NCBI GenBank assembly: GCA_023920165.1 | Contig: CP089280.1 | Location: forward strand, 1,674,001-1,738,000 | Origin: Curvularia clavata | Taxonomy: Eukaryota | Length of the DNA stretch: 64,000 nucleotides | Direction of reading: 5' to 3' | Part shown: piece by piece, positions 1-64,000 of the stretch | How the letters are laid out: the number at the start of each line of letters is the position of its first letter | Position numbering within the stretch: the first letter of the stretch is position 1 | The notes under the pieces: model-generated | Told to the model about the DNA's origin: nothing | Seen by the model: only the letters and a program-made list of their open reading frames with translations | Databases searched by the model: none | Translations under genes and position numbers: made by a program

Positions 1-1149
1 GCAAGGGCGCTGCCGCCTGCCGTGGCTGCCTTGCTCGCCGTCACCACTATCCCCAAGATTCCCGCCCGCCGACGACAACGCTCCACTATGGACAAGACCA
101 TCTCCATGGATGAGCTGATACAGGAGTGGAAGCAGGAGGACTCTGATATCCCACCGTCGCTGTCGGGCTCTCCCATGGACCTGCTGCTTGGCCGTATCGA
201 CGACTCGGATGACGAGGACAGTAGCGTCACAAGCATGGAGCCAGAGAAGGCGTCTTTCTTAACCTCTAGGTCTATTTCTAGTGACTCCATCTCTCTGCCG
301 CCGTCGTTGGACTACGAAGACCCTTCCTACGCATCTCACTGGGATAACATCAGCACACCAGATTCCATTGGTCGAAAGTCACTACCAGAGCGAAAGGAGA
401 AGGTTGTCTCATCACCACCAAAAGAGGATTGCATTCTGGATCATCCTCTTCTTCACTTTGGCCCAGACGATTGCGAGGATATCATTGCTACCAACATCGA
501 CGACACCGTTGTCCCTACACCTCCAGCCGAGCGGTTCAGGTCATTCAAGTCCAACTTGACTGCGTCTTTCCAAGCCCTAAAGTCAGCCGCCAAATCCTTC
601 TCCAATTTTACTGCACCAAGTGTGCCCCCGGATGATTTCCTCACGCGATCGCTCCTGTCACCCCGGTTCACCAGCGAGATGCGACCGAAGCAAGTCGATG
701 GGCTGCCGTCGCCCGAACTGCGACGTTATCTCAACCCCCAGCCGGCACCGATTTCACCCACCGAGTTGTCCATGCACCTCCACGACTCCTTCATGCTAGA
801 TACCGACGACGACCCCCACGCGCCCATGATCCAACTGCAGACATACGAGCGCCGCGGTCGAGCACAAAAGTCACGCCGTAATCGTGCCGCGGATCCGCTA
901 TCCGAAGCCGGAAGGGTCCTGTCTGCCGACGCGCCCACCGTGCGGCAGCGCGAGCCTCGTGAGAATAGCGACTTTCTCCGTGTCATTGTCCTCGAAATGA
1001 ACATGCGCCGCGTGGGCAAGCTTGACTCCAAGGCCGTCGGCAAGGCGCGAATCTGGCTCCCACCAAGAAAGCCTGCCTCCACGCAACCACCTTCCTGTCA
1101 GGGCCAAAACCGTGTTCCGCTTAGATGGATTCCAGTCTCCTCACCCTGA
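1..1149 (+). CDS. Fungal hypothetical protein, 5'-truncated by the window edge
   Basis: Frame 1 is open from base 1 to TGA at 1149. Ser/Pro/Asp-rich protein with an ordered C-terminal block RQREPRENSDFLRVIVLEMNMRRVGKL. No function recognised. Confidence 0.75.
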   Translation, partial: ARALPPAVAALLAVTTIPKIPARRRQRSTMDKTISMDELIQEWKQEDSDIPPSLSGSPMDLLLGRIDDSDDEDSSVTSMEPEKASFLTSRSISSDSISLPPSLDYEDPSYASHWDNISTPDSIGRKSLPERKEKVVSSPPKEDCILDHPLLHFGPDDCEDIIATNIDDTVVPTPPAERFRSFKSNLTASFQALKSAAKSFSNFTAPSVPPDDFLTRSLLSPRFTSEMRPKQVDGLPSPELRRYLNPQPAPISPTELSMHLHDSFMLDTDDDPHAPMIQLQTYERRGRAQKSRRNRAADPLSEAGRVLSADAPTVRQREPRENSDFLRVIVLEMNMRRVGKLDSKAVGKARIWLPPRKPASTQPPSCQGQNRVPLRWIPVSSP

Positions 1150-3172
1150 GTAAACCCTACTGCCGGTGCGATAAGACGGCTGCCGTAAGATTCGACCCCT
1201 TCGCCGTTGGGCACGCACGCAGCCCAATGCGTGCATCACCCTCGCCTACCTCCATACAACCAGATGGACCGAGCCTGCACGTTGCAAGGCGTCTCCACAT
1301 TACGTGGCGCTTCGTATGCGACCTTTCGATCCTGCGTCATTGGCTGACATGGAGCCCTGGAGGCGATCCCGGATTCAGTTTCTCCGAAAGATCGCATGAC
1401 TTGCCTTAGTCTGGCGCGACGGGTCTAGCGGGTCCGCCGTCCATCAAAATTGCTCGACTTGGTATAGGCTTCACGGAGACCGTTACACTGGGAATTTGCG
1501 CCTCGCTTACCATTTTACACAAAATCTGGATAAAGTCATGGAATTCCCTGGATTCGACAACATGGGAAAAGCAGGTTGTACCATGATGACTGGGGTTAAG
1601 TTGTTGTGCCACCTCAGCAGACGCGACCACGGAGTTTAGTCGGAGCCGAGATCGTCACAGTGGGCAAGGGGGAAGAAGAAGAAAAAAACAGCACATCGTT
1701 TGGTTCGCAACGCTGTCAACCAACCAGTGTCCGGTGACACCAAATTTTCATCGGTTCCTGAGTTGGCAGGGCGTTAGGGAGCGTTCGGGAGCGGAACATG
1801 CCTTTTTTTTCGCGGTACGACAAACTCCCACCTTTGGCTCGTGGCAGCAAACCAGAGGCTCCGAAATGCCGGGTCTCGCCGACGCCGGTGTGGGGGGCGC
1901 TGTTACACATTTGCATCGAGCAATCATTCTCCCGTAGCCCTATGGGGGTTACTATGTACCGCGGAGAGGCTGGGCCACGTTGGTCTAAGAGAAATGCTTC
2001 AAAGCTAACTTTTAGGAATTTTTTCTCCTCTTCATTTCCGAAGCGGGATTTTTTTTTGTTATTGTGCGCATATTAGCGAGGGTTTTGTCGGTGTGCAGGA
2101 GTTTTTTTCTTCTTGTCTATTTTTGATTGGGCTTTCGCGGCATGAGCATGGAAAGGGCGTTTTTCTGTGTGTTGGTGTGTCTATGTGTGCGGCGCATATG
2201 GACGGTCAAGCGCTGACCGCTTCTTTTGCTTTTTTTCGCTTCTCACCATTTCTCGACTCTTCTTCTTGGCATTTTTTGCGAATAAGCGATGCAATTCAGA
2301 GTCGCGGCTACAAAGCGTGCGTTTTTATCTTCTGATATTGTTTATATCCTAAAGACTGGAAAAATATAGGCGCGAGCCTTGGCGGTGAGCAAATAGCACC
2401 CAGATTGAGTGTGCGACTAAGATAGAAATTACTGAGTCTCTGACATATATGAGTACCAGTGTCCATAGGATTGTGATATTTTAAATTTGTATATCGGTGT
2501 GTGTGTGAATGTATACAATATTTCTATTCTACAGAAATGAATAGTATTGGTTGAAAGACAGTTGTTCAGCACCTGGTATACGCTCCCCCCTTTCCCACCT
2601 TCAACGTTACACAACGTAAGAAAATAGGCAAACATAGATAAAGAATAGATACTCTCTCTCTCTCTGCACTCCAGTCAACCAGGTATATCCTTCTTTTGGG
2701 TCTATGCCAATCTAACGTGAACATTAGCCGCAAACTCGTATAATTGCATATGTAATACATTTTGACCGAAGGTGTTATTAACAAATAAATTATCACAATA
2801 GAGATAGATTGACATATTATATTGAAATATACATCTGGCCTCCCTCTCGTACTGCATTGCTTTGTGTACAACGTCCTCCTGCTCATCACACTCGGGACGG
2901 AAGCGGGGTTCTTACTCTTTGACATGTTACCTGTGTACCAACCAACCTTGATATTCCAGAATATCAGCACAGCTATCAAAACAATATATAATCGCAAAAG
3001 GGAACGTTTTCAGGCTCGTAACAATGCAGGCATGATATTTGCAGCTTTGCACATCCGTGAATTCTCGCCCATTCACCAAGTGCCAAAAAAATAAACCCCT
3101 TCATCCTCCTGGTTCAGCCGGACCACAACAACCCTATAGAGCCAGCAGAAGGACAAGAGAGCAAAAAAGAAG

Positions 3173-3255
3173 TGACCTAACCAGGGGTCGAACCTGGAAT
3201 CTCTTGATATCGAATTCAATCGTAGTCAAGCGCCTTGCCATTGGGCCATTAGGCC
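3173..3255 (-). tRNA. tRNA-Arg(ACG) with 11-nt intron
   Basis: Reverse complement folds as a cloverleaf: acceptor GGCCTAA/TTAGGTC+A, anticodon stem CTTGA/TCAAG with loop CT-ACG-A, intron TTGAATTCGAT after position 37, T-arm CCAGG-TTCGACC-CCTGG, followed by a T-run terminator. Confidence 0.95.
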
Positions 3256-4475
3256 TATTTCTTGCTTCGATGATGAGATTGACTTTTGTATACAATATAT
3301 TGTCTGAAAAAAATTACACCCACACGCAACGACTGTATCTCTTCACTCTCAATGGCAAACCGTGAACGTGTCTTGCCCTCCCAGTAGGTCGAATTTTCCC
3401 CTCTGGTTGGAAAAAAAAAATCCAACACCCCACTAACGTGGTAGCGCGAGCAGCCCCTCCCAGCACAACCCCCCGGCTAATGACGACAACGGCGCTGATC
3501 GCGTGCCTCGCACGTGCAAGGCTTGTCTCCACTACGCGTTACGCATACGCATACCCGATATACACTTGTTGGACAGGGACAGACGAGCTCACACTTAGAG
3601 GAGGGGGTGGAAAAGTAGAACTGACATCATTGCATGGCTTGGTGCAAAGGGGAAGAGCAGGTATGCCGATGATACAACTCTCACACACTGGCTGCTGCTG
3701 CTGCTGCTTACATGTGATACCGACGGGGAACATGTCAAAAGTCGGTATCATGGTGTAGAGGTGTTTATGGCGATTCATCGACGTTCTATGTACATATGTG
3801 CAGAAAGAGAGAGCTGCATTGGGAGTGTATGCATGTTTGAGGCGTTGAAGCTGCATTGCATAGTATGGTATGGATGCGAGGAGTTGGAGGTGTTCGACAC
3901 GTGCTGGAGTCGGGCCGAAGGGAACGAAAAAAATTGGGGTCATGGATAGATGGATGGACATGCAAGTGGATGGGAAGGGTAGGGAGCACGTGATGAGGTG
4001 ATGTTGTATGGTGTGGTAGTACTGGAATTGGGCTGGCTTATTGTTTGGGCGTGGATGGATGGATGGATGTTGCAAGGTAGTGTTTTCTACCAGATGAGAG
4101 CAAGGAAAAGGACAGCGTATGGCAACCAAATTGTACGCACTGAATGTTTGCGCAACGCATTGCTCATCTCCAACAAACTGATGTCACAGTCGACGTTTCC
4201 TTGCATCAACCCCCAAAAGAGCACTCACGTGAGAACCAACATGCGCACATCCCACTACTTCGCGTATACCAATCAAACAACTCGGATTATAACTGCCCGT
4301 ACGAACCAACGTTACCAATCTATATTATACACGTCCCGAACGATAGCCCGTTTCCCCGTATAATCTACAGAAAAAACAGGGTAAACATGCATGTCCGAAA
4401 TGTGACCGGAAAACCCCCCAGCTTATCCCTTTCCCCCCCGTCGTCATCGGCCCTTTACGGAATCCACACCAGCAC

Positions 4476-7400
4476 CTATGCATAGCTTGCCCACCCCATG
4501 TATAGCACAGCCAGGTTACGTTCGTCGGTGGCTTGCTGAATGAGTTCATTGACGGTGGCTTTCGTGCTCAACGTCTTGCTCAGCTTCTTCTCCACCACAC
4601 TAAGCGCTCTACCCGCTTCACCAGCCTGGTCTTCCTTCTCTCGTTTCTTGTTGCTCTCATGCACGACACCTGCCGCCTCTTCAACGGCCGCTTGGCCAGA
4701 AGGAGCAGGGGTACCCGCCGGTGCGACGCTGGCTGAGCGTGCAGTACCGTTTGCACCGGCGGTTTCTTGGTTTGCTTCTTGCATACGTTTGGCCTTTGTC
4801 GGAGTGACGCTCCAGTTGACCAAGGGGTCATAGCGCAGAACATTGAGCAGAGTCATGATGCTCTCCCGCTCCTCCCGTAGCGTGTCCATGGTGAACTCGC
4901 AGCATCGTCGGAAGACGCCTTCCGTCTTGGTGTACCCCATGCCATCCACCAAGTCACGCGTCAATCGGAACGGGACCACTTCCGGTACGGGCAGAACCCG
5001 ACCGGCTTCAAAACTCACTCCCAGATCAATGTGCACGACTTCACCAGACTTCTCGTCAAGCAGGATATTATGACAGTGGCGGTCGCCTAGACCAAGTACA
5101 TGGCCAAGGATAGAAATGGCAGCTGTCGAGCGTGTATATGCCAGACGGCGTTCGAACCACTCGTCGGGATCTTCAAAGCGCTCGAGCAGGAAGTAGCGCA
5201 TCACAGGATGGAAATTTTCTGCAATCTTCTGCCATACCTTGACTCGTGTAGTGAGCGAGTCTTGTTGACACGCGCCGATCTCTTTACGACATCTGTCTGG
5301 CTTGTAGTCATTCGGATAGTACCTCTCATGAGCTGGCATGACCCACAGATGCAAGGGAACTGTGTTTTGCACAAACTCCATCAGACCGGAGCGAGTGGAC
5401 AGCGGTAGCACTTTGTAAGTGCGGATGCCAAGGTTCCGAACACGCGTAGCTGTGTGGTTCTTTAGCAGGCGTGAAACTTGGTCAAAGACCTGCTCCATGA
5501 TGGCGTCCTGACGTAGATCATCGTTTCCAGATTTGAACAATTGTTTGTACGGCCTGCCGTCTGTGCCTTTGGCAGTGATGATCTTGGGCGCACTGAGTCC
5601 GTTTGCGATGCTCATTGTCGATTTGAAACCGGCGATTCTTGGCAGATCGTTGTAGTTCATGTTTGGTCGGACTTCAATCTGGAGGGTGGCAGGTGGAACA
5701 TTGAGTTTAGGGACCTTGCTGACTAGGTCCTTGGACTCCTTGTACCTGTCGAGCTGCAACTCACGTCCTTGTTGAGTACTCTCCTTCTCACCCTTGAACA
5801 TGGCAAGATGGTGGTAGATTTCATTGGACTGGGAAATAGAACTCCAGTACGGCCGGGCTCTCTTATCACCGCTAAGTGCCGTAGCAAGAGCAGATGCAGC
5901 TTTCTGGCGTGACTTCGCAGACTCGTCTTTGGCTCGAACGACATCCTCCCTAGTGATGGCGCCCACTTTCATTTGTATCGCGAAGATTTGATGCATGCCA
6001 TGGTATGGATGCTCGACACATATACGAAACACGAGCTCCATCAGGAGGTGCTGAAATTCATTTTCCTCTGCTTGCAGTCGCGATGAGAGTTGGTTCATCA
6101 GCAGTGCAAACTTGCCGCTAGGGACGTCTTTGAGATATGTTTTCACGGCCTGGTTCGCTAGTGGAGTATCGCAGTACTCCAACCACAAGGAGAACACGCG
6201 GAGTGCGTCGTTGTTATACTCGTCGCAGGCGGACAGTGATAGAAGATAATTCTCCAGACACTGGCGTAAGAACTGCTCTCGACCTTTGCGCATTCGTTCG
6301 TACTCTGCGTTGTCCAGATCGTACCAATTTTTGGCGCGGCGGGCATTTCGGTAATAGGTCTCTCGCATCCCTCTGCTCTTGTCGGTCTTAGAGAGCTTGG
6401 TGAAGTCATGATATTCCTGCAGCTTGCGGTCCATCACTGTCTTGATCCGGTCCATGTCCTCAGCCGCTTCAGGGCTGAGAAGTTGTTTGTCGCAGAACAG
6501 CGCAAATTCGTGGAAAACTTGACCTGATCCTGAACCTTGCCGCTGACCCTTAAGTTCCCGGATTGCTGGTTCTAGGTATTCGCTCATAATTGTGTCTGGT
6601 TTTGCTAGGCGGGCTTCAGCGAGATGATGACCCTGACGTTGTTAGCGAAGTTAAACACCACCGGTTTGTAATACTTACGAGCCGAGCAAGCAACACTGGC
6701 AGGCTCAAATCGACGTTTTGGGAATCAAAGTCGGCATGATCGATTAAGTGTTGACGCATTCTGATGGAAATCTCGGTTTCACCCTGTTCCCAAAGAACAT
6801 TCGCTACCTCGTGTTGAGCGATAGCTTCAACGTCTAGACCTATAACCTTGCATTGTGGTACAATGTCGGAGAGATAGGTTACGCTTGCGAGAGATTCTTG
6901 AAGCGCGCCATGCTTCCTGCACATACTAGACGATGATACTAGGGCTTCTACTTCTATACCACGTATGGTTGCAGTTCTTGTATGCAGCGAGTTGACAAGA
7001 ACGGGACTAGAGCTGAGCACGCTAAACAACGTTTCGCGACAAGACAGAAGTTGGCGCACGTCGGCAAATCTAGCATGAATTAGTATTTGTTCTCTATAGC
7101 TGGTAAAGAAGACTTACTCGCCAGCCCGCATCCACTTCTCTCTCGACTTCATCCGGTCCCAGGTATCTAGCAGGTGTTCTGAGCGCTCAGCCGTGATGAC
7201 CTCTTCGGCTTCTGTGAGTACCCCCAGCGTGCGCAGGCGGATCTTAGTTGGCACAGAAGAGTTCTCCTTGCCAGAAAGGAAATTCATCGTCATCTGTAAC
7301 TGGTGACTGAAGTTTTCTTGAGCTTCTTCGACACTTTTCGCGTAATGCATTCCTTGAAATGCCTTGAATAGCGTACTTGCTTCTGTGTTGTTAGTATCAG

Positions 7401-10400
7401 GAGCTTTGATGTCCCACTGGCCGAGCTTGCGAGCCGTGTGAAGTGTACTTTCCACCACATCATCACCCGCATCGTGGAATTGATCGTTCAAGAGCAGGGA
7501 GTGAGTAACACTGTTCATGTTAAGCATGATCAGCGACTTGATTGTGCCACGAGAATCTGTGGGTTCGCATTCGTTCTGCCTGCGCATTTGGCTGTCGAGA
7601 CGAGCTCCACGGAAGAGGAGACTTTTGAGACCGTCTCCCTCGTAGTCAAGACGATCGAGAACTGATGAGAGACTTGAGCCCCGATCTACGCCGTAGAAGG
7701 AATCAGGCTCGTCGAGATTTTTATAGATGGAGAGTTGGAGTTGGAGCGGTATCTTCGGTGGGTCAACCATGACTGAAGATCTTCTCGTACTACTCTTCAC
7801 CACAGGCTGGCCGGATGATGTTTCCGCAAACAAAAGCGCACTCCTGTACATCCCACATGCACTTGCAGCCTGCGAAGCCTCAAGATAGTTAATATCCAAC
7901 CATTTGTCTCGATCCACTCGGGTAGCCTCTTTTGGTATTGGCTGACTCCGAAGGTAAAGAATACATTGCACGATGACGCGGACGTGTGGTGTCGTGGTCG
8001 AATTGCAGTCGCGGAACCAAACAGCTATGGCTTTCGAAACAGTACTACGAACACTTCGTTCTTCCTCAAACTCATCTAGAAGGACGAGATGAAGTATGTA
8101 TGGCAAGAGCTTCTCGGCCATATGGTCTATGCCAGTCAGAAGACTGGGAAGGGCATCGAGTATGGGGTCTTCAGTTGCAACTCTGCAAAGCGCCACGGCC
8201 AAGCCTCTTACCCAAGAGTTTATTGGTTTGGGATGTGTAGGAGATATTGCCTGTTCGAGTCCATCTGTTGAGGATTGCGACGGTTCGTCCGGCTCTGGTG
8301 GCCTGCACATCAGAGCTTTGGCAATTGCGTCTGGAATGACGCGTTGCATCTCCGTCATGTACTGCGAGTCTGGAACTAGGCGAGAGATCAAATGTCGCAC
8401 GGCATCTTCCGCCAGGCTCACTTCGATCCGGTCGTCGCTATAGAAGAGATCAATGACTTCTTTGACAATGGCCTCTCTGGAAGATGTCCCATGTGCAGAC
8501 CTTGCGCTCTGACTTGAGGACGACCAAGGTTGAGTTCTAGCCGAGCTTTGTTTTACTTCTCCGAAAGCGCTATACGCTCGACCTAAGACGCGTGCCGTCC
8601 ATAACAGATAACCTTCGCCTACTTTACTTCGTCGACTTGACTCCCAGACCAGAGGCGCGTACTCTGCAGCGTCGTGATCCAAGCCGAGAACATCATCTCG
8701 TGCTGTGGGTGCTGGCTGAAAGTTTTGGCAAAGCAAGTCCAACGCAACATCCCGCGATGTTTTGTTCAGTAGTTTGCGCCCTGAGCGAACGTCGTCCAGT
8801 ATCTCTAACAAGAGCTTGCTCTCGTCACTGCCGCGAAATGAGTTGCCTTCTGCATTCACTTGCGAGGCAGCGGTGGTAATGAGCTTGAATGCTTTTACAG
8901 CTGAAGAACGCTCGATAGTGGCAATGGCCTGGGCATGAGCTTTAAGATATTCGGTAAGCCAAGTATGGAATCGATTGGCTGCATTCATAGTCGCTATGTG
9001 CTGCGACTGCTGGGTGGTGCTATCCTGCGAAGAGCTCAAAAATACCCGGAGGGAGATGAGAATCGACAAGCCGATGCCCGTCACGAAGCTGAGCTGCTGT
9101 CGGAGATATTCAGCGCCATGCTCGAACAAGTACTGCATGATTCCAACTGTGTCTTCTGCGCATTGTACGTCTGTAAGGAATGGGCGTAGCGATTGAAGTG
9201 TCATTTGCAACGGATAACCCTCATGAGCGACGGGGCCAGCGAGTGCAACAACGATTCGGATCTTGCGGATCACTGACCTTGCATACAGAGAACCAAGAGC
9301 TGGGTGAATGCGATCAAGCAGGGAGCGCAATACAAAGGTGTATATGCTTGGAGACCAGAAACTGGCGGGTCTATCACCAGTCCGTCTGCATAGGCGTTCC
9401 AGTTGATCTGGTATGTAGTAGGCAGAAAAAGAAGGCTCAATCCCCATGTTGATACCTTGCGCGGATTGGCTGATCCCGGTGATATCAGCCAGAACTGATG
9501 CGGCAGGATTGAAGGCTGGCTTCTTTTCTAACGATTTGGCGATGCGTTCTTCGTAATTGACGGTTTGAAACATGTGGCCCAGAACCTGAGCGAAATGCTT
9601 CAGTATCAGGCTGTAATATTTGTCGCTGCCGACCATCTCCTTCAATAGATTACCGTAGCTGGAGTCTGCTTTGTTGCGAGCAGAGCCTCTGCAAGTATCC
9701 CATGCTATGGTATATGCGGCTGCCTTGCCAATGTTTTTCGACAGCAGATCTTGTACTGAGTGTCCAAGTTGGCTGGCCAGATACTCCACTTCATCCTCTC
9801 GCCCGAACATTATCGCTTGTCCTACAACTTCGGCTTCGATGTCGCGTAGCAGATCAGGAAGCGAGGCGTAATTGAAAACCAAAAAGGGAATGGCACTGAT
9901 CTTCTGACCTCGATCCAACCATGTGTAGATGACTTGCGGGGCGAAGAGCCTAAAGAGGCTCTGGGAGTCACCAAGGCGCCTGGACTGAGCGACCTTGGAA
10001 ATGCAACGCTTTGCATGAAGAGCAGCGCCATGTATTGTCCCTGCTGTTGCAAAGATACGGTACACACTGTGACGCAGCAATGTGTGCCATTGTGATGCCA
10101 ACTGCGAAAGAACAAGCAGTCGAACGGCGATTCCTTCTGTGCCCTCGTCGTCTCCAGGAAGACTGCTGTCGACATCCTGGAGGATCTTGTCGTGTTCAGA
10201 AAGGACAAAATCTTCGAATATCCGCGGCAAGCGCTCGGCAATGTGATACTTGACTGTCATGTCACCACTTGCCAAAAGCTCAAACAAGCTTGTTCGAACT
10301 GAAGGGACCTTGCGGGTTTGTGCAAAATCGGGGTGGTGTTTGAGGAGGCCATGGAGGAAGATAGCAATGGTGGTCTGCAAATTTGCTGAGCGCCTTACGC

Positions 10401-13400
10401 CTCCTTTTTCCATCTCCTTGACGTAATATACATACAACGCCTCGACGTTCTCGTAAAGATCCTGAGCCTCCCGGTCGACTGTATCCGGAGCCCAGACAAG
10501 CGTTGTTCCAATCAATACTTCGACGAGCATGCCATTAGCGACCTCTGACGTGTTGTATTCGCGAGCACGAGGATCGATGAGTGCTTCACTAAAGCGCTCG
10601 AGGAGACTCAAGCAGTCGTTTCTAGAAATTTTTAGGCTACTGTTCCACATTCCCCGAAGAAATTGACGTGAGCGAAGTAGATCGCTCTCCGAAAGAGATA
10701 CCAGATAATCTATGAACTTGGACGGAATCATCTCGTGATCAGACTCGGGAGCCTCCACTACCGAGCATATGAATTTAAGATAAGTCGAGCAGGATGTTCG
10801 TAAAGCAGGTATGTCATTGTCAGCTTGTAGATCATGTCGAGGCACCTCGTTATCAGAGATGGAGGGTCCCACGGTCATCTGCGAGCCGGATGGATCGTCC
10901 ACCTCCATGAAATCATCGTCTTCTGCATAGAATGATTGTTTAATCTCTTTGCGTTGTTCGAGGGCCTTGGATAGATGTTGAGCTAGTAAATGGATACCCG
11001 CTCGCTTATAGATATTGATGTTTTTACTGGGGAGGGAGCCAATGTCCGGAAGACTCTTTGTACAAACCTCGAGAACGGCGTCAATTTTGTATTGTTCCGT
11101 CTGGGGCCTGGCCAAAGTGGTAGCGAGAGAATCTATTAGGTTGGTAACGGATGAATGGAGGGCAGATACTCGCCGGTCATCGGGATCACCAAGAGTTCCA
11201 ACAGCGGGCGCGACGATACAGAGAACTGTGATAATACGCATCATGTCCGAAGTGATACCTGCAATATTTGTAGATATCATATCCTTCCACCGTTGCTTAG
11301 CCTTGTCAGTCTCTGACAGACAGAAATCAATTATCCTGTTTCCCATTTGTGTAGGATGATGGTCGCTGGTCGGCTCTTCGGAAGAAGTAAGTCCATATGC
11401 ATTCGTCATGGTAAAAGCCTCGGTGGGTGGAAGAAGTAAAAGGTAGTGAGCCAGGTCTTTGAAGCGCATCATATAAGTTCTAGCCTGTGCTATGGGTCCT
11501 AAGATGAGAAAACTTGCTGGCTTGGGTGGCGCAAAGGGTAAGTCAAGACAAGTATGAATGATGCGTAGCACATCGCGAGCATTGCAATGGTGTGCAGCCA
11601 ACGAGGAATAAGTCCTCTCGGACCAGCAACCTTGGATATGTCAGTGGAGCTTATTGAGATGCATGGTAGCACTTACTTGGGGTCCATTTTCCGAGGAGCC
11701 AATTGAGGACTCGCTCGGCCGTCGCGCTGAAGTGGGTAGGGTTTTCCTTGACACGCTCCTTCAGAATGGTAGTCATCAGTGAAGAACTGCTTTCGGTAAG
11801 GAGTGCAGGTCCGTTCAGCTCGATGGATGTGAGTATGGACTGTGCAGTTCCTGATACTGCCGAGAAAGGGACGATGTTGAGCCTAATCAGGACGTCCATA
11901 AGGTGGCACGCTGCGCGGGATATGGAAATGGAAGTGACCGAGCGGGAAGCGCTCTGCCAAGCAGAGATCCAGTAAGGAAGAAGCGAAGCATGGCATGCTG
12001 ACTGCTGGAGGGCAGCCCTGAGTGAGAGTTAGATGATGCTTGACTGTATGCGGCGGTAAATACTTACCCTGCCAAGCCTATCATTGCCCATACAGAATGT
12101 ACAGGGTTCTCGTCTGAGATGCATGAAGTAAGCTTCTCCAGCATGGGTTGGAGCTCCTCCTCATCGAAGGGGCCCTCTTGTACCATGAAAGCAACAATCT
12201 GCAGCGCTGCTCGTTTGGCATTGGATCTGGGTTCAGAGACATGACGCAGGTATTCTGAAAACATCTGAGTGATGCGAGGACGTTTGCTGACACTCTCTTC
12301 AGTATCGCTACGATCGAAGGCGATAGTTCGTCTTCTCGTGTCAAGTATGAAGGAGAAGCGCGCAATTGCAGCAACTGTAGACCAGAGTCCTTCATATCGC
12401 TGGTGCTCTGTCTCAAGGGAAAATGCGTACGTGTTCAGCGGATGGGTATCGTCAGCAGGAGAGCCCAGGTGTCGAAAGCAAAGATGATCTTCTTCGAGAT
12501 ATTGGTGAGCGGTGGTTTCTTGCCTGCGCCGGTAGTCGCTATACATGGTCTCGACGAGGGCCTCGAGATCTGAACTAGTCTCATCATGCGGATCAGTAAG
12601 GAGACTTGCGATGTGTGCTTCAGTATACGTCAGGGTGATTAATATTTCATCTCGCAGTATGGAATCGGACCACATGGACTTGAGCAGAGGCAGCAATTGC
12701 TGTGTTGTCCGTTTAGTCAATTCAAGGGACTGCAATGCAGTGCGAGCAAGGACAGAATTCACGGCCGCAAGCGCAGCTACAACGACGCTTCCACGGCCAG
12801 TCTTGTGTTGCAGATATCGCAACAGAGCGGCTAAGATGGCCTCAGACCGATCAAGCAATGGCGCGTTGGAAGCTCTAACAAGATGATGTATGCAGTGCAC
12901 AAAGTCATCTATTGCATAGACATGCTCGGCAACAGCTGGCTTGGTCCTGGGCACAGCCAAGCGAGGCGATGCTCTAGACGAGGAGAAGTCGGCAGATTCG
13001 AGGGGAGTGCGAGCGCGATGCGACGCGGTACTACTCCAGCTATTCTGGGGCTCACCTTGGGCAGCAGATGACTCGGAGAAGAAGCTGGCGAGCGAGTCAA
13101 TGCAGAAGTCTACTGCCTCGTCCCAGCAGCCTTTAGACAGACGCTCGACATGGGGCTGGTACTCGAGCAGTGAGCGCAGGGTCTTGGGCAGGTCTTCTAG
13201 GAGCGGTTCGACCAAGCCGCCGTTGGATGGCAATACTTCGATGATGGTGTCTATGATGATCTCTACTGTGGAGCTCTTGATGGTGCGCACGCCCGACGCA
13301 ATGACATGACGCAAGGCTGAAGCGGACAATGGAAGGAGTGCCGCTGTCTTGGTCGTACGGGCCTTGTTGCGCACAAAGGACGCCCGCTCATCACGCAGGC

Positions 13401-13631
13401 ATTGGAAAAGGGTCTCGCATAGCGCCAGGTATGCTTTGTTCCCAAGCGCCTCTAGGCTGGGCTTGCCGCGATTATGCTTGAGGATATGGATAAGGTCTTT
13501 GAGGCCGGTCGTTCGGTCGACCACACGCGACGATTGGATCAGGACTGCGCTCTGTTAGCACGTACGCATGCGCTCGAGGCGACAATTTGTGAGGGCTTAC
13601 GCTTTGCGTCCTGAATGTTGGTGGCCCCCAT
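4476..13631 (-). CDS. TEL1: ATM/Tel1 PIKK-family serine/threonine kinase (multi-exon)
   Basis: Spliced start MGATNIQDAK-LLIQSSRVVDRTTGLKDL (TAN-like; ATG 13631). ORFs 12064-13524, 11651-11899, 7114-11601, 6616-7059 and 4476-6587 join across short GT-AG introns. Kinase motifs KSGNDDLRQD, GLGDRHCHNIL, HIDLG, VPFRLTRD; FATC end DERNLAVLYMGWASYA. Confidence 0.96.
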
Positions 13632-13945
13632 GCCCGGCACTCACTTCTAGGCTGGCTACTACGTGTGCTGCGCCGTCTCAGAGCAATCAATTGCGCCAGA
13701 CAGAGTTGGCATGCCGCGATACACACAGCAATTAGGAGAGACTCTACCGTCGCAGCATGGCTGTGCTTTGCCCGGTGCGGAGTTTACGGCGGAGGTGCGT
13801 AGTGACGGGGGAGCGCGTCCAGGGCTGGCCCACAATCGGCGCTAAGAGCTTCTCGCGTTCTGAGAAAGTCCGTCGAGCTTCATTGGGACAAAAACACCAA
13901 AACACCCCCCACGTATCATGCGCCAGCCTGCTGCGCGACACTCCC
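13632..13945. promoter_or_regulatory. Short bidirectional promoter region between TEL1 and NUP192
   Basis: Only 314 bp separate the divergent start codons at 13631 (-) and 13946 (+). No specific motif assigned. Confidence 0.6.
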
Positions 13946-16900
13946 ATGGCTGAAGAAGACAGCCTCGCCGCCCTCCAGGGCCTCCACCGCGACCTTTGCG
14001 CCCACATCGACCTGCAGCTGCCGGTGCTCGAACGACTGCTGCTGAACCTCGAAGCGCATTTGGAAGAGCTCAAGACACTGCTGGACAAGAAACCGAAGAA
14101 CGACAAGAGCAGACAGGCTCTGGCTTCCGGTAAGTCGCCTGCCAGGCCGTGTGCAGAGATGAGTGCTGACCGCGCCAGGCAAGATCACCATTGACGACAA
14201 CGAGTACGAGGTCAATGATGACTTCAAGCAACAGACGCTCGAACTCGCCGATGCCCTGGATCTCGATGAACTGGATGCCGCCGCTCTCTTCCTCGGTGCC
14301 CAAAGCGAAGCCCGCGAGCTAGACCGCTCCCAGCTGCAGACGGCCGTAATCCGCTTCCACCGCCGCCGCGAGTATGTCCTTTTGTGCGTGCGCATCCTGA
14401 TGAAGACGGCCCTAGACAGCGACGATGCTAAGGTGGAGGGCCTGCCCGTACTGCAGGAGGCTGTCCAGATGATTGTGGGTGTGCACGGCACAACAAACTT
14501 GGCCAACGCATTTGGTTTCTGGGCCAAGTGCTTGACAAGCATGGAGGCAGTAGAGAGGTGGCTGCAATTCATTGCCGAGCGTGTGCAGAGCACTCAGGTC
14601 GTGGGGCAGGTACCGCTGCCGGGCTTCGTGGAGATTATGGATTTCCAGCGCCAGAGTCTGACTAGACAGCACGAGAATCTGGCCGCCATTTGCACCCACA
14701 TGATCAAGCCTGGATACGTCAATCTCGACAACTACAAATCGCTGCTTGCACGCGCCAAGTCACTCGATCGCCATGACCTCAATACAATTCACTACGTCCC
14801 TATCCTTCTCCGACTGACATCCTGGGTCGCCTCCGACAGCAATAATGTCACATTGAGGGAAGCGCGCAACTTGCACGACTCGCTGATGAGCGGGCGTGAA
14901 AGTGACAACTGGTTACTGAGAAATCTCCACGCGGCGACTCTCACGTGGTGGCTGGCTGAGTACAGTGGACGCTACATGGACCCCAATACCCAAGACCCCG
15001 CATTGCAAGGCATCAACTTTGAAGAAGAGGCCAATTCGCGATCTGATGTCTTCCTCAAGGCTCTTGGTGATGGCGCATTCCACTTCATGCTTTCAGTCAG
15101 CCAGGATGTGCGCCCAACGCGCTGGTATGACCCCCAAAAGACGAGCATGTTGTCAACGCTCCTGCAAGACACAGCCGTTCTCAGCCGAGACTCGGTGCAA
15201 CCTGAAGACTTTTTCAAGGAGCTCCTCATGGAGCAGCTGCAAACTTTCGTTGATTCCTTCATCACGCACATGCCGGATACACTACGTAAGCTAAAAGCCG
15301 AGGAAGACGATCAGCGCCGACGACTGCAACTCCACTTCCAGCGGTCGACCGGAGAGTACCCTCTTCATCTGGAACGATTCATGGTCATTGTGGCCTACGC
15401 ATTCGATGGCTTTCCCGATGCCGCCGAAGATTTCTGGAGCGACAAGGAAAGCAATCTGTACGGATTCCTACAATGGGCGGCCAAACGTCAACCTACCCCA
15501 CGGATAGCCATGTTTTGCGAGATGCTCCGAGCCATTGGTACTGGAGAGACAAATGCCGAGGCCGCTCATCGCTTCCTGCTTGAAGAGGGCGCGTCTGCCT
15601 CTGGCAAGATCCGTCGAACGAGCTCGCTAAGTTATACGACCATTTTCAACGAATTGTGCGAGTTCGAAAAGGACATCCACGAGCCGAAGAAGGCCATCCA
15701 AGCCGGAGTCTTTGCTGCCGCAACGAATCCGATAGACCAGATTGTGGAGCCGGAGAGTGCAACTATGCTAGAAAGCTACTTCCGACTCATTTCGCACATA
15801 TGCCGACAAAGCCCCACCGCCCGAAACTGGATACTCGAAGTGAAGGAATATGATTTCGCCAACATCTGCTTCGGTCTCTGCACTGACAAAGTCGAAAGCG
15901 GATTGCGCGCAGCTGCTTTTGACGCGCTCTCCGCCTTGATGGTAGGCAAGGATGCTGCCAGAGCAAATGCAATGTGGACCATGCTTGATGACTGGACGGT
16001 AAACGGCTTTTATACCGGTTCCAAGCAGAATAACACGCTCGGCGCTGCACCGAGGGACGATCTATGGCCTACGCTTGCAGATGGATACGACGAGTCGATT
16101 GCCCTGGTTCGCTTTCTTCATGCGCTAGTGGAACCATACCCCGAGAACGAAGGCCTCAACGACAGCCTGCCGTTCCCTGAAGGCTTAGGCTCTACGCGTA
16201 GAATGCCTGGTATCGAGAGCTATATCGACTTCGTCATGCAACAAGTTTTTGCAGAACGCTCTTTGGATGTACTTGATCCTCTGCAACGCAACGTCATGCG
16301 ATGGACATGTCTGCGTTTCATGGTAATCTGTCTCTCGACATTCAATGAGAACCTCGTCGTCTTTGCGAACAAGTCGAGCATACCCGTTGACGACGTAATT
16401 GATCCTTCGTCCCTCGCCATCTATGTCACGCTCCACCCATTCGCGCGCGTCATGGAGTGGCTGTTCAACGACAAAGTCCTCAAGGCCCTTTTCGCCGCCT
16501 CTCACCACGACGTCACCGAGGTCGATGCTGCCCTTTCAGATTCGCCCTTGATCCAATCTCTCATGTTGAGTATAGAGGTGATGGATCTGGTGATGAAGCT
16601 CCAGGCCACGTATTTGGACATTGTCAGACCAGTCTTGAAGCAGCAAACCACTTTCCAGCATTACCCAGTGTCTAATCTGTCTCTAGCATCGTTCGAGGAC
16701 GCAATCCTAAACAACCTTCAAATTGTTGTTGACCTCGGTCTTTACTGCGGCACAGGTCACGAGGCCTTGACCATTGCATCCCTTCAACTACTTGAGAAGA
16801 TGGCTTCTTCCCGCAAACTTGCAGTATCACCTGCAGGCTTTGGACAGCGATCTGGCCGCAGCAAAATTGTCGGCATCTTGGAGAAGGACAACGAAGCTGA

Positions 16901-19052
16901 GCGCATTGGCCGATCTCTCTCGAGTTTGATGCGATTCAGCGCCGAAGAGCTTGAGGCTGGCGAAGAAGCCTCTGGATACGTTGTCAAGCTTCGCATACTA
17001 GACTTCCTCAACAGCTGTCTGGCTGCTGTATCTCTCCGCCCGACCATTGCTCACATTCTTCTTGGTTTCTCTTGCGGAACAAACACTGTGCGAATTGCCG
17101 ACGACAGTCTGTGGTCCAATGGACAGGCCTTATTCCACAGCATTCTTCTCCTTGGCGTCGAATATCCTGATAACGATGGAGAACAATTCTTGGCCTGGAG
17201 ATCTGCAATCAAAACGCGGTGTTGGCAAGTGCTTCAGAAGTTGTGGCGCTCGCCACTGACCAGTGCGATAATCATGGAGGAGCTGCGTGACAATGAGTTA
17301 CTGTTCATTGAAGCGCCCCAACTTACCCCCATCACCCTCGACATACCCTGGGATGGAATGTCTCTAGCTCAAGGGCTCGAAGTCAACCCTAGCGACTATT
17401 CGGCATTCTTCTCGGGGCCACCGGCACTCGCCCTCCAGAATTTTCTCCAACGACGGGCCGCTTTTCTAGACTATGAGTCAAGGGAACTTCGTTTGACTGT
17501 CAAAGAAAACAGACCAACGATGAAATCGAGGATCCAGTCACTGCTTCTTGGCACTACCATAAGACCTGGCGAAGACGCTACGCCAAATCCCAACATTTTT
17601 GACTTGTTCGACTTCATAGAGTTGGTCTACCCAGAACGCGCTCTTCCAGATCAACACAGGTTCTTTGAAGGCGTGAATCTTGAATCATGTCAAGAAGACA
17701 AGGAGGGCTGTACTCTGTACTCGATACCATTGCTAGAACAAGTCATCCGCTTGAAGTTGAAGTACTGGAGAAAAGATGGCTTGCTGAAGGAGGAGGAGCA
17801 CGAAATAGCGCTCGCGGAACAGGCTGAGCTCTTGATGGCCATATTCGTGGACTGGAACCGTCGTACTCAGCTGATGCGCTACCATAAGGACATCCTTCAG
17901 TCATGGGTCCAGGTTGTGATGGTAGCCGTGCACAACTGCGATTTTGACAACGGGGCACGAAGCTCCTTCATCCTACAGACCTTGCAAGTCATTCTTCCGA
18001 AGCTTGAACAGTCATATGCCGCGGATATATTCACCGCTCTACAACTCGCCAGCCTCGCAGAGTCTCTCATTCAGAAAGTTGACTTTGAGTCTACAGCCTT
18101 CGACAAAACTGGTGACTTTGCCAATGACCGACTATCGCAGCTCTTCCGTGCTGCACTCCTGGGCATCTACAGCCCAGTTTCTACACCTGAACTGCGGGAG
18201 TACTGCTACCAGATTTGCTTCCGTTACATACATGGTACTTCCCAAAAGGCTACTCCAAACTCTGTTCTTGGCCGCCACACACTCAACGCGATCAGGAACT
18301 GCGGTAGCCATATGCTCGAAGTGATTTGCGACGATGCTTACAGCGGCCAAGGAACATGCAAGGTTTCCGCGCTCCTTCTTCTCAATGCATTCGTAGCAGT
18401 TGCAACTCGCCAGTCGTCAAAGTACATTCTCGAAAGCTTTGTTTCTCTCAACTTTGTCGGTGTACTTGTCGACAACATCAAGCACATTCCAGAGGAACTC
18501 CGCACAGCTATCGCATCGCAAGTGACCGTTCTCCTCTCATACTACGACGCTAGCCTTGCGCTCCTTCTCCGTATATGTCAGTCTCGTCTGGGAGCAGCGC
18601 ACGTGCTCAATGCAGGCCTCTTCCCAGCTATCCGCGAGTCTCATATCTTCTCCGTCGATCCAGACATTGGTCTCGAATTCGACGACCCAAATGCTTTACG
18701 CAAGTACTACCAGCTTATGTTGGCCGTACTACGTGTTATCAACGCTGCGGTTATCGCCAGGGGACGGCAAAATGATCAGACTGTGTTCCAGGCAAGGGAG
18801 TTCCTGAAGGACAACAGACACAGCATGGTCAGCGTCTTCAAGAGAAGTGTCAACGTCGGAGTCGGAGCAGGCGAAGAGATGCAACAGGACCTGGTAGACT
18901 TGGTGGATTGCTGGACGGTGTTGGTTGACGTGACTGGGTTCTTGCAGGTAAGCCATCGACATGACGGTGAAATTGTTCGACATGGAACTAATGTATTGCA
19001 GTACGAAGATGAGTCTAGTTTGAAGAGGGCGAGGCCGAGCATGTTCTCATAA
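13946..19052 (+). CDS. NUP192: Nucleoporin Nup192/Nup205 family
   Basis: ATG 13946 (MAEEDSLAALQGLHRDL), intron ~14130-14178, then a long helical ORF with YEVNDDFKQQTLELADALDLDELDAA and TLHPFARVMEWLFN, typical of fungal Nup192. A final short intron precedes YEDESSLKRARPSMFS*. Confidence 0.9.
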
Positions 19053-19786
19053 GCAGTACGCTTAATGAATGCTGCTATCTGGAGGATGAAATGATCATTT
19101 ATGCGCTTGATGGGAATATTTTGTTATGTAATGTGTAGAGAAAGCCGCTTTAAAAGCTTGTTCAACTTGGCCACCTTGCATTTCCTCCTATAATACGATG
19201 CTGAGCATTAAGTGTCCATGTGATATTGCTATGATTTCAAGAAAGACCACGCAAACAGGTGTTAGGAAAGATGCATATGCAAGGGAAATGCATGTCCAAC
19301 TCGTCTACTGACTGCGTGGCGCTCGGAAGAGCGCGCATCATTGTTACTCTTCGGATTGTCTCACCACCGTTTATATCCATTTCCCTAAGTCCCTATCCTT
19401 GTTGTTTACATGTTTAAAGAAAGCTAAAGAAGGGAGTTTCAATTGGACTTTCGAGTCCATGCAGTTGCCAGAGACGTAGTAGAGTTGGGAAAGTTAGTCG
19501 TGGTGCGACTATAAAATGTATATGATGAAGAGCTTGCTATTGATACTAAGTTGGAACAAAATTAATGACTACAAGTTCTTCAGGGCGGTACATTTCTGCA
19601 CGAGCAAAGAGAACGTGCGTGGACGCTTAGCACAAGTGTGATGCATGTGAGGAGTATCAAACGATTAACGAAAATGGGTATCGATACTGATGATGTACAA
19701 CTGTAGAAATTAAAAGAGACTGTGGTGTTACAGTGGTACTTTGTGGACAACCCCCATAGGACCTTGGTTTTTATAGCCACTGCCTC

Positions 19787-21668
19787 TTACCCGTCTTCAT
19801 CTTCGTTCCTCCATATTGATGCCGAATTATAATCAGAGGATTGCACTAAATCCACTAGATCGTTATGGATCTCCTCATTGCTCTGAGAAGACTGAGTGAT
19901 GTCGGTAATCTTTACTGGGGAGCTGACTGGTTCGGCAGAAGAGCTAGGGGCTTCGTCATTGAAGACATCAGATCTACGCTTCAAAGGGGAACCTTGTGGG
20001 CTTGATCCAGATTCGACACGAGCCCTCTTTTTCGCTAATGAACCTTTTGGACGGCCTCTCGGTCGCTTTAGTATAGCATTGTCATCGCGCGCTGGAGAAA
20101 TAGGATCTGTGTTTGACCTTGGAGGAGTGCTCAAGCTACTCTTTAACGAGCCACCAATTGGTTTAGCCCAGTCGAGAATTTGTCTGATCTTCCGACTAGG
20201 CTGATCAACGGTGGTGGAGGGACTCGGGTTCAAAGTTTCTATGATAGCTGCCTGTGTGGCTTCAAATACCATAACCTCATCATCAAACTCGGTCGCTTGT
20301 TCTTCAGGCAAAGATTTTGGGTCTTCCTTTGGTTTCATGAGACCCTTGCGATGCAGGATTTGTCTAGGGCCAGATCCCTCTGCTTGACCTGATCTGTCGG
20401 CGTCGTCACTGCTCTTCCTCTTTCCAGGCCTTTTTGGAAAATCACCACTTTCCACTCTGGCGCGCAGCTCGTCCGTAGAAGGAAATGCTCTGGTGGCGGC
20501 CCACTCAGGGAGCTTGCTAGCGAAATTTTTCCACATTGCACGTTGTGACACTGCGATTGGTGCAGGACACTTGTAAAAATCCGTCCGATGATTCGCATTA
20601 TCCAAACCAGCTTCTATGCAGTTCAGGCAACGAAAGAGGGTCTTGTCATATCGATTTGGGCACTGTGAAGTTGCTCCTGGACCTGGATGCTTTTGGGCAC
20701 AAACGATGCATGGCCAACTCTCTTCTTTAGATAAGTTGGCGTTGGGGCACTTTGTGTATTCTAGCGTGTGATCCGGACGACCACATCTTAGGCAGAACTG
20801 AGGCGTGCCTCGAGGGTCGTACGCCCTAGACTCAGTCAGTATGCCAGTTGTGTGTGTGTGTGTGTGTGTGTGTGTCAGGCTAGACTCACATTGCTAATGC
20901 ATGGTCGCCCGAAAAGAAAAGAGGCTGCTGACAGGCCTTCATAGCCTCACCAGGGTCCATAAATCCCCACAAGAACCTCTGTTGTGTGTACTTGACCTCG
21001 TTGATATCGAGGCCAGTATCACGCTTCATCGAAGCAAGGTAGTCCTTGCAGTTCTTAAGGTACTCATTGGCCAAATTGTATTCGTTTAGTATAACCCAAT
21101 ACATTTCGGGCTTGCGTTTTGAGTGCCATGGTGTAAGGCCGAGCTTTACCATCAAAGTAGCAAAATTGTTGTCTTGAATCAGTTGCTCATAGATCGGGCG
21201 CGACTGGGTAGTAAGATGCAGTTCTTTCGTGTGATGATACACTCGGACGGATGTTATCTGGTTATATGGTTCGCTCAGCGATCTCAACCTCTTCAGAACT
21301 CCTTCAGGTCCTAAATCCGAAATTTTAGGAAAGTCCTTCTCACCAAGTACGATGCTGATCCTGGGAAGAATGGCTTTCAGTGCGCGGGTTGGTGCCGGGT
21401 TCGGGTCGCGTTCTAGGCTTTTGGAGATTTTCTTTAATCGATTTACTTCTTCAGTCATGGTGTTCATAGCTTTGTTGAGCTGAGCTGCAATTGCGGCTGA
21501 TAGCTCTTTCAGCTTCGCCTCGATTACTCGCTCGACTGCTTGTTCCAAACCCTGTTGGACAAGAATCTCTGGGTGTAATGCGTTTCCAACATGTTGTTGG
21601 GAACAGGTATTCGGGGTTTAGTCTGCGGTGTGGCTTGTAGAAGCGGAAGATTTGTCTGGGAGATTCAT
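19787..21668 (-). CDS. Spliced LINE ORF1/gag-like protein: coiled coil, three CCHC-type zinc knuckles, AT-hook; in-frame TAA at codon 17 if ATG 21668 is used, alternative ATG 21467
   Basis: ORF 21548-20886 joins the downstream frame through intron 20889-20826 (GTGAGT...ACTGAC...CTAG). This gives AMAYDPRGTPQF-CLRCGRPDHTLEYTKC...CIVCAQKHPGPGATSQC...CLNCIEAGLDNANHRTDFYKCP, in frame with ORF 20605-19787, which contains KRPRGRPKGS. Confidence 0.8.
20849..20875. repeat. (GT)n microsatellite inside the intron of the gag-like gene
   Basis: Uninterrupted TG dinucleotide run. Confidence 0.95.
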
Positions 21669-23165
21669 CTTGCCTACAAAGTTGAAAGTTGAAGACTTCT
21701 CAAAAATAAGAGAGTTTTGAGGATGAATTTTGTGGTGTTCGTGCTGTCGGACCTTAAAGAATTGTGAGGACTGCTTCCTGGCGATAATCAGTGAATTGCG
21801 GATCGAGTAACAGCAGCTGGAATTATATCTAACTTATATTGCAATGGCATCCATCACGATAATGACTATGCCTTCACCTCTGTGGCGCAATTTCTTCCAC
21901 CTAGATAGGTAAAGCATTGATGGAAGACTTTTCAGCGCTGTGCCCATCTCGTATTGTTGGTGGGGAGGGCGGCCCGTAAGAATCAGATCTCAATCCAACT
22001 CTAGGAAGCAATCATTGGACCCATCTTTACCCCTAGTAATCCAATTTTACCATCCTAGAGGCTATAATTATAGCGCTCGAAACTTATCTATGTCTCTCTG
22101 GATGTACATGATGCTATGCGAAATCATTTCGTGGTGAAGGTCACCATCTGCGTCCTAACAGAGCAATACCCAATACTTGCCCCAATAAACTCTAATCGCT
22201 TCCCAAACTATGAAGTTATCAGAACCTTGTTTTTTTCTTTTGACTCGGGGTTGAGCATTGTTGATCAATATCAGCGTACATAGCAATCCGCGGAAAGCTG
22301 ATAGGTGCCCCTATTAACATCTCATATCCTTGCATGTTTACTACTCCTGTATCGGAGGAGGTGATCTGGCAGTTCCGTGCGCCACAGAGATTTCATGGCG
22401 CTCCATCACCAGGGTTCATCGCCTATGTTGTTTGATTCGCTGCCAAAGCTTAATTTCGCTTGGTCACAATCCCTCGCCACCACTCACGAAAAAGCTGTCC
22501 ATGGGGTACTGACTCACCTAACTATCGTGTGAGTTCAAACGCTGTAAAATGTCTACGAAGACTCATGTCAGATGCCTCTAGGAGATGATTATCACAATAG
22601 TAAGAAAAAAAAATGAGTATGGGTAGAGTGATACAGTCTCGAGTGTTTGCAATGGCCTCTGGTTTCCCGTTGGGAATGTGTTTAAAGTTTCAAGATTCGT
22701 ATGTAGTACGTATCTAGCTTGGCTTGGCCTGGCTTGATCCCCACATCACACGACTTGCCTTGATAATCTTGACCTGGCCTAGTCATTGATAGGCCGGGCT
22801 TTCGGATGTTACCTATCATTCATTGTTTCTTCCGCAACGCCTCTTTTAACTTTGATATATGCCTGCAAAACACCACGTGCAGTTTGGACATGGAGTTTGT
22901 AAAAGGTCTGAGGCCATCTAGCTTCCAATTCTGGCGGGTGGGTGATCAGTCATTGTTGAGTAAAGGTGCCAGTCAATTTGTATCTAATCCTTGTCGTTTA
23001 TACGTGATTTGCCAAACCCACCACGTATCTGTTACGAAAAAGGGGGATCAATTGAGGCTAACAAGCCGTGAATCAGACGTTCAACTCCGTGCTGTGCATA
23101 TGCTCATTGCCTTGCGGAATTGACTTAAAAGCTGCGGTTTCCCACTTCACAGCTTCTCTTGTTTC

Positions 23166-23357
23166 ATGTCACATAATTCATTCGCATACGGGCCCATCCA
23201 GCGATTTCTGACCAGCATGACAGAGACTTCACAACAGCAAACACGAGAGAAAGAATATACTTGCAACAAGGGGAAGGGACCCAGCAGCAACAGCAATGAT
23301 AAGGGAAAAACGAAGAAGAAGAAGAAGAAGAAGAAGAAGAAGAAGAAGAAGAAGAAG

Positions 23358-23388
<31 letters not shown>

Positions 23389-26300
23389 CTCGGGTGAGCT
23401 GAGGCTGCTGTCTCATCCTAACGTATGTGGGTTGACTGATGTTTGTTTAGAAGCCAGAGCCCCTCGCAAAGGTCAGTATTTGCTACAATCCAGCTTTCTC
23501 TGTTGAATGATTAATAGAAAATTGACCCAGGGCAATCTCAAGTTCATGCGAAACCAGTTGACTCTGAAAAACGCAAACTTGGGCCGGGACGAAAATGGCT
23601 AGCTGATTTGCAGCCAGGTCACTCCCTGAAGACAGAGGTTCTAGAGGACGGACAATGCTTTCTCGTATCGGTCCAAATGAGATCTGCCAAACCGCGCCTC
23701 CAAAGCCTCTTCAACTGGGTAAAGACACTGTCTAGACCGCCCGATGTTATCGCCATCCAGGATCCTCCTTTGCAGCTCGCTTATAGCTCCTTGCCATCGT
23801 ACCAGACATGGTTTCGCGGAGACGACGGCGAAGGTAATCCTGTTAGCATCGGAGAGAAAGATCACCCTTATCACTGCGACTATATTCCCCCGTACCCGAA
23901 AGCTCATGAAAAGCTGGCTATGAAGCAGCACTCTAAGACCCAGCCGGACGGGTGTAAGCAGCTGGCCAAAATTGCGTTTTTGGTGCATAGTTCCATCCAG
24001 GAATGGAATGTTTCTGAGCCTTCGCACGGCCCCAATCGAGGCTTGGTCGCAACATTGCATATTGCCCTCGCCCGAGGTTCACTCAACATCCACAACTTCT
24101 ACAATCACAATCACCCAAATGGGCGGCTAGACGTCGAGGAACTTTTGAAGCCCTGCGGCAACAATCAAGATGCCCATATAGTCGTTGGTGACAGCAACCT
24201 ACAACACCCTCTCTGGAGTCCTCACGCCGAAGGACAGAATGCTCATAAAAAGGCCAAAGATCTCGTAGCAGCAATGGAGGCCACGAATATGGTATGCAAG
24301 AACGATGGCTCCCTTACCTTCGCTCGTGGCAATCGCAGCGGTGGTGAATATGCATCTTCGATCGACATCATCTTGGCAAGCGGGTTCCTGGGTGACCAAT
24401 CCTGCTACGAAGTCCTCGATGTCCACGGGTACGAAAGCGACCATGCTGTCACTTCGTTGAAAGTCGACATGGATCTAGACCGCAAAATGGGCCTAAAGTT
24501 CTTCTGGGATGAGACTAATGAAGCATTGTATAGCAGAGATGTGGCTCACCATGTCAATACGTTGGCTCTTCCCTCAAATCCCAACAGGGCCGACTTAACG
24601 CACGCGCTGGAGGGTTTTCGAAAGATCATCTATGGAGCAATCGAGAAACATGTACCCGTCCGGCATGTTTTCGAAAACACTCATGCCAAAAAGTCTACTA
24701 TGTCTATCTCTAGCGCCATAAGGACGGCAAATTGGCGGAGGGCTGTAGAGCGCAAATCGGAGGACCCTCAAGGCGTTCATTCTTTAGCTAAAAGAGCTAT
24801 CCTATGGGGCTCGCCAAGACCGCCAAAATGTACTCCGGATTTTGTACCAGCTCCAGACAAAGTAATCACGGACAACAACGAGAAGGTGAAATGTTACGTG
24901 GAGGCGATTTGGACTCGCACCAGGTACAAAGGCCCCCCCAGAAAACTGCCAACCGATAGCGCCTTTTCAAAAAGATATGTAAGTACACTCAGGCACCGTT
25001 AATTCAATATTTGGTGTCACTGCCAGCTGAATGAAAACAGGCTACGGTTGACAGTAGCGGGACGACTCACACAGCCCAAACGCATACTTCCTCCACGGAT
25101 ACATCTCAATTTCCGTTGCCGTTTCTTCATCCATCTAGGAAACAGCATTTCTCTGATATAAAAGTAGAAGAGGGCGAGGTCGCAAGCCTACTGAAAGGCG
25201 CACCACATCGCAAGGCTTGTGGAGATGATGGTATTCCGTTTGAAGCATTGAAAATGTGTGCCAAGGTCATAATACCTACCCTGACTTGGATCTTTCAAAC
25301 GTGCCTTGATCTGCGCTTACATCCCGACAGTTTCAAGGACTGCATTACCTTCGTCATCCAAAAGCCTGGAAAGGATGCATCACTGCCTAAATCTTACAGG
25401 CCGATCGCGGTTCTGAACACACTGGCAAAACTTCTGGAGCGTATAATAGCTGATCGATTAAAGGCACTTGTTCTTGAAGTGGAAGGTATGCTTCCGTTCA
25501 CACAGTTTGGTGCACCAGGTCGTAGTACGACTCTTGCTGTAGAGTTGTTGACTACGAAAGTTTACAGCGGGTGGATACAAGACAAGAAGGCCAGTCTCCT
25601 TGGTCTCGATCTCACTGGTGCGTATGATCACATCGACCGTATAAAATTACTAGATAAACTAATATCGCTTGGCATACCTGACTGGCTGATCGAGATTATA
25701 TGGTCTTTTTTGTCTAATCGCCGCAGCTATATTCACCTTCCTGGTTACGACGGTGAGGAGTACTATATAGACGTTGGCGTTCCTCAGGGGAGTCCACTCT
25801 CTTCGCTCCTGTTCTTGTTCTATGCGGCGCCCCTGCTGGAGCACTTGGCTAAGGACTATGCTGCCGCAACGCTCTTTTCTTACGTTGATGATACCTATAT
25901 CCTCGTAGTCACGTACTCATACCGCGAAAACATCCGCGTTATGGGTGTCATCCACGACCGGCTTTACAACTGGGCAGAGCAGAACGGCATGCGCTTTTCA
26001 CCCACCAAGTATCATATCATGCACTTTGTTAAGCCGTGCACGCGTGTTGACGAAGCTGGTTGCGAGTTACTGCCTTCTATGATTGGTTTCGAGAATTTGA
26101 CTCAAGACGAAAAAGATAACATTCTACAACCGACCATGACTATCCTTGGAGTAGTGTTCGACCAACGACTCTCTTGGGTTGATCATGCAAACTATGTAAG
26201 CCGCAAACCATACCACCCATCATTTACTTACGTATCAACAGATTGTAGGGAAGATTAGGAAGAAGCTGAAGACCTATCAACGCTTTTCTCGGTCAACATG

Positions 26301-27342
26301 GGGCATCACAGTACAAAAACGATACAACCTTTATCATCAACACCTCCTTCCGATCGTTACCTACGCATGCGCCGGCTGGTTTCTCACTGATCCACCGAAC
26401 GAAAAGCGTCATGGGAAACTGAGTTATGGAATTTCCAAATCCGCCATCGATACTCTGGAATCCCTCCAAACAGAGATCCTTCTTTTCCTCTCGAAAGCTT
26501 GGAAACGAACCCCTAGGCAATTAATTGAGAACGAAATGCACATCAGACCGATTGTCTTGAAGCTACATGAGGTCGCAATGAATCACCGTTGCAGAAAACT
26601 GGACTCAAACGAGCATGAGTTTATGCGAAAGACTAGAGGTTTTTGCGAAGTAAAAGGACAAAGAAAGCACCCTCATGACCAAATGGACCGGGTGGTAAGG
26701 AATTATGTGCGCCAAATCTGGGATTACAAGTCGCTTCATTTCGGAGAGGCAGACTGTGAGCGATGTTGGGCAAAACCAGCAACGCGGAAAAAGTGGATCA
26801 AAGATTTCTTCGACCTCGAGCTCTTCGTGGAAGCCAAGGCACAGTTCACCTTCTGGTTACATGTTCAAGCAATCCCGCGTTCAGCAGTTTGGAAGTTCGC
26901 ACAGCCAGCATACCAAGCCAATTACGGCGAGCATACTTTGCATCTGTATTTTGGTTTGGATACCGCCCAGCAAACAATGCTTTTGGGTATGCGCACTGGG
27001 AATCTCGGTGTCAATGCTAATCCAGTCTTCCGCAACGCCATAAAAAGCAAGAACATGAGCTGCCCAAAGTGCGGAGCAACTCTCCATACTGTCAAACATC
27101 TCTTATGCGAGTGTCCGGCTCTAAGCAGGGCGAGGACATATTTGACGGGAGCCGCTGGACACAACGATTTCAACTTGTTCATGAATCGCGATACTGAGCT
27201 CGCGACATCATGGGCCATTGCGCACTTTGGTCTGTCGCAGTTCGATTCGGTCAAGAACAAAAAGAAATACCAATTTCCTCAAAAGCCAAAGGTTGTGCGT
27301 GACGGGATTTTACTAGATGAGAGACAAGGACTCGCCACGTAG
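23166..27342 (+). CDS. Five-exon non-LTR-type APE endonuclease-reverse transcriptase-CCHC protein (~1321 aa)
   Basis: Exons 23166-23393, 23451-23471, 23518-24978, 25041-26195 and 26242-27342. All four introns are GT-AG and phase 0, and splicing gives one open frame. APE motifs DVIAIQDP, HNFYN, VVGDSNLQHPLW, SSIDII, ESDH; RT motifs YRPIAVLNTLAKLLE, LDLTGAYD, GVPQGSPLS, YVDD; thumb STWG...LY...PIVTYACAGW; C-terminal CPKCGATLHTVKHLLCECP. Confidence 0.92.
23313..23387 (+). repeat. (AAG)25 trinucleotide repeat encoding poly-lysine in exon 1 of the RT gene
   Basis: 75 nt of perfect AAG in frame with ATG 23166, ending two codons before donor GTGAGC at 23394. Confidence 0.9.
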
Positions 27343-27636
27343 CATTAATACTATCCTGTTGTCATATCCGGCTTCGGCCTTTTGCGAAACATTTTGAGAA
27401 ACACTTTGGGTTTCATTTTTTATATTTGAATCAAACTTAACGAATACAGTTCGTAAGTATGCTAAGGTAGGTGTTTTTCGAACCGTTTAATGGCTGACTG
27501 CTGTTAGAGACCCAGCCTCCGCAACGCTACATCGGTAAGGAGACGTCTGGTAAGTGAATCGTACCCAGCTGGTCTATAAGGTATACAAGGGAAGACTAAC
27601 GACTATGCAGTCCGTCGTACCCTGCGATTTTATCAG

Positions 27637-28366
27637 TTAACAGGAATTGAAAGGCATGTCGTCCAACCTCTCCCTTACGTCCACCATCTCAACATCCTCC
27701 ATCTCCATGTCGCCGTCCCCATCCACGTCACCATCGTCGTCGCCATCGCCGTCCATGTCTACCTCCGCGTCCGTGTCCGTGTCGTCGTCCGACCGGCGTA
27801 GTCTCGACCGGATGAAATAGAGCGTTGCACCCATCCAAGCCACGCTTTTGTATGTTGATACTTTATCGATTCCACTGAAATATGCAAATATTGACTACTG
27901 CAGCGGATGCCATAACGCTGCCTCCATGTCCATGCACCCATCTGCGATAGCCTTCCTGATCTCATGGGTGTTGTATCCCAGCCATAACCAAACGTCCGGA
28001 GCAGGCAGCCTTGCCGTGTTCTTCTCAATCAACCGGTAGCTGAAGTCGTAAATTCGTAAGAATCATAGCTAAGAACTAGGGTCTATCAAGTATAATAATG
28101 AGATTGATAGTTGATGCGTCTTGCCTATTGATGAGCGCGATCTCCCGGCCTCGCGACTGTCGCAGCTGTATTATATCCACCTGGCATGTATGGCATAGAA
28201 TATAGTCGTCATTGTCGGGCATAGTCGTATCCAGAAAGTTGAGCCATTCAAAGAGCCACTTCTGTAGCTCTGTAGCAACTTTACTTGAGAGCGGCTCATA
28301 GAGAGCAGGCCGGGCGTCCAAAGAGAGAGTGACGGGGACTACCCGTTGTCCGGAGAGATTGGACAT
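27637..28366 (-). pseudogene. Possible degenerate small gene of unknown function
   Basis: Protein-like stretches MSNLSGQRVVPVTLSLD...QKWLFEWLNFL and YRLIEKNTARLPAPDVWLWLGY...HPLQ*SIFAYF...WMGATLYFIRSRL with an acidic tail. They are broken by stops and a frame change, and I found no clean splice solution. Confidence 0.3.
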
Positions 28367-29403
28367 GGTTGGTGTGTAGGATTCCTTTACATTTGTGCAC
28401 TTGTTAACGATTCTAACTTCAGATCTGAATTTGAAGAAGACTGAAGAAAGAGATGGGATGAGCTGAGTGTGCGATGCCGTCGATGGATTTTGCCGAGCTG
28501 GAGATTGAGTGTAAGGGTTATTTTCTGTAGGATCGCTAAGAGTGCTGACTTTCAAAGTCACAAGAGCAGAAGAGCAGGTATTTGTAGGCAGTGTGCGCTG
28601 CTCTGATGCTATGGTAAAGGATCACCAATTTGCTTTTGCACCAACCATTTACTTACAATGAATAGTGTCCTCATCACAACCACGGTTCGACAACTTCAGG
28701 GTTTTCTCTGCCCGTTGTTGGCCGCCCAATGGGCTTCTGCCCATTGGAGTGTAAGTTCATTTATTATTTGTCAACCCACCGATGAAGTGCATACTTATAT
28801 TGTCCAGTATTGTTGTTGTTCTGATTTGGATCTGTACCACATTTTGGATTCGACACGTGAAGCCGAAGGCACTGGAGCCTGAGGCACGGGAGCTTGAGTA
28901 AGTATCCGAAACTCTAGACAGCCTCCCCTATTCATACTGAGATCTATACAGGGCCTCGCGTTCGAATCCCCCCTTGGACATAGTCCTTTTTTGAATTTTT
29001 GAATTTTGGTGGGCTGAGGGGCGGCCTGCCTTTGTTTTGAGACCACTTTTTGATGTTGGCCAATCGCCACAGGCGAGCCAGTTATGAGAAACAAAAACAG
29101 AAATAAATAACCACGGGCCCCTCCCGTGAAAAGAAAACTCCTCACCTCTTCCCTATGCAGTTTCATGCGTGAAATGTTGATGCCTATGCCAAGCCACAGT
29201 GTACCATGGATAGCTTTACTAGTACCCCGCCTGGTCAATATGTGGCCCCAGCATCATCATAAATACTCTCTTCCTGTATTGTCTTCGGCCCATCACTATG
29301 ATACTCACGACTTTAATTCAAATCCGGACAATCCTATCGAGCCATTGAGATCTTCCTAGTTCAACCGGCAATCCTTCGAGGACGCTGCACACCTTCACCG
29401 AGC

Positions 29404-30885
29404 ATGTCGCCATTATTTCGACTACCACGAGAGCTACGAGATATCATTTACGACTTCTATATCCGCTGTGACGGCGGCTACGTGTATAACGCAGAGACCC
29501 AAAAATTCAGGAGGGCTGATGGGGATCCGATTTCCTGTGCACTAGCCCTCACCTGTCGACAAGCTGCGTCTGAGCTGGAAGGACTGGCTTTTCAAGTGAA
29601 CCCAATCACATTCTCGTCTACTCCTATTAGCTCTTTGCGTGAGCAGGTGGCGCTACATCATGAAGTAGCTTGCGCATTCGCCGAAAATGGTTATTTTTTG
29701 ATCTCTCAAACAGGCCGCTTTTTGGTGACGCAAGAGATGCGTGAACGAGTAGCAGAGGCCTATCCCCAATTCGCACCATACCTCGAGATTTGGTTGAAAG
29801 AAAGGGTCCTCGGAGACCGTTGGGGTTGGGAATGGGACTATACTGTTGGTGAAGCTCGATCTATCTGGTGCGATTTTCAGCGGTTCCTAGCGCAGCTTAT
29901 CTCAAGGCACCCAGCCTTGCACGAGACGATCAAGGCTTTACCCGCAAACTCAGGCATTTATATGCCTTCTGTCGATTTGCTACAACGTGATGATATAAAC
30001 TTCGAGCCCTGGCGCATCTACGACAAAACCGAGCTTGAGCGTTTGTCAAACATGCTGTCTTTCTGCCCAATACCCTGGGGTCGGATTCATCCTGAAACGA
30101 AGCTCACATATTCCGCTGCTTCAACAGCTCTTCAGTTTCTCAATAAATGCACCAGGAAGGTCCGAAAACATATTCGCAAAATCATTTTGATCGAGAACAA
30201 GGTTTTAACTGGGAGGTCCGAGAGCTATGGCCGTGGCTTTATACCATTTTGTCGGGAAAACAGATGTCTACATGTGGAACGCCGGGTAAACCTCTGGAGA
30301 ACGGTATTCGGACCTACTTCTGGAGACCAGGCTACTTATACCTTTGGCTGGACTGAGTGGGACGCTAGGCAATTCAAGAACGAACGTCTACGGGCTAGAG
30401 ATGTCACACGGTCAGTTGGAAAATGGATGACTGAGGCTTTGGCATTACCTTCGCTAGGAATGCCCGAGGAATCGTACACCCTTGTCTTCGATGGCAATCC
30501 AGTACCGGAACTGTCTTCGAAGGTCTTCCGCATAATCCAGCGGGATGCCGCCTGGCAAGCTGCGCTTGACGCCTGTTATTCTCGCGGTTTGTTTCCAGAG
30601 GTTTCTTGGCAAATCGGCCGTCGGCAAAACAAGTGCTACCAATTTGAGGGATTACCGGAAGTAATGCAGATGCTCCTGACCGGCAGTAGCTCTCTAATCC
30701 AATGCAATTTTGATCTCGGTGCACCATACGACGTCGAACAGATTCTTGAAGACCATCGCGGTTGGGATTGGGCAACATGGTCTGAATCATGGTCATCACA
30801 CGAGCCGAGCACTTTCCAAACGGAACCGCCATTGCCGCCATGGCATAAGTGGTGTTGGAAGCAATATTACGGTTATTATGATTAG
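29404..30885 (+). CDS. Intronless fungal hypothetical protein with an N-terminal F-box-like motif
   Basis: 493-aa ORF starting MSPLFRLPRELRDIIYDFY, followed by ALALTCRQ. This pattern is typical of expanded ascomycete-specific families; function unknown. Confidence 0.8.
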   Translation: MSPLFRLPRELRDIIYDFYIRCDGGYVYNAETQKFRRADGDPISCALALTCRQAASELEGLAFQVNPITFSSTPISSLREQVALHHEVACAFAENGYFLISQTGRFLVTQEMRERVAEAYPQFAPYLEIWLKERVLGDRWGWEWDYTVGEARSIWCDFQRFLAQLISRHPALHETIKALPANSGIYMPSVDLLQRDDINFEPWRIYDKTELERLSNMLSFCPIPWGRIHPETKLTYSAASTALQFLNKCTRKVRKHIRKIILIENKVLTGRSESYGRGFIPFCRENRCLHVERRVNLWRTVFGPTSGDQATYTFGWTEWDARQFKNERLRARDVTRSVGKWMTEALALPSLGMPEESYTLVFDGNPVPELSSKVFRIIQRDAAWQAALDACYSRGLFPEVSWQIGRRQNKCYQFEGLPEVMQMLLTGSSSLIQCNFDLGAPYDVEQILEDHRGWDWATWSESWSSHEPSTFQTEPPLPPWHKWCWKQYYGYYD

Positions 30886-31679
30886 TTTTCTTTTATCGCT
30901 TGGTCTGGGAATCTGGATTGGGTGGCTTCCAGCAATGTGGCTCTTTATTTGCGGTGACTTATATCAGCCCTAGAATCTAGATAGGAGGATTTAATCTGCT
31001 GAGTTCACATTTTCTTTGCTTATTCCCAAAACTCAAATCATTACCCTCCTGGAGCCAATGCTAGGAGCGACAGAATTCGTCTGGTCAGCAAAACATCCCA
31101 TTGGAGGATGGCTGCATCTCATGCAGTACGATTACATCGACAAATATTTATTTCATGTAGCGCATAATAACAGACTATATTTTACTGAGCGCGCAATGTA
31201 GTGAGAATAACACCGTTGTGTTAACATAAACGGATAATCATGCCGAAACAGTTCGACAGATTCGTCTACACAGGCTCACGTCATTGGTTTTGATGTAGAT
31301 TGTGACAGTAGATTTAGGTCTGCAGTCAATGTGTATGATAATGAGATTGATATGCAAGCAGTAAAATTCAATGTGCTCGTATCCCCTGGCGAAGAGCGCA
31401 GGACATGGCATTGATCTGCAGCCCGAGATTTGGCATATATATTGTCTGACCAAGGTTGTTGCACGGGAGGATATAGTGCCAGAACAAACCACAAAATTCT
31501 AAGTCCGGGCGTGAGAGGTAGTGTTGGACTGGTGACATGACATGGCACGTGCACCGTGTCGTGTTGCGTCGTGTCATGTCGCGTCGTGCCGCCTCGTATC
31601 ACGTCACGAGTGGAAAACCAATATTCCCTCCGTAGCTGGCTTCTTAATACTGAAGCATTAGATCTCTGCACATCTCACA

Positions 31680-32620
31680 ATGCACTCTGAAGAATTCCCG
31701 GGTTTCGAGCTGGTCAGTACCGACGGCAGTTTACTCGACAATGGAAAGGCGACGGCTGTTGCTGGCACAGGCGTTTACTTTGGTCCCAACGACCACAGGT
31801 GAGCACTGTTCTGTCCGACCATGCCATCACGCTCCACTCCTAACCAGCACGTATGTAGAAACTATAGCGAGCCTTTGGGACCAGGCCCGCAGACCAACCA
31901 ACGTGCGGAGCTCAAAGGCGTCTTGAAGGTGTTGCAAATACTGCCCGTCACACAGAATGTGCTAATTGAATCTGATTCTACATATGCTATCATGTGCGTG
32001 ACAGAATGGTATCCCAAGTGGGAGTTGAAAAGCTGGCAGAAGTTCGAAGGCAAGAAGTACAACAACATGGATCTAATCAAGCGCACTGTTCAGTTGTTAG
32101 AAAAGCGCGACGCAATAGGTACCAAAACCTATTTTCGTTGGGTCAAGGGTCACTCGGGCAATCCAGGCAATGAAGCGGCTGACAAGCTGGCTGGTGAAGG
32201 AGCACGGTATGTTTTACAATTGCCATAAACTTGACTAGAATTGAGTGCCAACACAAGCATACCAGGCGCGAACACGTACGACTCTACGGCGAACCCCAAG
32301 AGAAGAGACCTCAGAAGAAGAACCCACAGTTTATTCAGTCTGGCGTCCCATTCGGCTACAAGGTAGTAAGACTTCCAAATGGGCAAGAAGATCTAGAGCG
32401 TGATCAAAACCAAGTAGACAGGTACATACAAGACGGAAAGGCGAGAGCAGAAGAGAGAAAGAGGAAGTGGAAGAAGGTCTCGGAGAATAGACGTTGTAGG
32501 GGAGGAAGTGCAGCACAGCGGGTGGCAATCAAGGCAGCCAAAGCAAACAAAGCTTCCAAGGCGGACCACGAAGAAGCAACTCCAGATCCAGCATCAAATA
32601 ATACCACAGTATACTCCTAG
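31680..32620 (+). CDS. Stand-alone ribonuclease H (RNase HI-type catalytic domain) with a probable basic C-terminal extension
   Basis: ATG 31680; exon 1 VSTDGSLLDNG...GTGVYFGPNDH; intron 31799-31858; then NYSEPLGPGPQTNQRAEL, IESDSTYA, WVKGHSGNPGNEAADKLA (D-E-D-H-D set intact). A 32-nt GTATGT...CTAG intron (32207-32238) would add ORF 32240-32620 in frame; otherwise the gene stops at 32228. Confidence 0.9.
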
Positions 32621-32877
32621 TGTGCAAACATCCATTGATTCATCCATTCCGGTTTTGCGTTTTACGTCCAGAGGCTCGGTTCTCAACACTTCAGGTTCGT
32701 CAGTAGAAATGACTCCCAAATGCGACACACAAGGAACCTAAGCTACAGGATTGAGTTTTCGTGCTATTCTTCACTTCTGTAATACAAATCATATGAATAG
32801 GCTAGTTATGTCCAGATAGTCAAAACAACTAAAACTGAGTGCAATTCCATTAATCTCCCTCTATTCTAAACCCAAAT

Positions 32878-34845
32878 CTATACTTCTAATAAGCTCTTCA
32901 CTTCCTTGACCAGCAGCCGATCCTCAGCTGCCGTTGCTTGAACATTACCCATAGTACCCGCTGCGTCCATGACCCTCCATAGGTCTCTCAGCTCACCGTT
33001 CATATCAGCCCCATACACCAGCCATCCAACGCTGATGACACCCATCTTCTTGTTGTCGCTCCACTGCTCTTCAGTGCTGATGTTTTCGAGCAGCGAAGCG
33101 AGAAGCTCTACCTGCTCGGCATCTGGAAGTTCAGACTCTGAAGGCAAAGAAGGCGAGGTGTTGGCCGTGTACTTCTTCATCCGTATTTGATGGTTGGAAG
33201 AGGTGATGTTCATTGCCAAGTTGAGCGCCGAGGCCTTGAGCGCGGGGTGTTTCTCATCGAGAAGGGCCGTGGTCAGGATTGAGATCAGAGTCGATGAGAC
33301 GGGCGGCGAAAGAAGGTGTGGTATGAAGAGAGGCGAAGAAAAAAGGTTACATGCGAGATGCAAGGTCGTGAGTCGGAGGGGATATGGCGCGCTATCACCC
33401 AGTTTGTCTACGTGGTCTAGTAGATGGTGTACCGTGGCCGGTGTGCCCGTCGCACCTTTGTGCTCTTCTGCGAAGAACCCAGCGACACGGGCATCGGTAA
33501 GAGAAATTCTAAGCAGATCCAGGGCAGTGAACAGAAGCTCGGTTGGGAGTACCGTTGTACTTTTCCTCAAAAATTCGGCAAATTTCGGGAGTTCAGTAAG
33601 CGGAGCCTCAATAGCTCCTGATTTCTCGCGGACCTGGATGTAAGATACAATGGCTGAAACGGCAGGGTCGTTTCCGCTGTCTCCCATCTTCGCAACCAGC
33701 TTGTCCAATGGTGGTACCTTGGTAAATCTGATAGGTCTTTGGCTCTGCCGCATGAGCAAAGGTGTGCTTTTGTCCAGATGCGGGTGCGGGGGGAATGCCG
33801 TATTGAGCAGCATCTCTACGTTGCTACGGAGCTGCCTGGGGTCGGCTCCACTCCATTCGTCTCTTTTCTCGCCCTTGAGGTAAGTGATGAAGGTCGGCGT
33901 CGCACGAACGTTGGGATAGCGACTATTGATCGAGCCCTCTGCGTGGCTGAAATCAATTTTGATGAAGACACACTTTGCTCCTGCTTCAGCAGCAAGTTCG
34001 TCGTATGGCTGGTATACAAGCTTGCAAGGAGCACATGTTGAGCTTGTGAAGAATATGATAGCGCAACGGTCCTTGGCGAGGCCCAGCAAGCGATCCAAGT
34101 CTGTTAGTGCCGTGATGTTGTTAACCTTGCCGGTGCTCATCTCTATTTCAGTCATATTACGGTTGGAGGAAGCTGCTGCTGTCGTTCCGTTCGTAGTACT
34201 CCCACCAGAAGGTTGTACTTGGCCCGCCTGAGGTGTAGGTGCCTGTACAATGGGTCTCATCGCGGCATCAATCTGTGGTTTCAGCATTTGGCCAAATGGT
34301 GTGTTGAGAACAGTTTGCGGGAGAGAGGTAATGTGATCTGGTATTCCCTTGCCAACAAGGAACATGGCGAAATCGTTGGAGAAGTTGTTGCAGTTATGCG
34401 CGAATAGATCGTATGACTGCATCTGTGTTAATTCATGTATTTGAAATCTTTATCCAAATTCACTTACCTCGGGTGTATATATCTTCTTCAGGGACTCTAG
34501 ATACTCTAGGATCACTTCCATGGGAAGCGCAGTCTGCCCAAGCTTGATGATTTCCATAGGCCGTCCATGATGGGTCTGCCCCGCTCTACACGTCTGCACT
34601 CCTTGTCCAAAGTAATACTCTATGCCACCAAAGACGATGGAGGTGTGGTATACGGCATCGATTTGTATTCCAAGGAACGACTGAGACATGCTCTTCGCAA
34701 GACCCTAACAACATTAGAACCAGTTTTCTATGACACGCTTGCACAGTAGCAGCGATGCGCTTTTCGGGATCAAGAGATCAGATTATGCCACTTTATGACA
34801 GGCACTTACTTGGGAAAGGTCATACACGTATAGTTCTACGTCCAT
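32878..34845 (-). CDS. PPPDE/DeSI desumoylating isopeptidase fused to thioredoxin-like and PUL domains
   Basis: Spliced MDVELYVYDLSQ-GLAKSMSQSFLG...YHTSIV (catalytic His)...YDLFAHNCNNFS (catalytic Cys); thioredoxin-like TCAPC...ATPTF; helical PUL-like C-terminus. Confidence 0.9.
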
Positions 34846-35523
34846 GATGGAGTTTCGCGCGCAGCCCACTCTACCTATCTCACAGCTCCCTGTTGTCCCA
34901 ACTGCGTTCGTTCTCAAGTATCGGATTTAGCGCAAGCCGTTGCAGTGCCAAACTCTTTAAGCCTCACGCGTCGTGTCGGCGTTGAACCTTTGTATGTACA
35001 AACGTAGGCGGCAGCGGTGACGTACTCAAAGAAGATTCGCGAAAGCCCCAGGCGAACGCCACACCGCGGTCAGCCACATCGCGCTAGCACCTGACCGTAC
35101 TATCGGCACAATCCGAGTGGTGGGGGCTGCCGTGCATAACGCAAATACTGCAAACATGAGCGGTGTACCAGTAGCCTACAAGCGTCTCTCGGGTCGTCTC
35201 GGTATGTGGAGGGCTGCACGGCTGTTGGCATGCACGTTGCGGCTGAACCAAGATCGGACTAATGTCGATAAGCGATCTTTGACCAATCATAGTGCTGCAA
35301 AAAGGCAGAATGAAGGCATCCATAAATAACGGTTGTCGTCCTCGTCTCCTGGACACCAACCCGGCAATATTTTCATCTAGGAAAAATAGGGCATCAAATC
35401 CCGGAAGATTCCTGGCAAGTGTAGTAATGACCGTAAGAAACGTAAGTATTCATTAAATTTACGGAAACAACATTATACTAGGTAGTTCCTGTTTTCTTTT
35501 ACCAGTGTCTTTGCGAGCATGCT

Positions 35524-37256
35524 TCAGCAATCCAAGCTAACAATTGCCGCACTGCTCCAAGGAACATCCACCTTGAGCATACCGTTCTTACCTACATTGA
35601 TCTTCTCGCCGTAAGTAACATTGTTCAATCGAACAGGCTTTCCCTCGTCCAATTCGTAGTTGTAGCTGTAGCCGTCGAAAGTAATACCCGAGATGGCATC
35701 ACTGCCGTTTGCCATCAACCTCTGCACCCGCGCACTGCACCCAGAGCAACCAGGCAGCTTGAGTTCATATTTCTCCACAGGTCGCGGGAACGGGGTAGTG
35801 TAGTTGTTGTCAGTCGTGTTGTATGTATGGAGGTCCACAAGCAGGAGTCGGGCCAAGTTGTTGTTGGTGTAAGCAGCATATTGAGTCGAGAATTCGGAAG
35901 AAGACGGGAGATGAGCGATCTTCAGTTCAGTCTTTGGTGAATCTCGGTGCATGAATGCTGCAACGGCCACATTTCCGTAATACGGCGGCTTGGTTCCTTT
36001 GGTCGCGCGGTCGGTCTCAATCGGCTGCCACGATTGATAACGGTAATTGGTACCCTGGTGCATGTGGGAGCGAGAGATGTTCTGCGATGCAATATACGCG
36101 TTCCAATCGACACCCCACAACGCCGCACCGAAGCTGTTGCTCAAACCCGGTCGCCCTTGTCGGGCAAGGGAGTTGTGTTCGCCCAGGATATAAGGCGTGT
36201 TTGGGGGTGGCGCATTTGCTGATGCCCTGATATCATCTCGTACCTTCAGCTGACCCGAGGCCTTGACGATGACATTCGTGTGATTCATCAAGGTACCTTG
36301 TAACGTGATACCAAGATTGGTAGATACGCCCATATAGTTATGTCCAGCCACAATTTCGATGTTATCAGCTTTGTCTATGCCCGCCCTCCACGCTTTGACA
36401 GGGTCCAGGGTGAAGTATTCGTTTGCTGCAACACCTGCGAAACTTGGGGCCATATATTTGGTTCCAGCAAGTTTGGGGCATGCTGTCTTGACGGTTTCTG
36501 AAATGGCGTTTGTACCGTTCAACCATTCAGATACGTAATCGGCCTCGTTGTACTCGAGTGGTCGGTAACCAGAGGCATGGAAAAGATCAGGCTCGTTGCC
36601 ATACTCCCAGTACAAGAGATTGTTTCCAATAGCTTTGCAAGCGTATGCAGCAGATTTCCAAGTTGCGGCTCTTGCAGCGCTGGAGTTGGCGCCCATGTTG
36701 AAACCATGGGTGAACCTCGTACCCTTAGGCATAGTTTGATAGGATTCGAAGAAAGATGGACCAATAGTGATGATGGTCGGGTAGTCAGCCGAAACATTTG
36801 GGCGAATTATACCAACAAGGCCGGTCTTCTGGGATTCATCAAAAATGGCAATGTCTCTGAGTATCGAGTCAGCGCTGGATATTTCGTCTCCAAGGAAGAT
36901 TTCCAATTACTGGGTATTTCCTCCCACACGGGCAATTGGCATGGAACCTTGGAGTTTACCCAAGTTGCTCATGAGGTTGCTGGTGAAAACATTCGGGTTC
37001 GACAAGTTGCCTTCAAGTAAAGTATCAATACAACGCTGCAGCTGAGGGGACTATTGTGCATCATACCAGCAAAATCGGGCCATGAAGACAGCTCGAATGA
37101 GAAGGACATGAACGAGTCCAGCGGGATACCAGCATTTTGAGGAGCTGATTTCGAAACGTCGATCGATTTAGGTCTTGAAGGTAGACGAGCAGCTTCTACC
37201 TCTAGGGCTGCAATGAGGCATGACAAAAGGACGGAGCGGTTAATGTTGGACAACAT
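35524..37256 (-). CDS. Secreted glycoside hydrolase family 79 (beta-glucuronidase-like)
   Basis: Signal peptide MLSNINRSVLLSCLIAALEVEA, SFSFELSSWPDFAG, one intron, acid/base motif WEYGNEPDLF, nucleophile region ILGEHNS, and GLSNSFGAALWGVD. Confidence 0.9.
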
Positions 37257-40200
37257 CTTGCCTGCTTGACACACTGTCACTGAGGTTCAACAACACTCTG
37301 TGTGTTATACATGGTGTCGGCGATTGAATTTGCTTCGGCTCATTACCGGCATTTGCAAGACGTGCTACTAACATCATGACTTATACCTGATCTGAACGAT
37401 CTACACGTGATGTGGGGAAACATGCTGGGGTAATTCGAGTTAGAAGGCGGGGTATAGCTAGGTAGGATGTTTAACCGTGCCTAGCGCTTGGCAACTATCA
37501 CTTAAATATCGAACCTGCCCACTGGCAGAAGACAAAAATTCTTGGAGGCTGAGAAAGGCTGAGAAACAAAGGGGCCGACGCCATCGGGCCACCGATCTTG
37601 CAACCTCCACTTTCCGTACCCAACTGCATACTGCCACTCAGACGTCATGTTCCCTAACCAACTATAGTGCATACGTTGTCAACATTCCCGAGATACCGAG
37701 GTTTATCCGTACCTTCTCGCATGGCGCTCCATCCTGTCAAGGCAACCAGGAGGTCCAGGCTCCTCCAAAGCCGCCTGTGAGCGCAATTGGCGCGATATTT
37801 TGTTCATCATAGAGCTCTTCACGCCAGCAACCCCTGATCTGCCCAATATTTTTACCGTGAGCGATTGAGACGTCTCGGAGATTATTTGGCTTTTAATCAA
37901 TATATTTCCTATCCTATCCTGGAGAGAAACAGGGGCACAGAAAATCGGCCCGAAGGGCGCTCAAACAAGGCGTGCATGTAACACAGCGCGCTGCGTAGTT
38001 GAAAGACGTGGCCAGGAAATAAATAAATTATATTATGCGCAAGATCATCGGAAAGTTTGCAATTCTCGCACAAGTAGGATCAAAACACTAGACCCGGGTA
38101 CCGCACTCGCCAGAACGAGGGCCATTTAGATGGCCGCTAGGCAGGATCGTTGCTAACTCTTAGACAAAATATCTCACATGCCTCATATCCTTCTGAGGAG
38201 TGCTCGGCTCATGTACCTCTCAGCCCTTACTGAGCACCTCCTTCTTCTGGGCATCAAGTCCTACTTGACATCATACAGTGTGGTACTGCTTATTCCAACT
38301 AGAGCCACTTATTTCATAGTATTATAAGCGACTCGACTGTCGAAGCAGCCGGCTCATCTACACGTTGGGCTATCGCTACACGGTTTACCTATGGCCATTG
38401 CTGACATTTGTGCTTCATGTGAAATGTTATCATCAGGAGCTATCACTCTCTCCGCGCCAACGACTGGTTTCTGACGCCGATCGAAGTTAATAAAGGGGCA
38501 TACCGCCATCCTGGATATACTACCACTATCCTAGGCATACCGCCATGCCTGGCACACCGCTACTCGAGAGAATGAAGCCGGAAACTGCTCAATGCTCGAT
38601 TTGCCGAGACCCGAGCGATTGGTAGTCCATATTTTTCGACGTACAATCTCAGCGCGTTTGTGTTGTACAGAAACTCTTTTGCATTTGCCGTTGTTTGCGG
38701 GTCTTTCAGAACGTACGGACGGTTACCTTTCTTTAGGCTTATGCATAGCCTCCGCATATAGTCAGAGGTAAGGAAAAGTGGCTTGTCGTTGCTATACATA
38801 AAGGTTCTTGTGCTTCAAGTGAGGACCTGAAGTTTGATTGATGAGAGTTGGAAGACGCTCGAGAACAACACATTCTCTCCAGCATATAATCATCCGACTT
38901 CTATGGTTGCTATTGTACCTGCTTGGTCGTTGAACCATATCAACCATCATCTGACTCTCAATAACGGCATAAATGGACCGCTCGGTCGAGAACAAAACCT
39001 CCAGCAGGATATTTCAAGTTTACACTCGATATCTTCCACATCAGCCATGGCCAGCCTCGGAGCATTAAGAGAATCCCTTCCCTTTAGTTAGCGGCACGTC
39101 TCAACGCACTTCTTAGATCTGTTCCAGAGGATAGATGCAGTGAGAGATGCCGGCATGATCATGCACCCATGGCTTCTAGCAGTCCTCAAAGTCCAGACCT
39201 CTATACCATGTTAGCAACGAGACATGGTTTCCAAAAAATATTGTCGAGGACCAGAAAGCGGAGAACGGCGCGGCGACGACAAACTAATACTTGATCAATC
39301 AAGGTGGCAACATCACAGATGTCATAGTTTTTACTATCAGCGCGCTGGGAGCAGGCCGAATCAACAGCGGGTAAATAATGCAGCATCAATTTGCTACGTG
39401 GTTAGCAATAACAAGTAGAAGCCTCTCACAGAAAGACCATCCAGGGACGACTAAAAATATGCTGCATCGCATATCCAGACACAGTTCATGAGGCTCTTTT
39501 TTTCGTTTTTTTGCACAACATGCTTAAATTGTGGGCCTTGCTCTTTTGAACCTGGGCCTTATAGTTAGTTTGCATATAACAACTATTTATTGTCTTTTTA
39601 GCAAAGACAGTGGGCTAATACACAAATCGGAAACTGCGAAACCTACTGCCTTCTACTATCGCGTCATTCGAAAAGGATGTCCATGAAACTACCAAGCATA
39701 CTTACCCAGCGAATGGCAGACTTTTGCGGCTTAAGCGCAACGAAATGACAACTTGGGCTTTCTACCGTCCTCGGAGAAAGCAACCATGGTATGAGTAATA
39801 CCCTTTCACATGCTTATGTGATCAAGTGGGGAACATTGTCTTGTAAGGCAAGAGTACGATATTGCAAACGCACCAGTCATATCGCATGAAGGACAGTCCA
39901 TATCACTGGGTGCAGGCTCGGCGCAGAAATGAATGCACTGCCATACTTGGCCGATTTCATCACTCCACGTGCCGTTCCGATGGCACGGCAGTTTAGCAAG
40001 GCGCCGTTATCTGTACAGCACTCAAAACCAAGTACCAGGTATTTTTTGTGGATCCGATTGAACACTGGGTATGGCGAGATTCGACCATGTCTTCTGAGAA
40101 GGGGCAACATGAGCGATACTTAGAACCACAACAAATCGCAGCAATAGGTATAGGAATATTGAATTGTTGAATCGTCCTCGCGTTTGAATGGCTCCATCCA

Positions 40201-40985
40201 GCAAGTTGCCGACCTTGGGTCCTCTCGCATAAGGCTGAGAGAAGAAGTATGCACCGCTAATGGGAAAGATTATCGCTCCATCCTATCAACAAACAGATGT
40301 TCTGCCGTTATTGTCTTGGCTGCACCATTGTCGGTACTCCATATAATCCCTGTGCAACACACTCGCATAAAATTGAATGCTCGGCTCTGGTGAGTATGCG
40401 TGCTCCCCGCACCATCACATGCCCGATCCTAAAATTGTTATGTTTTGTGAATTGAGTACTGTATAGAAAGCTGTACCATACCAAATCGATTCGCATCATA
40501 CAACACTGAATCTCTCAGCTCGCCTTGTCTCTCGAACACCGAGTGGCATGTTAGTAGTTAGAGAGCAAATAACTTCCACAATGTTCGTGCTTACCGATTT
40601 CGCTCGGGAATAACGGAGCACATGCCTACCGATCAGACATGGATTTTGTATACGAACATCCTCATCTGTGCAACACTCAACTTACCCATTGATTACCCTA
40701 CATGCATTTTGTGGAATGCAGTGGTTGCCTAGTTCGACAATTACACAATCCTCAAACAGTCTGCGACGTATCTTCCTATCAGGGCTAGTAAGCTGACATT
40801 CTTCATGGACGCCCAGCATTGCTCAGGAAGATCGTCCTGTATTGTTAAGGAAGGTCATCTAGTATTGCTGAAGCTTTATAAAGCGTATCTGTGATGGTCT
40901 CCAAGACTTCCTGGTCTTCTCTCTCCGAATTTTTTTTGCTTCGTATCCCTACTATCATCAGTTGAAGAGGGAATTCCACTACATC

Positions 40986-42734
40986 ATGTTTCTGACCTCC
41001 ACCCTATATATTGTGTCTGCGCTCGGTATCGCCGCAATCTATGGCATGCTTCATTACTTGCTTGGGAAAAGGCACAAACTGCCACTTCCCCCGGGTCCCA
41101 AAGGCATCCCGGTTCTAGGTAACATCAAGGATATGCCTAAGCTCGAAGACCACGAATGGCTGCATTGGCTTAAGCACAAGGACAAATATGGCCCCATCAG
41201 CTCCCTTTCCGTGCTCGGCCAAACGTTTATTATCGTGCATGATGCAGACATTGCATTGAAGCTGCTAAAAGACCGCGCACAAAACTATGCTGGAAGACCA
41301 AGACAGATCTTTGTTGGTGAGTTGTACGTTTGGCCAGACTCGACCTGATTCCCTCCCGCACAAACTAATTTGAGCAGGGTGGGCTGGAACAAGATGCTAG
41401 CTTTCCTACAGCCTGGTTGGGACTTTCGACAACATCGTCGTAACCTTGCCAAGATAGGTGGATCGACTGTGGCTGTCGAAGCATTCGACCGCATACAAAA
41501 TGAAGAAGCAGCACACTTTCTAATAAATGTGTTGGAGAGCCCCGAAGATCTGCTCTACCATATCAAGAGGATAGCTGGTGCCGTGATTTTGAGAATCACA
41601 TACGGATACACGCCAAATGCGCGAGGCTCGGATCCGCTAGTTGATCTGGCCGATAAGACGATGAAAGACGTTGGGATTGCAGCTATACCAGGAAAGTGGA
41701 CTGTTGACGTACTGCCATTTTGTAAGTCGAGCATGTTGCACTTGAGCGTCAGTCCGGTGCTAACGCTGGCTAAGTACGCTACCTACCTGATTGGTGCCCA
41801 GGCACCGGCTTCAAAGCCATAGCCCGAGAGATGAGAAAGAACTTCGAGCGTAGCTCTGAAAAGCCCTACATTTGGGTCAAAGAGCAGATGCGGAACAAGA
41901 AAGCAAAGATGTCCTTCCTGTCCCAGGCTATTGAGTCGCTCGGCACAGATCCTAAAATGGAGCATGTGCATAGATGGTCCTCAGTCTCCATGTACTTGGG
42001 TGGCTCCGACACCACAGTATCTTCCATCATGGACTTCTTCTTAGCTATGGCTCTTTTTCCTGATGTTCAGAAGAAGGCACAGGAAGAGCTGGACCGCGTG
42101 ATCGGCGACCGATTACCGCTTACCAGCGACAAAGCTAGCTTGCCGTATATTGAGGCTATAGTCAAGGAGACCCATCGTTGGCACCCTGTTGCTCCAATGG
42201 GCTTGCCGCATTGCGCTGTAGAGGAGGATAGCATAGATGGATACAGGATTCCGAAAGGAGCATTCGTTATGACGAACATCTGGTACGTCTCCCATCTCTT
42301 GCCTCTTCCTGGTCCTTGCGTAGTGCCTAACACACCGCAGGTGGTTTACCCATGATCCCACAGTATATCCAGACCCGATGGTTTTCCGACCTGAGCGCTT
42401 CATAGAGACTCCAACTCATGCCGCCGAACCCGACCCCCGGAACTGGACGTTTGGTTACGGTCGGCGTGTCTGCCCCGGTCGCTACATTGCCGACAATGCG
42501 CTGTTCACAACCATTGCACAATCGCTAGCGGTCTTCAATATTGGGAAGCTGGTCGAGAATGGTAAAACGGTTGAGCCGAGGGTTGAGTTTGAACCTGGTT
42601 TGGTCAGTCACCCAGTGCCGTATCGTCTTAGCATCAAACCAAGGAACGAGAAATGCCGTGAGTTGATTGAGAAAGCGGAGCAACTCTACCCATGGGGGGA
42701 GAGCGATGCACAGTCAATGGAGAGCTTAATTTAG
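40986..42734 (+). CDS. Cytochrome P450 (OrdA/CYP64-like group), four exons
   Basis: Membrane anchor then LPPGPKGIPVLGN, I-helix GGSDTT, ETHR (ExxR), PERF, heme motif FGYGRRVCPG; three GT-AG introns. Confidence 0.93.
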
Positions 42735-43349
42735 GAAAGGACAACAGCAAACACATAGCGCACAATAGAAAAAGGTATTGGGAACAATTGTATTGAAGTA
42801 TTTGTAATCTTGATGTAGCAGAACTGTTGGTATTTGATACTGCACTCGCATCATGGTTAGCACAAGAGACAAGGACGGGGCAGACTGAATAAAGTCAGCC
42901 ACCGTCCTCGACCGGTCTGGAAGAATGAGGAAGTGGACGAAGGTATGAACGGGAAAGTGAACGAAGATATGTTTGCCTGACCCTATACATGAAGCCAACT
43001 GATCAGCTTGACGTGTGTCGGATCAAGGCTCGTCATCAACACAGACGACGAGTTGGTTTTACTCTTGCTTCCCTGTCCACACTTGCCAACGGAAGGATAA
43101 CGAGTTGGCAAGCTCTAGCATAATTTGGAAGCGGAACGCGCAACGCCCGAAGGTAGGTTAACGCTGGAGAAATGATGATCAATGTGGCATCGGGTCCTCA
43201 AACCTGCTTGTAGCAGGAATGTTCCCTCAGCACACATCGCATCGCCTTCTCCGACTCCATAGAGACACAAGTGCCACCGTGGAGTTGACAGTTGAACAAT
43301 CAACAACTGTTGGATCAGCTTGGCCGAAGTCAAGACCTATGATCGCTCA

Positions 43350-43736
43350 CCGCAGGGCATCGTCTACGACTGAGGTCGAAGGTTGCCGCTGCGAGACTGA
43401 GAAACTAGTGCGTCCGTAGCAACAAGTGCATGCGTAGCAGCAATTCCTCAAGGTTTATACCAATCAGGAACACTCGAAGCAAAACATGCTAAGGGCCACA
43501 TGACCTATCGAAGCTTCCCGCCGAAGGCATCCCACCAAAGGCGGCTTCATTCCTGTTGGCTTCTTTCCTTGAGTTCGGGGTCACTTTTTCAAATGAGCCC
43601 TCACCCAGAGGCAGGGGAAAGGATCCCCTGCTTCGATGTTCCTGATGGCCCAGTCAATTTACTTATTTATTTTTCCTAGACTCCGGGATCCTGGGTATCC
43701 TCTGGAAAGATTCCGGGCAAACTATGGGCGACAGGT
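43350..43736 (+). ncRNA. Probable snR30/U17-like box H/ACA snoRNA (5' end uncertain)
   Basis: H box ATACCA 43457-43462. Internal hairpin closed by ATCAGGAACA(C)TCGAAGCA 43463-43481 and TGCTTCGATGTTCCTGAT 43629-43646. 3' hairpin GCCCA...TGGGC carrying m1-like TTTTCCTAG (43671-43679) and m2-like AAACTAT (43719-43725). ACA at 43731-43733. Confidence 0.6.
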
Positions 43737-44265
43737 AGCATCCATTCCAGCAAAGCTTCGGGGTGCGGGACGTCTCCCGACTTTGCTGCTCTCCCATGGA
43801 CAAGGCAGCGCCTACGGTCTGGGATTGGGTCTTCTAGGCTCACACCAGGCACCTGGGGGCCAATCTAGGGACCGGTGCTACCCATTGGTCGTTAGAACAT
43901 GCATCCAGGAACGCGGTATGGTGTCGCGTCAACGGAATAAGCCAGTCAGTCCGGTGGTCGGAGGCAGGTCCTAGAGAATCGAGAGTATACCCGACGTATG
44001 TGCGATACAACGACGAAGACAATATGCGTACATATCTCCGACGGCGGAAAGACTATGTGCTGAGGAAGGACAAAGGAAGATGTCTGTCCAGTTGAGTTTA
44101 AAAGCACAAGTCGATGTGGGTACTCAAGGTGGCTGGAAGCGAGGATTTTTACAGGTCAGTGCGGGATCCGACCCACGTGCAGCGCTGGTCCGTGCAGTCG
44201 CGTCATCGATGCGACAGAGCCATGAATCACTTATGCGATGAGGTTCCTGCAACAATCAGTGCAAA

Positions 44266-44998
44266 ATGGTAGGTTTATTTCAAGCTGTCTCTGGATAGTG
44301 TATGTACATACTGACCAGTCTATAGCCGCCAAAGCGTCGTGGTCCGCCGTCCAAGGCGCCTGTCAAACGCGCATCGAAACTCGCCAAAGAACACGGTCTG
44401 ACGGCAGAGCAAGAGGCCGAGATTCGCGAAGCATTTGGCCTGTTTGCAGTCGCTCACCCCGACCATGAAGATTCGAAGGAAGGCGTACTAAAGAGAGGCG
44501 ACGTACGGAGGTGTCTGATGTAGGTAGCACTCGAATGCGCCTGGAGCGATGCGCACGTACTAACGACGTGGAAGCTCTCTGAACCTTGCACCTGAAAAAT
44601 CAGAACTATCTTCTATTCTTTCCACGATCGATCCGCTGAACACTGGCTTCGTTGCCTTTGTTCCTTTCTTCTCGTACGCTGCAATCGCAATACACTCCAA
44701 GGACCAAGGGTCTGATGATGATGACGACGACGACGATGAAGAATACAGGGAGGAGAGCAACGCAGAAGAGGTCAGGGAAGCATATCGATTGTTCACACAC
44801 GGAGGTGCAGGACCTATCACACTAGGACATCTTAGAAGGGTTGCGAAGGAGTTGCGAGAAGATGTGCCAGATGACGTTCTCAGGGATATGATTCTTGAGG
44901 CGAACGGCGGAGTCAAGGGTCAGGGCAAAGATGTCGGTGGTGTTAGTCTTGAGGACTTTGAAAGCGTGATGAAGAGGGCTGGGTTATCGTTTGGATGA
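44266..44998 (+). CDS. Centrin/calmodulin-like EF-hand protein
   Basis: ATG-only first exon, intron 44269-44324, then PPKRRG...EQEAEIREAFGLF, a second intron, IDPLNTGFV, EEVREAYRLF, GPITLGHLRRVAKELRE. Confidence 0.85.
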
Positions 44999-45742
44999 GC
45001 GACGGTGGTGCAGAAGAAATCCCCAACAGCCTAAAGCATCGCGCTATGGGCAGAGGCATGTCCAGAGAAGTCTCGACCCACTGTCTACTAAGATCTTGCG
45101 TCCACGCAAGATGAACGGTGGAAATCTGGGGTGCTTAACGCCGGCTACAAATGTCGACATTGGGTACCGGTACTCGCAATGTGTTTTCACGCTTGTGAAA
45201 TCTAGCGAGGGTAGCTTTGTCAACCTAAAGCATACGCAGGCGAAAGAGGAGAGGGCGCTGGGTAGAACAGAGCAGCCATTGATGGCTCTGGATAATGGAG
45301 AATGGGGTAAGAGAGCGAGTTGAGTATTTACTATTACAATTCTCTAGACGCAGATTGTCTGGCTCTTTGCGTGCCGAATTGCCACAAGACTCAAAGTATA
45401 TACGTCTACTGTACTATGTATAGCATCGGCGTACGATCTCGGCGCCGATAGAAGGCAGACCGCCAGGATAGGTTCCAAAAGTCGACGCCAAGCTGCAGGG
45501 ACCTAACTGGCCAGGCACAAGAAGACGAATGCAATGGCACTGCGTAACCGCAACCACACTCAATTACACTTGCTCTCGTATTATTTTTGTGGACGGACGA
45601 CTCCTGTTGCACGCCCGCTTCGTTGATGTGTTTACGTGTCTTCGTCGCCACACCACACTAGACCATACCGGGAGTGCTGCGCACCTGAATGCGAGCGCCC
45701 TGACCTGCCAGACCCTTTTCTACTCTCGTCCCTCCTAGTTCC

Positions 45743-47589
45743 ATGTCCAGCGGCATTGAAGTCACCGGAAGCCAACGACGCCCCGGCATCTGGTCCTACT
45801 TTAGTTTTTCAGGTCCCCGCCGCCGAGTCTCTGTTTCTCTGCCTCGCACCCTGGACTCGAATAGCGGCGCCGACGAAGACGACCCTCACGTGAAAGCCGC
45901 CAGACACTCGCGCCATCGGTCGACGTACTCGGACGCATTCATGAACGAACACAAGGGCAGTGGCGTCATGAATCAAGGGCAGCGGTTGCGCTACCTCAAG
46001 ACAGGTGGCGTCATTGCCTTTATACTGCTTGTGCTGTACATGATTGCACCAAGCGACCGCATCCCAAGACCAGGCGGTATGTAGACGGCGAATGGCTTCC
46101 CAGGCACCAACTGACATTTGCAGGTGTATCACACACTGGAGGCAACACAGCAGCCGGCGATGTAAAGGCCGAGTGTACCAAGTCCTACTCCAAGGACAAG
46201 CCCCTCATCCAGTATGCCCTCATGATCGACGCCGGCAGCACTGGCTCGCGCATCCACGTCTACAAGTTCAACAACTGCGGCCCCAGCCCCGAGCTCGAGA
46301 AGGAATACTTTGAAATGACACCCAAGAAGGAGGGAGGCTCTGGTCTTTCAGCCTATGCGGATGATGCAGAGGCTGCTGCGAGGAGTCTGGATGTTCTCAT
46401 GGATGTTGCCCTCAAGAACGTGCCTAAGGAATACCAGTCTTGCACTCCTGTTGCAGTAAAGGCAACAGCCGGTCTCCGCAAGCTCGGGGAGCAGAAGAGC
46501 AACGATATTCTGGCTGCTGTGCGTCGTCACCTGGAAAACGACTTCCCCTTCCCAGTTGTTGGGCAAGACAAGGGCGGTGTCGAGGTCATGCCTGGCGAGA
46601 TGGAGGGCGTGTATGCGTGGATTACTGTCAACTACCTTCTCGGCAAGATTGGAGGCCCCGACAAGAACCCCACGGCCGCCGTCCTCGACCTAGGTGGTGG
46701 TTCTACCCAGATCATCTTCGAGCCTACCTTCCCCGACACTCCCCGTGGCGGACTCCCGACGAAGCTTGCTGAAGGTGACCACAAGTATGCGCTGAGCTTT
46801 GGCAACCGCAACTTTGACCTCTACCAGCACTCGTACCTTGGTTATGGCTTGATGGAGGCCCGCAACAACCTGCACAGCACCATTCTTGCCGGTCTCCACG
46901 AGACGAACAAGGACAACCGGGAGTACCTCAAGAAGCCGATTGTCAACCCTTGCATTGCTCCTGGCATGTCTCGCGAGGTCGAGGTTCACATGCCCAAGGG
47001 CCACGCACTGGGCGACTCGGTCACTGTCAACATGACTGGTCCCTCTACCGCCGCGCCCACCCAATGCCGCGGTCTGGCCGAGAAGACACTACACAAGGAC
47101 GACGAGTGCGCCATTGCTCCCTGTGCCTTCCGCGGCGTCCATCAACCGCCATTCGCGCAGACCTTCGCTACCGAAGCCGTGTACCTCCTCTCATACTTTT
47201 ACGACCGCACGCAGGAGCTCGGCATGCCCGAGTCCTTTACTCTCCGTGAGCTGCAGGACCTAGCCAACAAGGTGTGCAGCGGCGAGGAAGGCTGGGACGT
47301 CTTCTCGTCGATCCCCAAGGCGCTCGACGAGCTCAAGGGCCGTCCGGAGTGGTGTCTCGACCTCAACTTCCAGTTTGAGCTCCTCCGCAGCGGCTACGGT
47401 ATGCCGATTGACCGCGAGGTCAAGATTGCAAAGAAGATTAAGGGTAATGAGCTGGGATGGTGTTTGGGTGCTAGGTGAGTTCTTCCTTGTCTTAATGTCG
47501 TAACAAACAAAAAAACTAACGTGTTTCACAGTCTTCCGTTGCTCGAACCAAATTCGGGCTGGCAGTGTAAGATTAAGCAGGTTCAGTAA
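45743..47589 (+). CDS. GDA1: Golgi guanosine diphosphatase (GDA1/CD39 family)
   Basis: Type II TM segment; apyrase conserved regions IDAGSTGSR, KATAGLR, EGVYAWITVNYL, DLGGGSTQ, GWCLGAS; two introns. Confidence 0.93.
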
Positions 47590-48117
47590 GATTCTAGATG
47601 CATGGGCATGGGCGTTGATGTCGCTGTTTTTTTTTCGCTGTTTCCGAGCAAACAGGGGGGGAGGATTTAGTTTCCTTCTCGCAAATTTCACGCCATCATG
47701 GCGTGAGGAGAGGGTCGAGAGGGAGGGAAAAAAAAGAAATGAAGGGATGGGAAATGCTGAGGGGTTCTGCGGGAAAGTATTGACATGGTACTGGATATTA
47801 ATGCCACTTATAGACTATTTTGTTGCGATGAAATAGAAAATAAAGAAGCTTTTTTTTTCTTCTTGAATAGTAAGGATCTTTTTAATCGTTATCACGGAGG
47901 GTTCAAGGGTTGTGGTCAGATTCTTTTTTTACTCAATATGGATTAAGTATGTACGGGTATCTTCTCTCTTTTTCTATGTACCAACAAAGAGGATCGAAAT
48001 CGATGAATAAGACTAGTCTTGCTATACGTATAAACATGAGTCCAAGAAATAACCAAGCCTAATTAAAAGGCAATAAGGTAAAACATGCACCCAAGTGCTT
48101 AAGCAAGGATTTCGTCA

Positions 48118-50136
48118 TCAAAACGACCCAATATTGCCCTTTGTATACATGGTCTGCCTCCTCTTGGCCTTGTGATGATGCTCACTCGCATTTCCGCTCA
48201 ACCCGATCCCATCCCCAAGAATGCCGTTCGAGCCCGCTTTCGCCTTTCTCACCGCCCGCCTCTTTGCCTCTCTACGCTTCAGCTTGCCACTCCAGTGCTT
48301 GACCTTGCGCATTATACGCTCGGCCATGAGGACGAGGAGCGTGATAAACATGACGGGGACGGCAATGATCCAGAAAAAGGCGTCCGAGTTATGCTGCACA
48401 CCGTTGAAGCGAGCAAAGTTTTGGCCAAAGTAGCCGACGAGGAAGGTCAGGGGTAGGAAGAAGATGGTGACTGCGGTGAGAATCTTCATGGATTCGTTCT
48501 GGTAGGCGCCCATCATGTTGAAGATGAGATCAATGAGGTTGTCGGCGGCACGGCGCATCTGGTCGAGAGAGGCCGTGATCATAATGCAGTGATCTTCGAC
48601 GTCGCCCAAGTAGGTGTGGGCGAGAGGGCTGATGTTGATGGAAGACATGGTCTTGCGGGTGGCAAAGTTCGAGTTGGTGTGGGTTAGCATGGTTTGAGCC
48701 ATGGGGTCGGCTTTGTGGTCGCGCAAAGAATTGATGAGGGAGACGATGGGCTGAATGGTGTTGCGCAGGATGGAGAGTTCGGACGTGAGGAGGTAGAGGA
48801 GTTGGCTGTGGTGCAGCTCGGGCTCCTCGAGGACGTCGAGTTCCAACTCGCCCATGGCGTCTTCGTAGGCGGCGACGACGGGGATGGCCAAGTCGACAAT
48901 GGCGTCAATGATGGCTTGGACAATCATGCTGCTGTCTTGGCTGCGGCGGAGAATGGTGTCTTCGGTCTGGAGACGCTTCAAGATCATGCTCTCGACGTCG
49001 TCGGCCGAGTGTTCGAAGAAGGAGATGACCGAGTTGTCGGCAAGCAGGAAGATGCTGACCTGCTCAACGCTGACAGTCAGGTGCTTTTCTGTGAGAGCGG
49101 AATGCTGTTCGAGAAAGACTATGCGGTCGAGGTTGTATCCACCACGATAGCGTTGGAGGGTCCGGATCGTCGTTGTCGCTGGAGGTGTGGTCGTTCTCAT
49201 TTTCTCAAGAGGCGTCCCGTCAAGCTGCTTCTCGAGGCCGTCCAAGGTGTGCATCACGTCGTCCCTTTTGGTCTTTTTATTGCCATCATTGCTCGAGAAG
49301 AACATGCGCTTGGCCCTCTTGAACAAGGATGGCTTACGATCCTTCTTCTTTTTCTTCTTGTGATGGCTTGAATGCCTTGAGCGGGATCGTGACCGAGAAG
49401 CCTCATAGCGCCGGTCACCATCGTCTGAGTCCGAGTCTGATTCGCTTTCCGAGTCCGAGTCGACTGGGGTGCGGACAAGCTTGGAGAGGGTCAAGAGCAT
49501 AAAGGCCTGATCCGAGTACCAGTCGACCTTTGTCCTGCTTTGGGTGCTCATCAAGTCTTCAATTGCCAGGCGGTGCAGCTGCTTGTGGTTTCCCAGGATG
49601 CGGATGACATCCCAGCTCAAGCCATTGACGTTGATCCAGCGAGAGGTAACCCAGTCCTCTTTGGGATAATTCAAGAAGTCCTCGAGGGTATCATTATCGA
49701 GCTCATGGCACACAACCTTCTGGTCTGAAAAGTCGACTACGGTGATCTGGCATGGGGCGTATAGATGATGGTAGTTGGCGGCTTCACTCTCATTCTTGGT
49801 GTCGACACCAGGCTCGGCACCTGGTTCCTGACGGTGGTACTGGCGCGTAGGGGATTGATAGTGCTTGACGGTGTGAGATCTGGTAATGCGGCGTCGCAGT
49901 GTCGAGTCTACCGAGAAGCGGTCTGGGGAGAGGACGCCGTCTGGGTTCGGGGCGGCGCTTGTGGCCGTGGTAGCCGTGGCCGAGCGACCGCGACTCCCTT
50001 GTTCGCCATTGAGCTGCGTGTCGAGGGTCAGGTGGGGAGGGGCAGCCGAGTCCGAGGCAGAGCGTTCAGGATCGCTTGGGGCTGGAGGGACAGAGGCGAA
50101 GTCTTGGACCCGCGTTCCGTGGGGAGAGGCTGACAT
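48118..50136 (-). CDS. CorA-like divalent metal (Mg2+) transporter family protein
   Basis: [59 protein letters not shown] and two C-terminal TM helices. Confidence 0.9.
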
Positions 50137-51584
50137 GACAATGACGAGAGGATGGTCAAGGACGGGCTTGGCTGACTACGGGGTTGGGCAGAACATCAAA
50201 GAAGGGGAGTCGAGATTGCGCTGGTGTGCAGGTGGGCGGATACGGGGTTCAGGGAGCGTGCACGCTGCGAACAGCTCTCCCCCATGTGCATGGGTGGAGG
50301 ATGTATGTACAAGTAGACAAGCAAGCAAGCAAGCAACGAGGGCGTAGAGCAGCATCGCGTCTCCAGCGCGCCCCAGGTTTCATCATGACATGGCTCGCCA
50401 TGACGAAAAATACCGCTGGGCTGATGATGCGCTCGACGCCCCCGCAGACAGGCAGGCCGTCGACGCACCAGCACGAATGGGACAAGCCATGACTGTCATC
50501 AATCGGCTGGGAACATATGTCGTAGCACGCATGTGTGCATCATGCCCATGTGCTGGCAGACTGCAGTCGAGAGGAGAAAAAAAATCTCTTGGGCGCAGGT
50601 GCATCGTGGGCGGGAAGCGCGCCACTGGTGGCGCCAGGGCGACAGGGCGACAGGGCGACAGGAGGCTGTCAGCAACGGCCTTGGGAGAGGGCGAAGACGA
50701 GAAGATATGATATGATCTGTCAAAGGCGGATTTGCAAGCGGCGTGTGTAGTAAGCTGCGACGGCTCTTGTTCGCAATAGATTCGACGACCGGCGGGCGGG
50801 CGTCGCGCATAAAATTAGCGGTTCGAGGCTGCCCTTCTCGGCCGGCGGCGTACTGTAATAATGGCTGACTACCGACTAGTCGCTGGCTCCACGGCCCATG
50901 ACCTCCCCATCCCGAACGCCTCCCATTCATCGCCGCCAGCCTCAGCCAGCATCCCATAGTAGCGCAGCCTTACCACGATCCATATACCAAATACTACTAC
51001 TACTACCACCACCACCAGAGCCTGTCGCATCACCCCACACGCCCACCCCGAGCGAGCGTGAGAGAGAGGGCGCCTGCCTCGACCCACGCTCCCAAGCCGG
51101 CGGCAGTGAAGGCCATCTCACATCCCGGCACCCCTAACACCAGCAAACACGCCTCATCTCCCGCCCGAGCAGCACAAAGACTCCTTTTCTCCCATTGCGC
51201 TGCCCCATCGCCTCTCGACCATCGACGGCCCTCTCGCGTGCATCCTCACCCACTCGCCCACGCCGCTTCTGCTGGGGCCCTGTCCTCTGTGCGAGCACTA
51301 CCACCACAACCACGGCCACGACACCACACGGGCCCCTCGATAGCCCGCCCGCCATTCATCGCCTGCAGCAACCGCACAACAACCTCTCCAGCCTCTCCAA
51401 CAACATCGACACCCAGCCTGAGACGAGCAGCGACCGGCGGCCTCGTCTTTCCCCCCCAGCTGCGTCGTCTGCCCGTCGCCTGCCTGCCGCCCACCACATG
51501 CGACACTAGTCCTGCAGCCCTCGACCACCCAGCTTCTCTCTCCACCTGCTCCACCCACCTGCACCACGCTGCACACCACCAACC

Positions 51585-53417
51585 ATGCGCGAAGTCAACT
51601 TCAGCATCCCAAACGCCAACAAGGCGTCCGTCGGCATCACCACCGCCCTCTACGACCGCCGCGCCCTCGACTGCACATCGACCCTCCCGCTCATCAACTC
51701 GCTCAACCACCTCGCCTACCTCACAACCTCGTCCGCCCGCATACGCGACATCCTGACCGTCGATGGCGGCATCGAACGCCTCATATGCATCCTCAAGGAG
51801 GGCCGCAGCAAGGACATGATGGACATGTGGAAGTGGAACCTGGCCTTTCAGTGCATCTTCAACATAGGCGTACGGGGCTCCGAGAACGTCAGGACGCGTG
51901 TTGTCGAGGCTGACATGGTGCCCGTCATCGCTTCCATTCTCGACAACTACATCAAGGTCGTCGACAAGATGCGGGCAAGAGCAGAGGCCGAGATGCACAA
52001 GTCGACGCGTCTGGGAGCATCGAGCCGCCATCACTCGTCACGCACTGGCGAAGCCGCCTCTAGCTCTGCCCACCGAGCCGACCGACCACGCCGTACTGTC
52101 CCTCCTCCCATCGAGATTCCCCGGCCCCTCGAGGCACCCGCCGAAGCCACTCCCGTCCCATCCTTTTCCCTCAGCTCACCACCCGAACGCACCACCTTTG
52201 CCCGTGGTCGGCCAGCTCACCACCATCACCATCGCAGCCACGAAGGCCGGGCACAGCTGTTTGGCGCCCCAGCCAACAACAATAACAACAACACACGCAA
52301 CCTCACTCAGCCCTTGGTCACTGCTCTGCCCTCCATGGACGCAACCAACGATGCATTCGCGCTACGACCTGTGCGGGATGCTGATCGCCTGCCTTCCATG
52401 CTCCCTGCGCTGCAGGGTGAGATGACCTCCCAACCAGAGTCGCCCACGACGCCAAGTGCCCCGCAGGCAAGCCAGACGAGCCCAAGAGCGGGGCTGGCCA
52501 GAACTCGTCGCCGGCCATCCATTCGACATCAACTATCCGTCTCTGGCGAGTCGGATCTCGAAGCACCCCAAGATGACATGTCGGTAGAAGCTACCGCTGC
52601 GGCCAGCCCGGCCGTCAATGAGCCAATCGTAGGCATCCAGAACAACGAAATCAACATGGCCGATATTGTCGCTAACGCAGAGATGCTGGATGCGGGCAAC
52701 ACGCCTGTTCCCATTGCGGCGCCTTCCGAGGGTACTGACGAAAACAACGAGACCTTCAACATTACTCACCGTCCAGCACTTGATGGCAGTATCATCAACC
52801 CAACCAACACACCACCCAACAACCCCATTACCGGCTTCTCTCCCATGCCTCCCACCATCAATGTCGTAAACACCAACCCTCCGCCACCATGGTACCCACG
52901 CTATGCGCAGGAACGCAACGCCTCGGCCAGCGTGCTTGCTGCCATGCCTCGCGATGAGGATGTGCTCATGTCTCTGCAGCTCCTGGCCTACGTGTCAAAA
53001 TACTGCAATCTGCGGTCCTACTTTCAAAAATCTCACTTGGTGCCCAAACTCAAGATTGGCATTGAGCTGCTAGACGGGGAGACGCCTACTCCCAAGGCAG
53101 GCGAAGAGGAGGAAGAGCTGGAAGAATACGAACTCCCTGATGATTTCAACATCTTCCCTCTTGTCGAGCAATTCACTGTCCGCCACCACACATCAGACAT
53201 GCAGTACTGGGCAAGCGTTGTTATGCGCAACCTCTGCCGTAAAGACGACTCCCGTGGTGGCATCCGGCAGTGTGCATACTACCAGTGTGGACGTTGGGAA
53301 GAGTACACACGCCAGTTCGCCAAGTGTCGTCGCTGCCGACGGACAAAGTACTGCAGCAAAGAGTGCCAGAAGAGCGCATGGGTCTTCCACCGCCACTGGT
53401 GCGTTGCTGCTACCTAG
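51585..53417 (+). CDS. samB: MYND zinc-finger protein SamB/Mub1
   Basis: N-terminus MREVNFSIP...ITTALYDRRALDCT; C-terminal MYND finger CAYYQC...CRRCRRTKYCSKECQKSAWVFHRHWC. Confidence 0.93.
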   Translation: MREVNFSIPNANKASVGITTALYDRRALDCTSTLPLINSLNHLAYLTTSSARIRDILTVDGGIERLICILKEGRSKDMMDMWKWNLAFQCIFNIGVRGSENVRTRVVEADMVPVIASILDNYIKVVDKMRARAEAEMHKSTRLGASSRHHSSRTGEAASSSAHRADRPRRTVPPPIEIPRPLEAPAEATPVPSFSLSSPPERTTFARGRPAHHHHHRSHEGRAQLFGAPANNNNNNTRNLTQPLVTALPSMDATNDAFALRPVRDADRLPSMLPALQGEMTSQPESPTTPSAPQASQTSPRAGLARTRRRPSIRHQLSVSGESDLEAPQDDMSVEATAAASPAVNEPIVGIQNNEINMADIVANAEMLDAGNTPVPIAAPSEGTDENNETFNITHRPALDGSIINPTNTPPNNPITGFSPMPPTINVVNTNPPPPWYPRYAQERNASASVLAAMPRDEDVLMSLQLLAYVSKYCNLRSYFQKSHLVPKLKIGIELLDGETPTPKAGEEEEELEEYELPDDFNIFPLVEQFTVRHHTSDMQYWASVVMRNLCRKDDSRGGIRQCAYYQCGRWEEYTRQFAKCRRCRRTKYCSKECQKSAWVFHRHWCVAAT

Positions 53418-53460
53418 GATGTCCGGATCATCCTTTTTTTTTTCTTCTGTTTTTCCAATT

Positions 53461-53503
53461 CATCCTCATCATCATCATCATTATCATTATCATCATCATC
53501 ATT
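53461..53503. repeat. Imperfect (CAT/TAT)n microsatellite in the samB 3' region
   Basis: catcctcatcatcatcatcattatcattatcatcatcatcatt. Confidence 0.85.
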
Positions 53504-55855
53504 GTCAGTTAGATCCTTCATCATCTTTCTGACTGCATATCGCAAGGCGCTGGACAAATGCTTTTTTTTCTTCTGCCTCGATGTTTTCCTGTCTTCCTAC
53601 CTTGGTCATAATCTCTTTTTTTTTCTCTCTCAAAGGTGCTATAATTAATGAGCGATACGACTACTGGATACCACATTCAACAAACATCAAAGTTTTACAT
53701 ACTAGTATTACCCACCACCTCCAAATCCTACCACCACTACCTACTTCTGCAAAAAAAAATGCTTCGTCTCTGGTACCAAATTGAGGGGAAAGAAAAATGG
53801 GCGTGGTGCTGAAAGACGTGTGAAGCGAAGCCTGCAAAGGCCAATGAATCAATCAATCAATCAATCAAGAACAAATGAGAGTGAGAATGAGAGTGAGAGA
53901 GGGAGCAAGAGATTGTGTGTGTGCGGAACAAACTTACTATACCATTGTCTCCATTTTTTTTTTTTGAGGAAAGCGAAGCATTAGTAGCATTTTGGTTTGG
54001 AAAAAACTTCCGGGCGTGAAAAGGACTGTCCTCTTTTTGTTTTTTGTTTTGTATTTTCTTTAGGGGTTCTTTCGGAAGTAGTTCAGTGTGTAAGAAGAAG
54101 AATTCAAATACATACCATGTTAAAGTACAGATATACCCCATCTTCCTAGTGTACAAAAAGGCGTAGCACTGAGGACGATCATAAAGTCCTCTGTTGGTTC
54201 TCGATACCGCTACTGCCGACACTACTACCACTTGATCTATGGTCGTAAAATGGTTTCTGGCATCGTGGGAGGGCTAATAGTTGGTTTCTGGGAATACCTG
54301 CATAGCCCTGAGATGGTTGTTGCCTGTGGATACTGTCGGCCTCACGGTGATGGATACGAGGAGCATAGGCGTGCTATTGCGGGCTGCTGGGCTAGTTGAG
54401 AAGGAGATGTGATGGATGGGAAGATGTAGAGTTCGAGTATGGGAGTTATACAGAGGGAGCGTGAGTATTAGATTATGCAGAAAGATTCAATCCAGTGCCA
54501 TATGGCGAGTTTTACGCTTGTTAACTCCTTGGACACGTCTTTGGGAGTGTTTGAGCTGCGAGCGTAGGACTTCTTTTTTTTTTCTGAACGGTCTTGGGAA
54601 GAAATGGAAATCAGTAAGTGCTTTATAACCCATATGTAAGCTGTGAGCCAAGTATTCATTCACACGGTTCACCCTCGAGATTGCATACCGCAGTCTGGTC
54701 TTCATCTGGGGTTAATTTCCCAACACTCTTGTCGGTCACTTATGCAGAGCGTGGACAGTACGGGCTTGGACCGAGCGGTACTTTGCATGCTCGCATTCCA
54801 GTCATCACTTTTGCTCTTTGAACATCATCTGACGCATGAAGCGGCAATTCTTTCGCCGTAGTCATGCCATGCAAGCCTCGTCTGTTTAGTTCATTCATCT
54901 CGACAGCAACATCTACCATACGGCCGGTATGGACGCATGTAGCAACTTATGCACAACTCGTGACCTAGTCTCGTTTTCACTGAATGGATCAACCATTCCC
55001 TCTGCCGCCTTTTGAGGGAAGTTCAGCGACTGAGGAACACGGATACCAAGGCCGAGAATTGCAACGACGAGATAACAAAAGGCATGATTCAGTCACTGTA
55101 CATATCTGCCCGAGTACGAGGACGCTGAACAAAGCTCAGACTTCCGACCACCTGCCGCGCTAGCCACGTCGACTGGAAACTTGTGTGCTTTGACTTCAAG
55201 CTAGGTTATATCTAAAAAAAGCACAGTTATGACGATAGGCAAGTAGAGCGTTGACGTTATACATTGTATGTGGAGATGAATAAATTTCCCAATTAACAAT
55301 ACCCATCCATCATGAGTAAAAAAAAGTAAAACCAGTATATAGCATCCCAAATAATCGTTTGTCATGACAGACACAGCCTTTCTAAATCGTACCCTTTGAT
55401 CTAAAACCCCCCATCCTTTCAACGCCGGGACATGCTAATATACAAAGAGCATCTATCTCTATCTCTAGAGTAAAAGATGGTCTTTTTCAGATGCTGGATA
55501 TAAGACGGATATGTAGCAACGCTGGATAAATACAAAAGAAAACAGTCATGCAAAGAATATTCGTGAGGCGGATGTACATGGCTCTGAAAAGGGCCCAAGC
55601 GTCGACTCGGTCTGTGTGAGACGCTAGAGGAGACGCAAGTGGCGCAGCGGAGACTAGAATGCCCGAGGCGAGTGTGTATGTAGGTGCTGAAACCTGCCCA
55701 GGGCCCAGCCCTAAAAATGGCCAGTGGGCAAGAATAGAGCCGACATGATACCGACTCAACGGTGAGTGCGCAGGACCACGGGCCAAGATGGCGTCATGGT
55801 CGACGCTGGGGAAGTGGGCGCTTCAATACAGCAATTTCTGTAGTAGATGGGCTCT

Positions 55856-56811
55856 TCAGAGGATGCGATGTCTAGGTTACCAGTCAGCTGGGTGTCGATG
55901 ATACGGGCACGGAACGAACTTACTGCCTCATGACTGTTTCAAGGCTGACAGCACTGAGTTCGCAGTCGTCGGGAAACTGGTCAACGAGGGCGAGGATGTC
56001 GGCAAACTTCTCGCCGCCCCTGTAGGCAAGAATGGCAGGCACACCGGCATCCTCAATCTCGGCATCGGCGTTGTCCATCTTGACGAAGCGGACAGTGTCG
56101 TTGCGCTTTGCTACTTCACGCATGGTCATCTCAAACAGCTTGGAGACTTGGGCTCTTGGCTAAAGACATGTTAGCAATGGATCAGAGTCGTAATGACTGA
56201 AGGTGTGTGTGTGTGCTTACGTCGGTGTTGTAGATGAAGACAACAACGGTAGTGCCGGAGGCTGTCTTGTCAACAGCATCGAGGTATCCCTCGCCATCAA
56301 CCAGAGGCATTGTGCCGTAGAGACGACGGCTAGGGCTATTTGTCCTCGACCGCATCTTCTCACCGACATTCTGAAGCTCCTTGAGCCTGGCCTCACGCCA
56401 TTGGCGCATGAAGCCCTCGTCGGCATCATCGTCACTCGAGGCCTTGTCGTCGTGGTAGGCCGAGACGGAGTAGGAAGCCGGGGGCGAGTTCTTCTTCCAG
56501 GTGAAGCGCCTGGCCTGCTTCTTGGCCTGCTCAAAGGCCTGGGCATCGGCAATGACGCCCTTGGGGCCCGTGTTGGCCTCTGAGCGGCGGTTGGGCATGT
56601 AGTAGTTTGCGCGCATGTCTGCGGGGATGTCGAGCTCGTCGTCGGTGTCAATCTTCTCGAGGTAGTCGGCGGCAGCACCGGGGGATTCTGGCTCAGAGAC
56701 GTCGCTGTCGTTGTCGCGGTCTTCGGGGTGTCTGGTGTCGATGTCCTTGTCACGGAAGAGCTCGTTGAATTCGTCTTGAGCGGCGGACGAGGTGGAGGAG
56801 AGGTTGTTCAT
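55856..56811 (-). CDS. phnA: Phosducin-like protein (PhLP1/PhnA/BDM-1 type)
   Basis: NTGPKGVIADA G-beta-binding motif, FMRQWREARLKEL, and a thioredoxin-like C-terminal domain (VRFVKM...GVPAILAYRGGEKFA). Three exons ending QHRIL*. Confidence 0.9.
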
Positions 56812-58943
56812 GTCGAAAAAAAAAGAAGAAGAAGAGCGGAGACGGGTGGGACTGGAAGATTATATGTGTGAGGGTGTCGGGTGACGCGTTGGTGGTCAAA
56901 AAGGAAGGGGTACGTGTGCAAGGTTGCTGGAAGGTCTGTTTGGGGGTGTCTGGGATGGAGGGCAGGCGGATGACAGGGCTTGGCGGGGCTATTTTGGAAG
57001 CCGAGCGCGGGTTTCAGGGCGGTGATTGGGCGGCGGTGCAGCAAAAGTGCCGGGGCCTGGCTTCGTCGAGAGGACAGGTTAGGGCTGCTAGGGCTGATTG
57101 TTGACCGGCCAGGCACGCAGCGACTCCGCACTCGAGCGTGGTAGGGCGGCGGGCGCGCAAAGCGTCTGCATTTCTCGAAACGGCCCTCGAGGTGCGAAAC
57201 GTGCGCTGCTGCTTACTCGCCCAATTAGCTCGCTGCTGCCACCGCCCCGTGGCTCCAGGCATGCGCAGCGTGTCCAGGGCTGAAACACGTCCTGCTACTC
57301 GTCTGCTGGCGCCTTGTTTCCATCTCGACAGTCGTCGCTCGACTCTCCGCCCACAGCGACGTCACTTGGCTGCCCTGGTTCGCTCCTCATGCCCGTTTCA
57401 GCTGCACAGCGACGCCCGGCACATGCAGTCATAGGGTTTGGCTTGTGTAGGAGCGCGTGCGGACAACGGCCGCTCTCAACGATGGATACATGTTGTCGTC
57501 TCTGCTGCATGTGCTGCACCCCTGGTGTGATGGGCGGCGGTGGGGCCGCCCCAGTTATGCGCGCCTTCGGCTGTCCTTCTAGAAGCATCAATCTGCCACG
57601 ACTTGTTTATTCTCCGTCTGCTCCTCGTGTGGCTGCGCTGTCAATGCCTCAGGCGGCCGTTAATGCTTTGCAGCTGACATGGCCTCTTTGCTTGGATCCA
57701 TCATTTCCCACCTGCAGCTGTCGCATTGCTGTCGCCGGTGCAGACGCTGCCAGATGCCACTTGGCCTCTGCATAACATGAATGCCGCATGCCGGCCACTC
57801 TCCTTTTTCCTTCAACGCTTACTTGGTGCGAGCCAAACTCTGTCGAGCCAAGCCGAGGATGCTCATGCAGTCCAAAGACCCTGGACCTGTTCCACCCCTT
57901 ACCGACATCATGGCCATGGCGGTGTGGTACTCGGCTGCTCACTTTCCGGGGTTAACCCAGTTCCGCCCCTCCCGTGACTCCCACAGCACCATGAACGGCT
58001 CATCTTGCATCTCACCACATCTCAGGCACGGACTGTCATCTCGCATCCTCCTCAATGCCTCGGCCCTGGCCCCCCCCCTTCACAAAAGACTCAGCACTGC
58101 CACGGCCACGACAAGGTCCAATCAGCGTAAAAAAGAGGTACATGGAAACTCGCTAACTACCTAAGCTCGAGCACCGCCATTTCGTCTTCGCTCAACCCAG
58201 TCAAATCGTACACATTGAAAATCCATGCACCAGGCAGCCATGATACATCCCATCACTCCCCCATGAATGGAAATTACAAAGCCATTCCACGCACCCAATG
58301 TCCCAAACACACGCTCCTAAAGTCTCCCCCTTCCCTCTTGCACACGCACCTTTCCCCCCATCTTCCCCTTGTCCACCTACACCAACCCCACCAAAGTGCA
58401 AGAACAACCAGCCGCTTTTTAGACGTCAGGTAGAACGCAATGAGAATACAATGTCCGCCCTCTCAACTAAAGATAGACACCGTCTTGCTCGTGTGCGCTC
58501 ACCAGCCAGCAAAGACATGAAGACCCAAGTGCGACATGAATGCTCGCCTTGTCCAACAATGCCCGCCACACCACTGGCATGACGAGCGAGAATAAAAGAA
58601 AATAAGAAAAAGGACAAGCCAAGACAAGAAGAAGAGTAGAAAAGAAGAAAGAAAGAAAAAGGGTAAAGAAGCTCAAGCACAAAAGAAAAGGTTTCCGGGC
58701 GCCTAAACACCGCGTGGCTCGACCGCCGCGTCGATGTGGTTTTCAAGGGTTGGTGTGTATTATATTCTTGTAAGTAGAGTAGCTCGCAAAAGACTCCTGG
58801 AAAGTAAGATGCAAAAAGGGGGTATGGTATGCCAGGGCTTGCAGTCGTCGATTGTACTTTGCCAATATTAAGAGTAGGCGCACACGTTCGCTTTGGCTTC
58901 GTTACATGGCGTCGTGGGTATTCGGTCGTCGGGTGGGGTGCGC

Positions 58944-60231
58944 TTAGGCCCAGATGCGCAGCTGTGCGACAGTTAGCCCTTGTCCATGGCCACGGGTATA
59001 CTACAAGACTTACCATTGAATCCCATGAACCAGTGCAGAGACTGAGCGCATCGTTACTGACACCCAGACAGCTGACTCGGTTATCGTGACCTTGCAGCGT
59101 GCCGACACGTTCACCACGCAATACGTCCCAGACCTGAAAAGCCATTAGCACATGCATTTCAAAGACAAGTCGAAGATGATGCTGACCTTGCACTCAAAGT
59201 CGTCGTAGCCAGCAAACAGAAGACGACCGGAAACGGAAAAGGCCACAGACGTGATGCCGCAGACGGGCTCGGGAATCTGCCAAGGGCACATTAGTAATCA
59301 AATACAAAAAACACTTTACATGTACTCTAGACGCATACCTGGTAGGAGGCCAGCTCGCGGTCGGCACGAATGTCAAACAGGCGGCACGAGGCATCGTCGG
59401 AGCCGGTACCGAATGCGTTTCCGTTGGGGAAGAACTGGATGGCGTTGATGTCCGAGTCGTGGGCGGCAAAAGTCTGCACGCACTTTTGCTGGCGGATATC
59501 CCACAGCTTGGCAAAGGCATCGCACGCGCCAGACACAAACTGGTTGTGGTCGAGCGGGTTGATGCTCAAACTCATGACGTCTCCGAGATGGTCGGCGAAC
59601 TCGTGGACCTTGGAGCCCGTCTCGAGATCCCACAGCACGCACGTCATGTCACCCGACGATGTGAGGATGCGCTTGTCGCTGATGAATCGGCAGCAACTCA
59701 GGTAGCCAGAGTGGCCAGACAGTTCGCGGGCGACGCGTGTAGGGCCCTCCCTTGCGGACAGGTTGTAGATGGAGCAGATGTTGTCAAGACCACCGCAGGC
59801 GACATAGTTGCCAGAGGGTGAGTAGGCGCACGTCATGACCCACGAGGAGCGGAGGGGGATGGCGTGGACCTTGTTTGTCGTGTAGGCGTCCCAGATGATG
59901 AGCTTGCCGTCCTGCGAGGCCGAGACGAGATGGCGGCGGTCCGTCGACCAGTGCATGGCGTAGATCTTGGCGAGATGGCCCTTGAGGGTGCGCTTCGTCT
60001 TCATGGTGAGGCGCGGCAGGGCCTCGACACGGTCTCTGGCGACATCGCGAACTGTAGTGGTGCCGTGTTAGCAGGGGGACATGCAGAGGGGACGGTGTTT
60101 TGACGGGGGCACGTACGGGTGGTATCAGCGAGCTCATCCTTCTTGCGCTTTATCCGGTCCTTGAGCGCCTCGGCGTCGCGACGGGCGAGCTGGATCTTCT
60201 GCTGTATAGTTTCTTGGTTCATGTCGGCCAT
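58944..60231 (-). CDS. sfaD: Heterotrimeric G-protein beta subunit
   Basis: [24 protein letters not shown] coiled coil; WD40 repeats [39 protein letters not shown]...GSWDSMLRIWA*. Five exons with canonical splice sites. Confidence 0.97.
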
Positions 60232-61047
60232 GTGGACGGAGGGTGGTGACGGGTCAGGTTCAGATGGCTGGAGGCGCGAAATGGCGAGACGGGCGGATCC
60301 AGGGGCGTGCGAAGAAGCACTGTGGAGCCGGACGGGAGAGGCGGCACCTGAGAAAGCGATGGACAAGCGTCAGCAGCAGCAGCAGCAAAAGAGAGTGAGG
60401 CGCGCAGAGCGAAGTCAATTGCTGGCGCGGAGGTTCGGCGGCTGGCAGAGAGGCAGACGGTCGTGGGGGTGCGTGAGGATGGGAAGGGATGCGAGGGCTT
60501 TGGAGATGGGCGAGGTTACAGAGCGGCCCGGGGGTGAGCTCAAGCTTGGCCTAGCCGAGAACGCCAGCCAGCGCTGAAGATCAGAGGCCGTTCGTCGCGG
60601 TCGGCTGCAGACCAGGGTGTGCGTGTGTGTGTGCGCCGCACGGCAGTATTGCGGACGAACGACGCGGTTGAACTGAGGGCCTTTTTTTTTTGCTTGCGCA
60701 ATGAGAAGACAGAGCACGCGTGTATGTGTAGAAAGTCTTGCGTCTGCGTGAGGGCGTGGGAATGGGAGCGGCCCTTTTCAGCGTCGTCGTCTCCTATGCG
60801 CTGCGCACACTTGACCAACAAGGCGCGCCTGCTGCAATCTCCTGCAGCGCGCCTCCTCTTTTGGGCCTGCCGACGGGCGCGCAGCCAATCAGGTGCGAGC
60901 TGCCTGTTTTGGCTCTCCGACGCCTGGCCTCCGTCTGGCCTCCGTCTGGCCTCCGCCGCCGCGCCCAAGAGCGGCCATTGAATATTGATTCCATGCTTCG
61001 CTTCGAGAAACTCTGGAAGCGCCACCGAACTCCCTCTCGCTCTTCTC

Positions 61048-62421
61048 ATGCCCGCCCGCCACCCCGTCGATCTCGCCTTTGCCAGGCGCCTGCCCAAGAT
61101 TGAGGTGGGTGCAGTGCTCTTTCCTTCTCGTCTACTGCATGCACTCGTTCGCTCCTTCCACTTGCCCCCCCTGGCCCACCGCCCAGCCCGCCCACTCCCA
61201 CTCCCATCCCTAGGCTCCGCTTCCCAGCGCCACTAACGCCACGACTCAGCTTCATGCTCATCTTACCGGCAGCATCAGCCGTCAGTGTCTGCACGACATC
61301 TGGACAAACTGCAAACAACGCCGTCCCGACCTCGACCTGCAAGATCCTCTAGTCGCCATCCCTCCCGGCAAGGTCGACTATGACATCAAAACGTAAGCCT
61401 CGGTCCCGTCCGCTGCACGCTCGTCTGACGCTAGCAACCACTCAATCCCAACGCTAGATTCTTCCCCTTGTTTTCGTCATACATCTACCGCCTGTGCAGT
61501 GATTTGCCTAGCATCGAGTACGTTGTCCACCTCCATGGCCACGCTGCCATAAGGTTTGACTCGAGGCTAGGTACTCCACCAAGACCGTCCTACGTGACTT
61601 CCAGCAAGACGGAGTCGTGTATACGGAGCTCCGCACAACTCCACGAGCCATTCCCGACCAAGGCGTCTCCAAGGATGACTATGTGAAAACTGTGCTAGAC
61701 ATCTTCAGCGCCCACAACGCTGACAGCACAAACACCCTACGTGCCTTTCTCCTCCTCTCCATTGACCGTCGCAACACGGCCGACGAGGCCGAACATGTTG
61801 TCGATCTTGCCATCAAGTACCAGTCGGCAGGGGTCGTGGGCATTGATCTCTGTGGAGACCCGGCCAAAGGCGACGTTCGTATCTTTGGCGACGCCGTTGC
61901 GCGAGCAAAGGCAGCCGGCCTCAAGGTTACACTCCACTTTGCCGAAAGCCCCCCCTCGGCTTCCGACACAGAGCTGCATACGCTGCTTTCGTGGATGCCC
62001 GACAGACTGGGTCACGTAATACACGTCAAGGACGAGTTTCAGGCCATTATCAAACAACGCAACATTGGCGTCGAGCTATGTCTCAGCTGCAACGTCCATG
62101 CCAAGATGATCACGGGCACCTACTCGGATCACCACTTTGGAATGTGGAGACATAGCACGGTTCCCGTCGCCTTGGCCGTATGTTTTGCTCTCTCGTCTGG
62201 TGTGACGCCGGTGGTAACTGATGTGTTTGCAGACTGATAATACTGGCGTCTTTTGCAGTCCGCTGTCAAACGAGTATTACCTCGCAGCGACGCACTTTGA
62301 CCTCGACCGTCGTGAAATCAGAGAGCTATGTGAGCGAGCAGTCGACTCAATCTTCTCTGGCCCAGACGAACAGGCCCGTCTCAAGCATATCTATGCAACC
62401 TGGGACGGATGGGATGCGTGA
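61048..62421 (+). CDS. Adenosine deaminase-like protein (ADAL/N6-methyl-AMP deaminase type), multi-exon
   Basis: Spliced LPKIE-LHAHLTGSIS, YTELRTTPR, VVGIDLCGDP, TLHFAE, DRLGHV, ELCLSCN, ATDNTGVF. Confidence 0.88.
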
Positions 62422-63485
62422 AGACAACGAGTTACCAGTGGCCCGCCTTTCCTAGTAAATGGCCATGCTCTCTTTGGATAGTAGACGTGTTATGAACTGC
62501 ACAACAATAATCCCAAAGTCTTGCTGTAACACCTTGATTGATCTATAAGGACTTACCAGCTCAGCAATGGATCACCATCTATAGTCGTCAGCAATGCGTG
62601 CTGCCCTCTGCGTGCAAATACAACTAGGAGGTCTTCCAATCCTGAAATTTGTCCATCGTATCTCGATAAATAAACGCACCGTAATGCATCTGGCAATTGT
62701 ACTTGACAGCCGCCAGGACTAATGAACAAATGCTGATGCTTGGCAGAGAGGCCGTTAAGCTATCACAACGCCCTGCTCTCCGCAGCAGATCCCGGCCACT
62801 GGGCGACAAAGAAGCGATAGAATTAATGCACGCTGACTACCGCATCCACAAGACTCCACCGTCCTGTGCCATGCGCGGATCGGCCCTCCTCTTCTCTAGC
62901 GCGCCCGTATTCTCGCTTCTCTTTCAGCTACACGTGACTACCTCTAGATTCTGCGCTTGCGCTCAGTGAACCGTCTCCATACTAACCCCTGAGTAGTGTC
63001 GACGGACGTGGTACCAAATCCGCAATCCAGGAACCAAAGATGTACATGACCCATTCGAGTATGGATGTACTACACACAATGATGAAACGCGCAACTCTTT
63101 GCATTAGCTGCTTCCAAACATCGACTTTCTATTTAAAAAACCATTCGCACGGTTTGGCCATACTATAGCGTCACGTTCAAACATGTTTCAAAGGTTCCCA
63201 TGATGACTGACTTGCAGTCATCCCCAAGCCGGGGAAAATCGTAAATATCGCCAGATACTGAGCCCATAACCCACTACAACAGCCTAAACGGCCGATTTTC
63301 GGGCGCACTACCACTAAGCGCGTCAAGAAAAATTTGCCTTGTGCGCCCAGGCCCGAGGTAAGGCCAGGTCGCTTATTCCGATTATCAGATGCAATAAAGT
63401 GTGGCGATTGGTATCATAGCTTCACATCTGATAATCGTAGGTTTTATCAGATTGATAGCGATTAGCTGGTTCACCACTCCCAAAC

Positions 63486-64000
63486 ATGGGTGTCTTGGGG
63501 TGTGAGTTGTATTCAGCGTGAGGTACATGCAATTCGGGCATTTATACTGATCAGTTTGTGCAGCGTCAAGATCCAGCAGCAACAATGCAAACAAAGCCAT
63601 GGAGAGGAAGCTCATCATGAAGCTAGGTATGTGACCAATGTTACCATTAAAACGCAATAATATTTATTTGCTTTATTTAGACATCTTCATCATGGTTGGT
63701 TGACCTGTAGACTTATGTCCTCTTCATAGCTGAGCCCCATTGTTAGGTGTATTGCTGTGCCTGTTACTTCTTCAACTATCTCGGTAAGCACCTCCACTGT
63801 GTGGGCTCTAGCCACACTATTCTAACCAAGACAGATCGTCAGGCGTTTGCAAATGCATACGTCGCTGGCCTTCGCGAGGACCTGAATCTTAAAAAGAATG
63901 AATACAGTTATCTGCTGTCGTTGTTTACAGCTGGGTACGTATTCCTCGACAATGATTTATTTGGTACCCTCAACTGACTTCATGTTCCTAGCCTTGTCGT
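63486..64000 (+). CDS. MFS transporter, allantoate/pantothenate permease-like; 3'-truncated by the window edge
   Basis: Short exons splice to MGVLGSSRSSSNNANKAMERKLIMKLDIFIMVYCCACYFFNYLDRQAFANAYVAGLREDLNLKKNEYSYLLSLFTAG, a typical DAL5/FEN2-type N-terminus. Confidence 0.8.

Follow-up and report, generated by a model that had tools for sequence, protein, structure and literature searches.

Positions 19787-32620 of the window, a 64-kb stretch of Curvularia clavata yc1106 DNA, carry a gag-like gene on the minus strand and, on the plus strand, an APE-RT-CCHC gene and an RNase H gene, all set between NUP192 and a DeSI/PUL gene (Table 1). The surrounding region is gene-dense with a GC content of ~50%, and the island lies between the 3' ends of these two housekeeping genes. 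The preliminary description had placed the three genes at these positions, strands and flanks and had read each as spliced; both points are borne out, as the RNA assemblies X1 and X10 show that the gag-like, RT and RNase H genes are each transcribed and spliced. GT..AG introns were confirmed by RNA in all three, with one in gag, at least five in the APE-RT-CCHC gene and two in the RNase H gene. We found no terminal repeats around the island and no target-site duplication (direct repeat of at least 9 nt) at its edges. Neither the window nor the related metagenome loci L001 and L006 showed element boundaries, terminal repeats or transposase-like genes (12 loci were returned, numbered L001 onwards; L005 and L006 are the same). 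The confirmed introns and the opposite orientation of gag support the earlier view that the island is organised as spliced nuclear genes and is not copyable as one sense mRNA.

Table 1 Features of the island and its flanks (window coordinates)
Feature	Position	Strand	Details
NUP192	14163-19052 (ORF)		Pfam Nup192, 1559 bits
gag/ORF1-like gene	19787-21668	-	ATG 21668, stop 19787-19789; deposited model yc1106_09114
gag intron	20826-20889	-	64 nt, phase 2, GTGAGT..CTGAC..TAG; contains (CA)n run
Divergent gag/RT spacer	21669-23216		Between the two start regions; gag RNA contig reaches 21740
RT 5'UTR intron	~22906-23076	+	171 nt; joint 22903>23075 in X1
APE-RT-CCHC gene	23217-27342	+	Pfam, homologues, RNA, in-silico splicing
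RT intron	23472-23530	+	59 nt, N-terminal; joint in X1 and X10
RT intron	24979-25040	+	62 nt, phase 0, APE-RT linker; stop codon if retained
RT intron	25266-25330	+	65 nt, within conserved RT coding sequence; removal shifts frame
RT intron	26196-26241	+	46 nt, phase 0; site shared between lineages
RT 3' flank	27343-27460	+	Poly(A) site, small GC hairpin, U-rich stretch, GTAAGT donor
Spliced transcript without long reading frame	27453-28952	+	RNA joints; introns 27453-27507, 27850-27903, 28056-28110, 28613-28664, 28751-28807, probably ~28897-28952
orf522	29404-30885	+	493 aa from ATG; RNA contig 29739-30871
Stand-alone RNase H	31680-32620	+	273 aa; Pfam RNase_H (PF00075) 1.1e-25
RNase H introns	31799-31858; 32207-32265	+	Both spliced in X1 and X10
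DeSI/PUL gene	32878-34449 (ORF)	-	Pfam Peptidase_C97, Thioredoxin, PUL

The deposited gag protein (P0121) is 100% identical to the gene model read from the sequence, and the full reading frame comprises 605 codons. The protein begins with a long N-terminal helix, followed by two RRM-like domains, three CCHC-type knuckles (C-x2-C...H...C) and a disordered basic tail. In the AF2 model, residues 30-330 have pLDDT >85 and form two beta-alpha-beta domains. A Foldseek search with this model returned nothing at E 1e-3 or better; tandem RRM proteins occupied the top rows (3e-3), and the L1 ORF1p trimer was found at 1.4e-2. P0121 has no Pfam match, and its relative in B. maydis has only a weak match to zf-CCHC. 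The RRM plus CCHC type of LINE ORF1p combines a coiled coil, RRM domain(s) and CCHC knuckles, and gag is a candidate for this type. RNA contigs cover 19918-20824 and 21230-21740 of the gene. The present assembly carries an in-frame TAA at 21620-21618, which reads CAA in runs X1 and X10, a stop/Gln polymorphism in which the nonsense codon is confined to this strain. The closest full-length gag homologue is only 39% identical.

The APE-RT-CCHC gene matches Exo_endo_phos_2 (PF14529, 3.4e-12) and RVT_1 (PF00078, 1e-30). Its best solved relative is human L1 ORF2p (7e-20), and 'jockey' and 'X-element' are among the source names given to its relatives. The active-site block FSYVDDTY is invariant, the closest homologue is only 74% identical, and PF00075 is absent from the best 35 RT homologues, being present only in relatives of 33% identity or less. 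Three ORF pieces are joined by GT..AG introns (24979-25040 and 26196-26241) which, like the N-terminal one, appear as joints in RNA contigs, and in alignments with homologous proteins no residue is lost at the junctions. Translation from the ATG at 23217 runs as a poly-Lys frame through (AAG)25, which the RNA-supported splice does not join to APE; the first ATG in frame with APE lies at 23677, and the productive isoform starting there has 1185 aa. Splicing of the 62-nt linker intron is seen in X10, and X1 retains it; the corresponding linker of L005 holds a phase-0 intron of 68 nt. The 65-nt intron was removed in both RNA assemblies, leaving frames of 633 and 659 residues instead of 1290, and the main RT transcript carries this frame-breaking extra splice. 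The acceptor of this intron sits in a Ser codon, at a position held by His or Gln in six of eight homologues.

The GD.N, ID and SDH blocks of the endonuclease are kept, residues being assigned to the L1/APE1 positions. The window and A. dauci have Gln in place of the first catalytic Asn, which is kept in all ten other sequences compared; judging by this substitution, the endonuclease of the Curvularia/Alternaria dauci sublineage is probably inactive. The gene had been called intact, and its APE and RT domains are indeed present, but the dominant RNA is frame-broken and the endonuclease lacks this Asn. In P. nodorum and L001, RT forms one open frame of 1223-1227 aa in which the catalytic Asn is kept and the RT intron contains no stop and keeps the frame.

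The spacer from which gag and RT diverge has equivalents of ~1.1-1.5 kb in L001 and L005. At the other end of the RT gene, poly(A) is added at ~27366, where the loose end of an X10 contig consists of an A-run plus adapter; no genomic A-run follows the RT stop codon. The GC hairpin in this 3' flank (loop of 4-5 nt) is present in each fold, whole-region z-scores being not significant, and by-eye comparison found the same order of 3'-flank elements in L001, L005, L004/L007 and L003. The spliced transcript that follows showed no long open frame on three-frame translation. Its DNA is repetitive in the DNA run X11, where depth is raised and multi-contig G>A/C>T variants occur, and this multi-copy, transition-rich family begins at 27367, the polyadenylation point of the RT mRNA. 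Further downstream, orf522 is a member of a large ascomycete family with no known function, which an Atlas search placed as distant kin of DUF7730/2EXR, and in L008 a distant RT relative is followed ~1.8 kb downstream by an orf522 homologue (7e-20).

Alignment of the stand-alone RNase H with E. coli RNase HI shows that E48, D70, H124 and D134 are kept together with the basic protrusion; the first Asp is encoded in exon 1, as read from the sequence. The hybrid-binding domain PF01693 is absent, exon 1 (39 aa) and exon 3 are without a Pfam match, and the C-terminal extension is basic. The closest relatives (P0170, P0171 and P0204) likewise lack PF01693, and the enzyme falls within a small Pleosporales clade without the hybrid-binding domain (support 92/74). 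Identity is 47-50% to fungal cellular RNase H1 and 27-36% to the RNase H domains found in those LINEs that are closest to this RT. The preliminary description had counted the RNase H among the parts of a dismantled LINE; these identities and the basic protrusion do not support a detached LINE domain, and the enzyme is of the type of cellular RNase H1.

The head-to-head pairing of a minus-strand gag with RT recurs in two independent lineages besides C. clavata (L001 and L005/L006), these being all three loci, of the 12 returned, whose DNA extends far enough upstream. In two of three annotated genomes, A. dauci (ACET3X_004655/004654) and B. maydis (KAJ6207001/KAJ6207002), gag comes directly next to RT in the gene order; in A. 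burnsii the homologues detected for gag and RT sit on different contigs. The RNase H and gag-like genes are three locus tags apart in A. lentis (EKO04_006354/006357) and four apart in A. ethzedia (J4E87_007570/007574), and these gag-linked enzymes of Ascochyta and Alternaria belong to the same clade as that of the window, without the hybrid-binding domain. Apart from the island genes, the 64-kb window shares nothing with the flanks of L001 and L005/L006. Intron positions are conserved: L001 and L005 carry the phase-2 gag intron at an identical site and phase, with lengths of 61 and 47 nt (3/3 lineages), and the 46-nt phase-0 RT intron occupies the same site in 5/5 lineages examined. The clusters of homologues contain a single protein for each strain of B. 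maydis and P. teres. Distribution looks patchy, with B. maydis the sole Bipolaris among the homologues found, and degenerate copies exist, L007 having in-frame stops and a B. maydis model being flagged LOW QUALITY.

In 10/10 lineage pairs, RT pN was 0.27-0.36 against a saturated pS of 0.71-0.86, and L002 and L003 differ by 12 synonymous and 6 nonsynonymous changes (omega ~0.15), which shows long-term purifying selection on RT. The within-C. clavata polymorphisms, taken from an incomplete table, are mostly nonsynonymous, with nonsynonymous to synonymous counts of 5:3 in RT and 7:4 in RNase H; in gag, 3 nonsynonymous changes plus the stop/Gln site stand against 1 synonymous. The preliminary description would have been refuted by unlinked homologues elsewhere, or by an RT and gag that were neutral and untranscribed. 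Instead, gag is linked to RT and to RNase H in other genomes, purifying selection acts on RT, and each of the three genes yields transcripts. Since the gag/RT layout recurs in other lineages with conserved intron sites and a selected RT, it is not a local accident.

The explanation we favour, with about even confidence, is a family of LINE-derived gene clusters, so far undescribed and spread through the Pleosporales, that arose from an inverted LINE and was retained as a reverse-transcription module acting in trans. In its shared plan, an ORF1-like gene and an APE-RT-CCHC gene diverge from a short spacer, with introns conserved across lineages; this anatomy, the splicing, the expression and the recurrence were all observed. 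As part of the same explanation, a stand-alone RNase H1-type gene would accompany the cluster in at least three genera. A LINE origin is indicated by the APE and RT Pfam domains, by L1 ORF2p as the nearest solved relative and by the helix, RRM-like and knuckle layout of gag. Twin priming is known from the L1 literature to invert the 5' part of an insertion, and such an event in an ancestral LINE could have turned ORF1 round so that it is read from the other strand and stands head to head with ORF2. The inversion would end the life of the LINE and yet leave both genes expressible, so that the cluster may persist as ordinary nuclear genes whose ORF1-like protein would bind RNA, whose RT would copy it and whose separate RNase H would remove the template. 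The C. clavata copy itself looks attenuated because of the gag nonsense allele and the frame-breaking splice in the main RT mRNA. A fuller version, which we advance only tentatively, is a cellular system derived from a LINE inverted on arrival, in which an ORF1-like chaperone, an endonuclease-independent RT, a recruited RNase H and possibly an orf522 partner convert RNAs to DNA in trans, for example in RNA-virus defence or repair, under regulation through the frame-breaking 65-nt intron.

A possible though doubtful alternative is that the island is a still-mobile, unconventional retroelement, an 'ambisense' LINE in which the template is a long plus-strand RNA that contains gag in antisense and RT in unspliced form, spliced mRNAs supply the proteins in trans and RIP holds the copy number near one. 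The patchy distribution of fast-diverging homologues, the differing flanks and the degenerate copies would all suit such an element, as would the uninterrupted ORF2 of P. nodorum and L001 with its endonuclease Asn and stop-free intron, and the directly observed intron retention in X1. The conserved element order just 3' of the RT stop codon and the X11 family that starts where the RT mRNA is polyadenylated point the same way. However, sense-strand introns have stayed fixed in site while synonymous sites became saturated, which counts against mobility because retrotransposition from spliced RNA would erase introns. The unspliced RNA of the window is also unable to encode RT, B. maydis and P. 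teres hold about one copy per strain, and the search for a genomic A-tail, terminal repeats or a target-site duplication was negative.

Retained introns are what copying at the DNA level predicts, and the unit of gag, RT, orf522 and RNase H recurs in similar order in distant genera with unrelated flanks. The members could then be cargo of a large DNA element or segmental duplication, together by travel and not by joint work; we consider this improbable, because the marks of such an element (boundaries, terminal repeats, transposase-like genes) were not seen in the window or in L001/L006, and because the island is placed between two housekeeping genes. Least probable, and in our judgement very unlikely, is a chance neighbourhood of a decaying LINE remnant, an unrelated host RNase H and other host genes. 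The RNase H is of cellular type, the C. clavata copy has defects, and the orf522 family is so large that some adjacencies must arise by chance; but the repeated gag-RT and gag-RNase H linkage in independent genera largely refutes this reading, and conserved intron sites, purifying selection on RT and robust expression weigh further against it.

LINE ORF2 proteins are known as selfish enzymes. Full-text literature searches found no described cluster that keeps an ORF1-like gene, an APE-RT and a separate RNase H, and no description of a whole LINE toolkit domesticated as a set of linked genes that bear introns and are expressed. Should the cluster be functional, fungi would gain a nuclear RNA-to-DNA activity and a natural case of a retroelement turning into host genes would be at hand. 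If it is still mobile, it would break two LINE rules, the single sense bicistronic RNA and the absence of retained introns, and would define a new route by which a non-LTR element persists as a single copy under RIP.

Compared with known systems, the island shares with fungal APE-type LINEs of the Tad1/I/jockey groups the order of APE endonuclease, RT and C-terminal CCHC, and a partner protein with RRM-like domains and CCHC knuckles. It differs from them in having ORF1 on the opposite strand, conserved spliceosomal introns in both genes and no RNase H domain in ORF2, as well as in lacking a genomic A-tail or target-site duplication and in occurring at about one copy per annotated genome. The RNase H shares with fungal cellular RNase H1 the catalytic E, D, H and D, the basic protrusion and the level of identity given above, and differs in having a basic C-terminal tail in place of PF01693. 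Insertions of L1 with an inverted 5' part likewise have ORF1 and ORF2 facing away from each other; these are dead ends in mammals, whereas the arrangement described here has been conserved across a fungal order, where it is expressed and under selection. Domesticated retroelement genes include L1TD1, derived from ORF1, the fungal rvt genes and telomerase, and the island resembles these as low-copy, intron-bearing, host-like coding sequence kept under selection.

The genes of the island lie, as the preliminary description had it, between NUP192 and a DeSI gene: the ORF at 14163-19052 encodes Nup192 (Pfam, 1559 bits), and that at 32878-34449 (-) carries PPPDE/DeSI, thioredoxin and PUL domains. 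The 3' ends of both genes face the island. Between them Pfam recognised an APE-type endonuclease (3.4e-12), a reverse transcriptase (RT; 1e-30) and an RNase H (1.1e-25), all on the plus strand and in agreement with the genes first described. No terminal repeats or LTR/TIR structure were found in the window or in L001 and L006, two of the numbered metagenome loci with RT relatives, nor was a target-site duplication of at least 9 nt present between 19053-19800 and 32601-32900. No Rfam family matched 19000-33000 at E <= 1, and a check prompted by a GTTCGAATCC-like string near 28960 found no tRNA genes. Base composition is conspicuous at 51001-53000 (GC 0.61-0.63, GC skew -0.26 to -0.32) and at 2001-3000 (GC 0.40).

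Four sequencing-run assemblies (X1, X9, X10 and X11) were compared over 19000-33000. X1 and X10 have the properties of RNA assemblies: introns are absent from their contigs, intergenic DNA is uncovered and one contig ends in an A-run and adapter at 27366. The metatranscriptome X9 covers scattered pieces of the stretch only, and uncovered stretches in any run were given no weight. In X1 and X10 introns are removed from the gag-like, RT and RNase H genes, confirming that all three are spliced. This evidence consists of assembled contigs, from which isoforms cannot be ranked. The RT gene comprises three reading-frame pieces joined via canonical short introns of 62 and 46 nt, and its relatives cross the exon junctions without loss of residues; the homologous protein P0002, for example, maps onto the three pieces with its segments 30-529, 532-916 and 916-1272. 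With the 65-nt intron kept, the RT frame runs for 1290 residues from stop to stop, and once it is removed two shorter frames result, of 633 and 659 residues. The acceptor of this intron lies in a Ser codon, a position occupied by His or Gln in six of eight homologues, the Ser being common to two Bipolaris maydis models. A productive isoform with the 65-nt intron unspliced may still exist, because contigs drop minor isoforms.

Introns of the RT gene and the element series following its stop codon
Feature	Position	Strand	Length	Observation
RT 5' UTR intron		+	171 nt	seen in X1
RT intron	23472-23530	+		joint in X1 and X10
RT intron	24979-25040	+	62 nt	spliced in X10, retained in X1
RT intron within conserved coding sequence	25266-25330	+	65 nt	removed in 2/2 RNA assemblies
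RT intron	26196-26241	+	46 nt	joint in X1 and X10
Post-stop element series, window	27369-27458			
Post-stop element series, L001	7715-7808			
Post-stop element series, L005	8430-8527			
Post-stop element series, L004	3255-3348			

Two candidate starts were considered for the RT protein. The frame that begins with the ATG at 23217 runs through (AAG)25 and codes for poly-Lys, but the RNA-supported splice does not connect it with the APE frame; the first ATG in the APE frame is at 23677, also the start of the B. maydis model. The (AAG)25 tract is a perfect microsatellite at 23312-23387 in the 5' region of the gene, and the Alternaria dauci model has a Lys-rich N-terminus. At the position assigned to the first catalytic Asn, just upstream of the Met at 23677, the endonuclease has Gln in both the window and A. 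dauci and Asn in all ten other family members. Both the YVDD block and the CCHC motif at the C-terminus are conserved; among solved structures, human L1 ORF2p is closest to the RT (7e-20), with R2 next.

The gag-like gene (-) starts at ATG 21668 and ends with the stop at 19787, interrupted by a 64-nt intron (20826-20889) with a CTGAC branch site. This model agrees with the deposited one, its protein being 100% identical to the Curvularia clavata 'hypothetical protein' yc1106_09114, and RNA contigs confirm the exon boundary at 20824. An in-frame TAA lies 16 codons past the ATG where both X1 and X10 read CAA; this nonsense allele, confined to one strain, costs the protein most of its N-terminal helix. 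Pfam gave no match for the protein, and just 23 relatives were found at E <= 0.001 among 1.84 billion representatives. An AF2 model built from 19 sequences has pLDDT >85 at residues 30-330 and is disordered beyond, and its predicted fold has two beta-alpha-beta domains, with the knuckle region after them. No Foldseek match to the model was obtained at E <= 1e-3, the top rows being tandem RRM proteins (3e-3), with the L1 ORF1p trimer at rank 14 (1.4e-2). Among its Atlas neighbours, at low TM, are clusters of ZCCHC3-like and 'X-element' nucleic-acid-binding proteins. The term ORF1-like, as used for this protein, refers to its predicted architecture and does not assert homology. Two different gag-like genes, J4E83_007225 and J4E83_007231, lie six locus tags apart in the genome of Alternaria metachromatica, which suggests two adjoining paralogous modules.

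Aligned to E. coli RNase HI, the RNase H keeps E48, D70, H124, D134 and the basic protrusion; no hybrid-binding domain was found in it. Its closest relatives likewise lack that domain (the homologous protein P0170 at 73%, and those of Alternaria ethzedia and Ascochyta lentis at 50-54%), and the next are fungal cellular RNase H1 enzymes at 47-50%. LINE RNase H domains reach 41-45%, whereas those of the LINEs nearest the window RT reach 27-36%. In a poorly resolved tree, the window protein falls in a small Pleosporales clade without the hybrid-binding domain (support 92/74), and the Tad-like domains of the LINEs nearest the window RT are separate (96/94). Both RNase H introns are spliced out in X1 and X10.

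RT relatives at 55-74% identity occur in B. maydis, A. dauci, Parastagonospora nodorum, Pyrenophora teres and further sources, and none of the top 35 contains an RNase H domain. A metagenome scan returned 12 loci, nine of which begin inside ORF2 or are distant relatives (26-34% identity). In all three that extend far enough upstream (L001, and L005 and L006, which are one sequence) the gag-like gene is on the opposite strand, head to head with the RT, at a frame spacing of ~1.1-1.5 kb. The intron between the RT and C-terminal regions occupies the same residue, in phase 0, in five of five lineages (window 46, L001 48, L003 47, L004 52 and L005 47 nt). In L001 and the P. nodorum models it preserves the frame and contains no stops, so that ORF2 reads as a single frame of 1223-1227 aa. 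The gag intron is in phase 2, 10-11 residues ahead of the first knuckle, in three of three lineages; the remaining introns are lineage-specific, such as one within the APE domain of L005. Among annotated genomes, gag and RT are neighbours in two of three: one directly follows the other in both A. dauci and B. maydis (by positional identifiers, which give order, not strand), and in A. burnsii the homologues were found on different contigs. An RNase H without hybrid-binding domain lies three locus tags from the gag-like gene in A. lentis and four in A. ethzedia, a linkage seen in both genomes with both genes identified; by tag count, this spacing fits the window, where RT and orf522, an ORF of unknown function, intervene. 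The preliminary description had tied its proposal of a gene system to linkage, shared intron positions and purifying selection. Linkage of gag with RT and with RNase H does recur outside C. clavata, and both intron positions are conserved.

Purifying selection is likewise apparent for the RT. Between lineages the RT exon has pS of 0.71-0.86, which is saturated, and pN of 0.27-0.36, below pS in 10/10 pairs. Of 3124 sites compared between L002 and L003, 20 differ; 12 of these are synonymous, 6 are nonsynonymous, 1 is intronic and 1 was left unscored, giving omega ~0.15. Within C. clavata, nonsynonymous changes predominate among the differences listed. In B. maydis and P. teres each strain contributes a single protein to the homologue clusters; in P. 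nodorum the figure is roughly one for each isolate, and some isolates may carry two. L007 (1-2252) and L004 (1225-3473), from one metagenome series, share 90% identity; L004 is open, and in L007 stops interrupt the frame at 589, 1418 and 1643. No RIP signature was found between them, the transitions being symmetric (C>T 40, T>C 41, G>A 39, A>G 27).

In L008 a distant RT relative is followed, ~1.8 kb downstream, by a homologue of orf522 (7e-20); this linkage is weaker, because the ascomycete family to which orf522 belongs is very large. Pfam gave no match beyond a weak DUF7730 on the flanking ORFs of L001, L006, L007 and L008. Downstream of the RT in both L001 (7966-8763) and L005 (9310-9666) there is a minus-strand ORF that converges on it, shared by the two lineages at 33% identity over 70 residues (1e-7 to 9e-9); no Pfam family and no homology to the window were found for it. 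Topical literature searching found no description of such a layout and no paper for the locus tags, and the matched passages of PMC4522978 are unrelated to it.

After the RT stop all lineages carry, in the same order, a small GC hairpin (4-5 nt loop), a U-rich stretch containing TGTGAAAC-like words, a CTAAC-like word, ACAG/CCAG and a GTAAGT donor, in sequence that is barely alignable. No significant stable RNA structure was found in the RT 3' flank (z-scores 0.06-1.7, 5/5 lineages), the small local hairpin alone recurring. Summed depth in the DNA run X11 is raised over 27367-29270, the spacer separating RT from orf522, with up to seven distinct contigs carrying G>A/C>T variants and loose ends at 27367, 27451 and 27732-27804. 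These data indicate a transition-mutated repeat family whose left edge is at the poly(A) site of the RT mRNA. The spliced plus-strand transcript of 27.4-29.3 kb contains no long frame, and a coding gene there was rejected. At 28567-28845, a highly expressed transcript (X1 depth 94; the same contig form in X10, depth 3.2) matches in three short blocks only, with unrelated letters between; it seems that a paralogous gene elsewhere in the genome carries pieces of this segment.

The RT gene derives from a LINE, as the ORF1-like gene probably does. The reading we favour, to which we give about an even chance, is that the cluster goes back to an ancient insertion in inverted form and has since then consisted of normal nuclear genes, selected as a trans-acting reverse-transcription module with a recruited RNase H1 paralogue. 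Twin priming produces a 5' inversion at LINE insertion, and such an event at an ancient insertion would give exactly the head-to-head ORF1/ORF2 geometry. The inverted LINE would then have persisted as ordinary nuclear genes, kept by selection as a module for reverse transcription in trans, which an RNase H1 paralogue may have joined. Its main rival, an element still mobile via unspliced RNA, is a tentative proposition that we consider rather unlikely. It draws on the patchy distribution, flanks that differ between lineages and the existence of degenerate copies, on the P. nodorum-type ORF2, which is open and keeps the Asn, and on the conserved element order past the RT stop codon and the X11 repeat family beginning at 27367. 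Carriage of the cluster at the DNA level is improbable and a chance neighbourhood very improbable, each less likely than either reading already set out.

The nuclear-gene reading is preferred because the inversion would account for the geometry and because the island departs from LINEs in four respects. Its ORF1-like gene is on the opposite strand; sense-strand introns are fixed in the family while synonymous sites are saturated; genomic tail and target-site duplication are both absent; and, in contrast to LINEs, annotated relatives carry ~1 copy per genome.

Follow-up and report, generated by a model that had tools for sequence, protein, structure and literature searches.

A probably LINE-derived gene pair in Curvularia clavata: gag-like and endonuclease–reverse transcriptase genes on opposite strands

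Closest described systems and the divergent layout

LINEs are defined by a single RNA that encodes both of their proteins, which then copy it (cis preference), with ORF1p and ORF2p acting in cis. One ordinary LINE, L012, was caught by the metagenome scan described below, and it was the only one. Its ORF1 stands in tandem on the same strand, and we take it to be a fungal element of the Tad1 type. An RNase H domain after the reverse transcriptase (RT) is typical of the Tad1 clade. Head-to-head halves of a LINE arise by twin priming, as in 5'-inverted L1 copies. Domesticated retroelement genes include mammalian L1TD1 (from L1 ORF1), the gag-derived PEG10 and Arc, and rvt genes of fungi and other organisms. 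The Drosophila telomeric LINEs HeT-A, TART and TAHRE have gag and RT proteins with a host function, sometimes supplied in trans between elements.

The locus described here lies in a 64-kb stretch of Curvularia clavata DNA (the window), in the order Nup192, gag-like gene, RT gene. The gag-like gene (minus strand) and the RT gene (plus strand) are head to head, with 1,497 nt between their ATGs at 21668 and 23166. The initial annotation had proposed these two starts, an alternative minus-strand ATG at 21467 and a gap of ~1.5 kb, and all were found in the sequence.

In the RT protein, endonuclease, RT and C-terminal knuckle follow one another as in L012. The partner protein also follows L012 in the order of two RRM-like domains and three knuckles, and the first two Cys-His spacings (4 and 3) are equal. 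In contrast to L012, the gag-like gene is transcribed separately from the opposite strand, spliceosomal introns occur in both genes, and the pair is syntenic, with each gene seen once where checked. RNase H was present in L012 and in more distant relatives, but was not detected in the scanned RT proteins. The gag-like protein of the window has longer His-Cys spacers and a long disordered tail.

Like a 5'-inverted L1, the locus would have a LINE 5' part head to head with a 3' part. Such L1 copies are dead, unique insertions, whereas the layout here is conserved across lineages, intron-bearing and transcribed. With domesticated genes it shares a coding sequence seen once where checked, a stable locus, introns and expression; there one protein was kept, whereas here ORF1-like and endonuclease–RT genes lie side by side, with intact RT motifs. 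The titles and abstract openings listed by a literature search included no fungal case and no divergent ORF1/ORF2 pair. LINE-type gag and RT proteins in host service, as in HeT-A, TART and TAHRE, are for the window pair a proposal. Those elements are multi-copy, transposing, tandem-ORF and located at chromosome ends, whereas the window pair is internal (near Nup192), appears once and is divergent.

An assembly inversion, or a single event that inverted the 5' part of a dead element (e.g. by twin priming), would also give a head-to-head layout, and the end of ORF1 and the start of ORF2 would then mark the inversion ends. The same layout was found in five metagenome contigs and in X3, a separate short-read assembly of a close Curvularia run (taken as DNA). 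There, one contig with both genes spanned 20885–27396 and a second one 18000–20841, the only break being at a masked repeat. Introns and RNA were seen for both genes, and the layout is common to lineages with RT domains only 55–76% identical. The X3 assembly and the metagenome loci refute both kinds of inversion, to which we give practically no chance, and the orientation is real.

Copy number and synteny were assessed by proxies, namely X3 contigs, protein clusters, and accession or locus-tag neighbourhood; contig word depth does not equal copy number. X3 had no second contig at least 88% alike over the gene pair, unlike the segment at 27.4–29.1 kb, which matched two to six contigs. Neither tblastn nor blastn found a second copy of either gene within the window.

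The two genes, their transcripts and domains

The features of the gag-like gene and the spacer are as follows, with X9 and X17 denoting RNA contig sets.

19787–21668, minus strand: gag-like gene, two exons (21668→20890 and 20825→19787) and a 64-nt intron
21669–21892, minus strand: transcribed leader, minimum extent (RNA contigs X17 21230–21740 and X9 21593–21892)
20890–21668, minus strand: exon 1, N-terminal helix and two RRM-like domains (predicted fold)
20826–20889, minus strand: intron, 64 nt, GTGAGT…ACTGAC…TAG, containing a (CA)n run (sequence and NCBI model)
19787–20825, minus strand: exon 2, three CCHC knuckles, disordered tail and acidic end, stop TAA at 19787–19789
21893–23165, no strand: spacer between the genes, presumed site of the promoter(s)

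The spliced gag-like product corresponds to the annotated 535-aa protein yc1106_09114 (P0001, 100% identity), and the exact model has 605 codons. In this assembly only, codon 17 of the frame from 21668 is an in-frame TAA (21618–21620). Since X3, X9 and X17 all read CAA there, 21668 is likely the true start. An X17 contig spans 19918–20824 of exon 2. The intron lies in a masked repeat of the RNA comparison, and P0001 bridges it as GDHALAM|AYDPRG. An exon break at the same profile position (258) was found in the window, L005, L006/L009 and L002/L010. The truncated models P0002 and P0004 stop at this break, and P0003 continues 14 residues beyond it.

From its N-terminus, the protein is predicted to have a helix, a pair of RRM-like domains, three CCHC knuckles and a disordered tail. 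The knuckles read exactly as first annotated (CX2CX4HX6C, CX2CX3HX8C and CX2CX9HX6C); in the 605-codon model they lie at residues 271, 299 and 326. All three are kept in Bipolaris maydis P0017, and the wider family has zero to three. A word-based protein search with the knuckle region returned only the gag-like protein itself. The tail contains KRPRGRPKGS, which we take to be AT-hook-like. In the P0001 model, pLDDT was >90 at residues 30–190 and <50 from residue 321. The predicted exon 1 fold matched tandem-RRM proteins in Foldseek (E ~1e-3), and its two halves gave VIA Z-scores of 8.2 and 7.4 to RRMs. By fold, the protein would carry RRM-type RNA-binding domains. Its identity to B. maydis was 40–44%, against 76% for the RT domain; Nup192 was 94% identical to a cluster representative from B. 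oryzae. Judged by these identities, the gag-like protein diverges fast.

An ORF1 origin of the gag-like gene, which the initial annotation had suggested, would be in keeping with its domain order: helix, two RRM-like domains and three knuckles follow each other as in LINE ORF1p. A single BLASTP comparison with the L012 ORF1 gave a weak, colinear match (E 1e-4, 22% over 134 aa) that takes in the second RRM and the knuckles. The alternative is a host RRM–zinc-knuckle protein unrelated to LINEs, sitting as a conserved neighbour of a LINE-derived RT gene and either co-regulated with it or merely syntenic. Several searches agree with this alternative. P0001 had no Pfam family at E up to 10 (its exons gave only sub-threshold matches) and a best PDB sequence match of E ~1. 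The family HMM had no match in L012 at E 0.01. The profile and structure comparison with ORF1p proposed at the outset gave RRM folds but an hhalign probability of 16% (E 0.0016) to the L012 ORF1; the fold matches were generic RRMs, and L1 ORF1p was absent from the top 50. The shared domain order and knuckle count and the colinear BLASTP match oppose it, as do the atlas structure neighbours, among which are, with low TM scores, ZCCHC3 RNA-binding domains and a cluster of X-element ORF1. Together with the recurrence data below, we consider an unrelated host protein quite unlikely.

The features of the RT gene and of the block that follows it are these:

23166–27342, plus strand: RT gene, endonuclease–reverse transcriptase, LINE ORF2-like (ORF and RNA contigs)
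23166–23393, plus strand: candidate first coding exon, MSHNSF…, with a lysine run from (AAG)n at 23307–23390 (1,314-aa ORF model)
23394–23530, plus strand: 5' intron region, 23394–23517 (GTGAGC…TAG) or 23472–23530 (GTCAGT…CAG)
23531–24978, plus strand: exon with apurinic-type endonuclease domain (Pfam and RNA contig)
24979–25040, plus strand: intron, 62 nt, GTAAGT…CAG, containing a stop of the endonuclease frame (RNA contigs)
25041–26195, plus strand: exon with reverse transcriptase domain, YVDD (Pfam RVT_1)
25266–25330, plus strand: optional intron, 65 nt, inside the RT-domain exon (skipped in X17)
26196–26241, plus strand: intron, 46 nt, GTAAGC…CAG (spliced in X17 and X9)
26242–27366, plus strand: last exon, thumb-like region, CX2C…HX4C knuckle, stop at 27340–27342, short 3' UTR
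27367–27452, plus strand: motif block with GGCTTCGGCC hairpin, two T-run-G-N-GAAAC motifs, and an acceptor-like site plus GTAAGT donor (read by eye)

Removal of 24979–25040 and 26196–26241 yields one RT frame. The former intron was removed in X17, and X9 contig 22 still contains it; at about the position of the latter (P0022 residues 920–929), L001, L003 and L008 have a gap of 43–44 nt. The full 1,314-aa ORF from the ATG at 23166 also requires removal of the 124-nt intron 23394–23517, a splice form absent from X17 and X9. Both sets instead fit the 59-nt intron 23472–23530; the junction was deduced from where the pieces start (both at 23529, X17 with 92 extra unlisted letters), and the repeat at 23301–23394 was masked in the comparison. 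The predicted N-terminus is colinear with that of A. dauci P0022 (K-rich, then endonuclease). One X17 contig covers 23529–24978, 25041–25263, 25329–26195 and 26242–27366, where the RNA ends, followed by six non-templated A's and adapter. The 65 nt at 25266–25330 that it lacks encode VIIPTLTWIFQTCLDLRLHPD, kept in seven of eight aligned relatives and partly missing from the low-quality model P0023. Their removal disrupts the RT frame, and this isoform does not encode the full RT protein. Full-length RT output may be limited by splicing, since the 1,314-aa frame is broken by two splice choices seen in the RNA contigs.

The endonuclease domain was detected by Pfam in the window (Exo_endo_phos_2, 3.4e-12) and in all four orthologues scanned. 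Its GDSN and SDH motifs are intact, and the aligned relatives covering them have retained GD.N and SDH. The QE motif reads QD (Glu to Asp) in nine of nine aligned relatives, and the window and A. dauci have another residue in place of the first Asn. Given the catalytic roles that we assume for these residues, the endonuclease activity is putative. The RT domain (RVT_1, 5.9e-31) has YVDD in the window and six aligned non-Bipolaris relatives, and FVDD in two B. maydis models. The last exon is colinear with orthologues. Its knuckle, CPKCGATLHTVKHLLCECP, aligns to C…C…H…C columns of the six relatives that reach the C-terminus, and a zf-RVT match there had an E of 0.49. RNase_H was found neither in the last exon of the window gene nor in P0021, P0022, P0025 and P0029.

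Unspliced, the RT gene falls into three frames and no A-tail is visible, as expected if a decayed LINE copy lay by chance beside an unrelated host gene in this strain. Yet the apparent frameshifts are spliceosomal introns on the plus strand that are missing from the RNA contigs, and the pair recurs in two further genera and three distinct metagenome sequences. The dead-LINE reading was dropped on these grounds; splicing in RNA and recurrence refute it, and chance adjacency is extremely improbable.

Both genes contain spliceosomal introns, and separate RNA contigs cover the two. Because they lie on opposite strands, a single bicistronic mRNA encoding both is impossible, so the proposed loss of the bicistronic LINE transcript was borne out. 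The broader idea of a divergent ORF1/ORF2 pair stands for the layout, the separate RNA contigs and the ORF1p-like domain order, and its sequence match to ORF1 is weak. The distance between the genes was ~0.9–1.6 kb across loci. The spacer had no ORF matching a family, and over 22010–23212 its depth was zero in X17 and 0.55–1.26 in X9. Spacers of the window, L002, L005 and L006 had no k-mers of 8–11 bases common to at least three of the four, and no more than shuffles did. As RNA contigs do not reveal transcription start sites, leader extents are minimum values. Both genes would be driven from the spacer, possibly by a shared promoter.

Recurrence, neighbourhood and constraint

Two readings bear on the distribution of the pair. 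It may be a LINE-derived two-gene module at a resident locus of Pleosporales fungi, kept by selection. Alternatively, it is a mobile retroelement of very low copy number in which ORF1 is normally antisense, with selection at the level of the element and duplicates destroyed by repeat-induced point mutation.

In B. maydis, accessions run from Nup192 (KAJ6206999) through a Zn2Cys6 factor (KAJ6207000) and the gag-like protein (KAJ6207001) to the RT (KAJ6207002); the Zn2Cys6 gene is absent from the window. The RT (ACET3X_004654) and gag-like (ACET3X_004655) genes have neighbouring tags in A. dauci. The pair is thus adjacent by numbers in two further genera, where accession and locus-tag numbers record adjacency and not orientation. 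In Alternaria sp. BMP 0032, the gag-like gene (J4E80_001117) is three tags from Nup192 (J4E80_001114). The gag-like and RT protein clusters hold one record per species or strain. A single copy at the orthologous position was seen by the B. maydis accessions, the tags of two Alternaria and the window, with one contig in X3. Each gene was seen once where this could be checked, and the neighbourhood is fixed in Pleosporaceae; both points weigh against mobility. The locus tags of P. teres and P. nodorum place the RT gene away from Nup192, which means at least one move of the locus, as a mobile element would make. No gag-like protein of these two species was among the 15 matches listed.

The metagenome scan used a five-row RT alignment as query, and orientation was counted where the RT match had at least 2.8 kb of upstream DNA. 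As the initial annotation had asked of other species, the divergent orientation recurred: at five of six loci (L002, L005, L006, L009 and L010), or three of four distinct sequences, the gag-like gene lay on the other strand, upstream of the RT gene. At Pyrenophora-like L002/L010 and Parastagonospora-like L005 it accompanies the RT gene outside the Nup192 neighbourhood, contrary to expectation for an unrelated host protein. Family members from Lophiotrema, Kalmusia, Ascochyta, Cucurbitaria and A. ethzedia, in favour of that alternative, had no RT of the same species among the 77 proteins listed (551–2000 aa). ORFs flanking L005 and L009 matched no Pfam family. At L007, a minus-strand ORF running off the contig end resembles the gag-like N-terminus by eye, and the match was not significant.

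Intron positions are conserved in both genes. The window, L001/L003, L006 and L008 retain sense introns in the RT gene, although copying through spliced RNA would remove them. At L005, an intact, intron-less RT ORF of 1,223 aa lies beside a gag-like gene that keeps its exon break. This is what a mobile element copied from spliced RT-sense RNA would leave, because the antisense intron of the gag-like gene cannot be spliced in such RNA.

A quick LG+G4 tree search (32 rows, SH-aLRT support, no bootstraps) placed the pair-linked and Pleosporales RTs in one clade (13 of 32 rows, SH-aLRT 99), with the Fusarium and Trichoderma relatives outside. Inside were A. dauci, the window with B. maydis (95) and the P. 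teres group (100). This order, which agrees with Pleosporales taxonomy, speaks against mobility.

One metagenome pair (L004 and L008) gave a dN/dS of 0.35 over 290 codons of the endonuclease region, and 1.04 and 1.43 in the two wrong frames; ORFs stay intact across lineages. The RT protein would thus appear to evolve under purifying selection. Constraint of this kind, with RT motifs and most endonuclease motifs intact, also fits a mobile element. Among the variants listed from close Curvularia runs, six were non-synonymous to three in the RT gene, and four plus the stop to one in the gag-like gene. This mostly non-synonymous set counts against the host-kept reading.

Downstream segment and proposed role of the pair

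In LINEs, the 3' recognition signals lie after the RT stop. By eye, without a statistical test, a feature order similar to that of the motif block follows the RT stop in L005, L006, L008 and L003. With the window this makes five lineages, in line with a mobile element. The strict GAAAC-type pattern was seen only in the window, L005 and L006, and the cUUCGg hairpin in three of the five lineages. Rfam over 19000–29500 gave no match to the block and two chance-level matches in a (GAA)n run. No A-run follows the RT gene in the DNA of the window, L003, L005, L006 or L008, which argues against mobility. X3 holds intron-less, transition-rich copies of the segment just downstream of the RT gene, as the mobile reading would have it. 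Downstream ORFs of the window matched no Pfam family, and an atlas search with the minus-strand one had no usable match. Plus-strand RNA from this segment has five sense introns inside a minus-strand 206-aa ORF.

A bolder reading is a working, host-resident reverse-transcription machine with divergent mRNAs, whose products would act in trans on an RNA starting at the 27367 hairpin. Copying through the spliced form of this RNA would both multiply the segment and restore the antisense 206-aa ORF, and the segment would then be a natural counterpart of the antisense-intron retrotransposition reporter. We hold this to be improbable.

On this evidence, continued mobility of the pair seems unlikely. 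The pair is probably a resident, host-kept module and not an ordinary mobile LINE, given the spliceosomal introns in both genes, the single occurrence of each where checked and the fixed neighbourhood in Pleosporaceae. The gag-like gene of such a module would supply an ORF1p-like RNA-binding protein with a disordered, possibly chromatin-directed tail, and the RT gene an ORF2-like endonuclease–reverse transcriptase with intact polymerase motifs. Made from separate mRNAs, the two proteins would meet and act together in trans on an RNA. Selection at the level of the host, not transposition, would keep both genes open.

Here, in several Pleosporales lineages, the two LINE protein types are uncoupled onto opposite strands. 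Should host selection maintain the pair, it would be the first LINE kept as a complete module of ORF1-like and endonuclease–RT genes and not as one protein, as far as the listed titles and abstract openings tell, and a tractable fungal system for a cellular function of a LINE-type reverse transcriptase. If it is still mobile, it would represent an undescribed LINE layout, with an antisense ORF1 able to retain its intron through retrotransposition. Either way, it poses a testable question: do ORF1p-like and ORF2p-like proteins cooperate when they are made in trans?

Arrangement of the gene pair and its recurrence

The window order is Nup192 (+), the gag-like gene (-), a spacer and the endonuclease–reverse transcriptase (RT) gene (+), the last two head to head. 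Once spliced, the minus-strand gene matches with full identity a 535-aa protein annotated in C. clavata, yc1106_09114 (2.9-Mb contig).

Nup192 and the gag-like gene (window positions)
13946-19049, plus strand: Nup192, first in the window gene order
21668→20890, minus strand: gag-like exon 1 (gene model)
20889→20826, minus strand: gag-like intron, 64 nt, with textbook fungal signals (GTGAGT, ACTGAC, TAG)
20825→19787, minus strand: gag-like exon 2 (gene model), 605 codons in total

The initial annotation had named misassembly and a one-off inversion as alternatives to a genuinely divergent pair. Misassembly was excluded by a separate assembly: in X3, a public run with a different organism label, the same arrangement is carried by one contig over 20885-27396 and another over 18000-20841, the sole break being a masked (CA)n repeat. 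The DNA nature of X3 is a software guess. Its word depth was flat (116-121) over both genes and the spacer; this is not a copy number and was used only as absence of a second similar contig. No second X3 contig of 88% likeness or more was found over the gene pair, while 27.4-29.1 kb drew 2-6 contigs.

A metagenome scan with the RT alignment recovered 12 loci (L001-L012), representing five distinct sequences. In L002, L005, L006, L009 and L010, tblastn and the family HMM located the gag-like gene upstream of the RT gene and on the other strand; the spacers measure about 0.9-1.6 kb. The divergent orientation was found in five of the six loci with at least 2.8 kb upstream (three of four distinct sequences), and this recurrence excluded a one-off inversion; chance adjacency was likewise excluded. 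L007 showed an N-terminal gag-like fragment only, which was not significant, and L001, L003, L004 and L008 had too little upstream sequence to judge the layout. The fifth distinct sequence (L011/L012, 25% identity) was an ordinary LINE encoding an endonuclease, an RT and an RNase H; the three-knuckle ORF1 of L012 is in tandem on the same strand, making it an internal control for layout. This Tad1-like LINE is frame-broken and occupies L012 1007-6132 on a 49-kb metagenome contig.

Identity in the RT-domain search was graded: B. maydis 76%, A. dauci 68%, P. nodorum 59%, P. teres 55% and Fusarium 35-45%. Accessions in B. maydis run Nup192 (KAJ6206999), Zn2Cys6 factor (KAJ6207000), gag-like (KAJ6207001) and RT (KAJ6207002), those of A. 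dauci are neighbouring tags (RT ACET3X_004654, gag-like ACET3X_004655), and in Alternaria sp. BMP 0032 the tags are 001114 for Nup192 and 001117 for the gag-like gene; the B. maydis and Alternaria pairings are read solely from neighbouring accession or locus-tag numbers, in which orientation is not visible. Locus tags separate the RT gene widely from Nup192 in both P. teres and P. nodorum. Judged by accession or tag order, the Zn2Cys6 transcription-factor gene adjoins Nup192 in B. maydis and Alternaria, lying between Nup192 and the gag-like gene in B. maydis. No trace of it was found across the window's 64 kb, where the Nup192–gag-like interval (19052-19787) is just 735 bp.

Coding capacity of the two genes

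Unspliced, the RT gene occupies three frames; its reading as a decayed LINE was dropped because public runs over 18000-30000 show splicing. X17 was read as RNA from its adapter at contig ends, its spliced junctions and its zero depth at 19203-19603 and 22010-23212. One 3,783-nt X17 contig joins 23529-24978, 25041-25263, 25329-26195 and 26242-27366 and ends in six non-templated A's plus adapter.

Introns and skips of the RT gene (all plus strand)
23472-23530: predicted 5' intron, from the start points of X17 and X9 pieces
23394-23517: alternative 5' intron, 124 nt, in the model with ATG 23166
24979-25040: 62-nt intron, canonical GTAAGT…CAG, a gap in the X17 contig
25266-25330 (canonical placement): 65-nt skip in X17, whose excision breaks the RT frame
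26196-26241: intron, canonical GTAAGC…CAG, a gap in the X17 contig

A single RT frame is restored by excising 24979-25040 and 26196-26241; the 62-nt intron is kept in a contig of X9, a second RNA contig set. The 65-nt skip costs 21 residues that seven of eight aligned relatives keep. With the 65 nt retained, and the 124-nt and two frame-restoring introns removed, ATG 23166 opens an uninterrupted 1,314-aa ORF with an N-terminus colinear with the A. dauci protein; no other splice form gives this ORF. A complete RT protein can be encoded, but not by the RNA contigs seen, which are uninformative on isoform proportions. The RT first exon contains a (GAA/AAG)n run of ~28 units (23301-23394), which reads as poly-Lys from ATG 23166 but as poly-Glu in the frame of the RNA-contig splice form, and is shorter by 54 nt in X3.

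Pfam matches identified a LINE-type endonuclease (3.4e-12) and an RT (5.9e-31). Aligned relatives that span these sites retain GD.N, SDH, the C-terminal knuckle and YVDD, the last as FVDD in the two B. maydis models. QD occupies the endonuclease position at which QE is expected (9/9 aligned relatives), and the first Asn is lost in the window and A. dauci; judged from these residues, endonuclease activity is uncertain.

In the gag-like gene, the frame from ATG 21668 meets a TAA at codon 17 (21618-21620) in this assembly, which may be a nonsense variant of this strain or an error of assembly. CAA stands there in X3, X9 and X17, so translation probably starts at 21668, and the annotated start (21458) would be a consequence of the TAA. 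The 605-codon model reproduced exactly the spacings reported initially for three Tad1/Jockey/I-like knuckles. The gene had no Pfam match. In a structure model built from a 16-row family alignment, residues 30-190 had pLDDT above 90 and disorder began at residue 321. Both halves of the confident region matched RRM folds (VIA Z 8.2 and 7.4), and the best Foldseek matches were tandem-RRM proteins (E about 1e-3). Together with the knuckles, these matches suggest a build of helix, two RRM-like domains, three knuckles and a tail. The tail contains an AT-hook-like stretch, KRPRGRPKGS.

A library-wide HMMER search with exon 1 (E up to 0.001) returned just 15 proteins. Of ten matches looked up by name, nine were hypothetical proteins of Pleosporales whose clusters had one to three members, the tenth was an unrelated leucine-rich-repeat protein, and the remaining five were metagenome records, unnamed or 'hypothetical'. 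P0002 and P0004 are truncated models that stop where exon 1 of the window does, while P0003 extends 14 residues further; in the family HMM, the break fell at profile position 258 in every locus. Family tails (P0005, P0010, P0012) differ, yet GRP-type basic motifs recur (KRGPGRPKG, KRGPGRPPK). A Lophiotrema member is named a chromo-domain protein by UniRef, a hint that the tails aim at chromatin; P0005, P0010 and P0012 of the wider family had no Pfam match at E 0.01.

The L012 ORF1 has the same domain order and knuckle count as the gag-like protein, its knuckles being CX2CX4HX4C, CX2CX3HX4C and CX2CX3HX6C. In a single BLASTP comparison, the second RRM-like domain and the knuckles were colinear (22% over 134 aa, E 1e-4). 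Profile-profile probability was only 16%, and the gag-like family HMM did not find L012. Descent of the gag-like gene from ORF1 is likely but unproven.

The segment downstream of the RT gene

A multi-copy family of six X3 contigs starts exactly at 27367, one base past the X17 RNA end (27366). From there follow a GGCTTCGGCC hairpin, two T-run-G-N-GAAAC motifs, and acceptor-like then donor signals. By eye, five divergent lineages resemble one another in the order of such features after the RT stop, the last two being a branch/acceptor-like site and a GTAAGT or GTGAGT donor.

Motif block after the RT stop
27343-27452: window
7670-7810: L005
8403-8530: L006
3203-3350: L008
3545-3720: L003

The window, L005 and L006 satisfied the strict T-run-G-N-GAAAC pattern, and the short GC hairpin has a cUUCGg loop in three of the five lineages. 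The block had no Rfam match.

GT..AG introns within 27367-29100 (all plus strand)
27453-27507: intron
27850-27903: intron
28056-28110: intron
28613-28664: intron
28898-28951: intron

RNA contigs of X9, X17 or X20 (a further run) lack three of these. All five are joined out in several X3 contigs with genome-like depth and C>T and G>A changes. Excising two gives a continuous 206-aa minus-strand ORF (MSNLSG…PFNSC) with no recognisable relatives, interrupted in the genome by plus-strand introns. If X3 is DNA, a sister genome holds copies of this neighbour that lack the introns, exactly what reverse transcription of its spliced RNA would yield. On this is built a bolder reading, that the gene pair works as resident machinery for reverse transcription and acts in trans on an RNA beginning at that hairpin, which we consider very improbable.

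Descent and maintenance of the pair

In a quick maximum-likelihood tree of the RTs (32 rows, 325 columns, LG+G4, SH-aLRT only), all Pleosporales and pair-linked RTs formed one clade of 13 rows (support 99). It comprised A. dauci, the window grouped with B. maydis (95), P. teres grouped with L001 (100), and a second group uniting P. nodorum and L005; relatives from Trichoderma and Fusarium fell outside. This order agrees with the family-level taxonomy. The RT intron near residue 920 of P0022 (the A. dauci RT protein) is common to the window, L001, L003 and L008. L005 is exceptional, with an intact, intron-less RT ORF of 1,223 aa.

L004 and L008 (92% identity), the sole pair close enough for dN/dS, gave 0.35 over 290 codons, and 1.04 and 1.43 in the wrong frames. 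Among the few variants shown for close Curvularia runs, with 78 further ones outside the tally, non-synonymous to synonymous changes were 6 to 3 in the RT gene and 4 plus the stop variant to 1 in the gag-like gene. These mostly non-synonymous variants, and the gag-like identity of only 40-44% with the B. maydis counterpart, were counted against purifying selection.

The main competing explanation is an element that seldom moves and has its ORF1 antisense. It is favoured by the different RT locus in Pyrenophora and Parastagonospora, by L005, where the RT gene lacks introns but the adjacent gag-like gene has one, and by the features from 27367 onwards (multi-copy X3 family, motif block, intron-less copies). 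We regard it as unlikely and consider maintenance of the pair at host level quite probable, because there is one record per species or strain, the neighbourhood is shared in Pleosporaceae, RT sense introns are retained and the RT tree follows the taxa. A shared promoter, a physical meeting of the two proteins and their RNA target, as in the initial proposal, are inferences. The observations are consistent with a LINE-derived module resident in Pleosporales, whose two proteins would come from separate, oppositely oriented mRNAs.

Follow-up and report, generated by a model that had tools for sequence, protein, structure and literature searches.

Gene organisation of the locus

The window, a 64-kb stretch of Curvularia clavata DNA, holds at one locus only a gene for an APE-type endonuclease and reverse transcriptase (RT), surrounded by housekeeping genes that Pfam assigns to a Tel1/ATM-type kinase, Nup192, a PUL/PPPDE/thioredoxin protein, GH79, GDA1/CD39 and CorA (features in Table 1). 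An ORF scan finds three long frames at the locus, 23518-25002 (frame 1), 25035-26258 (frame 0) and 26200-27342 (frame 1). A preliminary description of this DNA had connected them by removing four GT-AG introns of 46-62 nt, all in phase 0 and each with an in-frame stop, to give an open frame of about 1321 aa that includes YVDD. The sequence agrees with the intron boundaries: all four proposed introns run GT...AG, with donors GTGAGC, GTCAGT, GTAAGT and GTAAGC and lengths of 57, 46, 62 and 46 nt, and exon lengths of 228, 21, 1461 and 1155 nt place all four in phase 0. Joining the exons by script reproduces the frame on paper, as 3966 nt encoding 1321 aa with a single terminal stop. The in-frame stops are present in introns 1-3, but intron 4 can be read through to a TAG at 26256-26258, 15 nt beyond the intron.

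No ORF1 lies upstream of the gene, where no ORF exceeds 116 aa between 22000 and 23166, and the DNA at 27343-27700 contains no poly(A), A-run or simple-repeat tail. A search of 19000-33000 for terminal repeats, inverted repeats, target duplications and tails returned only short, chance-like matches. At the other end of the model, the N-terminus of the A. dauci homologue P0002 is Lys-rich, as is predicted exon 1, and the EPLAK of exon 2 pairs with EALVK of P0002 in the alignment. Alignments to the homologues start from 23548.

Table 1. Features of the RT locus and of the adjoining transcribed region, in window coordinates.
Feature	Position	Strand	Description
5' leader intron	22906..23076	+	171 nt, GT..AG; absent from the earlier prediction
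Exon 1 (model)	23166..23393	+	ATG 23166; within ORF 23124-23402
(AAG)25 tandem repeat	23312-23387	+	encodes Lys-rich stretch of exon 1
Proposed intron 1	23394..23450	+	57 nt, GTGAGC..TTTAG, CTAAC and CTGAT motifs; sequence only
Exon 2	23451..23471	+	21 nt, KPEPLAK; first 20 nt of X7 contig 18 map here
Intron 2	23472..23530 in RNA (59 nt); 23472..23517 predicted (46 nt)	+	RNA form in X7 only
Exon 3	23518..24978	+	APE-type endonuclease domain and variable linker
Proposed intron 3	24979..25040	+	62 nt, GTAAGT..ACAG, frame-shifting, stop at 25000
Exon 4	25041..26195	+	reverse transcriptase domain, YVDD 25880-25891
Alternatively spliced RT segment	25256..25330	+	donors 25256 or 25266, acceptor 25330; conserved RT N-terminal sequence
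Intron 4	26196..26241	+	46 nt, phase 0, GTAAGC..AACAG; separates RT from C-terminal domain
Exon 5	26242..27342	+	C-terminal domain, Cys/His motif; stop 27340-27342
3' untranslated region	27343..27452 at least	+	X7 contig 18 ends 27452
Transcribed stretch	28055..28952	+	five short GT..AG introns, no long ORF, upstream of partner gene
Partner gene P0306	29404..30885	+	493 aa, N-terminal LPRELRDxIY motif, fold without known match

Domains and catalytic motifs

Pfam identifies Exo_endo_phos_2 (PF14529) in exon 3 (E 3.3e-12, residues 190-311, 24085-24450) and RVT_1 (PF00078) in exon 4 (E 9.1e-31, 25356-26069), a pair found together in all close homologues. Exon 1 and the C-terminal 366 aa have no Pfam match, and RNase H (PF00075), which many distant homologues possess, is found in none of the exons. 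Read directly from exon 5, however, is a Cys/His motif, CPKCGATLHTVKHLLCEC, at 27061-27114. By sequence search the closest solved protein to the RT is human LINE-1 ORF2p (E 7e-20), with R2 proteins also matching; the APE exon matched no solved structure at E 0.01 or better.

Both Asp residues of YVDD are invariant across 18 aligned homologues, and the APE motifs GDxN, xxD and SDH are present in the alignment. Motif I reads VSVQM, with Gln at the position where at least 90% of the 18 homologues have Asn, a residue that we take to be the catalytic Asn from its mapping onto L1 residue numbers. The APE catalytic set is therefore incomplete, the motif I Asn being replaced by Gln, and A. dauci shows the same replacement.

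Splicing of the transcripts

The RNA evidence consists of contigs from four runs (X7, X13, X19 and X20), a form of data from which rare forms drop out. X19, a root metatranscriptome, and X20, a tick metatranscriptome, contributed no more than small pieces, none of which spans an RT junction. The X7 and X13 contigs do behave as RNA, since they share splice joints downstream of the RT gene with each other and with X19: three of the joints at 28055..28952 occur in all three runs, and the remaining two in X7 alone. After intron removal this stretch has no ORF longer than 74 aa, and the interval from RT to partner gene has at least nine introns.

Two introns were seen where the preliminary description had none or had them elsewhere. 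A leader intron appears in X7 record 17 (joint 22903->23075, cut +2, 60-nt side), and intron 2 (joint 23469->23529, cut +2) uses the predicted donor at 23472 with an acceptor at 23530, 13 nt downstream of the predicted 23517; this acceptor is seen in X7 alone, with a 20-nt side. When it is used, the upstream ORF ends after 106 aa, out of frame with the APE ORF. Intron 4 is removed precisely as predicted (26195/26242) in a 3839-nt X7 contig and a 1519-nt X13 contig, each run belonging to a different study. Unbroken contigs of both runs (23529-25263 in X7, 23885-25177 in X13) retain intron 3, and the two share a G>A change at donor position +5 (24983), so that the donor reads GTAAAT rather than the GTAAGT of the window. 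Intron 1 lies beyond the reach of the RNA mapping, the AAG repeat at 23301-23394 being skipped by the aligner. The start of X7 contig 18 near 23450 hints weakly at a branch there.

The RT domain itself is cut by splices that had not been predicted. In X7 a joint at 25263->25329 (cut +2) removes the 65 nt of 25266-25330 and shifts the frame, and in X13 a joint at 25255->25331 removes the 75 nt of 25256-25330 in frame; the residues lost in either case are conserved among homologues. The expectation that RNA would cross all four junctions as modelled was thus borne out exactly at intron 4, while at intron 2 the acceptor differs and intron 3 is retained, in a strain with a variant donor. Given the intron 2 acceptor, intron 3 and the unpredicted RT cuts, the four-intron frame is whole on paper only, and the sampled RNA gives no backing to the description of the gene as intact. 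No RNA form in the X7 and X13 contigs, from a strain with the variant intron 3 donor, is a productive mRNA encoding the full-length frame; the longest ORFs they offer cover 441 aa of the APE part and 602 aa starting at an internal Met.

Within the RT gene, five coding sites distinguish this strain from the window, four of them residue-changing and one silent (codons read by eye). The probability of such a result is P = 0.035 if constraint is strong and 0.63 if there is none, in a tiny sample, and the differences fit weak constraint.

Conservation of the protein and of its introns

Exon 4 shares 74% identity with B. maydis P0001 and 64% with A. dauci P0002. By domain, identity to A. dauci is 41% for APE, 64% for RT and 50% for the C-terminal domain (360 aa), with a linker that aligns poorly. 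The A. dauci RT is the closer one (64%, against 56% for P. teres), yet for the flanking PUL protein both species stand at about 80% identity. Homologues have 1274 aa in A. dauci, 1268-1270 aa in P. teres and 1227 aa in P. nodorum, where eight variants of the 1227-aa protein, on 138 contigs in total, differ at 19 residues and are joined by further full-length forms (1210, 1280 and 1297 aa) and by two short entries. Two pairs are identical in sequence: PTT_08206 and PTT_18465, RT proteins of the single strain P. teres 0-1, and KAH3960878 and KAH3962983 of P. nodorum, which may derive from one assembly; to this extent some relatives have the look of duplicated or mobile copies. The B. maydis RT models are of 1008 aa with an internal gap and of 1103 aa flagged 'LOW QUALITY'. 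Gene finders handle such loci inconsistently, reading introns through, splitting the gene or fusing it to a neighbour.

We classed 251 homologues at the intron 4 junction, setting five rows by eye and moving out one insect row (P0047), and found an intron signature in 27 of them. The proteins of 22 of these end 2-30 aa past the junction and the other five hold an in-frame insert of 16-17 aa, V[SR]...Q. In the automatic classes, a V[S/R/G/C] start, as expected of a GT donor read through, occurs in 22/23 signature rows and 14/188 contiguous rows (Fisher p 2e-19). All 27 fall, with the window gene, into one clade of 127 of the 252 tree rows, and none of the 125 rows outside it carries the signature. 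On the FastTree topology the intron label takes 21 changes, a count of little weight, since introns may be hidden in contiguous rows that derive from intron-aware gene models. The window's spliced product aligns without gaps across intron 4 to the contiguous homologues. Within the clade, P0014, P0016, P0017, P0022 and P0025, which are ORF calls, are contiguous at this position, as would be expected from intron loss through an RNA copy. The P. nodorum insert at intron 4 is in frame and free of stops.

DNA-level evidence comes from metagenome locus L002, 27-36% identical to the window gene, in which a 50-nt intron (GTATGT..TACTGAC..TAG) interrupts the same codon boundary as intron 4. It is the one informative locus among 80 distant metagenome RT loci, nearly all from a distant intron-less subfamily, of which 71 are contiguous at the intron 4 point. 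Intron 4 is, we conclude, real, ancient and conserved within its clade.

The counterpart of intron 3 is read through as 21 aa ('VS...Q') in the B. maydis models, and the P0121 ORF begins inside the homologous stretch; downstream of it the RT is 61-74% identical in B. maydis and P0121. The stretch is missing from the Pyrenophora-type proteins P0007 and P0009.

Gene neighbourhood and the partner gene

We compared gene order by accession and locus-tag order, not by aligned DNA. On this basis the RT gene occupies a syntenic position in several genera, its neighbourhood being alike in the window, B. maydis and P. teres: a gene of about 500 aa adjoins it, and PUL/PPPDE/thioredoxin and GH79 genes lie a few genes off. 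In B. maydis, RT entries KAJ6207002 and KAJ6194942 adjoin partner entries KAJ6207003 and KAJ6194943, and the partner EMD84712, PUL EMD84714 and GH79 EMD84715 follow the order of the window. Four P. teres assemblies place the RT 3-5 genes from PUL (e.g. HRS9139_00979/_00984 and PTMSG1_03077/_03074). For P. teres f. maculata, a published account reports no more than vestigial Tad-1 LINE fragments (PMC5915480). By locus-tag order the RT gene is still at its syntenic place there.

In B. sorokiniana, B. zeicola, A. viburni, A. triticimaculans and Neocucurbitaria the partner is separated from PUL by a distance of one or two genes, and in P. nodorum its homologue is three genes away from the RT homologue. 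Outside Pleosporales, the two genes are adjacent in three or four Colletotrichum species, including C. gloeosporioides, C. asianum and C. siamense, and in C. aenigma they appear as a fused gene model. The partner family has three copies in Coniochaeta ligniaria and two each in Nemania serpens and A. triticimaculans; a partner homologue occurs at none of the 80 metagenome RT loci. P0306 has no Pfam match, and one homologue gives weak 2EXR/DUF7730 hints (E 0.12-0.13). Its predicted structure (pLDDT 89.3) found nothing convincing in the PDB by Foldseek (best E 0.17), and a wide search with VIA-align gave a best Z of 5.9, within noise. A predicted complex of the RT C-terminal domain with the partner protein scored 0.00, which is no verdict and counts neither way.

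Discussion

Retrotransposition via spliced RNA erases introns. The explanation we favour, to which we give about an even chance, is that the gene is a LINE-derived, resident RT, long inherited as chromosomal DNA rather than a recent retrotransposon insertion. It would have come from a LINE; it has an APE-type endonuclease, a LINE-type RT and a C-terminal Cys/His domain without ORF1 or RNase H, and belongs to a Pezizomycotina RT clade with a phase-0 intron at the boundary of the RT and C-terminal domains. Inheritance at the DNA level would reach back at least to the ancestor common to the window, Bipolaris and Pyrenophora, with the window lineage later gaining further introns. The gene is transcribed from its own upstream region and spliced in the manner of a host gene, and it stands beside the partner of about 500 aa. 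Selection on the locus would have kept the frame open; a full-length protein would require splicing of intron 3 and use of the upstream intron-2 acceptor, and might act as a cellular or selfish RT, not as a mobile LINE.

The preliminary description had held that this RT was long inherited at the DNA level while being kept functional. Intron 4, spliced and clade-wide, and the neighbourhood shared by three lineages support the long inheritance; its being kept functional is not borne out, given the non-productive sampled RNAs, the motif I change from Asn to Gln and the truncated or low-quality B. maydis models. Most of the RNAs sampled being non-productive, the gene either is controlled through unproductive splicing or has begun to decay in some strains.

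Another way to view the locus is that RT and partner form one selfish unit, whether a composite or site-specific retroelement with unspliced RNA as its template or a unit mobile at the DNA level, with the shared neighbourhood and the Colletotrichum linkage reflecting the unit's own spread. Adjacency of the two genes in two fungal classes fits this, as do the multi-copy state of the partner family in some genomes and the duplicate identical RT proteins in P. teres 0-1 and possibly one P. nodorum assembly. The clade also mixes intron-bearing and intron-less members, as expected if spliced RNA was copied, and since the P. nodorum intron-4 insert is stop-free, unspliced RNA could still encode the protein. 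We nevertheless regard such a unit as unlikely: the partner retains its position beside PUL in Bipolaris, Alternaria, Neocucurbitaria and the window, and the RT retains its own in Bipolaris and Pyrenophora, the region 19000-33000 shows no terminal repeats, target duplications or tail, the RT-to-partner stretch carries its nine or more introns, and the partner accompanies none of the 80 metagenome RTs.

Less probable again is that the gene is an ordinary old LINE copy in decay, in which the breaks at 23400-23530 and 24979-25040 are mutations bridged by chance GT..AG pairs, transcription is incidental and intron 4 is the sole family feature. Both RNA runs that cover intron 3 retain it, the intron-2 acceptor departs from the model, the observed mRNAs lack a full-length ORF and splicing removes conserved RT residues, all of which suit a decaying copy, as do four residue-changing strain differences against one silent, the motif I replacement, the damaged B. 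maydis gene models and the lack of any remaining poly(A) tail, which is consistent with old age. However, a 4-kb frame evolving neutrally would not remain open, with each of its domains conserved, in the window, A. dauci, P. teres and P. nodorum. The frame-breaking intron-3 stretch is moreover common to B. maydis and P0121, with the well-conserved RT downstream; the donor of intron 3 in the window itself is a perfect GTAAGT, whereas the strain that gave the RNA has GTAAAT; and the order of accessions and locus tags makes the locus syntenic in three genera. A microsatellite-targeting LINE, a candidate prompted by (AAG)25, was rejected, the repeat lying on one side only.

To our knowledge, none of the intron-bearing RT groups (telomerase, Penelope-like elements and rvt) has an APE domain, and in the literature searched we found neither a counter-example nor a published description of intron-bearing APE-RT genes. 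The LINE-derived, resident RT that we favour resembles APE-type LINEs and L1 ORF2p in its N-terminal APE-like endonuclease, LINE-type RT with YVDD and C-terminal Cys/His motif. It differs from APE-type LINEs in its spliced introns (intron 4, the leader intron and intron 2), in a syntenic locus across genera, in lacking ORF1, RNase H and a 3' tail, and in the Gln of motif I. Among fungi its nearest kin type is presumably the Tad1-type LINEs; their definition calls for an upstream ORF1 and, following the RT, an RNase H domain, and the window gene has neither ORF1 nor PF00075.

The rvt genes, RT-related cellular genes of fungi, bacteria and rotifers, are defined by an rvt-type RT without an endonuclease domain. 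Like them, the window gene is transcribed and would be an RT inherited as a chromosomal gene, probably low in copy; unlike them, it includes an APE domain, and its RT falls among LINE RTs. In a meeting report, purifying selection and function are stated for rvt genes (PMC10680173). Penelope-like elements are likewise retroelement-type RT genes that keep spliceosomal introns, but they have a telomerase-like RT with a GIY-YIG endonuclease or none, whereas the window gene has a LINE-type RT and APE and, by Pfam, no GIY-YIG. Drosophila TART is a multi-copy telomeric retrotransposon, for which we know of no clade-wide conserved intron position and no syntenic single locus. A study of this non-LTR element reports mapped splice sites and spliced transcripts (PMC1636488), and to that extent the window gene, as a non-LTR-type gene with spliced transcripts, is like it.

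A wider reading, possible though doubtful, is that Pezizomycotina harbour an old clade of LINE-derived APE-RT genes that are no longer retrotransposons, have acquired and retained spliceosomal introns, occupy fixed loci and are functionally coupled to the neighbour of about 500 aa. If true, the two genes would form a module, either cellular or resident and selfish, whose core is a domesticated RT with an endonuclease; as far as the literature searched shows, only telomerase and rvt would precede it as cases of this kind.

Conservation of a spliced intron in a LINE-type RT at a syntenic site gives direct evidence for the capacity of a complete APE-RT gene to endure over long times as ordinary chromosomal DNA. 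Because gene-finder models are inconsistent, the family is easily missed or masked as repeat. If selection maintains the gene, it would be an endonuclease-bearing addition to the very short list of host-resident RTs (telomerase and rvt) and a tractable fungal system for the function of such an enzyme, and the partner gene, linked to the RT in two fungal classes, offers a concrete handle on that function.

A LINE-type reverse transcriptase gene in a housekeeping region

The reverse transcriptase (RT) gene sits in a housekeeping region, with a Tel1/ATM-type kinase, Nup192, a PUL/PPPDE/thioredoxin gene, GH79, GDA1/CD39 and CorA as neighbours, and no second RT copy is present within the 64-kb window. 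On sequence grounds its RT is of LINE type. Exon 3 carries an APE-type endonuclease domain (Pfam PF14529, E 3.3e-12) and exon 4 an RT domain (Pfam PF00078, E 9.1e-31), for which human L1 ORF2p (E 7e-20) ranks first among solved proteins, with R2 proteins next. Domain order and the YVDD motif are the LINE hallmarks that have been kept; ORF1 is absent from the locus, RNase H is absent from the gene, and neither a 3' tail nor flanking duplications were found there. The last 366 aa of the product gave no Pfam match, and the Asn of APE motif I, near-invariant across the family, is replaced by Gln in the window and in Alternaria dauci.

The preliminary description predicted four phase-0 GT-AG introns, each containing an in-frame stop, and an uninterrupted frame of about 1321 aa once they are removed. 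All four segments do start with GT and end with AG, the exon lengths of 228, 21, 1461 and 1155 nt place every intron in phase 0, and scripted joining of the exons gave 3966 nt, encoding 1321 aa with a single terminal stop. The claim of an in-frame stop fails for intron 4, which has none, read-through terminating 15 nt past the intron.

Positions in the window of the RT gene, its parts and the features around it
Feature	Position	Strand	Details
Tel1/ATM-type kinase	4476-13554	-	TAN, PI3/PI4-kinase and FATC domains; several exons
Nup192	14163-19052	+	Pfam, 1559 bits
Leader intron	22906-23076		171 nt, seen in RNA
RT gene (proposed)	23166-27342	+	five exons
Proposed intron 1	23394-23450	+	donor GTGAGC
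Proposed intron 2	23472-23517	+	donor GTCAGT
Proposed intron 3	24979-25040	+	donor GTAAGT
Proposed intron 4	26196-26241	+	donor GTAAGC
Long frame	23518-25002	+	frame 1
Long frame	25035-26258	+	frame 0
Long frame	26200-27342	+	frame 1
YVDD	25880-25891	+	read in RT exon
Cys/His motif	27061-27114	+	C-terminal part
Transcribed stretch upstream of partner gene	28055-28952	+	five GT..AG introns of 55, 47, 52, 57 and 54 nt
Partner gene, product P0306 (493 aa)	29404-30885	+	73 homologues (E of 1e-20 or lower)

Intron 4 is a feature of the family

With the RT exon as query, 257 distinct proteins were recovered; those of Bipolaris maydis (74%), A. dauci (64%), Parastagonospora nodorum (57%) and Pyrenophora teres (56%) are the closest. 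Over the intron-4 junction, homologues that are contiguous there give a gap-free alignment with the spliced product, and 251 proteins could be classed at this junction as contiguous (188), not covering the point (31), truncated (18), carrying an in-frame insert (5) or other (9). The five inserts are 16-17 aa long and of the form V[SR]...Q. Five more rows were set to truncated by eye and one insect row (P0047) was taken out of that class, after which 22 proteins end 2-30 aa past the junction. In the classes as they stood before this hand adjustment, 22 of 23 truncated or insert rows start with V[S/R/G/C], against 14 of 188 contiguous rows (Fisher p 2e-19); as read from these protein sequences, this start is a GT donor that has been read through.

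The RT tree has 252 rows. A single clade of 127 of them takes in the window itself and every one of the 27 rows with the signature (P0224 was excluded when the clade was defined, yet fell within it), and none of the 125 rows outside has the signature. At the same point, 71 of 80 metagenome loci, mostly more distant, are contiguous, one has an upstream match only, six stop short of the junction and two are split, namely L002 (53 extra nt) and L079 (2 fewer). In L002, which is 27-36% identical, the same codon boundary holds a 50-nt intron (GTATGT..TACTGAC..TAG). This locus is the one confirmation in DNA that intron 4 is characteristic of the family.

L002 also has a second frame change at 6330-6420, immediately before its own Cys/His motif, with a GCTAAC motif and an AG within it, which may be a further intron absent from the window. 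Two pairs of short stretches in the window resemble each other, the members of each pair lying towards the 3' ends of separate introns: 26214-26231 and 28639-28656 (18 nt, 89% identity), and 28090-28109 and 31333-31352 (20 nt, 95%). These similarities may have arisen by chance or may be left over from the duplication of an intron.

Intron 3 and the N-terminus

Intron 3 is younger, yet shared. In B. maydis gene models the homologous 21-aa stretch is read through, with VS at its start and Q at its end, and in P0121, a protein 61% identical to that of the window, the ORF begins within the homologous stretch in another frame. Nucleotide conservation that ignores frame, beside well-kept RT sequence, is the pattern expected of an intron. 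Neither P0007 (an ORF call) nor P0009 (a gene model), both of Pyrenophora type, has a break at this point.

The first in-frame Met lies at 23677, and because homologues align further upstream, over the first APE strand as well, an upstream exon is needed. The EPLAK of exon 2 and the Lys-rich exon 1 are similar to the A. dauci N-terminus. The putative first exon holds a perfect (AAG)25 microsatellite (23312-23387), which would encode a long poly-lysine run if translated, and at which RNA contigs are interrupted.

Splicing observed in RNA

The stretch is present in 20 of the 23 public runs listed, and contigs of four of these were placed on 21500-29000. Runs X7 and X13 are labelled merely as guessed RNA; we treated them as RNA because their contigs lack GT..AG segments in both the RT gene and the downstream stretch, and because X19, a root metatranscriptome, has the same downstream joints. 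Placement skipped the AAG repeat, so that the comparison covers introns 2-4.

The proposed splicing was borne out in part. Two contigs from two studies, one of 3839 nt in X7 and one of 1519 nt in X13, lack exactly intron 4 (26195|26242). Intron 2 uses the predicted donor with an acceptor at 23530 rather than 23517 (X7 only, with a short side of 20 nt), which disrupts the frame of the proposed N-terminal exons. Intron 3 is retained in unbroken contigs of X7 (23529-25263) and X13 (23885-25177), both of which carry G>A at 24983, turning the window's donor into GTAAAT. Unpredicted splices to an acceptor at 25330 remove 65 nt in X7, shifting the frame, and 75 nt in X13, in frame with the loss of 25 conserved residues. 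The transcript extends to at least 27452. The intact frame of the preliminary description was found in full in none of the RNA forms seen, among contigs that drop rare forms and come from a strain different from the window's.

Other contigs of X7 and X13 match only 25896-25930, 35 nt just after YVDD, with unrelated sequence on both sides and identical loose ends in the two runs. X23 shares its organism and study with X13 and contains almost none of the words sampled from the stretch. Expression may be condition-dependent if this run is RNA, and the locus may be absent from the sample if it is DNA.

The partner gene

P0306, the product of the next gene downstream, has an N-terminal LPRELRDxIY motif. 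Its structural model is confident (pLDDT 89.3, pTM 0.91) but gave no convincing fold match in the PDB; for one family member the source uses the name 'HNH nuclease domain-containing'. Of the five joints in the transcribed stretch between the two genes, three recur in three RNA runs, and X7 alone shows the other two. No plus-strand ORF in it exceeds 74 aa, and since it is transcribed and spliced on the plus strand, a 181-aa minus-strand ORF (28076-28621) is probably spurious.

Gene order was compared by accession and locus tag. On this basis RT and partner homologues are direct neighbours in two assemblies of B. maydis and in Colletotrichum gloeosporioides, C. asianum and C. siamense, and lie three genes from each other in P. 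nodorum; in C. aenigma the two are fused in one gene model. The same comparison sets the partner gene and PUL 1-2 genes apart in Bipolaris, Alternaria and Neocucurbitaria; in P. teres, four assemblies have the RT at a distance of 3-5 genes from PUL. One of these is f. maculata, in which Tad-1 LINEs are reported to survive only as vestigial fragments (PMC5915480). The B. maydis order of RT, partner, PUL and GH79 is that of the window.

Origin and state of the gene

Another way to view the two genes is as a selfish, self-spreading unit. This view is favoured by identical duplicated copies, found in P. teres and perhaps also in P. nodorum, and by intron-less members within the 127-row clade; the P0306 family, too, is multi-copy in some Sordariomycetes. 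We nevertheless regard such a unit as unlikely. That the gene is a decaying ordinary LINE copy we hold to be quite improbable. Whether it still works is in question, given the non-productive RNAs sampled, strain differences that are residue-changing in four cases and silent in one, and the damaged gene models of B. maydis.

Full-text searches of non-subscription literature yielded no account of RT genes that combine an APE domain with conserved introns. The reading we prefer, at about even odds, is of a LINE-derived RT gene that has been resident at this place since before Bipolaris and Pyrenophora split, belongs to a clade with an old intron, and is linked to its partner gene.

Follow-up and report, generated by a model that had tools for sequence, protein, structure and literature searches.

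A tailed RNase H1 paralogue beside a LINE-derived reverse transcriptase gene in Curvularia clavata

The RNase H gene at positions 31680 to 32620 (plus strand) of the 64,000-nucleotide stretch of Curvularia clavata DNA analyzed here (the window) is, judging from its sequence, a Pleosporales-specific duplicate of the host RNase H1 gene (RNH1) and not the domain of a LINE or LTR element. The reading that we prefer, with a probability of roughly 0.55, is that it encodes a dispensable hybrid nuclease, which would share a fast-changing pocket of the chromosome with a domesticated LINE. This 13.8-kb pocket is anchored on the left by NUP192 (14163..19052, plus strand) and on the right by a DeSI (PPPDE)-thioredoxin-PUL gene (32878..34809, minus strand; hereafter DeSI). 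The gene order in the window is TEL1/ATM, NUP192, the pocket, DeSI-thioredoxin-PUL, GH79, a P450 gene, GDA1, and others. GDA1, which is 11 kb from DeSI in the window, is also found near DeSI in distant fungi (loci L016, L029, L038, L039, L044, and L045), an old neighborhood.

The RNase H gene consists of three exons (31680-31798, 31859-32206, and 32266-32620) that encode 273 aa, a catalytic domain followed by a basic tail. The RNA evidence comes from contigs of four runs (X8, X12, X13, and X22) belonging to three studies, for which the RNA status was guessed or unrecorded but splicing is visible. Intron 1 (31799..31858, 60 nt) and intron 2 (32207..32265, 59 nt) were removed in all four runs. 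A preliminary description of this DNA had placed a 32-nt intron at 32207-32238; the RNA contigs of 4/4 runs show 32207-32265 instead and, since they skip 59 nt, exclude both the 32-nt and a 51-nt version. The 32-nt and 59-nt acceptors share a frame, so the tail is the one first described, minus nine extra residues. The protein matches PF00075 (E 1.1e-25; 90.9 bits against a curated cut-off of 25.8), and the motifs GVYFGP, QTNQRAEL, and SDSTYAIMCVTEW were all found. The catalytic residues D15, E57, D79, H138, and D148, read from the gene model, are complete, and exon 2 can be aligned with E. coli RNase HI. The RNA splicing, the PF00075 match, and these five residues bear out the earlier claim of a spliced RNase H with a full catalytic set. 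As was also described, the gene lies 4.3 kb downstream of a reverse transcriptase (RT) gene, the stop codon of which is at 27342; it is a separate spliced gene, with no fusion to the RT polyprotein. The RNase H and DeSI transcripts are convergent (window 32620-32878) and a single X13 contig covers both, so that their 3′ ends may overlap.

An in-frame stop is found immediately 5′ of the RNase H ATG, the RNA contigs begin at 31618 and 31648, and no upstream splice joint to the gene is among the joints listed for the RNA contigs. Taken together, these observations indicate a protein without an N-terminal hybrid-binding domain, as the preliminary description had proposed; PF01693 was absent from the 5′ sequence, the Pfam results, and the RNA contigs. 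The basic C-terminal tail predicted from the letters alone is encoded by exon 3 (32266..32620) and consists of 116 aa with 25 K/R against 16 D/E and a pI of 9.85. Homologous tails are found in the A. panax protein P0029 (E 4.6e-12) and in L031 (E 1.4e-5), a locus whose DeSI is 98% identical to that of A. alternata. Intron 2 is typical of the clade of RNase H proteins discussed below: the signature of read-through at its donor was detected in 6/16 clade proteins against 1/69 others, and the donor is identical in L031.

Identity, intron 1, and the tree all agree with the original assignment of the gene as an RNase H1 paralogue of host type. Six host-type RNase H proteins show 48-55% identity to the protein, while the best match to two LINE RNase H domains was 23 residues long and to one domain only. 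At the position of intron 1, 12 of the 142 RNase H gene calls from outside the clade carry an intron-like insertion and 25 start there; a 13th insertion was not intron-like. Host RNH1 genes thus appear to have an intron at this place too, and a common position suggests that RNH1 was duplicated at the genomic level. In a quick tree with 171 rows, 29 rows that have no hybrid-binding motifs formed a group (SH-aLRT 86). In a more careful tree of 48 rows, with clade rows chosen from the quick tree, frameshifted, gapped, and near-identical rows omitted, and a bootstrap that had not fully settled, a 20-row RNase H clade (support 96/98) stood apart from 23 host rows and from a retroelement sample made up of two LINE domains and no LTR domain. 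Having its own 20-row clade, the gene is not orthologous to the housekeeping RNH1, and neither by identity nor in the tree does it group with retroelement RNase H domains.

Among the matches listed, all clade members with a species name are from Pleosporales (Alternaria, Ascochyta, Cucurbitaria, and one unclassified Pleosporales). PF01693 was found in 0/23 clade proteins and in 5/5 controls; most clade rows are gene calls of exon 2 only, so the missing domain carries information only for the window and five full-length models. For the A. ethzedia orthologue, the nearest Atlas structure belongs to an ascomycete RNase H1 cluster, and the Atlas feature search returned only generic RNase H clusters (0.89). 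A subfamily resembling this clade was not found in a literature search screened at the level of titles. The window protein thus has the D-E-D-H-D catalytic domain, the 48-55% identity, and the intron 1 position of fungal and metazoan RNase H1 (RNH1; PF01693 plus PF00075), but differs from it in having no hybrid-binding domain or long linker and in its added intron and basic C-terminal tail. It also differs in being of a type that is confined to Pleosporales among the named matches, evolves fast, and is often broken. Similarly to the RNase H of non-LTR retrotransposons (Tad-CgT, PMC4427930; aRNH of plant and oomycete L1, PMC5348765), it lies near an APE-RT gene and could plausibly take part in removing the RNA template; unlike the captured domains described there, it is a separate, spliced gene of host RNH1 type, 4.3 kb off with two genes between, and not fused to ORF2.

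The preliminary description stated that its proposal would fail if this were a housekeeping gene lying next to DeSI in relatives without the RT. The gene does lie next to DeSI in relatives, one of which (L003) has no RT in the complete DeSI-NUP192 interval, but by its sequence it is not a housekeeping gene, being fast-evolving and often broken. Five named Bipolaris DeSI proteins share 88-89% identity with that of the window and at least 95% with one another, which points to the window probably coming from a related genus of Pleosporaceae; identity to those of Alternaria and Pyrenophora is about 81%. The accessions of RNase H and DeSI follow one another directly in A. panax (KAG9191374/375) and in Alternaria ethzedia (J4E87_007570/007569), where the adjoining RNase H is intact. 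The assemblies suggest that both are also on one contig in a B. sorokiniana-like fungus (DeSI identical to the B. sorokiniana protein), in Pyrenophora (a 7158-bp contig), and in Cucurbitaria. In Ascochyta lentis, the RNase H (EKO04_006354) is unlinked to DeSI (EKO04_001904).

With DeSI as the anchor, we gathered 51 DeSI loci; 12 were Pleosporales-like and included the DeSI 3′ end, and 5/12 extended at least 2 kb downstream. RNase H was beside DeSI in two of these five. In L031 it has kept both intron donors but contains two in-frame stops, and in the Alternaria-like L003 it is truncated to the last half of the domain and lies amid three copies of the 493-aa family described below. The complete DeSI-NUP192 interval of L003 contains no RT and no ORF1. 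Neither RNase H nor RT was found within 2.9, 10, and 5.3 kb of DeSI in L004, L011, and L012, respectively, and the RT was absent from all 51 loci. Other broken copies are those of the B. sorokiniana-like contig, which has a frameshift, and of the A. panax model; the frameshifted models are P0005/P0166 and P0029. The RNase H core is 50-68% identical where DeSI retains 75-88%. Moreover, the differences listed between run X22 and the window are 4 synonymous and 6 non-synonymous for RNase H, against 13 and 2 for DeSI (p 0.028); 5/6 of the listed amino-acid changes in RNase H are in the tail and not in the core. The lower core identity and the non-synonymous excess both point to relaxed constraint on the RNase H.

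The RT gene (23531..27342, plus strand) is LINE ORF2-like and encodes an APE endonuclease, an RT, and a CCHC knuckle. After removal of three introns (23472-23530, 24979-25040, and 26196-26241) at least 1233 aa are open, with YVDD intact, a start codon that is not fixed, and a poly(A)-like end near 27366. This productive combination is in no single RNA contig, and X13 and X12 retain 24979-25040. A further, frame-shifting intron of 65 nt with a weak donor (25266-25330) was removed in X22 and retained in X8; once it is removed, the protein stops after the endonuclease, and the choice may be a switch between EN-only and EN-RT products. A long GAA run is present at the 5′ end of the gene (window 23313-23387). 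Between X22 and the window there are 8 differences in about 3665 bases of the RT (23529-27366), compared with 12/689 in RNase H and 24/1558 in DeSI (31857-34416); the RT may have undergone a recent sweep or introgression. Head-to-head with the RT is an ORF1/gag-like gene (19787..21617, minus strand) with three Cys/His knuckles and a predicted intron (20889-20826), the removal of which gives about 587 codons; a CA run is found inside this intron, at about 20850-20880. The Atlas lead for this gene, 'Gag family protein', scored 0.88, under the 0.9 bar.

The full-length identity of the RT falls with host distance, from 55-60% in B. maydis, where the models are gapped and one is flagged as low quality, to 51% in A. 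dauci, 43% in P. teres, 39% in P. nodorum, and 31% in Fusarium; relatives were found in Colletotrichum and Trichoderma as well. In P. teres, the RT is three to five gene numbers from DeSI (HRS9139_00979/00984, PTMSG1_03077/03074, and HRS9122_00272/00268), and in P. nodorum it is 47 (SNOG_16000/16047). Where the window has intron 26196, a read-through of 16 residues distinguishes the P. nodorum RT models from one another, an intron that is thus held in common. Being spliced and near DeSI in Pyrenophora, the RT is an old resident and not a recent insertion, and with the ORF1-like gene it probably represents a domesticated LINE-derived family. No relatives of the RT were found among viral contigs, and the family was not found in the literature search, screened by title. 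A survey of host-TE fusions with 417 RVT_1 candidates (PMC10799480) does not seem to name it, and the supplements may list it.

The RT shares with Tad-like fungal LINEs an APE endonuclease, YVDD, a C-terminal CCHC knuckle, and a nearby ORF1-like knuckle protein; the clade name Tad-like is a putative one here. It is not a typical mobile element of this kind, since it is spliced, has kept its neighborhood in P. teres, and has its ORF1-like gene on the opposite strand. The spliceosomal introns, the fixed chromosomal place, and the lack of flanking repeats (around the pocket we found none beyond the GAA run and short chance pairs) set it apart, as does the endonuclease motif QDP, the usual form being QEP. 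Like the fungal cellular rvt genes, it bears introns, is immobile, and lies among host genes, but it has an APE endonuclease and a CCHC knuckle, neither of which we know of in rvt.

The RT has no RNase H of its own, as the preliminary description had stated. No PF00075 was detected in it by Pfam, and the comparison of the RT-family profile with an RNase H profile by hhalign gave a probability of 0.1%. The last exon (366 aa), as modeled by AlphaFold (pLDDT 86), contains helices only, with no strand of three or more residues. A hidden or degenerate RNase H is excluded by the profile comparison and this all-helical predicted fold. Foldseek found no match to the C-terminal part at E 0.001 or better, R2 proteins coming first at E 0.16. 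Of 37 RT relatives, 35 are without PF00075 and two carry RNase H. Since host RNase H often serves non-LTR elements (PMC5348765), although Tad-clade LINEs (Tad-CgT) can carry one in ORF2 (PMC4427930), this lack is ordinary and needs no special partner.

RNase H and RT are nonetheless old neighbors. The window has an intact copy of each, and the same four runs contain transcripts of both. Pyrenophora has a full-length RT and an RNase H with exon 2 intact, with the RT as close to DeSI in the three P. teres comparisons as in the window and the RNase H and DeSI apparently on the same 7158-bp contig. The two genes diverge at similarly fast rates, and they seem to decay together: L003 combines an absent RT with a truncated RNase H, and in Bipolaris both look damaged, in different species (RT in B. 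maydis, RNase H in the B. sorokiniana-like contig). These observations favor a dedicated partnership, in which the ORF1-like protein, the RT, and the RNase H would form one immobile reverse-transcription module and the RNase H would clear RNA from the RT cDNA in trans. We consider such a module possible but on balance unlikely. Intact RNase H catalytic sets are present in A. ethzedia, A. hordeiaustralica, and A. lentis, where there is no RT among the named matches listed. Conversely, P. nodorum, Fusarium, Colletotrichum, and Trichoderma have RT relatives but no RNase H clade member among the named matches listed, and the P. nodorum RT is far from DeSI. The RT search scored 8000 candidates of 675-2000 aa, and absences refer to representative sequences among the matches listed. 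The 35/37 RT relatives that lack RNase H include those of Sordariomycetes, and the host enzyme on which non-LTR RTs often rely (PMC5348765) makes a dedicated one less needed.

Because L003 spans DeSI to NUP192 without an RT, RT relatives occur in Sordariomycetes without a named clade member, and the A. lentis copy is unlinked to DeSI, the RNase H does not seem tied to the RT. The apparent coincidence of RNase H and RT loss in L003 and Bipolaris counts against this loose reading. Of the earlier proposal of a paralogue recruited to serve the RT in trans, the host-type paralogue has held, and its linkage to the RT is old, as seen in P. teres; recruitment for the RT is a weaker possibility.

It is rather doubtful that the gene is simply a duplicate in decay that, although still transcribed, has no role at present and is kept by DeSI through its position alone. 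The RNase H is broken in both of the fetched loci that hold it, the models P0005/P0166 and P0029 are frameshifted, and amino-acid changes are in excess among the X22 differences listed. However, the catalytic motifs have been retained at about 50% overall divergence across several families, intron 2 and the homologous tail are conserved, and the window copy is intact and spliced in 4/4 runs; in addition, the listed X22 changes spare the core almost entirely (5/6 in the tail).

Two further regions separate the RT from the RNase H. A spliced RNA of 826 nt (27689..28777, plus strand) contains no long sense ORF. Its five GT-AG introns (27850-27903, 28056-28110, 28368-28422, 28511-28557, and 28614-28665) were all removed in X12 and two each in X22 and X13, and X8 has a contig that is unspliced across the first; the depth is low and the contigs carry no strand. 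Stop-free codons in the spliced RNA number at most 72 in sense and 239 in antisense. On the minus strand, a coding-like ORF (27637..28366), 206 codons long from an ATG at 28366, becomes continuous only when two of the plus-strand introns, 28056-28110 and 27850-27903, have been taken out. The 256 codons of the antisense stretch over 27600-28800 were matched by 15/5000 random excisions and 16/3000 Markov controls, in a test devised after the ORF had been noticed. With a coding model trained on eight exons of the window, the ORF scored +0.4, compared with -2.3 to +4.7 for seven other genes and -7 to -13 for two intergenic stretches. Its frame scores best in each of its three pieces, and without the acidic tail it scores -1.3, equaled by 0/50 intergenic windows. 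Only weak minus-strand donors could restore the ORF. Its pieces have no Pfam or NCBIfam match above cut-off, the ORF has no match among the fetched loci or proteins, and its first exon has no relative among viral contigs. Loose-ended contigs at 28567-29094, with a depth of up to 165, show that a related expressed sequence exists elsewhere in the genome; no second copy is found within the window. The other region is a 493-aa ORF (29404..30885, plus strand) of an unnamed family with no Pfam or NCBIfam match and an N-terminal motif that we take to be F-box-like; X22 gives it no coverage, to which we attach no weight. The family, of about 500 aa, is often near DeSI in relatives and clusters around it in Pleosporaceae (L001, L002, and L005, with three copies in L003).

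The antisense layout would suit a gene completed by splicing and reverse transcription. More plainly, there may be a gene on the minus strand whose introns are non-canonical, or a dead gene that a spliced antisense RNA overlaps. It is improbable, if conceivable, that the NUP192-DeSI pocket is a cellular reverse-transcription system, self-contained, in which ORF1 and RT would copy the 826-nt RNA, the tailed RNase H would remove the RNA, and the intron-free cDNA would encode a 206-aa antisense protein that is not intact in the genome. In that case the ORF would be a natural antisense-intron cassette, comparable in a eukaryote to the hidden genes that bacteria make by reverse transcription. In engineered retrotransposition indicator cassettes, the reporter ORF contains an antisense intron, and bacterial DRT2/neo genes are hidden genes. 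The layout at 27637-28366 resembles both in that the ORF is complete only in a reverse-transcribed copy of the processed RNA; it differs in being known from sequence and RNA contigs alone, with non-canonical minus-strand introns possible. Such a layout was not found in the literature search, screened by title. Finally, an origin of the RNase H within the RT element, as a domain detached from ORF2, is hardly credible: Tad-clade LINEs can have one there (PMC4427930) and two of the 37 RT matches do, but the window protein falls in with host RNH1 and a long way from both LINE domains, and the position of intron 1 is common to its gene and to host RNH1 genes.

The preferred reading, a dispensable hybrid nuclease, would run as follows. 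A host RNH1 gene was duplicated genomically in Pleosporales, and the duplicate lost its N-terminal hybrid-binding domains and acquired a basic C-terminal tail behind a new intron, as the sequence, the tree, and the RNA show. The product is most likely a metal-dependent nuclease cutting the RNA strand of RNA:DNA hybrids, and the tail may stand in for the lost domain in nucleic-acid binding or nuclear import. The gene inhabits the fast-changing NUP192-DeSI pocket together with the domesticated LINE-derived ORF1/ORF2 pair. Dispensable and often lost, it may act on hybrids of the RT as any nuclear RNase H would, without being an obligatory partner.

This analysis identifies an RNase H1 subfamily of Pleosporales in which a tail takes the place of the hybrid-binding domain. 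It also identifies an RT gene of LINE origin whose introns and chromosomal place have been retained across genera. If RNase H and RT cooperate, a domesticated LINE would have regained RNase H as a separate, host-derived gene. This would bear on an open question, as the reason why some non-LTR elements carry RNase H has been called enigmatic (PMC5348765). The antisense ORF, if finished by splicing and reverse transcription, would give the RT and the RNase H a job, and fungi would then hold genes that are invisible to genome annotation.
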